A stretch of 56,075 nt of DNA, filler included, from Dirinaria sp. TL-2023a (lineage: Eukaryota): assembly GCA_051941275.1 (NCBI GenBank). It is 5 parts of 5 records of this genome, joined end to end, with 100 filler letters (N's around TTAATTAATTAA, not from the genome) between each part and the next. Parts side by side here need not be neighbours in the genome. Positions count along the whole stretch, not along the records: positions 44,955 to 56,075 come from JAVEBF010000874.1; 4 more parts are not named here. One strand, given 5' to 3'. The translations under genes and the position numbers were made by a program. The notes below the pieces were generated by a model, which ran no database searches, was not told the DNA's origin, and saw nothing but the letters and a program-made list of their open reading frames with translations. Shown piece after piece: positions 1 to 56,075 of this stretch. Numbering within the stretch: position 1 is the stretch's first letter; each line of letters opens with the position of its first letter.

Positions 1-3
1 CCC

Positions 4-37
<34 letters not shown>

Positions 38-150
38 GCCAGTCAACCACTCGTCCATCCCTCCCCCAATAATCCTATCCGGCCCCCAAACGCTACCTAC
101 CTACGCATGTACCTTCACATCATCTCCACCAACCGCACTTCCCCTTTCAA

Positions 151-192
151 AAGCAAAAGCAAAAGCAAAAGCAATAATCAATAACAATAATA
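151..192. repeat. Short microsatellites (GCAAAA)n and (AAT/AAC)n near the contig end
   Basis: aagcaaaagcaaaagcaaaagcaataatcaataacaataata; also a poly-A run at 5-36. Confidence 0.7.
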
Positions 193-2443
193 AAAAGGAA
201 AATCCACCTCTTTAACTCTGCACTACCTTTTTCCTTTTTTTTCCCAACAATCCCTTCGCGAAGAGCTAGCTACAACAATATCCTGCCCTACACCTAAACA
301 GGTAAGAACCTAAGTGGCTTACTATAGGCAAGCAAGCTAGGAAAGTAGCACTAATTGACGCGCATTAAGGCCCCTTACTTTTGAACCTTGAGAGATTCGT
401 CATCAGAACAATAATCTCATGGGATACCTTTACCTTATGTAAAAAACTGCTGGGGCCCAGTTACATGTGGGGCGTTTTTTGTTTTTTTTTTTTTTTTTTG
501 GCTATTTCGCTTGAACGACCAAGCGATGCGAAGTTGCGAAAGCCCTGAAGCAGCCCTGAAACCCGCACTGCTGACAGAATTGAAACCGGACTGATTCGTC
601 TCTCTTTTTCTCTTCCGCCGCTGTGTGCGGTACTTCAAGGTATCTTGCATGAGCTTAGGTACATTTAGTCCCCTACCTATGTCAATCGTGATATCGAACA
701 AATTAAGCGAAAGAGCTTGCAATAGCTTTCTCTTGAAGTTCCTGCGCTCGTACGTACGTCGGATTAGGTAGGTAGGTAGATGTCTTTTGAAAAAAAAGAA
801 TGGAGGGACAAAAAAAAGGGGGCTTCGTTTTTCCAATGGGACACCTTCACCACACATCCCTCAGTCTCACGACCCCGATCCGGTTTCGTTGAATAGAATG
901 GAAGTAGAGCAGTTACCTGTTCCGAAATCGAGGGATTAGAATTAGAAAACTTACAAGAGAGGAATCTTCAATAAAAGCAAGCCAGTATCAAAACCTTGGG
1001 AAAGACCTCGAAGAAAATGTGAAACATGTACGCATACTACAACATGGATCAAATCCATTAACGCAAGAAATCGAGACAACCGTCATCAACATGGCTCTCG
1101 GTAAGAGAAAGCTGCGAGGAAGTACAATGGGAGAGATGGCGAGATGAGCTGAGTCAGATAAAGTCAAGAGGGCCCGGGGCTTGCCGTAATAATGAAATAT
1201 CCGGGGGTTTTGTAGAAAGAAGAAAAAAAAAAGGCCACGAATGTATAAATTTATATTCCTTTTTTTTTTTTGGCTGCCTGATCCACCGCTATACACAAGA
1301 TCGGCTTTTGATCGAAGTCAGAAAGTACTTTTTTTTCCCTCCTTGGAAAAGCTATCCCTTGCGATAGCACGAACTGGGTGCACGATGCCGCCAAATGGGT
1401 TAGTACGGTAGCCAGCTGATCCGTCGACAGATTAACCTCCGTGACTTTTCCTTTTTGGTGTTTTCCCCCCCCCCCCCAAGCGAAGCCTCCCATCATAACG
1501 CTGCCTATTTCATCCATATTTCCTTTTTTGCTTGCGAAATTCCGAATCCCTAAAAATCAAAAACAAGCCGCCCAAGCCACCCCATGCCGCGCATTGAAAA
1601 AAGCAGATACAAATTCAGAATACCGCCGGATCACCCCAATTGGAAAAATAATGTGGGGGAAAGGGGAATATCGAAACTTTTGTTTGGTTAAGAATTTTGC
1701 AGATGGCCACCCATAACATACGCGTCGTGATATCGTTAGGAAAAGAAAACGAGTAAAGGGGAAATTGGAAATGATGCAGAACGAATCGACGGTGCCGGCT
1801 GACGGTACACGTCGATCCAGTGCAGAAACGTCGCATGAATTTTCTTTTCGTTCAATTCCCAGGAGAAAATAATGCGTAGAATGATATGCGTGATAAGGTC
1901 GAACGGGAACGGTCTCGGCCGATGGTGGCGATATGTAATATGCGGAGGAGCGATACTTCCGACGGCCGGTAATTCGACAAGTGGGCCAAGTGGCTGCCCC
2001 CTCCACATCATCACAACTGCATGCAAGTAGCCCCCCGGAACTTGAGATGCGGGGACGTTTCCGACTGTGTCACCACTGCAGCCATTGCATGCATGCGACC
2101 TTCGAAAACATATCTGGTTCCGCAGTAGTTGATTCGTCCATCGGACCCGGGAGCTTTTATCGGGCATATGCAAATTTAACAGGCTTAGTGTCGGTCGTCG
2201 AAGGAACGGACGAATCAAACGGCGGGGCGGATGGGAGATCGAGCCAATCAGAGAGCGCTAAATCGTAATGCAGTGGTGAAGACGCGACGAAGGGGAATAA
2301 CCTCAGTGGCGTGAGGATGCCGACGAATGTTGCAGGAAGCAGAAGGAGCCCCCCCCCGGGAAAGGGATTTGCAGACACCCCCCCCTTTTTTTCTCCCGCA
2401 GGTAGACAAACGCGCACACGGAGGAGACCGGCTGGTGAGAGAA

Positions 2444-3964
<1,521 letters not shown>

Positions 3965-6900
3965 GGCAAGAGGCAGTGCAGCGAGTATGGTGTGCGATGT
4001 GGTGCGTAACAGGCCGTGTTGAGGCGATACTGGGGAGTGTTGGCCTGCTTTGCTAAGCCAATTGATTGGCAACGGGCAGCAGCGTGTGACAGGTCGGGGC
4101 GAGGAGGTGCTAAAGAAGTATGATGCTGTGGAATAACAACGGCCGAGAGCAGCTTCGAATTATACCAATCGATCTTGATGGCTCCAAATAAAAGGACGGT
4201 AATTAAGCCAGTCAAATAAGAGGGGAGGCTTGTCCTGTCAGTTGCCCGCTGTTGTGGTCATTGAGCCACAGGGTGCTAAAGCTGCGAGGCTGCTGCAAAA
4301 AACCCTGTTATATTATGCTGGAATGCGTATGCGCACGCGACAATTTGGCGGATAGCTGCTGCTAACGACAAGGTGTGACAAACGCCGGATACAATTGGTT
4401 TAAGCGATGCTGAGAGTTTCTGGCGGGGGAGAATTGAATCGATGGGGCGCGATGAGTTGGTGTGCTGCTTCAGGAGGTTAGCCAGCTGGGGGCAAGTCGT
4501 GGTTTAGGAAGATGCCGAAGCAGGTGGTTCAATAGTAGCTAAGTGCAAGTAATTGTAATTGTACCTTCAGTAGTTGATAGGCAGGCTGATCTTTACATGT
4601 ACCTACTCGGGTTATATCGCTGCTGGGTGGATGCCGTCAGGTAGCGTAAGATAGGTAAGGTAGGTGGCTTGGCGTCCTGCAAGATAGATTACGAGGCTAA
4701 AGTACTGAGGTATACCTAGTTCGTATTGAGACGGAACTATTTCGGCGATACCCTCCTAACCGAGATCTCTATTCGAGATTGCTCGATACCGAACTGATTA
4801 TTTTATACGCGGCTGCTGCAGGGGAAGGAAGGGCGGGGGAAATCTTTCATAACTACATACTTGTACCTTAAGGTAGATACGATGTGATACTCGAACAGAG
4901 GACACTCATATATTACCGTTGAGCAATCCCGATGCACCTTCGGTAAGGTGGGTAGTGTAGGTACCTTGGGTATGATACCTGATGGTTTCGATAGCAGGCT
5001 TGTGTGTCTACAGTATTGTATGTACAGTAGTATGTACGGAGTTGGCGCTCTGGTCGAGTCACTGCTGCCCGGCATCCGTTCTGGCAATCGTACAACATGT
5101 CAACATCTCTGCTCTTCTCGCGTTGTTGACTCTATTCGCTCTCATGAAAACCTGCACATGAAATGCACCTCATGCTCCGACCCAAGTGGCCAAGATGGAT
5201 CGGGCCTGAATCGACCCAAGACGGAATCTGGGGTAAGTACAGGCGACAAGCCTAAGTCGCAACTTGTGCACTTCTTTACCTTGTTTAGCCTGAGGAAAAG
5301 GTCAAAGCTCTCTTCCCTAACGGAAACCTTTTTGGCAGCCGTTGAGGTGTGGTGTCCTGACGTAGCGGCTATTTTTAAGCCCGATTCTCATGCACCTGCA
5401 ATGATTCCTACATATTTGTGCTCCTCCTGGGTGGCAACTGATATTTCCCGGTCGAAGAGCGAGACCTTGGAATTGCCCCTGACATCGGGCAATCCGATGG
5501 AGTCAAGATTGGCATTGGTGCCACACCAGGTACAGCTGAGGACTTGGCAATCTACACTTACGTGTTCGAATGTGTAAAAAGAGGTAAAGACGGTAGAGAC
5601 GACGGAAGCGGTCCGCAATGCAATGTGCGTTTGGCTCCATCGTAGCTGCTGTGGAGCTCCAGGCTCGAGCTGCAAATCTCATTCCAGCCGTATGCGCCCT
5701 TATTCGCCGGCTGCTGAAGAAGTCGTACCGAAAAACTGTTTCGATTCAGATATGCAAGATGATCGAATATGCTGCTCTAACCGGGATGACTATTGCTCAT
5801 GGGCGAATCGGAATGTGGCTCATTGCCGACGATCGAGAACGTATTCCACCCTGCTTCTTCCCACCAAAAAGTATAAATCAAGGGCTGGTAGGCCCGTTGC
5901 CAATAATCCATTGACAGCTATCAAACTTGCATAGAACGGCTACATAATACTAACGAGAGGCTGAGGATTCACGAGAAAAACTCCCTGCTTTATGAAATTT
6001 CCGTCATGGCGGCAGGCTTGTCAAATGGCCTTTCATAGGCTAGGGAGTATAATATAATGTAAGGAAAAAGGCGACCATTAGTCACTGTTTGCTCCGACTT
6101 CCTACCCATGACTTCATCATCCACCCGTAGGCATCTCATGGATGAAAGAATTTGCAATTTTTGCAATTTGCACACAACCAGCTCTCACCAGGTTCGCGGA
6201 AGGAAGGAAGGAAGGGGGGGTGTTTGCTTAGCAGTTGTCCCACTCAATAATGTGAGCCAAGTCAAAAACAATCAAAGGGCCCCCACCAGAACCAAGCATC
6301 GCAGCGGAGGAACATTTGCCCAAGCTTCAGAAGGATGGAGGGGAAGGAGTCCCGACGCATATGTGGAGAATAATTCAAACTGCATCTCCCGAATTCACGA
6401 TTCGACCTTGGGGGGGCTTAATGGAGGCTGGTAGCGCAAGAGCAAGTGATCTACGGCCCGAACGCACAGGAACTGGTTGCCGGTTCGAGAGGCAAAAAAA
6501 AAAAAAAAAAAAAGCTTAAGGGCCTCGACCATAAGGGCGCAATCCGGGCTGGCGGGTCGGTACAGGAAATCTGGGTGGATTCCCGGGTGGCCAGATGAGA
6601 TTCGATGGGATCACGCATGCAATCTCGGATTGGCAGGTACCTTTTTGCAGAGACCGGAATCATTTTTTTTTTCCAATGTCCTGGCGGTTCAGCCTCCGCT
6701 TCGAATCTCGGACGCGAGCACAACGGTTCTTTATTTGAACGTCTATGAGGCAAGCAAAGCAGCGCGCTGTGCGCTGTGCGGCATTACTGAAGACTCTTTC
6801 ATGCGATCCATCTTCAAGCGAGTATGTGTAGCAGAGGCGACGATTTGGTAGGAAGGAAGTCGTTTGTGCTCTGCGACGGCTCTAGCCTATCGTCTCTTCT

Positions 6901-9900
6901 GCCTTTACTAGTATGATGTATGGAATAGTGGTTATGTAAAGCGAAGCTTCTGCACCTCCAACCCCATCGACATGCACTCCTTTGCGCTCCCCGATTCCAT
7001 TCTCGGATTTTCTCAGATGAGATCCGCCGTAAAGGGTCGATGCGTTGAAACGTAATCAGGGGTATCAATCAGAAAGATTCCCTAGTTTCACCAGCTTTTT
7101 CAGTGAGAGCCAGCAGCGTCAGTCGATCCAATGGAGACGAGGGCGCAGGTCGTCTCCTCCATTCTGGGCTCTGTTGTGTTCTCTTTGAGGACTAGTATGC
7201 AGAGGATGCAGACTGCGACGCTGTCGCGCGCGAATGATAGCGGCCCGCTTGGGGGCAATTGGAGAAGAGGCTGAAGCCGTTGGCTAATAAGGCTTCTATC
7301 TCTTTCCCCTTCGACGACTCCACGACCGGCGTTGTCAGTAGGAAATCGGTCGAAAAAGTACCGTACGCCATTCCTACTACTAGTCTACTACTGAGCTGGC
7401 AGCCATGGATACGAAGCCAAGATCAGCCTTTTCTGCACCTTTCTTCTGCCGTTGATCAGCATCGTCAGAAGCTACCGGGAACTTATTGCCGGCGTTGGTC
7501 TGCTTCTGTCCCTGCATTGGCGTGACGCGATGCGATGTACCTGTTTAATCCAAGCGTCTGCCCTGTCTGGTTCAGGGAGGGCACTGGCCAACAACGTCGA
7601 TGGCGCTAACTCAGATGCAGACAGAACCTGGGATGGCGTTCCCCCTCCATGAGACCAACAATGCGCGTGGAGGGAACAGTGGCTCGAGTGGGCAGCATGC
7701 TTCTTTGTTCCGGTGGGGCTCTCCTGCAAGTCTCCAGCTGCTAACGCTCCTTTCCAGTGCCTGGTTCGGTATGAAGATAACTCACCCAACAGGATTTGAG
7801 AAGAGGGCACAATCTCGGTAGGATACTGGGATGATCCTGCACGCCTCATGTATTCTTACCTCGCTTAGAAACTTTTCGTATTCAAATGATCTCTAAGCGG
7901 AGCACATGCAGGCAGATCGTTCGTTCATATCAGCGCAGCTAGCTAATGTATTCTTGGTAATGAACAGTACGGAGGGATACCTGTCTTTTGCAGCGGAGGA
8001 TACTTTCTGACAGGTTCATGGTCCATGCGGAGAGGCGAAAACATACTCCGTACAGCAACATCATCGACAGCAACAAGATCCCTCCCACCAGCCTCTCTTG
8101 GAGCTGCACGGCACGTGACTGTTCCTGCAACATTAGCTTCTCCCCCTACATGGTCCGAGTTCCTGCTTTGCAGGTACGGACCAATTGTTGCCCGACGACG
8201 ATCAAGTCTAGAGTGTTCGCAAGACGTTGAGCCACGGAGGTATGTACCCGCGTCCCCGGTGTCATAGCGACTCGTCGGGTATGTGTCGGAGGCACACAAC
8301 TTCACAAAATCAGGTTATTATTATTCTGGCAATCGTGGAGGGTCGGAAACCGCCTACGCAATAGTAACGCCCCTACACGCGTATCCCTCTCGCTGGCATG
8401 TCCCTTGGAAGGCCAAGGACAAAAAGATCACCTGATAGTGACCCACCTCCTGGAACACGTCACGCTCGCATCGTTGAGGGTTGGTCTAAGCTAGTCATTA
8501 ACGTCCCATTGTATCTTCCGGTCTAGGAAGACTACGAATACTGCACTCCCCTACATCAAATGTATTCCAGAATAGGGAGGGTGGAAAATCCCTCAGTACT
8601 TCTGTGGGAGCTCGATCAACGAACCTGGCCCAGCAGCTGCAAATTTGTGCCGATGACTTTTCTGACCACCGACATTATGCCTGCGAGATTCCCCGATAGT
8701 GGTGCAGATTCCCATAGTCGTGGATCTTGGGTCCCTACTCACTTTTGCGGTGCAAAGCGTCAAGCTATTGCTACGGAGTACCCAAACCTCTTACACCGGC
8801 GTCGGAAGACTTCAACTTATGCGACTGCACAACCAACCCGCCGTAGCTTCTTCTTACGGAACGCGAGGCCAGTGGTCAATGGCCGCGTGTTCTTACTCTG
8901 CCCTGCTATGTTCATTGGCCCGAACTAATCAACACGCCCAGGAACCCTTCAGTCGGTAAGCACTTACCCAAGGAGATTTTGGCTAGAAGACGTGACCGGC
9001 GAGCTTTGGCATGTTTTCAGTGTTGGGGGCGAAGGTAGACACATTATTCCTGTATAGTCAATGGGTCGACTTCTTGACAGTCTGTGACTTCTTCACGCGA
9101 ATGAAACATAAAGAAACTGCCGTTTATGAAAGATTTGCTATTCTTAGCCACGGAGGTCGTAGACTTCGCAAAATCGCTGGTCGATAGGTAGGATCTTCTC
9201 TTTCTCCCTCAATTGCGTGTGGTAAGTTGCTGCCCACTTCGATTGTGCTCAACAGCCCAACTGGTGCCATAAACCTTAAAGGGCTATTGTTTGCTTCCAC
9301 GCCTCTGTCTGGATATACGATACCTATTGAGAAGCATGATGAACTATTATAGTTCTTACACTGAAAACGGGAGTTGAATCACCAATGACTGTACTTGGGA
9401 TTTCTCCAGCAGAAGCTATAGCAGGCACTTGCCCCTAAAGCTTGAGATCGGGTGTATAGAGGTCTATGTCTTTCTCCCTCGCTTTTATTCGCCTCTATGA
9501 GATCCTGGAAACTCTGCACGACGCCATCTTCTAGCATTTGACACAGCTGTCTAGCTTGATGGTCCTACTTTGTGTCCTTCCACCCTCGATATGGCAAGTG
9601 GAGTATAATAGAGTCTTTAGTAAGGGAGCATTCAGTCGCATTCGGGTGCCCAAGAGATTCAGGAAATCTCAATATATTCCTCACGTTTCCCATAATCATT
9701 TCCTCTACATTGTGCGGTTAACGACACTCAGCCTCCTCACGACAAATCTGCTGGAATTTGTCAACTTTGTTCAGGTCGCCTCTTACTCTTCGCACCGGCT
9801 TCAGTCGTTACTTACAAGATCATTTTCCGTACAAGTACCACGAAGCGCAACCGAGTACTAAAGACGGAAGTCATCAAAACACGGCTATATGAAACGGTGG

Positions 9901-10818
9901 AACTTGGCTTTATATTCCGGTTGCGTCGCCTTCGAAACAGCGCGGAAAGAAATAGTTGGCCTGATCTATTAGCCCCCTTGGTTACAGCACCTATAGTCAT
10001 CAATGTCTCAAAAAGCAGAACCAATTCCAGCCCGTCTGTACACAGGGACTATTATCCTGAAGCCGTGGACCTCGACCAAAGCCTTCCGACATTCTGGCGG
10101 TTAAGATTTCAAAAGAGAGGCCATGGGGTCAATGGCTGCTCTTCGATAGCTCTGTCGTATCAGTGTGTGAAAGTCGTTGAAGGCAAACCCTCGGTCCACG
10201 CCTCTAACGCTGCCTACCACTGCGTTGCTTGCGCGGAAACAACAGTGGCTTTGATGATCACTCTTGAATCTCATACTAATTGACGGATACACTGCGTTTC
10301 ACTGATACGAGGAATAGTTCATATTTCGCGCAAGGGCTCAGCTCCGGCGACTTCGCTTCTCTCCGCCTACCTCAGGAGCGACAAATCGACACCATGATTC
10401 CTACACGCTGCGTTAGATCTCTGCCCGGTGTCTCGCTGCCCGTCTCTTGCTCATTCCTCTTATACTAATCGCAGCGGCCACATGATTGCTTTCACTGATC
10501 GCGGCTTCCGCGACACAAGAATGCCTCTACAGCCTGAAGCGTCAATACCGTACCTTCATCACGAGACTGAACAGCATCAACCATTGACTGCACTCGAGAT
10601 CCAGCTGTCTTATCGAGACTCAAAGCCCCACCAGCTACACTGAAGCTCTTCCTCACGCCTCCTTACTAGAAACAACCTGGATCGAAACACCCTGCTACAA
10701 GTACTCAAAGAAGCGTACCAAAAACCCTAATCAAGAGTCTCACTAGCCACAACATCCACCTCTATATCGCGCAAAGCCACCAATCTCCTGCCCAGTAGGC
10801 AAACAAAACCCAAGGTCT

Positions 10819-10841
10819 AAGAAAGAAAGAAAGAAAGAAAA
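10819..10841. repeat. (AAAG)n microsatellite
   Basis: aagaaagaaagaaagaaagaaaa. Confidence 0.7.
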
Positions 10842-11154
10842 TGCATGAAGCAGGAGCCTCCGTACACGGAACCATTGATTCAAATCGTCATGTTGAATGC
10901 ACCGGCATGACTATCCCATACAATACAAATCCATGCACACCGGAAACGACAATGAACACGCATAAAGAAGAAGAATTCAAAAGCGGATCGATTACTCCCG
11001 CATTTGAAATATGCAGAACCCCGACCCCACATACCCGCGCAATCATACATCTACAACATACATACACATTTCGCGAGTCCAACAATTCGACTGCAATGTT
11101 GGTAGCGCCCCCAAACCACTCCCCATCCCCCACCAACATCCTCTCGCTCTGCTC

Positions 11155-11254
11155 NNNNNNNNNNNNNNNNNNNNNNNNNNNNNNNNNNNNNNNNNNNNTT
11201 AATTAATTAANNNNNNNNNNNNNNNNNNNNNNNNNNNNNNNNNNNNNNNNNNNN
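11155..11254. other. Artificial contig spacer (N44-TTAATTAATTAA-N44)
   Basis: 100-bp linker whose core has stops in all six frames; four identical copies in the window. Confidence 0.98.
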
Positions 11255-11888
11255 GGCAGACTCTGTGGTGGGTGGGTGGGCGATCGGCGCTGCTTACTGA
11301 AGGTTTGGGTTTGGGCTGTGGAATCGGGGCTGATTAATGGCTTTTGTGGGACATGGGAATGTGGGCTGGCTGGCGAGCTGGGAGCGGGGATAATATCCGG
11401 TCACATCGCGGCAAGCTGCGAGGGGGATGAATGTAAAGAATGGCGCGAGAGAGGGCTGTGGAGTTGACTGTCCTGACTCATAAGACGTGGTTGAGCGGGG
11501 AAACATTGGCTCACGCCTAGCAGTGGTATTAATGGTATAGTAGTGGTAGGTAGAAATATATAGGTTAGTGAACATCACCGGGCTTAGATGACAGCAGTTA
11601 GTCAGAGCTGCTATAAGTTTGCGAGCAGGTATACAGACGCCCCTCGGATCTTTTCTTAGTTGCAACCTAGCTGTGAGTGGACTCGCGCGATCAAGCCAAA
11701 GTATATCCCGTCTCTGAGAAGTGATGCTACTATGTTCGTAGATTGAAATCCGGTGCATAGGCAATCGCGTCAAGTCTGTTCAGTAAGGGGACCCGAAAAG
11801 TAGACTCTGCAGAAAACAGTTTGAAGGGCTCGGTCTCTTGTCGAGGACGCTCTGGTGCCCTCATTTCCCGTTAATGGTCTTGACTCAA

Positions 11889-12984
11889 TCATACTGTCGC
11901 AGCTGACGGTTCTTTTCCCGCTCGAGGGCACAGGCTTTGAAGATGGCGCTTCAGACTCTGATATACTGCCTTCGCCACAGGTGTCATCTGAGGAAGGCAA
12001 GCGCCTATGATACCCAGCGAGGATTCCACCATAGGCCAATATAGAAGCGGAGCACTGAAGGAAGTGTATTCAGCTCCCCAATAATCGCCGGCTAATACTA
12101 CGGCGGGATACTTAGCAGAGAGCCCAGGGAGAAGAATTTTCATAACGTACTGGCGAACACCTTATGGATAATGATGATTTTGGCGATACCGGCACAGACT
12201 GTCAATGCTCCGAGAAAGAAGACGACGCAGAGTCCTACTCGGTGAGAGACGGGTAAGTGCAATTGTATAATCTGCAACGACAGTAAATATACGGCTGAGA
12301 TAATAGTGTTCTAAAGACTTACATTGGGCATTGGAAGTAGTATGATGGCAATGTTTGTCATTACATCGAACCACGCTTGAGCGAGCATTAAGCGGTGGAA
12401 ATCAATGCAGTGACCATAACTAGGGTCCCAAAGTGCCGACTGAGGAATGCATACAAGTAACTGGGAGGAGAGAAAGCTAATGGTCCAAACGAGTGTCACA
12501 GCTATCGTGATCAATACCGAGATGTCAAATACTGTTCCTCGGAATATGCGCTTGTAGAAAAGCAGAACGGACAACTTCGTAAAGCCGAGTGTAATGACAC
12601 TGATAATGCAGACTGCATAGAATGTCTATGTTTCACGTGAGAATGGCCTTTTCATGTAGAGCGGTGTCACCATACCCATGTGAAGACTTGGAATCGACGC
12701 AATGAATCGTGTTCTAGATCATTATGTTGAGCAAGTTGAGCATCTGTAGTGCTGAACAACATGCATATGGCGATAGCGATTGTAAAGAGCTCCTTGTAGT
12801 CAGATATCTCTAAAGAAGATGCAACAAATATTGTACAAACCATTGCTGGTATCATCATCCAGTCATCCCACCCGTAGCCGGCCTTCACCATGTGCCGTGC
12901 ATAAAAACGGAGTGCTATTGATACGAGGGCAACGATCGTCATAAATATTGCAATGAACCACATTTGCGTTGTTGCTCCGTCCAT
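11889..12984 (-). CDS. Pth11-like integral membrane protein (fungal rhodopsin-domain family, no CFEM); multi-exon
   Basis: Spliced motifs VSIALRFYAR...GWDDWMMIPAM, TKLSVLLFYKRIF, DVMTNIAIILLPMP, RVGLCVVFFLG and WPMVESSLGIIGACLP are typical of the family; about 7 hydrophobic segments. Confidence 0.88.
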
Positions 12985-14191
12985 GACTAGGTTGAATGCC
13001 AGTCTGGGAGTATCCACTCGGTTGCTCGATATCGCAATGAAGGTATGGAAGTAATATTGAGCGCTCTCAGACTAAATCATGATCCAGAAGACTTTGCTTG
13101 CAGAAGCTCTCAAGCTCGAACAGAGAATCCTAACAGCGTCTTTTCATAGCAATGAGCAACTGGGACGGTCCACGCGTCCAGCGGTCCGGCCCACTCCTTT
13201 GGTGCAGCATGGCCGTACGCCTACTTCAAGAGGGCGTTTCGAAATGTATGGGCTTAAGCGTCTCGCTTTAACCACTTCTCCGGGCGGCAAAAGTAGACTG
13301 CTTGATCGTACACTGAGGTGCAGATGAGGATGCCTTGTGTGCTGCAACAAGTCCGAAAATGCCACACTCGTTATCATGTAGTTCTTCAGGCCACCTATGA
13401 TATTCTCCTACACATGCAATATTCCTGCTATAGCTTTCGCGCTTGCGCGAGACGAAATACTACCATGTTCGCCGCTGCGTATAAAGATATTCATTGTATG
13501 AGAACATACTTGGTGCCGGGATCCGATTCCTACTTGCATGACATACTGACTCCCTTTTGAAACCCGAGACGGCATATCATATGCAGAAACACCTTCTTGG
13601 CGCTTATACGTCCCAGTATTCTCTTGAAAATAGAACAACGTTCCAGGCATGCCAGGCAACTCTCTTCGAGGACTCGGGAGGCCACCCGATTGATCAAATC
13701 CATGTTCAAGAAGCTTCAGGGGAGATTTTCATCGAAGAGCAGGAAATTACCTTTTTTACACTTACAGAATTTTGGACAGAATTTTGGAAAGAGCTTCCTT
13801 ACATGTGCTAGCTACATCTTATGTTGTTCTCTTGTTCACCAAAATCGTGATAGATACAATGTTTCTCGTGCGGCGGTGCCAGGCGCTGGTATCTGACCAA
13901 AGCTTGTGTGGATAACGTATAAAGGAAGTGAAGATAGACTGGTCATCTGTTCAATGTTAATATATGAAATTGCAAACAGCTGGAGAGTAGTAGCTGTGGG
14001 CCAGATCATCCATGACAGGGCATGAAGGACAGGGGAATGCCAGCTTTCACGACATGACAGCACCTCAATCGAACGCTGAAACTGCATCATGTCGGACCGT
14101 GGGACCGCATTGCTTGTCTGTATCGAGGTGACGGACGTTCCTGAGGCTTAAGCGCCCTCGGAGGTTCCCCTGCAGTTCATTATGCGAGCCA

Positions 14192-15549
14192 TTAATGGTC
14201 ACATGCACCAAGGCCATACGCCTCCTGCGGGTCCTCTGGTATGGCCGTCGTCCGGACAGCATCTGTCTTGATCAGTGGAGCTATTAACTTCAGGCTTTCT
14301 ACTACAACAGACCTTTGTAAGTCCAACGATAATCGTTCAGTTCGGCCTTCCAGCTCCAAAACAACCACCCTTGCTGGGCCTCATAGGATAAAATCTGAGC
14401 CGCCCACCATTTCTTGTAAAAGTCTACATTTTGAGCTGGAGCCCACGTTGGTGTGTCTTGAACGTCACTAGGAGGGCTTAGGCTCCACTCTCCTACTACA
14501 AGTGGTGAATCTCCATCGCGATTGTCACTGCATGAAGCATCAAGGTAGGCTGATGGATTGACGTCAACGGGCGGGTTTGCGTATTTCAAATAACGATGGT
14601 CGTCGTAGGCGACATAGGTTTTGTTATGAAGATACGTAGTGGGATCGCCTGAGCCAAAAGACTTGTCCTGCACATGGGTCAGTAAGCGCTTCCTTCAGAG
14701 GTTAGTGAGGCGTTGACTTGCCATCATCTGGACTGTCAGCCTATCGCCGGCAGCGACTTTGGCTGCGTCCTCGGCATCTCTTATGGTCCTGTACGCCTTG
14801 GGATAGTATTCTGAGATCATGCTTTCGGTCAGGCTAGAACCTTGCAATGGTTCGTTAAGCACTTCTAGCATCCCCACATTTGTATAATTTCCATTGCTAT
14901 GGATACGGGCAGTCAACCAGCCAAGAAATTCATAAGCGCGCTCATATTCCATAGTCTGGTAGAATCCGGCAGTAGGAGCACACTAATTGTGATTAGCAAG
15001 AAAAGGATCTAAATAGCGATGATATCTGTAGTGATTCACCTGCCCAGTGCTTGGCTGGTTCTGCCACTGCGCTCCAGGCGCCCCATGCAAGTCGATGATG
15101 ATGTAGAAACCCTTATTGGATGCCCAACCCGCAAGCCTATCCAAGTACTCAATGCCGCCCTGAGGGAAATACTCGCTGTCCGAAACAAGATCCTCTTTCA
15201 GCCAATAGCCGACTGGGACGCGTATGGAATTAAGCCCGTAACTCCTCATCAGATCCAAATCCGACTCGGTGATCCAAGAAGCCCAATGCTTTTGGAACGC
15301 GGCATTTGCATTGGCCTGTCCGAGAGACATGACACAGTCGAATTCAGAGCATTGTCCAGAACAGCCCATGCTGTCCCACTCTGTACCTGCCATCCATGGT
15401 TCCAAAACGAAGAGAGACCCCAGGTTCACACCTCTGATTTTGAGGCCCGGGTTGCGCTTTGCTTCGTCAGAAAATAATTTCTTTTGGTAGGGCAACCAGG
15501 CCGTGGACAACGTAGCCCATACTAGGACTAGTAACGAACGGAATTTCAT
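14192..15549 (-). CDS. exgB: Secreted glycoside hydrolase family 5 endo-beta-1,6-glucanase (ExgB-like); 4 exons
   Basis: Signal peptide [52 protein letters not shown], catalytic EVLNEP and [14 protein letters not shown]; last exon DAVRTTAIP...ACDH*. Confidence 0.9.
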
Positions 15550-16651
15550 ATCAGTGAAGAGTGAAGGAGAAAAATCAAGAGAATTTTTCATGACATGAGA
15601 AAAAACGATAGCTCGCCACGCCTAGCGTGTTAGCTTGCTTTATAAAAGAGTGTGCGCAGCACTGGAAAGATATAATCAAAAGAGGATGAGGCCGAAGGGA
15701 GCCCAGAGGGGCGAGAGGAATTGCCATTGCAACGTGTAGCTTTTGGGGCTATAGGCACCCACACGGAGATGATTCCCATTTTGGAGGAAGAAATGTTTGT
15801 ACGACGGTAGTGGTGTTTCACCTTGGATATTCTCCAGAAGGATTCAGATTAAGATGAGAGCAGGAGTTTCTGAACGCCTTAAATCGCCTCCTTGGTCTAG
15901 TAATAGCGAGCTAACCGTTCTTGGTTAAACCAACCGCCGGTGGGCGAATTCGAACATCAGCCTTAAGGTACTCGAAACACGGACAATTCACCGCGCACAA
16001 TAATACTGATCATACTCGAGGATGACCCATAAGGTAGATGAACCGATGATACTCGACAAAGGAATCTCGACGCAGAATACCAATAACACTTAAGCACAAT
16101 CCAGAGGTCAGAAGGACTGATCATTATCAACAACAACTGACAGGACAGAGCAACTGATGATCCTCCGCTAAAATCCAGCGTACTACCTAGGTTGCCTAAG
16201 GTACTTGTCGAAATGACGTCTCCTGCTCTCAAATCATCGTACTATCTACCTTGCTCTGCTTTCTCCATCCGCTAGAAGCTTCCCTGCCTTAAGTCGCAGT
16301 GTCTACCATATTTCATTACAGCTTATCCTAAGGCACTTCTCTGTCGCCTAGTAGTGAAAGGGGTGGCACTAGATGCGTTTTTACGAAGGCTTTTTTTCCC
16401 TTTTTCCTTTTCTTTTTTTCTTTATCTTTTGGCTAGACAGTGGGACTTCCCCAGCCCACCCTGTTTATCAGTACAAATTGTACCGGCATGGAGATTATTG
16501 CTATCAGCGAGTCTTTCAAATGTATTACTATTGCCTCATTTTCATTTGATTCGTCACAAAATCTCCACCTCGATCAACAGTCATGAGGTGCATTCTTGGC
16601 TCAGTAGCCATCAATGGCTAAAGGGCAGCAAGCCCGAAAAACTGCTCCTTC

Positions 16652-17203
16652 TCAGACAGGCCTCTGCACCGTAATATCAAGCGGCAACCCCCCCTCCGCC
16701 GGCGTCAACACCACACTGCCTCCATTGCCAACCTCCCTCCCTCCAGTACACCCCTGAATGACCTCCCTGGTCGCCATCCTCAACGCCCCCAGCCTCACGG
16801 TGACATCAGGTCTCTGGTTTAGAGGCGCGGAACCATAGTATACCGCGAACGCGAGCGAGCACGTCGGAGCCCCTGCCACAGGTTCATCCAAAGGAGCGAC
16901 CTCAATGGGCGTGAGGACGTATTGGACCGGGTTCGCAGCAGCGGCTGTGCGGTTGGTGGTGAACGTTATTGTGTGAGGGCCAGGGCCGGCGGACTTGTGT
17001 GCAGCCGTGAAGTTATGTAACGCGAAGTGGCAGTTCGGCTGGGGGATTGGAGGGAGGGTAGGGTCTGGCCCGGCGGGAAAGCAGGTGAGTTGGGTGATGT
17101 TCGGGGCTGCGACGTGATCGAGGACTTGTGGTAAGGCAGTGCTGAGGGTGGGTAGGAAGAGAGAGCTTAGGAGGGCAAGCGATATCCAAGGAAGATTGGG
17201 CAT
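16652..17203 (-). CDS. Small secreted cysteine-containing protein (183 aa), effector candidate
   Basis: Intronless ORF, hydrophobic signal peptide MPNLPWISLALLSSLFLPTLSTA, 4 Cys, C-terminal REVIQGC..GNGGSV motif. Confidence 0.8.
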   Translation of the reverse strand: MPNLPWISLALLSSLFLPTLSTALPQVLDHVAAPNITQLTCFPAGPDPTLPPIPQPNCHFALHNFTAAHKSAGPGPHTITFTTNRTAAAANPVQYVLTPIEVAPLDEPVAGAPTCSLAFAVYYGSAPLNQRPDVTVRLGALRMATREVIQGCTGGREVGNGGSVVLTPAEGGLPLDITVQRPV

Positions 17204-17905
17204 CTTCTATCCTGTTTCTGGTGGATCTGAATAAGAGGCTCCAGTTCTGAACCGGGAGATTGAAAGTCGGGCGGGCTTTGTAAGGCTACCATATTGGAGG
17301 CGAAGCATGCGGGCTTCTAGAAGGTATTTCAATTTTCTCAAGAGCGGGGAAACATGTACGCTCGTACACTAGACTCTGACCTGCTTACCTACTTTATGCG
17401 GCTCTCGGATTTTATCGGTTGATAACTTGATAGCGCATCAAGGTTCGAGCGCTTCTTTTATTAGATCACGAAAAGTTTTGTCGGCTGTGGCGGCTGTAGT
17501 CGCTCGACGCTAATCGCAGAATATCAGGCATTTGTGTGTCACAGTGCATTGGGCTTTAAGCGATATCATCTATGTAAGTAAGTCACCTGAGATGTACCTA
17601 CCAACCTATAACCTCACAGCCTAACATGCGCAGCGGTGAGTTGATCCTTCTTAACAGGGTTGATGTCAAGCGCTGCCTACGTAGACAGTCGAATGTTAAT
17701 GCGTTACATGTACTTTGAATTATCTGGGCCACTAACCACAAGAACCACTTGAGAAGGAATCCAAACGCAGGTATCGGAACCATTTCAAGCTAGAAGCAAG
17801 CCTCAAAGCCCCACTATCCATCAGAAAGCTGTACCTTCCAATGAAATTTTGCAGATGGCCTTCAAACCCATGGACCGACCGGTCCTGACTCCATCCCTGT
17901 CAACC

Positions 17906-18526
17906 CTAGCGTAAAACCAAGGTAGCCACACGAGAGTGTATACGAGCGACACCAGTGGGACCTATGCTGTGAGGATGTGCTGGAGACATGACGATCTGGC
18001 GTTTGCATTCCTGAGATGCATGTTGTCTATCATCGAAACTCCCAAGAACCCAGGCACTTTTGCCCCAATTGGCGATCTTCGCTGGTCGAGCACTTTGGAT
18101 CACAACGTGGACATGCTGTCCTCGAGCGATACGGCCTGGTTGCGGCAAAGATCGTCGTACATAGGTTGGGACTATGAAATAGCTGCGCCATACTCCATCA
18201 TTGCCGAACAATTGAAGTTCCTCGCGATTGTCCGGCCTCAGTCCATGATGAGAGTTCCAGTCTGCACTAATGACACGGGAGCACGTGCTGCCTGCGCTCC
18301 AAGCAAAGCATCGGGCAGCTCCCTCTTCCAGGAAGGCGTTTTCTTCAACGTGCAGGATGTTATCAGCCGGATTTCCAGGGTGACTAAGTACTTGATAAAA
18401 GACAATGTACACTTTTTGCTCTTCATACCGGGCAGTCTGACCTAAAGAGAGGCTCTGACATGAGGTGGCTCGCTGGCTTGCGTTGATTCGCTTGCGTGCG
18501 TTGATTCGCTTGCGTACAGACATCAT
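17906..18526 (-). CDS. Hypothetical protein (~206 aa)
   Basis: Long uninterrupted ORF from MMSVRKRINARKRINA; TATA-like tatata ~80 nt upstream; no family recognised. Confidence 0.45.
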   Translation of the reverse strand: MMSVRKRINARKRINASQRATSCQSLSLGQTARYEEQKVYIVFYQVLSHPGNPADNILHVEENAFLEEGAARCFAWSAGSTCSRVISADWNSHHGLRPDNREELQLFGNDGVWRSYFIVPTYVRRSLPQPGRIARGQHVHVVIQSARPAKIANWGKSAWVLGSFDDRQHASQECKRQIVMSPAHPHSIGPTGVARIHSRVATLVLR

Positions 18527-19340
18527 CGATGGTAATGCTTCTGGAAACAGTGTTAAAATAAGAGATGACAGACTCCTGAGCTTTGTCGGGATTGGAGAGA
18601 GACTATATAAAATGACATGGTGCCAGCATAGGTAGATTGAAAGCAAACACAAAACAAATGGTCCTTCACGATTGAGAAGAATTTGATGAAGCAAATAGTA
18701 GAAGGCGCAAGGCATTTGTTTCCCATGGCAACAGTTTTATTCTCATGCTTTCATCCAATCTTTTAGCCACACCTACGGATCATACCAGTGCCAAAAGAGG
18801 AAACCATCCTAATAAGCTTAATGCACATAGGACAACATATCCAGAAGTCTTGTAAATTGCCATGATTATGCAGGTGAAACAGTCAGTGATTGCTACCTTA
18901 TATTTCATCGGCGCTCTTTGAACTGTAAAATGTAATAATGTTTGGATGCTTGGGTAGTAGATTCCGGAGTGAGTTTTCAGATCGAAAAGATTATGGATGT
19001 GGGAGAATTCCGCATTTTGAGCTGTTTGAGTCATTTGTTGCAAGCGGTAAATGCGAGTAATTGTTGTTAAGAAAGAGATAGCAGACCTTTCTCGATGGGA
19101 ACCCTCGGAAGCCTAACGCGGCTGGAAAGAGCTAGCGTTTCGGTTCAACTTCGGCTATCATAATTGCCCGACTTTCTCTACTCAACTACCACAGTCCAGC
19201 CAGTAGGTTAAGCCTAAAAACATCATTGGATGGCCTTTTGATTCTCTGCCTCTATTATCTGAGAACGAGTTCTGGTTCCGGCCATGCTCTCCATACGCAT
19301 ACATCCAAGGACTCATTGTGTTCCCTGAATCACTCAAATA

Positions 19341-22181
19341 ATGAGCGTGGCCAAGTTCTCAGCGCGTCTTGCGCGCTCCACATCTAATCAAGTCCTAACA
19401 CATCGGCGTCACATATACCACCCTGCAGCAAATGTTGGCGGTATTCTTCAAGCACAGGGGCCGTCAGTTGCCCGAAGCGCACAGAAACGGAAATGGCCGT
19501 TTGGCGCTAATGCTCTCCATAATGTCCCTGCTGTGCGGACCATTTCCTTCGCAAGGGCACTGCCGAGTTTGGCTGTCAAGATCATGCGTATACCTGCCAT
19601 GTTCGGTGCTGCTACTGTGGGTGGGCTTGCATACTTACAATATCAAGCAACCCAGGCAGGCAATTATGCGATGGAGAATATCCGGAAAGCAGGGGATATG
19701 GCGAGTGAGGCCGCAGGGACCGTGTTCGACGGAGCAAAAGGAATAGCTGAGCAGACCAAAACGGGCTGGGAGCGCACTAGGGATAACATCGCCTTACCAG
19801 AATGGTTGCAAGGTTTGTTTCCGAGAGAAGGGGGAACATCTGAGGATGGATCGTCCGGACCTGGGGGAGAGCCACCAAAACAAAGCAGAGCAGGTGCAGC
19901 AGCAGTCGCCGGGACAGGCGCGGCCTTCGGCTATACACACTCTCCAGAAGAAGATTCAAGGAGTGGAGAAGAGACGGCACGGGACGACCAAATGATGATG
20001 TTGACAAAGAAAATGATAGAGATACGAAGCATGCTGCAAGTAGTAGGGCAATCCAACGCACTCATATTACCGTCTATAGTCGTCATTGGATCACAATCAT
20101 CGGGAAAGAGCTCGGTTCTGGAAGCTATTGTCGGCCATGAATTCCTCCCGAAAGGTTCCAATATGATCACCCGGCGGCCCATTGAGCTTACTCTAGTAAA
20201 CAATTCAAATGCGGAGGCGGAATATGGGGAATTCCCAGCTTTGGGTCTGGGCAAGATTACGGACTTTTCGCAAATCCAAAAGACTCTCACGGATCTGAAT
20301 CTTGCCGTGCCTGCAGCAGACTGCGTATCGGATGATCCGATCCAGCTCTCTATCTACTCGCCAAATGTACCTGATCTCTCTTTGATTGACTTGCCAGGCT
20401 ATATACAGGTCTCAGGGATGGACCAGCCAACGGAGTTGAAGCAGAAGATTGCCGACCTTTGCGACAAGTATATCCAGCCACCGAATGTCATCCTTGCTAT
20501 ATCTGCAGCTGATGTCGATTTGGCCAACTCCACAGCTCTGCGCGCCAGCAGAAGGGTTGATCCTCGTGGTGAGCGAACTATCGGGGTTGTGACGAAAATG
20601 GACCTGGTGGAGCCAGGGAGAGGCGCAAGTATACTGGGCGATAAGAAATATCCGCTTCGTCTAGGATACGTTGGTGTCGTGAGCCGGGTACCACAAACCT
20701 CGGGAGGCCTTTTCTCAAGAGGTAGCGGCAACATTACCAACGCCATCACGAAGAATGAAAATGCATTCTTCTCATCCCATCCTCTCGAATACGGTCCTCA
20801 GTCAGATCTTGCAGTAGGAACGACGACCCTACGGAAGAAGCTCATGCACGTTCTAGAGCAAAGCATGGCATCAAGTCTTCAAGGTACTAGCGACGCTATT
20901 CATCAGGAATTGGAAGAGGCGACATACGAGTTCAAAGTCCAATATAATGACCGTCCTTTAAGTGCAGAATCCTACCTAGCAGAAAGCCTGGACACATTCA
21001 AGCATTCATTCAAGTCTTTTGCGGAATCCTTCGGGCGGCCACAGGTACGAGAACTGCTCAAAGAAGAGCTGAATCAGCGTGTTCTAGATATTCTTGCGCA
21101 GCGTTACTGGAACAAGCCGATCAATGACCTCTCAATTCCTCCCCCTGAACCTGATCCTCTTAGTGATCTGCCCAAAGCTGATCCGGAATCCCTGTTCTGG
21201 CATCGGAAGCTAGATGCATCGACTTCATCTTTGACGAAGTTGGGTATTGGACGACTCGCAACCACTGTCGTGGCTAATGCGCTACAATCCGAGGTCGACA
21301 GACTGCTTTCCGCATCGACATTTTCGGCACACCCTTTCGCCAAAAGCGCCATTATAGATGCGTCGTCTGGCATACTCAACGAACGCTTCTACAGCACGAG
21401 TGACCAAGTGGAGAACTGCATCAAGCCTTATAAATTCGAGATTGAGGTAGAAAACTCAGAATGGGCAAAATCGAGGCAAAATGTTGCGGATGTACTCAAA
21501 GACGAATTGAAAGCTTGCGAAGCAGCTGCAAGAGACGTGGAAGAGTCAGTCGGCGGCAGGCGGAAACTTAAGGATGTCATGGCATTCGTGGACCGTGTGC
21601 GAAAAGGCGAGGTCGTAGTAGAAGGCGATGGCGTTGGAGGTGCCGGTGGATACAGCGCGGCCCTTCTATCGAAAGGTAATTCCCTTATTTTCGACAACTT
21701 CGGGTATACATACACCTAACACCGGCTAGGTCGCGAAGCAGCCTTCCTCCGCGACCGCGCTTCCATCCTGCAAATGCGCCTCCTGGCCCTCAAATCCAAG
21801 CAATGTGCCACCAAGTCCCACAAATACCACTGTCCCGAAGTGTTCCTCGACGTCGTGGCCGACAAGCTCACCTCGACGGCGGTGCTGTTCCTCAACGTCG
21901 AACTGCTCTCGGAATTCTACTACAACTTCCCCCGCGAGCTCGATGCCCGGCTCGGCCGCCACCTACCCGAGAACGAAGTAGAGCGTTTCGCAAGAGAAGA
22001 TCCCAAGGTCCGCAAGCATCTCGATGTGATCCGGAGGAAGGAGATGCTGGAGCTGGTGCTGGAGAAGATGGAGAGTCTGCGCTTGTTGGAGGGGAAGGAG
22101 AAGAAGCGGCGCGAAGCGGGGTTGCAAGCCGCGGCTGGGGTTGCGGCGAAGGAACGGGGCAGGAAAGGATGGTTATTCTAG
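19341..22181 (+). CDS. mgm1: Mitochondrial dynamin-like GTPase Mgm1 (OPA1 homologue); intron 21676-21729
   Basis: Mitochondrial presequence, TM segment, LPSIVVIGSQSSGKSSVLEAIVG (G1), TRRPIEL, DLPG, TKMD; C-terminal FAREDPKVRKHLDVIRRKEMLE. Confidence 0.97.
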
Positions 22182-22405
22182 ATGCTACTACTACTCACTC
22201 TACCTTACCTATGTATGATTCTTTTGGGCGGGGCGAGGCGTTTCTACCTTACTAGGAGAGGGCAGTCGTATACCCTCACTACTTCTTTATCTTTCCGGTA
22301 AAATTGAGAAAGCTTTATTTTTTTTTTTTTTTTTTTTTTTCTTTCCTGGGACAATGGTTTGTTGAAAGACTCAATCCCCCATCTATATACACCAATATCC
22401 CTACC

Positions 22406-22505
22406 NNNNNNNNNNNNNNNNNNNNNNNNNNNNNNNNNNNNNNNNNNNNTTAATTAATTAANNNNNNNNNNNNNNNNNNNNNNNNNNNNNNNNNNNNNNN
22501 NNNNN
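22406..22505. other. Artificial contig spacer
   Basis: N44-TTAATTAATTAA-N44. Confidence 0.98.
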
Positions 22506-22514
22506 CCTCCCCTC

Positions 22515-23197
22515 CTACTCCCTAATCTCCCCTTCCTCCATCTCCTCCTCCTCCTCCTCCTTGATCTCCCCCTCCTCCGTCTCGCTGCCGCTATCGGCAG
22601 CAGCAGCGGCCGTGGCGGTCTCGGAGGCTTTATCCTGTAAGGTAGTGTTCGTCAGCGGCTGGCTGCATAAAGGTGTAAGTATGCGGATGGAGAGAGCTCG
22701 AAAGCTCGATTGGGGGTGAGTTGGGGGGTGGAAAAGTAGCATCGAATCTACAAAGTAGTAAATTTGAAGGCAAGAACTGCTGCTGATCGCAGGGATGTGT
22801 GTGTGGGTGCGTGCAGATATTTCGGAATGTGCTAGTGCAAATCTCACACATGATTGTGAAGTGTAAACCGCAAAGGGGGCAGAGCGATCCTAGTGGGAGG
22901 CCGAAGTTGTGCTGTGGATAGAGAAGGGGGATATAGTAATGAAGAACATGTTCAAGAACTTACCTCCTCCGAGGAGGGCTTCGTCGGCTCCGCCACCTCT
23001 AGGAGGTAGGCGGCATCCTCCTCGACCGCCGCGAGATAGGCGGCATCTTGCTCGGCCGCCTGCTCGAGCTCGTTGCTCTGAGCGCCGCCCTCGGTGGCGG
23101 TTGGCTCAGAGCCGATCTCGTCGGGCCGGGCTTCGGCCTCGTCGACGAGATCGCTCTGAGCCAGTGGTATTGGCGTTGTGGGCTTGTCTGGATCCAT
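22515..23197 (-). CDS. Small acidic hypothetical protein (~117 aa, 2 exons: 23197-22964 and 22634-22515)
   Basis: MDPDKPTTP...PSSEE|GTAAGT intron...TTACAG|DKASETAT...EEGEIKEEEEEEMEEGEIRE*; the splice is in frame and both exons are GC-rich. Confidence 0.6.
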
Positions 23198-23214
23198 GGG
23201 AGCGGCTTTATGCT

Positions 23215-23281
23215 TGTAGGATGTATGATAGAGGATGTTTGATAAGCGGTAGAGGATGTTTAAGAAGTGGTAGAGGATGTC
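23215..23281. repeat. Imperfect ~21-bp tandem repeat (core tagaggatgt) upstream of the acidic ORF
   Basis: gtaggatgt / tagaggatgttt / tagaggatgttt / tagaggatgt. Confidence 0.6.
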
Positions 23282-25671
23282 TCTTCTGTTGGAAGTGAGG
23301 TAATATCGAAAGGTGAGAGGAAAAGAGACGGTGGGAGTAAATAAAGATCGTTAGGTTGTTTAGGGCAAAAGGGAGTTGGATTGATGGAGACCGGTGGATT
23401 TACAGCAGCACAAGTCTGAGTTGACAAATTGTTGATCGTAAGACTCTCGTGTAGCAGACTTAAGGATTTCTTTGACAACGAAAGCTTCTGGATATGAATC
23501 TCGTCCTCGTGAGGCCTGGGTGCATGCAATGTGCTGAGGATGATAGTGGTTGGGTACTCCTGGCTACTCTTCCTGCTTGAGGATCTCTATGGAGCCCCTT
23601 ACCCTCATTTATTAGCCATCCACTGCCAGGACCATAGGTACTCTCCGTCCCTTGATGAAGTCCGATCAAGTCTTAATATCTATCAAAGCGTATTGTCGAT
23701 TCCAGGCCTTTCCCATCCCAAACCTGTGACTGTTCGACCAACCTTCGCTGGCAGAAGCGGCCTCGAAGCCCACGACATGGTCAGGGCGCGAGCACGAAAG
23801 ACTTCCATCATTACAAGGCTCTTACAATAACCCGTGAGCTATTTTGGAGCTCTTTCTTGCGCCGCCATCCTGATTTATTGTCTTAAGGCTAGCAGGTCCA
23901 TGGATTTGCAGCAAATACGTTGTCGCCATCACAGCCTGGATCATGCTATCGTCAATCTAACACCCTGAGAGCAATACTTGCGCCCATCCTGTGTACGATA
24001 TTCCGGTGCCAATGGTTGAGGAAATGAACTTTTTTGCAGCAGACAAGCCGTCATCGTCGCCGTCGTCGCCGTCGTCACTGTCGTCGCCACAGCGCTTCCA
24101 TGGTCACGGTGCTAATATATAAATCCCTGAGCTCGCTTTTTGGGCAGCCATACTATGTAAGGTCTCTTGATGATGCATTTATGGATTTGCGAGCAGGAGG
24201 CACGTCGTCGCGATCGCAGAGACGGTAGCAGATTAGATGCGACCAAGCCATAATGCCCTGGATACGTCAGCAGGTGTGTCTTTTTGCTTCGCCTAGCATT
24301 ACCAAGAGCTTACATTTACTACTTTACAGTTCGCAGCACAGTGAGGGACCGAGACAGCCATCTTGTCGCAGCTGGAGCGAAGAGTCAAGCGACCAGATGC
24401 GACGAGGCAGGCGATAAGAAGTACCCGGCAACTGTGGCGTTTCAGCCAAGCTTCGTGGCTTCGAGAGCCAACAGAATATCTTCAAATTAAGAGCTTGAGA
24501 AGCATATCTATACGCGGTCGATGAGGCTCTTGTGAGGCTCTTATGAGGCTGGAGGTTCGGTGAGCACTGCTGAGATATCGTACTCTTGCAATTTGAATTC
24601 TTGGAAGGGTGCTGCTCTGCGCAAGCTTCTCGATCACCCAGCATTTTGCAATATGCATATCGATCCACAAGGTGCTATAGCATGACTATGCTGCGCTGGA
24701 AACAATCATCGTCTCCATCTCTCTGAAGTTATGAGCGCAAGAAACAGATGTGTAAGCTTCACAGCTCAATGTCCGAAGCGTTTCGTTTTTCTATGATGTT
24801 GGGTATTTTCTGGGTTCTTCTTCAGCCTGCTTGATTGAGTGTTGAGTAGACACTGAAGTTAATCCATTGCTTCATCCTGCTGATGTGGCCATGTAGTTCT
24901 CATTTCTCTTTTGTATTGACATCAAGAATACTTGACACTGTGGCTTTGCTTCAACCCTTCGACATTGATAGCATTGAATGCTTTCTATATACTATTGGCT
25001 TTAGTAATTTCGTGTAACTGAGGATGTGTTCTGCATGTTTGCTTTGCTTTGATGTCGATCCAAACTAGGTCGCTTACTGTCGACAAGCAATCATGCTGGC
25101 AGATCCTGACAAGTTGTTTCGCCGGAAAGAATAACTTCTTTAGACTCTGATCAACTGACTAGCGACAACTATGCTTGGATTTCTGAGTGTCGAGCGAGAT
25201 GAAGCGCTGATGAATTCTTTTCATAGGAGCTTGGCTGTCATCATGGCAGAACGCATTATGACTGGCATTAACAGCTCTTGGCTACATGGCTTGAGGATTT
25301 CTTATTATCATTATTTCTACTAAAACAAATTGCAACACAAGTCTCGGTAGCTCCTGCCATTGTCATCATTTGGCAGAAGTGACTACATGATGGCTGAGCA
25401 CCGAACAGTTTGCTGCCTTGTAATCTGCTCATCAAAGAAGTGAGTATATCAGAGCAAGCAAACTGTGCACAAGCAAGGCCCAAGTGTCCAATTCATAGCT
25501 TTAAGGTTTGTTGTACAACTTGTTGCTGAAATCTATAAAAGATCATCTCCAATTTACAAGTGTGTCCTCTTTCAAATCGGCAACAGAGCCTTTCTTCGCT
25601 TGATTACTACCTGTGCGGTTCCCTTAGCAGCTTGCACTTGCTCTCAGAAGATTCAGAGACTGGGCCGAGAG

Positions 25672-26652
25672 ATGCACCTGCAAGCATATCGAAGGCGGCA
25701 GCATAATTACCCCATTCTTCTTGTTGCTCATCGCCAACAGTGCGAAATCAGCTACGATACCATTCGGGATTATCTACCTTCACTCGGCATCTTTTACCCA
25801 TACAGTCTTCAGAGCGGAATCGTGCACTTAGATCAGATTTGCAGCGTTCGCAGTCCGATTAACCCGGAAGCTATCAATCTCCTTCTCCGATACTTAAGAG
25901 AGGTGGATAGACGCCCCACCACAGTGTCTGCAGCCATCTCGGAAGGACTCGAACTGATCTGGAGAAATGCGCCTCGTTGCGGTGGCAGCGGTTGCTGCTT
26001 TACCACAGTCGTCTTTCGGTCCTTGGCCAAAGTATTTAACAGAAAATGTTGCGGATGCAACCCAAACATATTCTGGGAGATGGAGTCATTCTTTCTTAGA
26101 CACGCCTTGGAAATCGCAGAAAGAATGCCAGAAGCGATCTTCACGTACATAAAGGGACTTGATCGTATGAGCCTCAATAGGCCGGAGGTGATGAGTATGG
26201 GGCCTATCCTGGCGAGCCTGGTCCAGAACTTGCGTCTGGCGGATGTGCACAGTTGGCCATTGGCAGGAGACCTCAGTCCGAGATCCCAGCATCAACTGTG
26301 GATACTAATTATGCAATTTCAAGCTGCGAGATTGACTCCTAAATCTATTTCGACCCGCCAATGTTGCTCCTCTCCTTCGCTGCTGAGCCGGATGGGACCA
26401 TTGGCTCCCAGCGGCGCCATAGACCGCCGAGACCTTGCGGAGCTCTGTTCGCATGAGCCACACAGGTTTGCCGTTCATGACCTTGGACCGCTCTACTATC
26501 CGGGCTATGACCTCGATAAGATATCCAGCCTGGATTCAGAGTTGATCGGCAACGACTATGATCCGTCGGTTTTCGGTCATTTACTCTTCGACGACAACCC
26601 TATGTACCATGCTCAGCATCTTTTACCGAGCACCTTCTTGCACAGTGGGTAA
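25672..26652 (+). CDS. Hypothetical protein (~326 aa), possibly with a divergent BTB/POZ-like N-terminus
   Basis: Long intronless ORF; VHLDQ...INPEAINLLLRYL resembles the BTB helix pattern. Confidence 0.6.
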   Translation: MHLQAYRRRQHNYPILLVAHRQQCEISYDTIRDYLPSLGIFYPYSLQSGIVHLDQICSVRSPINPEAINLLLRYLREVDRRPTTVSAAISEGLELIWRNAPRCGGSGCCFTTVVFRSLAKVFNRKCCGCNPNIFWEMESFFLRHALEIAERMPEAIFTYIKGLDRMSLNRPEVMSMGPILASLVQNLRLADVHSWPLAGDLSPRSQHQLWILIMQFQAARLTPKSISTRQCCSSPSLLSRMGPLAPSGAIDRRDLAELCSHEPHRFAVHDLGPLYYPGYDLDKISSLDSELIGNDYDPSVFGHLLFDDNPMYHAQHLLPSTFLHSG

Positions 26653-29600
26653 TTTTCGCCTGCGCTTAGGTCTGGCTACCAAGATTCAGCTATTATGTCA
26701 AGCACATCACTCATTTCGTGGAACATTGAATGGTTGGCCAAGCCTTAGGAAGCGAACTTTGGGGAGGCAAGACTGAATTGCCTGTCGCCTGTTAGGTCTC
26801 TCAATTCTGATTTTCCGACATAAAACCATTATATTAGAAGCATTTAGACCGCGGACTTGCACTTGATATGATTCACTGTATCCCAACAAGCGATCAAGAC
26901 CTTGTCGGTCAAGAGCGTTGATTCCTCTGATCAGTTCTCAAAGAATAGATTTGCATTGTGAAGACTATCTTATGCGATACATGGAAAGTCATGTTATGAA
27001 GTCTTTTCTCTCTAAGTATGCTCCGATGAAGGTTGGGATCTCGAGATCTCGAGATATTGGAGAAATGCTCGTTCAATTCTCTGCTACCAAACGTCAATCG
27101 CCGGACATATTGGGCAGTGCAGCTAGGCTAATAAGTCTTGCTATCAGTGTTTCACGAACAGTACGAGTACTTCAAAATCTGCGAAGGATGATGGCAGGTT
27201 ATCATTGATGCTTTGCGCCGTACACTCCATGGGCTAGCCAGGGATGGTAAACAGCAGGTTTACTCCTTCCCATTGCTTGTAACACTCTTATGCTCGTCGC
27301 ATGATGGGGAGATAAACCAAGCGGCCATAAGGGCCCAAGGCTCGATTATCAAGTAAGGCTTTGATCAAGTCGACCGCATATCCATGTATTAGCAAATTCA
27401 TTAACATACAGAGGACCTTGGCAGAATAGCATGCGAACGGGTTCGCGGCGATCAAAACGAGGAGTGTTATCGCTACCTTGCACGCCATACATATCGATGT
27501 ACTCTAGAGACAGGGTTCTGCTCTATTGCGACCCCTACAGTATTATTATTGCATCGATTTGATTTTTGGATCAAAGAAGACCCGACACAGATGAACCTTG
27601 TTGGAGATGTTGCTAGGCCATTGCCAAGAGCCGCAGACGGGATTAGGTACAGGAAGGTACGTTAAGGTAAGTACGATGGCGAAATGGAACAGGGAATATG
27701 CAGGATGCCCAACGTCGAAGCATTATCTTGCCAGTACTGACTGTACTGTAGACTCGTCGAACAAATAGAGTTGAGATCGGAAGATCAGCCGACGATCATT
27801 TATTTTCGGCGCAGACTACATGATTGAAACACGCGATGGCCAGCAAGTGCGTCTTTAGGTACCTTTATTTTTTTTCCACATGGATCACAGAGAGGCCTGA
27901 CCCGGACCTCCGGCACCCATCCTTCTTACACACTGTATGCTATCAATAGCAATTCGCAGGATTGACGAGAAAGGGCCACCGGGAGATCGTCACTCAAACG
28001 CTGCCCTACGCGGGCGCCGTGGCGGAGCGGCTGGTCGAAAGTTGTATCACATTATTATTCCCCGGTTCACACCAGAGCGACCTTACTCGTCAATTGACGG
28101 TTTCCAACACTTGATGACCCAAGTGGAAGCAGGGAAAGCATGTCAATCTGCCTTGCCAAGTGCCATCAAGCTGCATGCATAGGACGACTTCTGAGGTAAC
28201 ATTGTGATGCGCCAACACATCCGGTCGATAGGAAAGTATGCCTCTTCACCGCGAGAAGTCAGGGAGACCTCGAGGTGCAGACGTAAAGTACGAGTGGTTG
28301 CCAAATGGGACTGCAAGCCGAAGAAGCCGCATGAATCCGATGTCGAATTTCGAATGTTTCGCTTCCACTTGGCTGAAGCGAGATTCGCTTCAGACGGTAC
28401 GGGGGGTAACTAGGAAAGTAAAGTAAGGTAATGTAATGTAAGTAGGCTGCCGAGACTGCCCCTGACTCCGTGGCCCCTGGTTCGCTCGGCTTGTCCCGTC
28501 ATAGCCTAATGTACCTGACTCGTACATTATTATTACCTTACTGTACCTGTAACTCTACCTACGAAGAGTAAATATACTCCACCGCCAGACAGCGAGAACT
28601 ACTTGCACCATCCTCAATCCGAGAGGCCAGAGTAGCAGCAGTCTTGGGCCACTACATCCTCATGGCGTCTCATCGGCTCGCGAAAACTACTACGATGATA
28701 GTGTTGCCAAAAATGCGACAGATTAGGAAACATAGTGACACTTGGAGCTAGCTGGGCCGGTAGGAAATGAGATGTGGCCCGTCCTCAACCAGGAGACAAA
28801 GGACGCTAAACATTTCTGCATCCATGCTTTTTCTCTGCTATACGTCCTGTTTCGTCATCTTCAGCCGCGAAAGTTGGACTTTTGGCAAGATAAGGTTGAC
28901 GATCGTGGACCCGGGGTTGAGGATGTTAGACCCAGAATAGCAGCAGGCCAACACCCACTTCGACCAACCCTTGCTACTCACTTGCAAATCTGCTTCCCTC
29001 AACGTGTCTACTGACCGTGGGTGGAACGGCAACATGCTATCCCTATCCTCTCTCCTGCCCTATAGTGGCCACGCCATCAACCTCAGGTGCTGTATAATCA
29101 TTGATGCTCCGCACTAACCTCTGTCCTCCGGCAACGGCTGCACTGGCTTTGCTAAAGTCATCAGGCAGATCCGGCATCCCGGTTTTCCAAGTGCCTCTCA
29201 CGACTAGCTCGGCTGATTTCATCGGAGCCAGTCACAGCTGACGATGGACTCAGTCCCCAATGGCTCTTCCGGCGCGCCATCGGAATAGGTAATTTCTTGT
29301 GGTACCCAATGCACGAAAGCCCCGTTGGAGAGGCGAATTGTTCAAGATGACATCTACTATTAGCTGAGGTACTCATGTGTGAAGCGAAACGCTACGGAAA
29401 CGGTCCTTTTATCAGAGTGTGGGATCACGGTTGTCTGTTTTCCACGCATTTTCGAAACGCATCTTGGACCTACTGGAGTGCACAGCCTCACGTGCTAATT
29501 TGATCCCCCTCATCTGTTTTAGATGCCCGCTGGGCTTCTGATGCGGAAACGCGTTTAGCAGCGTAGGCGAGGAGCTTCTATGCTTGCTGGTCAACCACAA

Positions 29601-30540
29601 CAAGACCCTGCAGCTCCGGGGGGGAAGGGCTTCTTTGCTCCCCATTTTCCCGCGTTGACGTATCTACCTGCATTGGCGCTCATGGTTAAGCAAGATACTG
29701 GATATATTAACTATGGCGCACCGTCTATAAGCGCAAGCTCTATGTTAATGTCTTAATTCACGTTGAACGGCCGTATGCCTAGCTTCACTCCCGTAACGAG
29801 CATCCGTGGCTAGCTCGCAAGGCCCCATTTAGACATATATCGCGATTCCAGGACAGCACGCACTTCACACGTCTCGGGACGGCAGGAAAAATAGAGCAGG
29901 TATCTATCGCAGGGTCGAGAGGGGAGGCGACTCGCAGAGAGCCAATCCAGTTCAGCATTATATGTCCCTTGCATGCCTTTACCGCCCACAGTCTTACCCC
30001 TCGCGAGATTCAAAAAACCGTCCAAGTTCGATCATCAGTGTGGCCCAACATTACCCACATCGCTGTTTTAGAGTCTTCATATCTGGAGCGATCTCCAAAT
30101 CTTTTCTCTTTGTCCATCGCGGTAAGTCTATGGGAGGCTGCTGCACAGGCGCAAGCGCTTTGCCCTTTACATCCAGACTCTCATGTTGATCTAGATCAGA
30201 GAACGGGGGATCTGAACATTGCTGTTTGAGGCGATTCAACCTCCCGAGACCTCGACTTCATTGGGCGCCGACTATATCCTAGCGCGAACTCCTGCACTCA
30301 TTTGATGAACCATCAGCCTTCCTCAAAGATCACCTGCGGGCTCTTCCGAATTGCGACGTTCGTCTTCCAGCACTGTTCTCGTAACACTTGATCGGCCGTT
30401 TGTGCTACGCTACTCGGCGCCCTTACTTACTTCCTTGTCCTTTCATAAAGCTTCTCTATCCGAGTTCCTTTCCCCTTCACGCCTAAAATTGTGGGCCTTG
30501 ATCAGCTTTTTATACAAGGTCGTGCGTGATATCGTCCAAG

Positions 30541-33086
30541 CTGGCTTCCATACTTGGAAAAGGTCTTGATGTAAGTAGACCTTTGATCTTGACACGCACG
30601 TGTATTTTTCTGGAATGTGCACCCCACACGCGCGTTGTGCTAGGCGAAGCCGCCTGATCTCATACGGCTCAATGCACGGAGCAAAGGGGTATTCCCGTAC
30701 TTATATACATCCACTGACTTCTGTAGCTCCACGACTCGCCCATCATTGTGGACGATTCGGTGGACGTGGCCGACACAGTGGCGCTAGCACCTATCGGTGA
30801 GCACGACGAAGCCTTGTCCGCTAAGGCTGGTTACGAGACAGTTTTACTGTCTATGTCAACAGCAAAATCAAGGGCAAGCAACGCAAAAGTCACGAACTCA
30901 GCTGGTACGTAACACTTTAACATATGCACGTCAGGACAAATACAATCGATGATGTTGAAAACAACAATAGACTGATGATAGCACCAGGACCCATTGCCAG
31001 ACGACGATCGCGGACCACTGGCAGTATCAGCGATTATGAGAGTGCCAGATCTCTGCATGAAGAGATGTACCTTGCACACCCTTCCTCCGACTATTCCGAT
31101 TCGCGGGTTCGAGGTGGTCCAGTGACCTACCATCGCCAGGCAGATCAGCTGTCGTATGCAGCCAACTCGTTGTACGAGCCTCGTGCGCTTTCTGAGATGC
31201 CGCCGTCAACAGTACCTGATACTGGGCCTCGAAATCTTCCAGAAGTAACTTCATACACCCCTAATCAAGGTCCGCAAGGATCTCAGATCTACCTATACAT
31301 TCAGACTCCATACGACCTCGCAGAGTTTCCGCTGAACATAAGCTTGATGTTTGCCACCAGAAGCTGCACTCCCACTCTTGACCGATTACAGTCCCGCGGT
31401 ACAAATTACCAGTACCTACTCGCAGCCGAGGTCCCACCGCACTCGTCTACCGGCTGGACGAGTCCATGTGTACCTGTGGGTCTGCAGGCTCGGCACGCTT
31501 CTGGCGTTGATGCTGGAACGGCAGACGTGGGCTCCTTCTTTTATACAGATTGCGTACAATCATCGAGTCGCGGGTCCCCCCCGAATTGGTCAAGAAAGAG
31601 GAATACCTCAGAAGAACCAGAGCTTTCACTACCAGTGAAACGGACGGCAAACCAGCGTTTGCCAAGCTCTTCGATAAATTGTGCAGCAAGCCCATACGCG
31701 TCCGCCCACAATGGGGGCTACTCCTACTCCTCACAGCCAGCCAACTCAGTCTACGCTCCGAGCAACCTCAGATCACCTTCCGCTCTTCAAGTTTCGAGCT
31801 CCTCACCCAGCACACAGGGCGTGCGGAGTAGCCTTGAGAGGTCATCGTATCATGTCAACACAGCATCTTCGCGATCTTCGGCTTGGGGTTCCCCTTTCGT
31901 CTCTACGGCTGCAAGGCAAACAACGCAAAGTCCGGCACTTTCGAGTACTTCCTCGCGGTTTCAATCCTTTGATTCTCCTAGTATAGCCAACCCTCCGCTG
32001 ATCCGGACGTCCACATTGCAACCATCACACAGTTCTTCGGCTGTCGCAGTGGGTGGACTGTACCCATACGACAATAAAGCCATCCTCAAAATCAATGGGA
32101 ACTTGGACTCCATGGCGGACGGCTGGTCCAATGAGGAGTGGGTTGCTAAGAGGCGTCTTGTTCAATTCTGGAGATCACAGAACGGCAATACCATCGACGC
32201 GGATTTCGATGCCGCACAGGCCGACAGTCCACCTAAAGGCGGCATTTACGTCAGCTGTATATGGTGGGCAGAGCGACGTGAATGCTACGTGACCAGCGTA
32301 GACACCATCCACCTTCTAGAGTCTCTTGTGGGAATGCGATTTCCGGTAGAAGAGAAGAATCGCATTCGCCGCAATCTGGAAGGTTTCCGGCCAACCACCG
32401 TTTCCAAAGGCAAGACAGACAGCGAAGATTTCTTCTCCATCATCATGGGATTCTCCGAGCCAAAACCCAGGAACATTGAGAAAGACGTCAAAGTCTTTCC
32501 ATGGAAGATTCTTGCTCACGCGCTTAAGAAAATCTTCGGGAAATACGTTGGTATCCCCAAGTAGAGACAGCAGCCGCTACATTGCGCTAATGACCTCTAG
32601 TCCGTGAGCTACTCGTCGACCGCGGGCGCCATGATCACACCCAGAAGCTCAACTCATGATGGGTACCCCGAGCCCAATAATACCCGCCCGACGTTCTCCT
32701 CCCGATCAACCTCCGATTCCTCCTCCAGCACATACACCGCATATAACACGCTGCCTACCACTATGTCGCCTCACGCCGCGTCGCACCCCACGGCCACATT
32801 TCCGGCATCTTACGGGGGGGAAGCGTCGTCCTACAGCGTCTCCGCCCCTGACCTGCCATATACATATAGCCTACCCACACTGCCGGGACCATACGCGTCA
32901 CAGGATCAAAACTATACATCAGCTGCTGCGCAGATGCCTTCTGCGAGTATGGCTGGCCGACCCTCATGGGACCTGGCCGCGTACATGAACACCACCACCT
33001 CCCCGATACAGGGCAATACGTGGGGGCATAATAGTATATCGGCGCACGTGGAGAGAGATGGAACCGGTGTTAAATTAATGCCGTGA
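30541..33086 (+). CDS. medA: Developmental transcriptional regulator Medusa (MedA/ACON-3/REN1 family); introns 30571-30726, 30905-30981, 32547-32600; first in-frame AUG at 30853, candidate CUG start at 30541
   Basis: Conserved C-terminal domain KAILKINGNLDSMADGWSNEEWVAKRRLVQF...YVTSVDTIHLLESLV...VEEKNRIRRNLEGFRP.TVSK...IMGFSEPKPRNIEKDVKVFPWKILAHALKKIFGKY/SVSYSSTA; the start position is uncertain. Confidence 0.93.
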
Positions 33087-33631
33087 TAATATTATTTACA
33101 TAAGGTAGTCCTAGTCGTACCATGTAATCTTCATATTACCGTCAGACGGTCGAGTCATGCGACCCATGAGAACGGCGCTAACCCATTTTGGATACCCTTT
33201 TGCCCGGCTGAGTGCTCATTTCCACTCCCATTTATAAACTACCTTACCTTAGGTATTATTGACCAAACAAAATACACGCGAGCACAGCAGCAATCACTTT
33301 ACCGATAGGGGCTTTACGTACTTTGCTCCTCCGTATCCGTCCTTAAGCACTATTACTCCCATATATTCTCTAACGTACCTTAGCCTTCCATCATTCAAAT
33401 CCCGCTCTCTTTCACGCGCCGTATACCTCTCTGCATTAGCAGCGGGCGCAGGTGATTCATGAAAGCTTTTTTTTCATCACAAAAAAAAAAAAGGCTTCTG
33501 TCTGAGTCAAGATGACGAGAGTAATATGTCTAGCTATCACCCCGATGTTGGGAACGTGGCTCGCTCGGGGTGTATGGGTAATCTGGGGAAGGGAATGCTG
33601 TTGCCTGCCTACCTGAGTACGTGGGGGATAC

Positions 33632-33731
33632 NNNNNNNNNNNNNNNNNNNNNNNNNNNNNNNNNNNNNNNNNNNNTTAATTAATTAANNNNNNNNNNNNN
33701 NNNNNNNNNNNNNNNNNNNNNNNNNNNNNNN
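33632..33731. other. Artificial contig spacer
   Basis: N44-TTAATTAATTAA-N44. Confidence 0.98.
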
Positions 33732-34772
33732 GATATGGGAAGGGGATAGACTTACAGAGGCCGCCGGCCCAGAAATTGATGGCTGGCGCCGAGAGCGAGG
33801 TGTGCCTCGCAAAGAAGCGGCTGATGATGTCGTACGAGCCCCACCAGAAGAAGAAGAATGAGCGGAAGAGCAAGGTTGCGCAGAGGCCGTGGTAGATGCC
33901 TCGGATTCCGTGGATGCGGTACTAGGAAAGCAGTATTAGCTTTTTGCTTGCTTGCTTTCTTATTTGATTCGAAGAGGGACTGAGGGGGGCAAGAGGACCG
34001 TACAATCTTGCGGCAGCAGTCAATCGGCCCGCTGTAGAGTCGTTTGCTCCTGTCGACCGCGTACTGGATCTGCAGACGGGCTTTGATGTGCTCGACCGGT
34101 GCCGCGATAAAGCTCACGGTACTTCCGGCCATGACGCCCGCTACGGCGTGGCCGATGGCGGGGAGCTTTTTCTTCTCCCGCCTGGCTTCCTCTGTCACTT
34201 GCTCGGCCCGGGAGGCTGTAGACGAAGAAGATGGCGGCGGTAGCAGCGAAGGCTTGGAGAAGAAGACCTTCTCAAGCAGGATGCGCCGGTAGAAGGTCAG
34301 GCTGCCGAGCATGACGGAGTCCATGAACATCCATCCTACCAAGGGAGGCGTGGCGCCTTTGTACAGGCCTCGCACACCCTCCTTTCGAACCGTCTGCAAG
34401 AAGCAGTCGATCGGACCGGTGAATTGCGCTTTCGGGGTCGTCTGCAGCCGGACTTTGATCGTATCAAACCTTCGGATTGAGGGTTCAGCGTAAGGTCCAA
34501 ACGCGATTTCGGGGGAGAGGGACTAGTTAGGGGAGTGTCGCTTACGGATGGCCAACTGAGCACACACACAGCCAGAATCAACGATTGGATTTATATTTCA
34601 ATATCCTCGGGATCTTGCACACACCGCTCAATTTCGCGATCCCGGAAAATACACCCGCCACGAAGCCCTTGTAGTCGCCAGCACTCCGGACCGGTTGCGC
34701 GGGTCCCACTGTTCCATGGCTCTTTGCTTCTTTACCTGAGCTGGCACTTGCTGGGTTAGGCACCGTGGACAT
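33732..34772 (-). CDS. Mitochondrial carrier family protein (carnitine/acylcarnitine- or amino-acid-carrier-like); 3' end cut by the contig edge; 10-nt microexon 34546-34555
   Basis: GFVAGVFSGIAKLS/VGHP/FDTIKVRLQT (Px[D/E]xxKxR signature), EGVRGLYKGATPPLVGW, APVEHIKARLQ, FWAGGL. Confidence 0.92.
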
Positions 34773-35623
34773 CGATTGCAAAGCGGAGCAGGCGTGGAAT
34801 TGGATAGTGACACGGGCTGGTGGACACCGCCGTAGGCATCAGGATGTACTGCGTAGGGTAGACATTAGCATTGATGGTCCGTTCTTGCTTTTCATTCGAC
34901 CTGACTGTTCGAGGTACCTTACTCTGTACTCAGTAATTGCTGTGACATGAATCACAAATTGTGCGTGAGGTAGTTCGCCAAGACTGGAAGATCGATATTG
35001 CATCTATGACCGTACCGAGGCCGAGGAGCTCGTCGGCCCCAACAGCCAGCTCTGTATACCGAGACACCGAATATCACTTTCAAAGGATTCGAAGACGGCA
35101 AATAAAGCTTTCAAAAAACGTGACAATTCCTCTCTCACGGCTTGCAGCAAAGTTCGGTTTCACGGATCAACAAAGCTCGACAGACCCTTCGCAGAAAGGT
35201 GGATGGCGTGGGCGTAATAATAGGGACTAGGGAGCCAAGGCATAATCTTACGAGATGAGGATATTACAGACATGCAATATCTTCGGAGCTTGAATTCAGC
35301 GGATGGGACGTTTGGTGAAGAGAGCCATGAGAAACACAAGTGGTGGGTTGGGATTCCTCCCAAAGGAGAAGGGACAAGGGGCAAGCAGTAGGGCTTGAAG
35401 ATGAAGATGGCTTGTAAAACATGGCATGGGAGGAATTGAAGCCGCACGTCTGGCAGGTAGATCGATGCGAATAATCGTAATTCCATCTGATGCAGTGGCC
35501 CGGCCAAACCCAGGATGTTTTCAGGCACTGTGCCAGGCGCATAGGGGTCTTCAAAGTGATCCATTGTGATTATTTAGATTCTCGCATGGGCCAACACCTC
35601 CCGACCTTTTTGTCTAACGCGTC

Positions 35624-36273
35624 CTACTCGTCGTCGTCGTCGCCTTCATCGTTAACGACATTGAAAAACCTTAGTTCGTAAACGCCTTTGCCCGTGCTGA
35701 CGACTCGCAACCAGTCTCGCAACTGTTGCTTCTTGAGGAATTTTTTGGTCCTGTGTCGAGACATTGCCTGGTCAGCGCCTGTTGAGCTATTCCAGCACGA
35801 GGCGAAAATGCGTTTCCAGACCAGTAAAAAAATATGTGACCTACAGGTACTTGAGATACCTTCCCGAGAACTCTATATGCGAAATAACTTCAATCTTGCC
35901 GTCGCCTTGCTGGCTGATTTGTATCGTATCGCCTAAGTTTCCCACACGGTTTTCCACTTTTATCTTGTCATGGAGGAATTTTTCGAAGGCGGAAACGTCA
36001 AAGATTTTGTCCGAAGCAGGCTGAGAGGCATTGATTATGAACTGCGGCGGGTGGGGGGTTGTATCAGCTATCCAGAGCCGCAATGAGAGGCAAGGACGTA
36101 AGACAAACGCACTTTCTTGGTGACTTTAGGAGGCTTGCCACCCTTCGACGTCGCCAGTTTGGGGGTCTTCTATCCATTTAGAGAACACTTAGCCTACTGT
36201 CCTTACCGCTCCTCGTAGAAGCGCAGATGGAGCAGCAAAGCGGTGTACATACGGTAGCATGTTGGGGTCCCAT
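35624..36273 (-). CDS. rpl22: 60S ribosomal protein L22 (eL22); 4 exons
   Basis: [55 protein letters not shown]...[49 protein letters not shown]. Confidence 0.96.
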
Positions 36274-36597
36274 TGTGTATATTGGGTATGTAGGTCGCAA
36301 AAAAAAAGGAGTGCTATCGCATACCCACGGGTTAATTTGGAAAATTGACCGATGTGTGTACTGTGTAGCTGATGAAGCTGGCTGAGTGCCGGTGAAAGTG
36401 GGAGGACTGACTGGCGCCTCGCTTAATATTTAGCGCACTACTCTAGGGCAAATCTTCCCTCTCCATACCCCCTTGACTGTAGTTTGAAGTAACATCGCTT
36501 TACGAGAAAATCTGCGGCCAGCAATGCAAAAGTAATCGGTAGAATTCTGCTTGCAGTCCGTACTGGGAATCTCAAGATGCCATCTCAAAACCATGGA
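36274..36597. promoter_or_regulatory. Short divergent intergenic region, probable bidirectional promoter (rpl22 / translin)
   Basis: Head-to-head start codons 324 nt apart. Confidence 0.5.
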
Positions 36598-37603
36598 ATG
36601 GTAGACCTTGCTATTTTCGAGCATTTACAACTAAAGATCGATGAAGACGCGAAAGTCCGCGAAGAAGTCCGCACCAAATTGCAAGAACTTGAGAGGCAAG
36701 GTAGATGAGCTGTCTTGCCTTTTGCTACATTTTACTTGATGCTCGCAGGTAAATTTACGCAATCTATCTTGTCTCGCGCACATTCAATCCCCACGGCACA
36801 GCGTAAGTTACTCTGGTAAGCTATATTCTTTATTACTCTTCTTGAATTGAGTCATAGTTCAGCCTACTATCTCCGATGCTCAGCAGGCAATCGATGTCCA
36901 GATATCGACCGTCAAGGAGCTCCGCGAAGTGACTTCGCTCGTGCCATACTATAAATACAACAGTATGTGGACTAGGGATATCCAAGATACTGTAAGGATA
37001 TTTGAAACATCTGCTAGTTCTGTGGAGAATAATGTACCGTAGATCTTCGCAATTGTTCTTTGCGGATGGCTTGGAGGCTTTACTCCACAAGAGACTAATA
37101 AAGAGTTGGGGAGACTCCTTACAATCGAGGAAGTCGGAGACCTATTACAGGGTGCAGTGACCTTTTATCAGTTTTCTGCCTTGTCTCACCGCTTCTTTAG
37201 TGCCTGTGAATCTCAAAGATCAGGATGCTTTTCATATCAGCATCGAGGAGTATCTACATGCACTGATAAGCTTGATCGAAGAGTTGGTTGGTAGAACCTC
37301 GGAATGGCCTTAGCATTCTTCTGAAGATACCACAGGCACGCCTGGCTGTCAACTCCGTGACACTTGGAGACTATGAGCGACCATTGCAGATCAGCCAGTT
37401 TGTCAAAGATCTACATGCCGGTTTTCAGATACTCAATCTCAAGAACGATTCTCTTCGCAGGCGAAGCGATAGCATCAAATACAATGTGAGTCATTCAATT
37501 CGCAATCGTCCTGGCAGAGCTCGACGGGTTCTAGGTCAAGAAAGTTGAGGATGTTGTATACGACCTTTCTTTGAGAAATCTTGTCCCTCGCCCGAGACCC
37601 TGA
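36598..37603 (+). CDS. tsn1: Translin; multi-exon
   Basis: MVDLAIFEHLQLKIDEDAKVREE..., YYKYNSMW, FHISIEEYLHALISLIEEL/ARLAVNSVTLGDYERPLQISQFVKDLHAGFQILNLKNDSLRRRSDSIKYN/VKKVEDVVYDLSLRNL. Confidence 0.95.
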
Positions 37604-38024
37604 GTCGCTTTTGTATGGCAGAGGCCAATTTATGGGACGTAGGGAGTAGAAGTATCATGGAAGTTCCATCAATCTTTTCTGGGCAACGGCTGGGCGCATC
37701 GACTGAAGCCATCAGTCACAGCAGGCGCAGTGGATGAGTACGTATGCGAGGCGCCTTCGATACGATTTAGGAAGACTCTTGATAGTAGTTGTATCATGGT
37801 TTTTAGGGGCAACCGATTATCCTTAAGAGCTCATTCCTCACTATGAGCTTGAAGGGGCCTCCATAAGGTACATGTAGCTAGTCGAGCGCCGAGACTCCCC
37901 TGAGTGCCAAGCTCGATAGATAATACGCTAAGATAACCTTAGATCTCAGTCGCGTTTCCAATGAAGTCCCACTGCTCACAACGACTCCTGACGCGGATCT
38001 TCAAGAATAAGATGTAATCCAAGA

Positions 38025-39854
38025 ATGCCTAGGTCAGTAATCCCACGATTCGTATCCAATTGATCTTTGACCGCTCATGGACGCAGAGAGATCATCACTA
38101 TACAGGCTGGCCAATGCGGCAATAGCAGTGAGTTGCGGTCATTCTTCATACGCCGAAGAATCTAAAGCAAAGGCACACTGCAATAGAGGTCTAACACTAC
38201 TTATAGTCGGAAGTCAATTCTGGCAGCAACTATGTCAGGAGCATGGTATCAGCCAAGATGGAAACCTCGAAGAATTTGCGACAGAAGGAGGAGATAGGAA
38301 GGATGTGTTCTTCTATCAGGTTTGACCTAGGCCGTCAATAGCATTCGGCGGGGTCTTAACTCATGTACAGAGTGATGATACGCGATATATTCCACGAGCC
38401 ATACTGCTGGATCTAGAGCCTAGAGTGAGGAGACACCGCTGCAGATGCTTAGCAAGCCATCCGTGCCAATCACTGCTTTCTAACGACTTTAGGTCATTCA
38501 AGGCATACAGAATGGACCGTACAAAAATATATACAATCCCGAAAACATCTTCGTTGGATCTCAGGGCAGTGGCGCCGCCAATAACTGGGGAGCTGGTTAT
38601 TCGGCGGGTGAGAAAGTCCAAGAGGAAGTATTCGACATGATTGATCGAGAAGCGGATGGGAGTGACTCATTAGAAGTAACATTGAGAGTCAACCTTCAAG
38701 AGACAGTATCACTAACAAGCGTAATCAGGGGTTCATGTTACTGCACTCCATAGCTGGAGGTACTGGATCTGGGCTAGGAAGTTATATCTTGGAGCGGATG
38801 AACGATCGTTTCCCAAAAAAGTTGATACAGACCTACTCAGTCTTCCCAGACACACAAGGAGGAGGAGATGTGGTGGTGCATCCTTACAATAGCCTGCTTG
38901 CATTACGGCGCCTGACGCAGAACGCCGATTCCGTGGTAAGCACCAGGATGTACCGGCGTGGAGCGTCCTTGCTAAACGCGGTCTTAAGGTGGTTTTGGAC
39001 AATGGCGCTCTGTCAAAGATCGCAGCGGATCGGCTACACGTGCAGGAGCCGTCGTTTCAGCAGACAAACCAGCTTGTGGGTTGGAGTGACCAATTTCGCG
39101 TATTCCAATTAAGGGTCTATAGGTCTCAACCGTCATGTCCGCGAGCACGACTACGCTTCGATACCCTGGCTACATGCATAACGATCTTGTTGGCATTGTA
39201 GCTTCTCTGATTCCTACGCCACGTTGCCATTTCCTTATGACGTCTTATACACCTTTCACAGGTCATAATGTCGAGCAAGCCAAGATGGTCCGAAAGACGA
39301 CTGTTTTGGATGTTATGCGGAGATTGTTGCAGCCAAAGAATCGAATGGTGTACACGCAGCCGAGCAAAAGCAGCTGCTATATAAGCATATTGAACATCAT
39401 TCAAGGAGAAGCGGATCCGACCGAGGTAAGGACCAGACCCTTGCTTAGATCCCTAGAGGTCACTAATCCGCGTTTTCAGGTGCACAAGTCTCTCCTTCGA
39501 ATTCGAGAGCATCGACCGGCTACATTCATACCCTGGGGCCCCGCTTCGATCCAGGTCGCCTTGGCCAAAAAATCTCCATATCTTCCAAACACTCATCGTG
39601 TGTCCGGCCTGATGTTGGCCAATCACACATCCGTCGCTACGCTTTTTAAACGCATCGTTGTTCAGTATGACAAGCTAAGGAAACGAAACGCTTTCCTGGA
39701 TGGATATAAGAAAGAAACGCCCTTCGCCAATGGACTCCAGGAATTTGACGAGGCAAGAGCTGTGGTGGCAGACCTGATCGCAGAATATGAAGAAGCGGAG
39801 ACGGAAGCATACCTTGACCCTGATAAAGGCAAGGAGAAAGTTGAAGGCTCTTGA
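38025..39854 (+). CDS. mipA: Gamma-tubulin; multi-exon
   Basis: [118 protein letters not shown]. Confidence 0.98.
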
Positions 39855-40680
39855 AAAGAATCAAATTACTCAGCGAGGCGTTCCAGGGGCAAAGAAACAG
39901 GTCTAGCTTGGCATTTGTGGCAAAATTCTCAATGATTTGATGATATGGTGCACGTGAGACACATGCGATATGAAGCAGGTATCTCCTCGCCTTGCTTCCT
40001 GGTGTTTTGAATGGACATTAAGCTTATGGAAATTCGGCTTCCAGCACGAGGGTACTTCCAAAGCAATCATGCTGCGTTACAGGATACGTCCAACTTTCCT
40101 ACAGCTAGACGGATTGCTAAAACCATTTCCATGAACCTGATGTAGTTAATTGAGAAGGTCCCCAATGCCATGCCATTGAAACTTCCAAAAGCACTGACAT
40201 AGCTCGCTCTGTGGACTTCAAGTGATACCTACACTAAGAAGATATGATGGTGGTCAGACCAGGCCTCTGGATCTGCAATCCGCCCATCCCAAAGCGCTGA
40301 TCTCCAAGCTTCCATTGGTTCTGTGGAACAGCTGCCTCTGCATACTACGAAAACGACTTTTCGCATCTGCTACGTTTTTCTCTACAGCCGTTTCCATTGC
40401 CGGCGCTGCAGCTGCAGCAAATCATGTCACGAGAAAGCATGCGCCACAGTAAACGTCATCGAAGATTGTGGCGATGCGGCTTGGCCTAATCCGCTCTAGC
40501 CGAACCGTTTATAAAATTAACGGGCAATCGCGTGTGTGAGCTGTATCAAACACAAACACTCTTCCCTCTTGTACTCTGCAAACACCTGCGTATCAGTCAG
40601 TTTAGAATCACGATCAAAGACTCAAAAGTGTCTGTTTCTGGAATAAAGAAAAGTCCGATACTATCTCTACAACCTTCAAC

Positions 40681-40989
40681 ATGCCTTTCACAGCCAGGTA
40701 AGCTCAGTAGTATGCGCACTTACCTCGCAACCACTGACCATGATGATCGTTTAGTGATATCTGCAAGATCATTCTTGCCATCATCCTCCCACCCCTCGGC
40801 GTGTTTCTGGAGCGTGGTTGCAATGCCGACTTCCTTATCAACGTGCTCTTGACCATCCTTGGCTACATTCCGGGTATCATCCATGCTCTGTAAGTTCGCG
40901 ACTGGCGGCGCGAAGCTGATGATCGTCGCCGTAGCCCAGCGCTTGAATAGCTACTGATTACTATTAGGTACATCATCTTGAAATACTGA
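40681..40989 (+). CDS. pmp3: Pmp3/UPF0057 plasma-membrane proteolipid; 3 exons
   Basis: MPFTAS/DICKIILAIILPPLGVFLERGCNADFLINVLLTILGYIPGIIHAL/YIILKY*. Confidence 0.95.
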
Positions 40990-42579
40990 GCGCCGATTCC
41001 GGCACCATCGCTCACGCTGTTGTTCCCACGGAGTTGTTCAGGCAGCATTACTTTCTCATCGATACCCCCCTCCTGCCACCTCGCGGAAGTTAAGATCCTA
41101 CGAGTCGAGCATGGCGATAGTTCTGGTAGACTCGGCATTCGGAGATTGGCGGACCTTATTGAATATGCATACGAAGAGCTTGCAATACACGTTGTTAGGG
41201 CGCGTGCGGTTGTGGTAATGTGGATGTTCTAGCATTGGCTCAAACGTCTCCCTACTTCATAGTAATCAAGCTTTGTTTACTGTGCTTGGTGCAATTTCAT
41301 TGATGCTCATTTTCCCTGATCACGAACCGGCTAAGCCGGGGTTGCCAATACCCAAGCGCTAGCCATTTATCAATCTTGCGATACCGGCGCTTAGGTAGGT
41401 ACTGATGAAATGCACCTCGTCATCATTTCATTTCCACCACTTTCTTTTGAGTGATTCGACTATGGTCATAACTATCACACCTTGGGACATCGAGTACAAT
41501 ATGCAGCTCATCGTGAAATCGGCGCTTTCTTGATATAGAATCGAGATCCAAGTGCTCTATGCTGACATGCGGCGGGCCCTACGATACTCTACCGTGCCTC
41601 TGCGCCTACCAGAGGTAAGCAGTGGAACGTGCACTGCAGGAAGCGAGAGTCATGTATTAGTAGCAGTGAAGAGGCTCAAGTTCCTAGAATAATCATCATA
41701 AACCTAAAGGTAATGTTAATGATAGTAGTACCAAGGTTGACCCCGCACTCGCCCGTTGAACTCCGGCTGCGGAGCTTTCCAATTGTAGATTATTTTAGGG
41801 GGGCTGTGGGAGGGGAAAGTCAAAAGGCTGAGGTGTGTGCAGTGGTGCACCAGTGCACTTAGTCTGAACGCACCAGCTGGTGATGGCTTGGCTCCTTGGC
41901 TGGGCGTTAAATTTAGAAAGCGAACAGGTGATGCCAAGAAACAGCCAAGGGAACCGCCAAGCACAGTCAGCGCCTCGCACTCAAGCCAAGAGCGCGTAAC
42001 GAGTAACGAGTAACAAACGGCCATCGAAACATCCTTCAGAGAACACGATGACCTTACGATTCTTCTTTTTCCAGCACAACAGAACACTACTCCTGTCCCT
42101 GCAGGCGCTTACCTTCTCACCTAAGTGATCTATGAATGGCTGCCTACCCTGCCACAACGATGTCATCCTTACAATGCGCAGGCGGCTCAAGCACAACTGT
42201 CCCTCCCAAGGCAGTTGAAGCAAATCCGTAATAGAGGCTCACTGGGCCCTTGACGTTTCATCTCTTTCTTCATTCCCACTTCTCTCTGTCATGATCTATG
42301 CTCAATAGACGGTTTCCCTTTTCCTTCTGTTTCTCAATTGTAATCCTGCATGTGGTCTCGATGTCTTGCTCGGGCTTTGGAGTTTTTGCAGGTTAGTACA
42401 TTCTGGGAAAAGAAGGCATCTATCTCAGCATAGCCATGATGCACCTTCAGCTTGGCCTTGCATAGGGTCGGTCTCGGAGTCATATCGCCAGACTACTTGA
42501 CCTCAAGGACTGCCCAAGGGATCGTCATGGTTGTTTACCAGAAACGGATTACTGACAATGCCAGCAGTTCTTTCACAGC

Positions 42580-44793
42580 ATGTCGAGTGCCCTTCTACTT
42601 TGGTCATTGATATCTTTCCTTTCTCCGCATCTAGTACTGGCTGGCCCACACTCTACGGCGTCTCTGTCTCCTTATCTCGCAAATGTCGTTCCTACCTGCG
42701 CTCACAGCTGCGTCGAATCCTTCATTGTCGAAAACTTTCATAGTACAGCCTGCCGTGATCAGGAAGATCTTACATGTCTGTGTACAAGCAAGAGCGCCGT
42801 GGGACTTACCCTTGGGGAAGGCGCTCTACAATGTACCGCGTCCCACTGTACCAACAACGTGCTGGAGCATACCGTCGATGTATATGAGATATGTGCGGAC
42901 GTTGAGAACGCGAGACCAATGACGCATGGCACCCTTACAGCGACAAAAGTCGATCAAACGACTATTGCTCACGTATCGCATACTCGAACAACTTTACCCC
43001 ACAGTCTTGGGCTGCATCGTCCTACACATACTGGTACTATATCTCCTAGCTCAGCAAATTCTTCACTTAGCCTGCCGACCGCTATCACTACCGCAACGAA
43101 ACCGAAAAGCTCAAAAAATCCTAAAAGCTTACCCAAAACGTCCGCCTCATCCACGAGCGCTTCTTTAACAGTATCGAAAGTAGCGCGTTCTTCTTCTAGT
43201 CTACCTTCCTCCACGACTCTCATCGCGTCTCCATCAACTTCTTCTGCGACTCCGAAACCACAGCCTGTCCTCACAAAACCTCAGATTGCAGGAGTCACCA
43301 TAGGTGGGGTAGCATCGGCAGCATTAGCGTTCGGCGTTTTATTCTGTTTGTTTTGCGTTCGACGGAAAGATAGGAAACGACGTAATAGTGGTTCTTCCTT
43401 TGGAGGCGACAAGGTATTACCGAGTCGCCCTAGCTCTCCTGGGTCCTCTGGCATGGCGTTCAGAGATTTAGAACATGGTGATCAGTCGGTGGCTTCCAGG
43501 GCAGCGCGGGAGCGCAGTGGCGCTAATCTCACGAACAGTGTGGCTCGGTGGAGCTTTTGGAGAAAGAGTACGAAGCCAGAGGAGATAGGCATTGCTCTAG
43601 GTCCTGAATCAGCGGCCGTACCTCCAGCAAGGGACGAGGGATTGCATGAGGAAGCTCCTGTCAGCGCTGCTAGTTATAGAACCACTTCTCAACTGCTGCC
43701 TGACAAGCCGAGATACTCCTTGTTTCCCCCGCCTTTGCGTGTTGTGAACCCGACTATAAGTCCGGTCAGTCCGCAGAGCCCCGACAGCGCCGAAACCCAC
43801 TTCACGGATGTTGCGGGCCAGAGGCCGTTGTCAAAACCAGCGCCTCGTGGCCGCAATGCCTACGACACGAGCCAGCCGTCACTGCAACAAGGGCCAAAAG
43901 CTGTTCGACCATCCAACTCAGATCCTTTTCTGGACTCTCACCCTGGCTCTCAAAGCTCGATACACTCGGAGTCCCGCCGCGACGTTGGTGCAACCCCTTT
44001 CATGCGGTCTTTACAGCCTATTCAAAGGCCGGTGCCTGCCCGCTCGCCACCTGGAGGGCAGCGACTTCAGCCAGCTACAGTTCGGTCGAGGCCTTCTTTG
44101 CAGATACCGAGTACATACGCAAACCGACCCACCTACGGGATTCCAGACGAGGAGAGTCATTTGCCTGACCAGAGCTGGGGCTCAGCTGCTAAAAGAAGAA
44201 ACTCATTCGCCCGGCCACAGACAAATTACTCGAATGCTTCAGACACCAGCTTCGAAGACGCTGGCGATGAAGACGGGTTGCCGCTCGTCCACCCTGTCCT
44301 TTCGCCGGTTGCAGAATCTCCCAAAGTCCGATCGCTACCTCGCGATCAGCGCGCTCCTACGATCCCCGATCCCCTTTACACCATACGCCGTCCTTCTCCT
44401 GAAAGCCCGACCCCTCGCCCGCCGATCAGAAACCCCCAGCGCGGCCGGGGCAGGAATGCCCCCAACCCCATCCCGCAGCCCGAAGTAGCCGAGCTCTACG
44501 GCAGCCCTGTATCACCGAAGGCTCAATGGGGAAGCGGCCATCCTCGATCCAAGGAATCCCTCAGGCGCGACAGCGACGGGACGACGCACAGCGCGAAATG
44601 GCAGATCTTGGTCAAGCCGGGGCTCGAGGGCGGCATCGAGGGTTCGCATTCGCCGCGAGAACAGCATCCGACGTCGTCGTCGCTGAGGTCCGGCAAGACG
44701 GGCGAGTCGAGGGTGAGCGATCAGAGCGAACGCTGGACCCCGGTCTTGACGCCCACGCGACGAGGGGACGATTTGAGACTTGATGTACGATAG
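42580..44793 (+). CDS. CFEM-domain single-pass membrane protein (signal peptide, 8-Cys CFEM, S/T-rich stalk, TM helix, Pro/Ser-rich cytoplasmic tail)
   Basis: VPTCAHSC...C.DQEDLTCLC...ALQCTASHC...YEIC; TM IAGVTIGGVASAALAFGVLFCLFCV followed by RRKDRKRR. Confidence 0.9.
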   Translation: MSSALLLWSLISFLSPHLVLAGPHSTASLSPYLANVVPTCAHSCVESFIVENFHSTACRDQEDLTCLCTSKSAVGLTLGEGALQCTASHCTNNVLEHTVDVYEICADVENARPMTHGTLTATKVDQTTIAHVSHTRTTLPHSLGLHRPTHTGTISPSSANSSLSLPTAITTATKPKSSKNPKSLPKTSASSTSASLTVSKVARSSSSLPSSTTLIASPSTSSATPKPQPVLTKPQIAGVTIGGVASAALAFGVLFCLFCVRRKDRKRRNSGSSFGGDKVLPSRPSSPGSSGMAFRDLEHGDQSVASRAARERSGANLTNSVARWSFWRKSTKPEEIGIALGPESAAVPPARDEGLHEEAPVSAASYRTTSQLLPDKPRYSLFPPPLRVVNPTISPVSPQSPDSAETHFTDVAGQRPLSKPAPRGRNAYDTSQPSLQQGPKAVRPSNSDPFLDSHPGSQSSIHSESRRDVGATPFMRSLQPIQRPVPARSPPGGQRLQPATVRSRPSLQIPSTYANRPTYGIPDEESHLPDQSWGSAAKRRNSFARPQTNYSNASDTSFEDAGDEDGLPLVHPVLSPVAESPKVRSLPRDQRAPTIPDPLYTIRRPSPESPTPRPPIRNPQRGRGRNAPNPIPQPEVAELYGSPVSPKAQWGSGHPRSKESLRRDSDGTTHSAKWQILVKPGLEGGIEGSHSPREQHPTSSSLRSGKTGESRVSDQSERWTPVLTPTRRGDDLRLDVR

Positions 44794-44854
44794 TTGAAGA
44801 GAGAGAGATTATTTATGGGCTAATAATCATGCCGTTATGTGTATGTATATATAG

Positions 44855-44954
44855 NNNNNNNNNNNNNNNNNNNNNNNNNNNNNNNNNNNNNNNNNNNNTT
44901 AATTAATTAANNNNNNNNNNNNNNNNNNNNNNNNNNNNNNNNNNNNNNNNNNNN
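44855..44954. other. Artificial contig spacer
   Basis: N44-TTAATTAATTAA-N44. Confidence 0.98.
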
Positions 44955-47900
44955 ACTGTGAGCATATGACATCGGCTACTGGAAAAGGACTGGCTTTTTC
45001 AACATGTCCTCATCCTAGATCTGATGGATGTGATGGAAGGCTGGCGGAAGTAGCACAGGCCCGGTCAGGCGTTAGTTGGCTTATTATTCCGCTTGGCATA
45101 ATGTTTCTCCCTCCATAACGTTTATGGCTTTCAACGATTTGACGATTTGAAGGTGGGTTTAAAAAGCCCAATCCGTGTCCATCGCGAACAGTCAATTCAT
45201 ACCATTGACACACGAAGGAGTCACTGAGCTGCACAATGTCGCGCTTGACTGTCGTACTCTTAGACTTGATTTAAATAATGCATAATCCGTGGGTGGTGCG
45301 GGAGGAGGAAAAATAATTGAGATTGAGGTAGATGTTGCTATGAGAATTGTAGATCTGAGAGCGTTCGCATGACGATCGAGCGAGATGGAGTTTGGATAGA
45401 AGCTGTAGAACTGGGTCAAGTCTGCGACGGTAAACTATTAATTGATCCTGGAAGTATGTATCGCCTCTGGGGAATGTGTAGCTCCTAAGGGACAACCCAT
45501 GCAAAAATTCGTTTAATTAAAATCTCCGCAATTTCACGTTCAATTGACAGAAAGCTGTCGTGGCTGAAGGTCAATAGTGGGTTTCCCGTTTCGCTCAGTA
45601 GCCAGCCATGGGCAATGCGTGAGGAGGTGACAGCATATGTACCTTGAAAAATTTTTGAATGACCCATCCATTCAGTTACAACCACCGCTTTACGATGAAC
45701 CATAGTAGACATAAAAGGAAGAAGCGAGGATCTGACTGCGTTTCAGTGAATTATCGTGTGTCTATCTATCATCGCCCGTCGAAGGAGAGAACGTCCGCAC
45801 TCGCTACGGGCAAGCGACTTAGCTGAAACCCATGCACGACGAGGGTTGCGCCATCCTCGAAGGAGGTAAATTAAGGGCCTTGAAGTCACCCTGGTGGGCA
45901 ACGTTATTCGTAACCTTCGGATATGGTTTGCTTCTGGGTGTATCGTTCGATAAATATGGATGGCTGGCTGCATGAATGGCCAGGAAGCCGTTCTCAAGCT
46001 TCTCTTACAATCACTACCCTTTATCTTTCTGCTGTCGAGCGCGCTTGAAATCAACGGAGTGATCCAGTAGCTCACTGTCGATGTGCGCTGAATCAATCAA
46101 TCCCCCTTTCGATCCTGGCGATATGAGGTCTATACCCCCTCCGCGATCGATCTAAACGCTAATCAGCCGCGTCGTCCAGGAAACCAGCAATTTTCCTGAC
46201 CTTAATCCACTGTCGAGGGAAGGGTCTTCTCCACGGAGGGAGCACGACTGCGCTATCTCTCCTCATACGAATAGATCTATCGACCAACGGATACTGCGAC
46301 CGTCTACTATCGAGTCAGCGTCCTGCAGGGTTGCATAGCCCAAGGCCTAAGTCGTTCACTTACCGAAACAGTCCAGACTTGTAGGCACCTGACAGAAGAC
46401 CTATTACACATGCTGTACCCAAGTACACTTTATTGGCCCAGACAATACCGTCTCTCCTACATCTCTCGTAATCAGGCGAAGACATCACGGCAGTTTGAAG
46501 GCTATAGGCGAATGTCTTGGACATATAAAATGAAAAAAATCACTCGAACATTTTGGATGCTGTGAGTTGATTTGAAAGAGCCATAGAGGCATGGCTAATC
46601 GGCGGAGGTAGCTGTGGTATCACGCAAATGTTGAGAGTTCAACGACTTTGGATTGTACTGCCGTCCGTCCACCGATTCTCCGCGTCCGTGTTGGCACCCG
46701 ATGTAATGATGGCGCTTTATGAATCGCGCAGCACACATCAAAGGATAAGAGAGCTTTGACCTACCTTTTCGACATCTTCCAAAGTCTGGGATGCGGCCAA
46801 TTGCGTGTTCCTATGGACTGAAGGCTAGAGTTTCCTTAAGAGTCAGGCTTGCTCGCTTGGTCAACCGTAGAGGAGCCTCGGTCCGAGGTAAGCGGCAGCA
46901 TTATTAGCCCGGCTCCCGGGGAACCGGCGCGGCATTCTTGTCCTCCGACCACCAGCATCATCAAAGCTCCAACAGCATCAGGAAAATACTGTACAGCCAG
47001 GTGACAGCCCCGATTATTACATCCATGGGCCAGAAAGCATTGTCTCCTACAGTCCTACAGTAATATTAATTCTCAGGCACGCAAGATATTTCGACCTTCA
47101 TCCGGCGACTCTTTGGTGCTTCACCAAGGATGGACCTTGCCCCGCTAAACCTTCCACAGTCTTCTAGTTGTAGCGGCTATCGTCAGCGCCATCGAGAGCC
47201 AATGCCAGAAATTTGATCAATCACTGAAGCAGTGGCTGTCGCAGTGGCAGCTGTGCGAATCTGAATACGGAGCCTCTGGGAATTCATATCGTGGATGCGA
47301 GCGCTATACCTAGTAACTTAGCGTCATCGTTGCGGCCGAAAGAACGCGGGAATGAATTGACAGGTGGTTCCAGTGCTGGCGACGAGAAATATTGGTATAG
47401 TGCTCTCATGCTGAATTCCAACTTTTCTGGAATCTGTGATCCTGATTATCCATCTCTGGGATTACTAGGAAGACTTCAAGCTTACCCCCAGAAGGTCTCT
47501 TACGTACTGCGCCCAATAATTTGGGTCGCTTCACCACGGTTCGGTGCGCAAGTGCACACACTGCCGCCTGCCAATGCCCAATGTAGCCAAGGAAGCTTGT
47601 GTATATCTTGGTGTTCCTCGTACCTGGTACCTGGGAAAGTTTATCGCCTGAATCACCTGCTGAGCTGCGGGTGGAAGAGGGTCCTAGCTCTTCGTGTTCG
47701 GCTGCTACTACTATTCTGGAGATAAGTCCCGCCTAAGGTGTGTATGATTGGAACTACTGACTTGCAGCGGTAGTAAGGAAGAGAGGCTGGTTATAGACGA
47801 GCCGAGATTTGGTCCCGGCCTGTCGGACTTAGGGACTGTTGGTTTCCCCGGCGCTGATAACCGCTAGATAGCCGCTAGTGATTGTGGCTACGATGCTCAC

Positions 47901-48866
47901 CACTGACCATTCGATCGGAAGCTTCTTACCCCACGTTTGCCACGATACCACTCGCTAGCCGCATGGTTGACACGGCTTGCAATTTGTCTTTCTGTCTTAT
48001 ACCTGTGTAGCCCACGGGCCTCCTTAAACTATGCTTCTCTTCTTCGCCGTATACGAGTCCCAAGCTCCTTGCTGGCAGCCGCTTCATGCTATTTCAGCCT
48101 CGTGTTTGAAGCCGTGGCTGACATCGCCGACCTTTCGGCCTCCGAGGTGCTGCTCTAGCCTCAAGTCATGAAGTCACAGCTGTCACTCGTGTTGCTTCTT
48201 TCGCGTAAAGATGTATCAGTCTGCTTCTACTTTCTTGTTCCGCTCTGGCTTCAAACGAGTCGTGTCGTAAGGTTCAGCAACGCACTCTAATCCCTTGCAA
48301 CAGGGACTGAGGTTTGCTGAAGCTGTTCGTTCACTTAGTACTTGACCGTAAGACTAACACCAGTCAGGAGAAAGCATCTGCATTAGATCTTGAGCGCGCG
48401 GATGCCAGAAGACTAATGGAGAGTGGCGTAAATTCGTACCTCAGAAACTTGAGGCCATCCAACTATGAAGCTCTTCGTATTCGGATGCGAACATGTAGAT
48501 GCTATGCGGTAGGATGCTCGCGAATTTTCCATTCACAAGCGGTGGCTTGTGATTGTATTACACCTCAATGGTGCATATTGATGTCTTTCATTCTCCTCCA
48601 GCAAATACCTCCCTTGTTTGACATAGTGTCATCAACGAGCACTTTGATCGTCTCGTTTGGGAGCTCATACCATAGCCGCACCGCAGAACAAATTAGTTTG
48701 TGAAGGCCTTGCTATCCAGTCTCTACGAGTGTATATATATGTCGAGCAATCCCCAACTCTCCTAAATCATTCTGCCAAGTACGAAGTTCCATTTGCACAT
48801 TTACATCAATAGCTCAGCGGCGTTCCAATTGCAATTTTCCATAAAGTCGTTTCAGTGGCAGCAAAA

Positions 48867-51800
48867 ATGTCCTACAGCACTACTATCCGCGCTTTGGTTA
48901 CGGCCTTGAAGAAGATTCCTAGCTTCTCGTCGCCCGACTACATCAATCGATTGCATGACAAAGCTCGCCACAGTCCAAACATTGGCGTCTTCTTTAACTC
49001 TCTTGTATCGTTTCCGACATTTGGACCCGATGCTGATAGCCTGATCATCGACAATGTCGATGCATCAGCTTATTTGACCCTCCTAGCGGAAGCAACCGCT
49101 GCTCAGGCCCTCTCAGATTTGGATCCTTCGGTAGATGGTCACAACTTGAGGAGCTGTGCCAATCAGGTAGCGTCTCTGTCAAATTCGCATGCGAACAAAG
49201 AGGACTTACAACGTTACAGCCAAACGCTCAAATTTCAAATGGCACTCTTATCACGAATTTGACCTCACTATTCTATGGAGAATACATCAACACGTATCTA
49301 CGGTCAATTGGATCGCCAGATCTCCATACTCTCTCGACACAACCTGGCCTCGCAGATGCATTTTCCGCGCAGCTTCAGGTCCCTCAATTCGTTCAAGGCG
49401 AAGTATACACTGATATGGCGGCGGCCGGCGACCACAAGTTCAGCCTGTCCCTGCTCTTTGCCTGCGACTATCTCCATCATGGCCCAGGCCAGATTCCCAG
49501 TGTAGACGCAGACTATGCTTCTGCTCCTAGCTCCACCGTCGTCGACACGTGGACACAACAGCTGTCGCAGAACCCCAAAGTAACCATGCCAGACGTCGTC
49601 GCATTTGTTCGAAGGCGGCGTCTATCGTATGCGCAATTACAGACAGCGGGCATGTCAAGCCCATGCCCGTAAGTAGGATTGCGCGAAACGTATTTGGCAC
49701 CTCGATCTCCGCTAATCCCACTGCGATGGCGAAACAATTTGGATTACCTTCTGCTGCTTCGGCCAAGGATTTCTCCAGCTCCCTCCAATCTGCGTTGAAC
49801 GATCTCCAGTCGACAGACGTGGACCAGTGGAAGAGTATCGCCCAACAAAATCTGTTACTTTGGAACAATAATGCGACGAAATGGCAAAGTGCTGTCGGCT
49901 CAATGGTAGAACAGTCAACTTCCACAGTTAAAGATATCTCGAATCAGTTTGGTGAAGGTTTTGTCATCGGTCTGACCGCGGGTCTTGAGGATCATAAAAC
50001 GTTTCAGAGGACGACCATCAGTGGTCAAGCGGTTGCTGATTGGATCAACGAGGGTATACGCCGCGAAAGTAGTAAATTTCTGTTATCACGCTGACTATCA
50101 CACAGGTTACCAAAATTACGCTTCCCTTTTCAATGGTAACGCTCCGAGTGTGACGAGTGTCTCGACCTACAACACGGATGGCCCCGTGCACAGCTGCTTT
50201 GTAGCAGGTACACAAGTCACTCTTGCTGATCGGTCAATCGCCATTGAGGAATTGACGGAAGGTACACGCATCCTCACCCGGGCAGACTCTCATGAATTTG
50301 GGACTGTTTCCGACGAAGAGGTTGTGAATCAATTGAATTTGCCCGTGTTGGTTGGAATCAGTGTGTATACCCTCCTAAATTGTCAGGAAGCTGGGTTCTG
50401 ATCTAGCCGTTTTCTAGATGATGATGAGCCGTTCTTCACTCCTGGTCACGTTTTCCACACTACTACTGGTCTCCGAGCTGTCGAGCCCAGCATTGCCCGC
50501 CAAGAGAATTCTTGGCTCGATGTGGGCATTCTAGGAGAGGGCCATGTTGTATTGAAGCTTGGGCGCGACGGCACGTCTTACGATCATATCGAGATCAAGC
50601 GCATCCGTATCGTCAAATCCGACGTGAAGGAAGTTTTATGGGGTCCACTTACGTGAGGGACAACGCAGCTATCACGCCAACGGCTACCTTGTTGCAGTCA
50701 ATTATCCAGAGGTAAGCATGTTGAAAGCGTAGCCTCCAGCGCCTAACGTCGACTAGATAACTGTCAAATCGATTGCAAGAGCTATCGCAAAGGTGCCTCG
50801 AGCTCCGAGAATCCGCATGTTGCAAAATCTAAAGGAGTTGAAGCCTCTCTTTCAGAAATTCGGCGTGAACGCTATGTCAGATGCTCTCGAGCGGGAACTC
50901 AGCGGGAAACGAGCCCGCAAGAACTCAAAATCAATTAGACCCAAGAAAGATCGTCAAACTAACATTAGACATGCCAAACGGACCTTCAATCTCCTCCCAA
51001 GCGCGCAGAGTGCAACCCAACAGCAACAACACCTCCCACAGCTGAGTATCCATGAAGGCATTGTCCGATTAGATAATGACGTAGAGCCTCGTGCAGCTGT
51101 TGGCGCAGCCAGTCGTACAGTGCAATGGTCTCGCAAACTTCCCAAAAGGCAATACGAACACGGTTACGTTGAGCTCAGAGATCATGGCATGTCAGGTGCT
51201 GGAGCAATACTGATCAACCAGAATGCGGACCAGGCGACGATGCCAACCGACGATAATGCCCACATTATTCCATTCAACGCAGTAAAGGCCAACGTGACGT
51301 TGAGCGATAGTACAGTGCAGACGCCACTGCAACATACTCAGGTCACCAAGAAGGGTAGGTCAACATGTCCCCATCAGACACATCTATGCTTACTCTTACC
51401 TGGAAGTGAACGCTACTCCTTTACCAGGCCTACCAGTCTCTAAATTTACAAAGGTACCTGGTCTCCCGAATTTGCCCGGTTTACAACAAGTGCCAAGTGT
51501 CCTCCTTGCGTCTGTACCATCGTCATCGGCGCCAACCGCAACCGCGCCAAATTTGACCGCTTCTGCCACTCCGATACCCACAGTGCCTTCGGCATCACCA
51601 GTACCCAGTCTTATCGACGGCCAAGATTATTACAGTATGACGCTTGATAAAGCTGTGTGGGCGCCTGGTCAGACAATGACCTCACCATCGTCGTCTGTGC
51701 CATTCGGAATGGTCGCTTTCGCAACATACCACAGTGGCGGCGCAGGTGGTTACTCCATGGGTATTCTGACAGTGCCGATTCTGGACCAGCTCCTTGCAGC

Positions 51801-54800
51801 CATCAATCAAATCGACGGAAGCGCCCCAGGTTCCACGCCCCTCAAGAGCTTGTATTCAAGTGAAATCACTCTTGACGATGATGGAAACATGATGGGCGAC
51901 GTCAAATTCGACCAAGCAGCCTTAGTGTCTCAATATGCGGACCAAAACACTACGCAAAATCCACCCGTGTTTGGCCTTACTTTCAACAACGCATTGAAGA
52001 GTAGCATTACGCTGCCCATTTTGTTTTCCCGGATCCAAGTCTCTGTCGACGCCATGTTCATCAACGCGACCGGTGTAGCGTACGAATTCGACCCTAATAT
52101 GCTTGGCAATCTGGGCAACAAGTAAGTGATCGATTGGCTGTCTTTAGGCATTCCAGTGACCTAAAATGACAGACATTTTATGACCGGTAATGCTACTGTC
52201 TCTTCAGCTACAGTACAGACAAGACTGGCAAATTCCCAAGCACTTGTTGGAAAGGTAACTACGGATAAGGCTCCCAACAGCCTTGCTTCCAGTCCTGCTC
52301 CTAGCGCCGCTCCCAGTCCCGCTCTGGTCACAAAGCTACTAGCAACCGCCACAACGCCGTCAGTTGATAGTCTAATCTCTGGAGTACAGAAGACGTATGA
52401 TGATGCCTTGGTAAGATAAAGCATCTCGCCGTAGCTTTCAAACTAGAACGACTTCTATACTAGCACAGCCAGATACACACAATCTCAGGTGGTCTGCTAC
52501 AGAAAACCATGCTATATCATATGAACAGTAATGATCGCACCAATTTTCTTCAACTGAAACAGCCTACAGATCTCGATCCTAGCCTCGGATCTGGGCTGGC
52601 GACATCCCTCCATAACTGGATTCAGAATACCTACGCCGTAGCTTTCGTATCTTATATGATCAGCCAAACCAGCGATAAAGACCAGCAAACTTGGAGACAG
52701 CACTTTACCAACGACGAAAAGGGTAAGGTCTGGTATTGGTTCTCCGGACAGGTAAGAGCAAGCCTGCCGTTGGGTGTCCAGCCAAGGTTGACGTTCTCAT
52801 CACAGGGTTCCACATGTCTGTCACAGTCGAAAGAATACAATGACCTGAATTCAGTATGTGCACAAATTGCCATGAAAACAACCTACTTCAGCTCTACAAC
52901 AATGAGCACCTATTACAACAACGGCGCATTTTGGGCTCAGCAGATGTACCAGCAGATGTCAACGCCAGTCAATGGGATCAATCCTCTTCAATCGCTTCTC
53001 AATCACCAAGTTGTCGGGGTAAGCTCCGATCACGAAACCTTCGCCGCTTACTCCACCTTCTAATACCTCTGCAGACTACCAACGTAATCAATATGCGCTG
53101 CAATATCTTAAATACCTTGGATCCAAGCGGCAACTATGCCAATCTCATTTTCAATGATATTTTGGCCCTCAGCGTGGCAAACACCAATGGCACTCCCTAT
53201 ATTGGACTTGGTCCCAATGATCCAAACCCTGACCAAAGAAGTAAATTCGTCACCGATGCCATGCGCGACCTGATAGTCGAAATCTTGAGTGGCGCAGGCT
53301 CTCAGCTTTCGTGGGATGCAGACGTTCAAACATCGCTCCAGGCTGACTTGGAGCAACTAGAAAAGGATGAGGGATTGAGCATGTCTAATAGCGCTCAGGA
53401 TCGAGCCAATGCTTTAACTGCTAAAGCAGTATTATTGGTTCAATCGATCATAGGCGTCATGCCAGCGCTTGCAGACCTTGCTAAACACGGCTCGGTCCTC
53501 TTTAAGTCGATGACGGGATGGAAAAAAGCCACTGCGGCTTACGATTGGTGTGTTGCAAGGCTACCAACTGAGGAATCAAAGACTGGTATAGCATTTAAGG
53601 GGGTAATGACAGCCGTCATGGTACGTTAAAAGGCACTGTCACTTTGGTCGTGGGGAGGCTAATAGACCGCAACTTGACAGGTCGGGTTCACTGTTGCTAG
53701 CGCCGTCAAGTCCTTTATGGATTTCGATATACTCAGTCCCGACCAGCAGTCTATTGTGATATTATCGACTCTGCAGATCGTCGTAGACTCCCTCAAGGGC
53801 GCAAAGGAAATATACGATCGCTACAAGAAATACAAAAACCCCGACGCCGGCACCAAACCCGACACCCCTCAGCAAGTCAAAGATGCCGCGGTGCTGGACG
53901 AAAAGCTAGATACCGCAGTGGCTCAATCGCCGCCTGTTCTCGATGACGCCGCAAAGAAGATCACTCCGGCGGACCCACCCGATCTGGCACTGAAGAACTC
54001 TGTCGCAAGAACCATCAGCTCTGAAGGTATGCCCAAAGATTCGCCAATTACGGATGAAGTCAAAAACAACGTCAAGATCAAGGAAACTCCGAAGAAACCA
54101 ATCGGGCTAAATGGAAAAGCGGCTGCGGAGACGTTCTCCGTGACTGACCAGGCGATCAAAGGTATGGGTGCGGCTGTCGGTATCGGGATGACTGTGTCTA
54201 TGGCTCTGGACCTGAAGCACCACTGGGGAGATATGAATACACTTGGCCAAGCACTGAACACAATACAAGTAATCACGACAGGACTGTCTGTCTTGTGCGA
54301 TCTCGGAGAGATCCTCGCCGAGAGCGCCGTGGAGTTCTCACTTTTCGCAGTATCGGAAGCGGTCCTCACTGCTATACCCTTTGTGGGAGCTGTACTGGCT
54401 GTTGTTGGCATCGTGGTGATGATAGTGATGGAGTTCGAAGACACCCAGAATCCGCCAGTGCCGCCCCCGACTCCCGTCGAATCATTCATCTCCGGGCCCG
54501 GGTAAGTCCCTATCAACGATCTCACGGATGCTCCACGCAAGCATGCTGACTGGAAAAAAACGTAGACGCGCCCTCATCGCGACGTGGAACTCCCCTCCCA
54601 AAGCCATACTCCACTACGAGGTCCAACCGACCCTGCGAGCGGGCGGCAAAGACCAAGAATGGAAAGTCTGGATCAACAACCCCACCAAAGAGGTCGTTAC
54701 ACTCAACAGCACAAGCATCAACTTCAATACCGGCGACGATTCCACCTGTATCTTCACCAACCTTTCCCTGGCGCTCTCAACCGCATCTAACGCCCCCTCC

Positions 54801-55133
54801 ACCGAAAATACAGTGTGGGTCGGCGACACAGATACTTACATCGGCAGCCTGCGCCCCACGCCGAGTACAGAGACGGTTACTTCCTGGGATATCAATATTA
54901 CCGGGGTGCCGATGACGGAAATCAGCGCCTCGAATCCAGACGCGCAGGTTGTGCCGATGGGTAGGTTTGAGAACCCTACGGGACTGCTGTATGTCCCCGC
55001 AGGGGGACACTTTGAGGCGATAGTGTTTGCCACGGCGGGACCGGCGCAGGGACCGATGACGGTGACGGTGACGGAGACATTCGACAATGGCGACAAGGCG
55101 AGGGCCTTGTTTAGTGTTACTATCACCGCTTGA
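48867..55133 (+). CDS. Large (~1,870 aa) Hint-domain protein with a C-terminal hydrophobic helical region and a beta-rich domain; 12 predicted introns; one +1 frameshift near 50634-50637 (sequencing error or recent pseudogenisation)
   Basis: Consecutive same-strand ORFs join through GT-AG introns 49167-49219, 49627-49676 (alternative 49669-49778), 50054-50105, 50361-50417, 50712-50756, 51355-51406, 52122-52172, 52411-52463, 52752-52805, 53019-53074, 53621-53680 and 54502-54565. Spliced length minus one base is 1873 codons. TATA-like tatatatat near 48732. Confidence 0.8.
50195..50702 (+). other. Hint (Hedgehog/intein) autoprocessing domain, ~150 aa, no homing endonuclease
   Basis: Block A S|CFVAGTQVTLAD.....IEEL; block B FFTPGHVF (TxxH); blocks F/G VYGVHLREGQRSYHANGYLVAVN|Y. 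Confidence 0.88.
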
Positions 55134-56075
55134 GGAGAGTGGTTTGTTTCCAGGCTGTAGGTATCTTACCGAGCGTCTTACTACCACCACACCACGTTCA
55201 CTTTGAACTGCCCCACCGCCACTCACTACCTGCTTCTTTCTTCTGCTATTCCTTTTTTTCTCTTTCTTTTTTCTCCCGTAATCTCTCAATGCTTCTCTCA
55301 CTTATCCCCCTCTCCGCCCCCCCAAGACCAAACCCCAAAAATATCTAGCCTTTAACAATGTACCTACTTGCCAATGACATTTTCATGATGAATCAGTCCA
55401 TCGCCACTTCACTAAACCGCTATTCCTTACTCCCATCCATAACCTCATCGTCCGCAAGCCTCACAACAAACCCCTCCCGCCTTCTGCCATTACCCTTAGG
55501 GCAGAGTAATATCCTCCCACAATAAAAAATTCAATCCAAACCAAAACCCGAACTGTCTCGTCGTTGCATCCTCGAGATACGGTTCAGGATACAGCGGAAA
55601 GAAATTTTTTCAGCTACGGGATGAAGGGGCTTGATTTTTGGGGTGTTGTATGTTGTGGATTTGAGGTTATGAGTTTTGCTTTTGCTGGGGAAGGGGTTGG
55701 TAGGGACAAGTTGCGGTTTAAGGTGGTGAGGTGGTGAGGAAGGGGGATTTGGGGTGTGGATATTAGAGATTAAGCCTAAGAAGGAAGCAGTTAGCGCCGT
55801 AAGTTTTTATAGCTCCTATGTGGCGAGAAGATTGGGCAGGTGAGATTGGTGCAATCGGGGACTGAGATGGTGATGAGAATATTATGTAGAGTTATCAGGA
55901 TTAGACAAATGTGCGAAGATGAGATCAAGGGATGATTTATACTTCAGATCTACATCCATCTCCTCGAATTACAAATGCCAAGAGCATTCTACAGCTCACA
56001 TACTCTACAGATTCATTGCCTTGCGCAGCAACTCCAGCCCCAACCTTCAACAATCCCCCTCCCCCTCCACATCGC

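Follow-up and report, generated by a model that had tools for sequence, protein, structure and literature searches.

A copy, frameshifted as assembled, of an uncharacterised giant fungal protein family with a predicted self-cleaving Hint domain

What does a very long fungal gene with a Hint domain buried in it encode, and is that domain a selfish element, a toxin-release device or a working part of the protein? Hint domains are so far found in fungi as selfish inteins, in Vint proteins and in a Hog gene of Glomeromycota. The question is raised by a 56,075-nucleotide stretch of DNA from Dirinaria sp. TL-2023a (GCA_051941275.1), which we call the window. The contig with the gene is the last of five pieces of ~11.1 kb joined by runs of N, and a first-pass annotation had read in it the fragments of one giant Hint protein with a toxin-like architecture. 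We found that the gene is a copy of an uncharacterised giant fungal protein family, broken as assembled by two 1-nt frameshifts.

The locus holds a single long multi-exon gene on the + strand, running from an ATG at 48867 to a TGA stop, with 12 exons and 11 GT-AG introns of 45-64 nt that contain branch-point-like motifs (Table 1). The exons sum to 5,670 nt and, with both frame breaks corrected, give a conceptual product of ~1,889 aa. All exon junctions lie in gap-free alignment with full-length homologues, seven of the intron positions are also found in a metagenome homologue (L012), and the product shows 44.6% identity to P0001 of Xylographa parallela across 1,818 aligned residues. The homologues are single proteins of 1,700-2,080 aa in more than 30 annotated fungal genomes, which bears out the earlier view of one giant gene and not several. 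The proposal that all fragments are joined by splicing stands for the 11 GT-AG introns, but two of the supposed splices are 1-nt frameshifts that had been overlooked. Upstream of the gene, we detected no Pfam-recognisable ORF, tRNA or Rfam match in positions 44955-48866, in agreement with the ~3.9 kb without a clear gene described before.

Table 1. Features of the giant gene, in window coordinates.
Feature	Position	Strand	Description
Whole gene	48867..55133	+	12 exons, 11 introns, two 1-nt frame breaks, ~1,889 aa
N-terminal domain, aa 1-408	48867..50194	+	alpha-periodic, without signal peptide, no known-family match
N-terminal domain exons	exon 1, intron 49167-49219, exon 2 (break 1), intron 50054-50105, exon 3 start	+	gene model
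Frame break 1	49604..49608 (~49607)	+	T missing in T run (GCATTTGTTCG); frame 2 to 1 at ~aa 229/230; Cys codon lost
Hint domain, Cys1 aa 409 to Asn model aa 559	50195..50702	+	intron 50361-50417 and frame break 2 inside
Frame break 2	50634..50637 (~50636)	+	extra T in TTTT run; frame 2 to 0, ...DVKEV / YGVHL...; within Hint
Post-Hint helical segment, model aa 560-612	50703..50906	+	YPE, intron 50712-50756, ITVKSIARAIAKV...KELKPLFQKFG...
Polybasic linker aa 613-650, then beta-periodic domain aa 651-750	50907..51320	+	periodicity, composition
Pro/Ser-rich poorly conserved linker, aa 751-835	from 51321	+	intron 51355-51406; alternative acceptor 51427
Second beta-periodic domain, aa 836-1000	51628-52121	+	followed by intron 52122-52172
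Ala/Ser/Pro linker exon	52173-52410	+	followed by intron 52411-52463, ending region 51321..52463
Conserved alpha-periodic region, aa 1080-1417	52464..53587	+	introns 52752-52805, 53019-53074
Candidate membrane module	53588..54501	+	intron 53621-53680 within
Hydrophobic segment 1, aa ~1418-1441	53588-53620 + 53681-53719	+	hydropathy
Charged linker, aa ~1481-1580	53837-54136	+	between hydrophobic segments 1 and 2
Hydrophobic segment 2, aa ~1588-1607	54158-54217	+	followed by amphipathic helix
Hydrophobic segment 3, aa ~1652-1680	54350-54436	+	KD 2.87; followed by PPVPPPTPVE motif
C-terminal beta-periodic domain, aa ~1702-1889	54566..55133	+	after intron 54502-54565; stop TGA 55131-55133

At break 1, the flanking tblastn segments overlap at the frame switch, and an ORF fragment from a close relative (P0183, 86.5% identical) is continuous across the site as ...DVVAFCSKAASIV..., with AFCSK at the position of the break. 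Because P0183 reads uninterrupted there, the window is short of one T at 49604-49607; its literal translation ends at 49670-49672, about 20 codons further on. At break 2, stops in the two frames leave an interval of only 26 nt for the frame switch. Since the homologues read ...EVYGVHLREG... at this point, the window carries one surplus T within the Hint domain.

One could argue that the gene is intact in the organism and that both breaks arose during base calling or assembly, as errors in short runs of T, a reading to which we give slightly less than an even chance. Both are indeed one-base length changes of T runs (3-4 nt), the 5,670 exonic nt contain no in-frame stop or further lesion, the exons are 86-93% identical to fragments from a close relative, poorly conserved linker included, and the terminal branch of the window sequence (0.66) is no longer than those of its neighbours. 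Two base-calling errors in an intact gene fit this exon identity and the lack of other lesions equally well. Against this, T runs of 3-4 are short for homopolymer errors, and in the ORFs for MGM1, gamma-tubulin, CFEM and DUF7082 of the window we saw nothing beyond canonical introns or long open reading frames, a comparison that involves a few long ORFs only and is hence biased. Besides, frame changes without space for an intron are present in three of 18 independent metagenome loci of the family, and the Aspergillus niger homologue, annotated as 1,736 aa in two listed strains, is split into 345 + 1,183 aa in many others. We therefore lean, with some hesitation, towards real and recent lesions in this copy.

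The limits given earlier for the Hint domain, 50195-50702, proved exact: the Cys1 codon occupies 50195-50197 and that of the terminal Asn 50700-50702. Motif A reads CFVAGTQV and motif B FFTPGHVFH; the C-terminal motif reads YGVHLREGQRSYHANGYLVAVN, with YPEIT after it (YHANGYLVAVN/YPE, the slash marking the end of the domain). The alignment of 48 relatives shows Cys1 in 35 rows, Thr and His of block B in 37 and 34, respectively, and the terminal Asn in 44. Directly after the domain, at +1, 34 of the 48 carry Tyr and one Thr, and none has Cys or Ser; the position before the terminal Asn is taken by Val or Leu and not by His. The best and sole significant solved match of the family's Hint profile is the bacterial intein-like (BIL) domain 2lwy (PDB), covering motifs A-B with E=9.4e-5; in the HMMER alignment motif B is placed on TFDHPFY of 2lwy, and the C-terminal half of Hint does not align with it. 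In Pfam, the window exon matched Hint_2 over motif A only, with 21 bits, below the gathering score of 28.4. Of 26 further members, 19 gave the Hint_2 N-motif at E<=0.01, and four of the 26 had it with the gathering score or higher. Cys1, TPGH and the match to 2lwy uphold the presence of a Hint domain, and judging from its motifs the window carries one of the active type (Cys1, TxxH, terminal Asn then Tyr).

Conservation of the protein peaks in the Hint domain and the helix that follows (40-55% vs 13-36% elsewhere). The Hint domain is full length in 44/48 rows and lacking in at most two, both likely faulty gene models. This higher conservation and full-length retention speak for a functional domain and not for a selfish insert. 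Loss of Cys1 and loss of the block-B His coincide in the same rows, and these form a single clade in a 28-row tree; such a joint loss is as expected if both residues cooperate in the other members. The Cys1-less clade (nine of the 28 rows) keeps the remainder of the protein and its whole architecture, so cleavage is not indispensable to the core function of the family. This clade likewise retains the terminal Asn and the N-x-P motif, which may therefore be structural.

Regarding the distribution of the family, the uncharacterised homologues that had been anticipated do exist: we recovered 308 representatives at E<=1e-3, 195 at E<=1e-10 and 54 at E<=1e-30. When we looked for the suggested spread over fungi and bacteria, all 35 named representatives turned out to be fungal "hypothetical" proteins, among them members from tractable fungi such as A. 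niger, Fusarium and Podospora. The window sequence is sister to two Xylographa proteins (support 100; 28-row tree), and its source is a fungus allied to Xylographa (Lecanoromycetes). No published description of the family was found in the searchable literature using locus tags and fungal Hint proteins. By its sequences, then, this appears to be an unstudied and fungus-only family. Swapping of the N- or C-terminal domains, another check proposed before, was not observed: the family is alignable over its full length, its architecture is uniform, and in the 26 further members scanned the Hint_2 motif is the sole Pfam domain.

The predicted layout is fixed, and the arrangement of alpha, beta and linker regions outlined by the first-pass annotation agrees with the hydrophobic-periodicity and composition profiles. 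It comprises a helical N-domain of ~400 aa, Hint, a 53-aa amphipathic segment and two beta-rich domains with Pro-rich linkers between, and then a putative helical region of ~340 aa, two to three hydrophobic helices and a beta-rich tail of ~190 aa. The N-terminal domain is conserved at 13-28% per 50-aa block (24 homologues). No 19-aa window reaches KD>=1.6 before aa 1360, in line with the claim that there is no N-terminal signal peptide. The segment after Hint is exactly 53 aa long in 43/48 aligned relatives and alpha-periodic, and its first helix is strongly amphipathic (hydrophobic moment 0.75-0.87). It is followed by the polybasic linker, with 12 K/R vs 1 D/E, which is basic only in the subclade of the window sequence. 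The first beta-periodic domain is marked by near-invariant W..R and EHG motifs, and the long alpha-periodic region by LYHM..DR..F, YA.AF and WYWFSGQG..CLS.S.EYNDLN.

The hydrophobic region noted near the C-terminus is conserved. Across 25 sequences, segments 1, 2 and 3 have a mean KD of 1.50, 1.89 and 2.79, and KD 1.6 is reached by 44%, 72% and 96% of the sequences, respectively; the exon that encodes this module is 93% identical to a fragment from a close relative (P0041). Segments 1 and 2 are moderately hydrophobic and could be helices buried in a soluble bundle, not transmembrane spans, and segment 3 (KD 2.8-2.9) looks like an ordinary transmembrane anchor.

In order to contextualize these features, we compared the family with the known Hint systems. 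Fungal nuclear inteins (PRP8, VMA1 and others) likewise belong to the Hint superfamily, reside in nuclear genes of fungi and carry Cys1, TxxH and a terminal Asn; weak profile matches to inteins were obtained (6zgq, E=0.43; TIGR01445, E=0.07). However, the family has Tyr at +1 in place of Cys/Ser/Thr, no credible Hint-free member, a Hint more conserved than its host and no endonuclease insert. As had been stated before, the flanks show no match to a housekeeping or other known family; hence, with Tyr at +1, this is no ordinary intein. A canonical (class 1) intein is ruled out by the VAVN/YPE end, the Val/Leu penultimate residue, the flanks without a family match and the presence of full-length Hint in 44/48 rows. 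In the PT-HINT modules of bacterial polymorphic toxins, Hint separates an N-terminal region from a C-terminal one that presumably acts once released, and in the family too it has N- and C-terminal regions on its two sides. Here, in contrast, the last 1,300 aa are conserved and lack a cassette-like character, neighbours differ between loci, and there is no PT-HINT Pfam match, adjacent immunity gene or secretion signal. Judging from the conserved, alignable C-termini, the variable neighbours and the missing PT-HINT match, the family is not built like a polymorphic toxin of this type. More broadly, no match to toxin, PT-HINT or pore-forming families was obtained in Pfam, NCBIfam, PADLOC, PHROGs or PDB, with no homology to colicin/VasX-like pore-forming domains in Pfam, NCBIfam or PDB, and no conserved neighbour or immunity-like gene was detected across 18 metagenome loci; the toxin-like architecture thus finds no footing in these searches.

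Closer parallels come from other directions. One report (PMC2362128) describes the Vint (VWA-Hint) proteins of fungi and protists as a eukaryotic non-intein, non-Hog Hint family recognised mainly by motifs A and B. The window exon matched Vint at E=0.065, but the family lacks VWA and Vwaint domains and differs in flanks, size and membrane tail. With Hog proteins it shares an N-terminal cargo domain, a Hint with Cys1 + TxxH and conserved amphipathic helices right after it (PMC7242414), and N-terminal cleavage alone would suffice; unlike them, it has no signal peptide or hydrophobic N-terminus, no match to Pfam Hint/Hog (PF01079 at E<=1) or to Hedgehog structures, and ~1,250 residues that follow. 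A-type BIL domains (2lwy) have in common with the family Cys1, TxxH, the Asn at the C-terminal end and a +1 residue that is not a nucleophile. BIL domains sit inside non-housekeeping proteins, as the domain of the family does, and favour cleavage over splicing (PMC4031507). They are bacterial, whereas this domain is fungal, has Val/Leu in place of the penultimate His and lies one fifth into a 1,900-aa intracellular protein, before the fixed 53-aa helical segment. According to these comparisons, Hint is here a domesticated functional part of the protein, neither a selfish intein nor a modular release device of polymorphic toxins.

The explanation that we favour, with modest confidence, is that the window holds a frameshifted copy from a giant fungal family in which Hint would mediate N-terminal self-cleavage and the C-terminal part membrane anchoring. 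In intact members, Cys409 would attack the preceding peptide bond in an N-to-S acyl shift assisted by the Thr and His of TPGH, and the thioester would then be resolved by water or another nucleophile. The ~408-aa cytosolic N-domain would be freed, with Hint and the C-terminal remainder staying membrane-anchored through the C-terminal hydrophobic helices. The invariant Asn at the end of Hint, with Tyr after it, may permit a second, C-terminal cut.

This cleavage could instead serve to strip off an inhibitory N-domain and unleash a membrane-inserting, pore-forming C-terminal module used in antagonism or regulated cell death, which we regard as unlikely. Executioners of the colicin/VasX type and of the Bax/HeLo type are soluble until triggered, and the family combines a Hint of the active type with conserved Gly/Ala-rich hydrophobic segments flanked by amphipathic helices, which must be handled post-translationally because there is no signal peptide. 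It also has a patchy distribution, conflict between gene and species trees, paralogues and frameshifted or split copies, all typical of conflict genes, and a HET-domain ORF lies near one metagenome locus. The ESM Atlas clusters nearest to aa 1056-1835 of P0001 are bacterial hypotheticals, one with VasX_N in 21% of its members, at scores of 0.79-0.80 that fall in the tool's stated noise range, that is, at chance level. Set against this are the toxin and pore-forming searches without a match, end domains that are not swapped, the lack of a conserved partner or immunity gene, and the anchor-like character of the last hydrophobic segment. Moreover, the membrane module persists in the Cys1-less clade, which excludes cleavage as a universal trigger.

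The thioester might also be resolved as in Hedgehog, by a lipid or sterol hydroxyl (e.g. of ergosterol) presented by the 53-aa segment, which would correspond to the sterol-recognition region of Hedgehog, so that the N-domain leaves with a covalent membrane anchor; we hold this to be rather improbable. The constant length, top-ranking conservation, alpha-periodicity and high moment of that segment recall Hedgehog, where peripheral-membrane helices forming an amphipathic helix-loop-helix right after Hint are needed for cholesterol transfer (PMC7242414). The polybasic stretch of the window subclade could bind acidic lipids. The family also has Asp, Cys or Asn 23 residues before the block-B Thr, in an S-D-E motif whose S and E are invariant in the alignment, a spacing that we take to be that of Hedgehog D46/T69. 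However, similarity to Hog (PF01079) or Hedgehog structures is missing at E<=1 or E<=10, Hedgehog processing is lumenal and there is no signal peptide here, and 1,250 more residues come after the helical segment, unlike in Hog proteins. The Cys1-less clade has kept this segment as well, which must then also have a role unrelated to a thioester.

Even less probable, in our view, is a BIL-type excision, in which Hint makes a cut on each side, one through the Cys1 thioester and one through cyclisation of the terminal Asn, and then either re-ligates the flanks by aminolysis, the route of A-type BIL domains, or passes the N-domain to a lysine of another protein, the route of Tetrahymena BIL2. The frequent Asn-Tyr end and the A-type BIL domain as best solved match speak for it. 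A-type BILs splice or cleave without a +1 nucleophile, and one Magnetospirillum BIL has Tyr at +1 (PMC4031507); for BIL2, an isopeptide bond with substrate lysines is described (PMC8616854). In the Cys1-less clade, N- and C-parts form one chain, which is compatible with a mature protein where both stay joined. Excision is disfavoured by the Val/Leu penultimate residue in place of His, by the Asn and N-x-P motif that the Cys1-less clade retains and that may thus be structural, and by the Hint domain itself, absent from no more than 2/48 rows and with a conservation above that of its flanks, opposite to what a mobile intein shows.

As read from its sequences, the family would represent a fourth kind of fungal Hint, one that comprises no fewer than 308 sequence clusters, is invariably part of the same giant protein and surpasses the rest of that protein in conservation. 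The window copy itself is broken as assembled, and the toxin reading of it has no homology backing. We see only a slim chance that the family represents a cytosolic version of Hedgehog autoprocessing in fungi, in which Hint and the 53-aa segment would attach the ~408-aa N-domain to a membrane lipid or sterol, or to another protein in the manner of BIL2. If this were true, it would amount to covalent, ATP-independent targeting of the N-domain in fungi; to our knowledge, the only cases of such targeting described so far are Hedgehog in metazoans and a ubiquitin-like system in a ciliate. The dead-Hint clade and the live-Hint rest of the family constitute a natural experiment, and with the tractable members at hand they make release, lipidation or activation by self-cleavage directly testable.

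The last of the five pieces of about 11.1 kb separated by N runs (44955-56075) carries the giant Hint-domain gene, whose final model we derived by aligning homologues. It comprises 12 exons and 11 GT-AG introns of 45-64 nt, each intron with a branch-point-like motif. In tblastn searches, P0001, a full-length homologue from Xylographa parallela, covered the gene with nine segments, and all modelled exon junctions were gap-free when aligned to P0001 and to the database proteins P0004 and P0005. The introns after residues 100, 378, 463, 562, 1175, 1246 and 1428 are also found in a metagenome homologue (L012). Regarding intron 5, the acceptor at 51406 is an unusual AAG; using the alternative CAG at 51427 would give 7 fewer residues, in a poorly conserved linker. 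A minimum-intron path model proved wrong at four junctions, as it cut out parts of the Hint domain and placed fake introns across two frameshifts, and the tblastn segments of P0001 ruled out a candidate intron at 49669-49778. The first-pass annotation had spliced many open frames into one gene here and was essentially right except for these frameshifts: two of its splices are 1-nt frameshifts and not introns. The other four pieces (1-44854) hold ordinary fungal genes.

Coordinates of the genes identified in the window
Feature	Position	Strand	Remark
Giant Hint gene	ATG 48867, TGA 55131-55133	+	open frames joined into one gene
MGM1-type dynamin	19329-22255
GH5 fragment	14983-15621	-
DUF7082 protein	30921-32564
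Mitochondrial carrier	33752-34522	-
Gamma-tubulin	~38100-39850
CFEM membrane protein	42556-44793		745 aa, Ser/Pro-rich

At the first break (49604-49607), the homologue alignment shifts from frame 2 to frame 1 and the tblastn segments overlap. P0183, a 298-aa ORF fragment from a close relative with 86.5% identity over residues 100-388, is uninterrupted across this position and reads ...MPDVVAFCSKAASIV..., so the window is short of one T in a T run and a Cys codon is lost. At the second (50634-50637), the frame changes from 2 to 0 inside 26 nt, between stops at 50625-50627 (frame 0) and 50654-50656 (frame 2). Relatives read ...EVYGVHLREG... at this point, hence the window has one surplus T, inside the Hint domain. 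Both positions fall within single exons in relatives. Read literally, the message terminates at 49670-49672, and the gene copy in the window is broken as assembled. Since the breaks are -1 and +1, the exonic total of 5,670 nt remains a multiple of three; besides the two breaks it contains no stop, and the out-of-frame stretch is limited to the 306 codons between them, with a stop after about 20 codons in that frame.

One could argue that both breaks are sequence errors and that the gene is intact. Each is a single-base change within a T run, the gene has no further lesion, the window branch is not long in the FastTree phylogeny, and exon fragments of the close relative show 88-93% identity, which holds even in a linker of low conservation within the family. 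This reading has, in our view, a little less than an even chance. That both are real lesions, making this copy a pseudogene, we hold to be slightly more likely than not: the other window genes that we checked (the MGM1 dynamin, gamma-tubulin, the 745-aa CFEM protein and the DUF7082 protein) have canonical introns or long open frames, and three of 18 independent metagenome loci carrying family members (L003, L013 and L018) shift frame with no space for an intron. Also in line with real lesions, the Aspergillus niger member is a 1,736-aa protein in two listed strains and a pair of adjacent 345-aa and 1,183-aa proteins in many others; this split may reflect a presence/disruption polymorphism within the species, or else be an artefact of annotation. 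The A. niger member (P0184/P0185 compared with P0195) belongs to the clade with a dead Hint domain, and its residues 345-481 are unannotated in the strains with the split annotation. L003 is 90-97% identical to a protein of Fusarium oxysporum Fo47 on both sides of its break.

Regarding the distribution of the family, a word-based search retrieved three and later ten full-length relatives. With the 1,197 residues of P0001 that follow the Hint domain as query, an exhaustive HMMER search yielded 308 cluster representatives at E<=1e-3, of which 195 passed 1e-10 and 54 passed 1e-30, so the uncharacterised homologues that had been guessed at do exist. All 35 named representatives are fungal and labelled hypothetical or uncharacterised, or in a few cases automatically 'Hint domain-containing protein'. 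They span Lecanoromycetes (Xylographa, Psora), Eurotiomycetes (Aspergillus, Penicillium, Exophiala), Sordariomycetes (Fusarium, Neonectria, Podospora, Xylaria, Monosporascus and others), Dothideomycetes, Xylonomycetes and Orbiliomycetes, together with two basidiomycetes, Galerina and Filobasidium. Matches of about 430 aa that resembled stand-alone C-terminal proteins turned out to be exon fragments from prokaryote-style gene calling in metagenomes; one such cluster includes the 1,837-aa Filobasidium protein. The search for stand-alone N-domain (residues 1-408) proteins gave only one exon fragment, from the close relative. Full-text literature searches on Hint domains in fungi and polymorphic toxins and on six locus tags of homologues yielded nothing on the family, and searching for Hint_2/PF13403 returned only HINT2, an unrelated gene. 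Bürglin 2008 (PMC2362128) notes that some fungal ORFs carry Hint motifs A and B without being inteins, Hog or BIL (bacterial intein-like) proteins; the passages on these ORFs describe only the VWA-Hint (Vint) family. The family found here represents a variant of Hint autoprocessing proteins not described before.

A FastTree phylogeny of 27 named members and the window placed the window as sister to Xylographa with a support of 100. The gene tree is discordant with the species tree, with Galerina, Filobasidium and Neonectria beside lichen fungi and A. melleus with Xylaria curta, which means either old paralogy with loss, or transfer. GC3 of the gene is 0.545, compared with 0.495-0.535 in other genes, and its codon composition resembles that of its neighbours; we also looked in the gene for a RIP signature and found none. 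Hence, there is no sign of foreign origin. Two members, P0007 and P0008, are labelled as Neurospora sp. IMI 360204 and Trichoderma evansii, genera of different orders. They share 95% identity across 1,061 aligned positions, with nearly all differences in one 38-aa gap, suggesting contamination, mislabelling or very recent transfer.

The window retains the Hint motifs, with Cys1 in CFVAGTQV, TPGH in FFTPGHVFH, and YGVHLREGQRSYHANGYLVAVN followed by YPEIT, and both window pieces matched the family Hint profile with a probability of 99% each. A Hint-only profile built from ten relatives matched motifs A and B of 2lwy, a solved A-type BIL domain (E=9.4e-5), in line with the initial reading of a Hint protein, and gave a weak intein match (E=0.43). 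Among 48 aligned relatives, Cys1 is present in 35 rows, the block-B Thr in 37 and the block-B His in 34 (replaced by Gln in 10); the His of YHANG and the terminal Asn are each found in 44, a Tyr follows the Asn in 34, and a Pro stands two positions past it in 47. The Hint domain is full-length in 44 of the 48 rows, and two rows without it look like faulty gene models. Rows lacking Cys1 largely coincide with those lacking the block-B His, and in the 28-row tree they form one well-supported clade of nine (A. melleus twice, A. karnatakaensis, Penicillium hispanicum, Fusarium decemcellulare, two Xylaria, Xylona and Psora). Such joint loss would be expected if both residues cooperate in the remaining members. 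As this clade keeps the rest of the protein, the protein can persist without self-cleavage. Four features argue against an ordinary intein, in agreement with the first-pass annotation: Tyr at +1, no penultimate His, flanks of no known family, and a Hint domain better conserved than any other part of the protein.

The segment immediately C-terminal to the Hint domain is exactly 53 residues long in 43 of the 48 rows and is alpha-periodic, its first helix being strongly amphipathic. A polybasic stretch follows these helices (50907-51020, KRARKNSKSIRPKKDRQTNIRHAKR), with 12 K/R against one D/E. It is common to the window, Xylographa, Galerina, Neonectria and Monosporascus and absent from the rest of the family, and could be an NLS-like or acidic-lipid-binding element.

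Pfam recognised only the first ~35 positions of Hint_2 in the window exons, in the homologues P0001-P0003 and in 26 further members (E<=0.01 in 19 of the 26, gathering score in four), where the sole other match was low-complexity. No meaningful match came from NCBIfam, PADLOC or PHROGs, and searches of the PDB using profiles of the entire family and of the post-Hint part returned nothing but the BIL motif and two chance-level matches. The entire length can be aligned across 24 homologues; blocks of 50 aa share 0.40-0.55 identity with the window in the Hint domain and the next helix and 0.13-0.36 elsewhere, with the lowest values in the Pro/Ser-rich linker (residues 751-850). Given this alignability, with no other Pfam domain, N- or C-terminal modules are not swapped. 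The alpha/beta layout proposed earlier fits the hydrophobic periodicity of alignment columns, a prediction rather than a structure, expressed as the share of windows of the stated type: alpha in the N-domain (57-76%), beta in the post-Hint domain (63%) and in a second beta domain (53%), alpha in residues 1076-1480 (53-89%) and beta in the C-terminal domain (63%). The post-Hint beta domain showed no internal-repeat relation to the Hint domain (hhalign probability 0.3%). Three conserved hydrophobic segments are centred at about residues 1431, 1598 and 1671, with mean KD values of 1.50, 1.89 and 2.79; a KD of 1.6 is reached in 44, 72 and 96% of 25 sequences, respectively. The first ~1,360 residues have no hydrophobic segment, and there is no signal peptide.

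In intact members, Cys1 and the preceding residue would form a thioester, aided by the block-B Thr and His. Its resolution would free the ~408-aa N-domain from the remainder, which the C-terminal helices would keep in a membrane. Hydrolysis is one known fate of Hint thioesters. Published accounts of inteins and Hedgehog establish the role of the block-B Thr and His in thioester formation (PMC4031507). The Hedgehog thioester is described as undergoing sterol esterification, helped by amphipathic helices directly past the Hint domain (PMC7242414), A-type BILs as ligating by aminolysis, one of them with a Tyr at +1 (PMC4031507), and BIL2 of Tetrahymena as forming isopeptide conjugates (PMC8616854). 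By analogy, a Hedgehog-like transfer is the most interesting possibility for the family, because the post-Hint amphipathic segment has a fixed length, although neither the Pfam Hog model nor solved Hedgehog structures gave a match.

The first-pass annotation had proposed a pore-forming or cell-death protein with a toxin-like architecture, activated by Hint cleavage. This idea draws on the hydrophobic segments, the missing signal peptide and a distribution like that of conflict genes. The sole lead towards pore formation was an ESM Atlas cluster with VasX_N in 21% of its members, but its score of 0.79 falls in a range which, according to the tool, shuffled sequences attain in one case out of three. 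For P0001 as a whole the ESM Atlas returned no usable match, and residues 1056-1835 of P0001 matched only sub-threshold bacterial clusters. With no module swapping and no match to a toxin family in Pfam, NCBIfam, PADLOC, PHROGs or the PDB, the proposal is unsupported. Across the 18 metagenome loci we found no conserved neighbour gene. Two loci have a recognisable ORF a few kb upstream of their family member, a HET-domain ORF at one (L005:5975-6562, +) and at the other a 625-aa ORF with WD40 repeats at its end (L014:3513-5387, +), neither being conserved across loci. At a third locus, an unbroken 2,115-aa ORF (L015:3-6347, +) with a Peptidase_C70 domain (AvrRpt2-like cysteine protease, E=6e-19) is located ~3.6 kb upstream of the family member.
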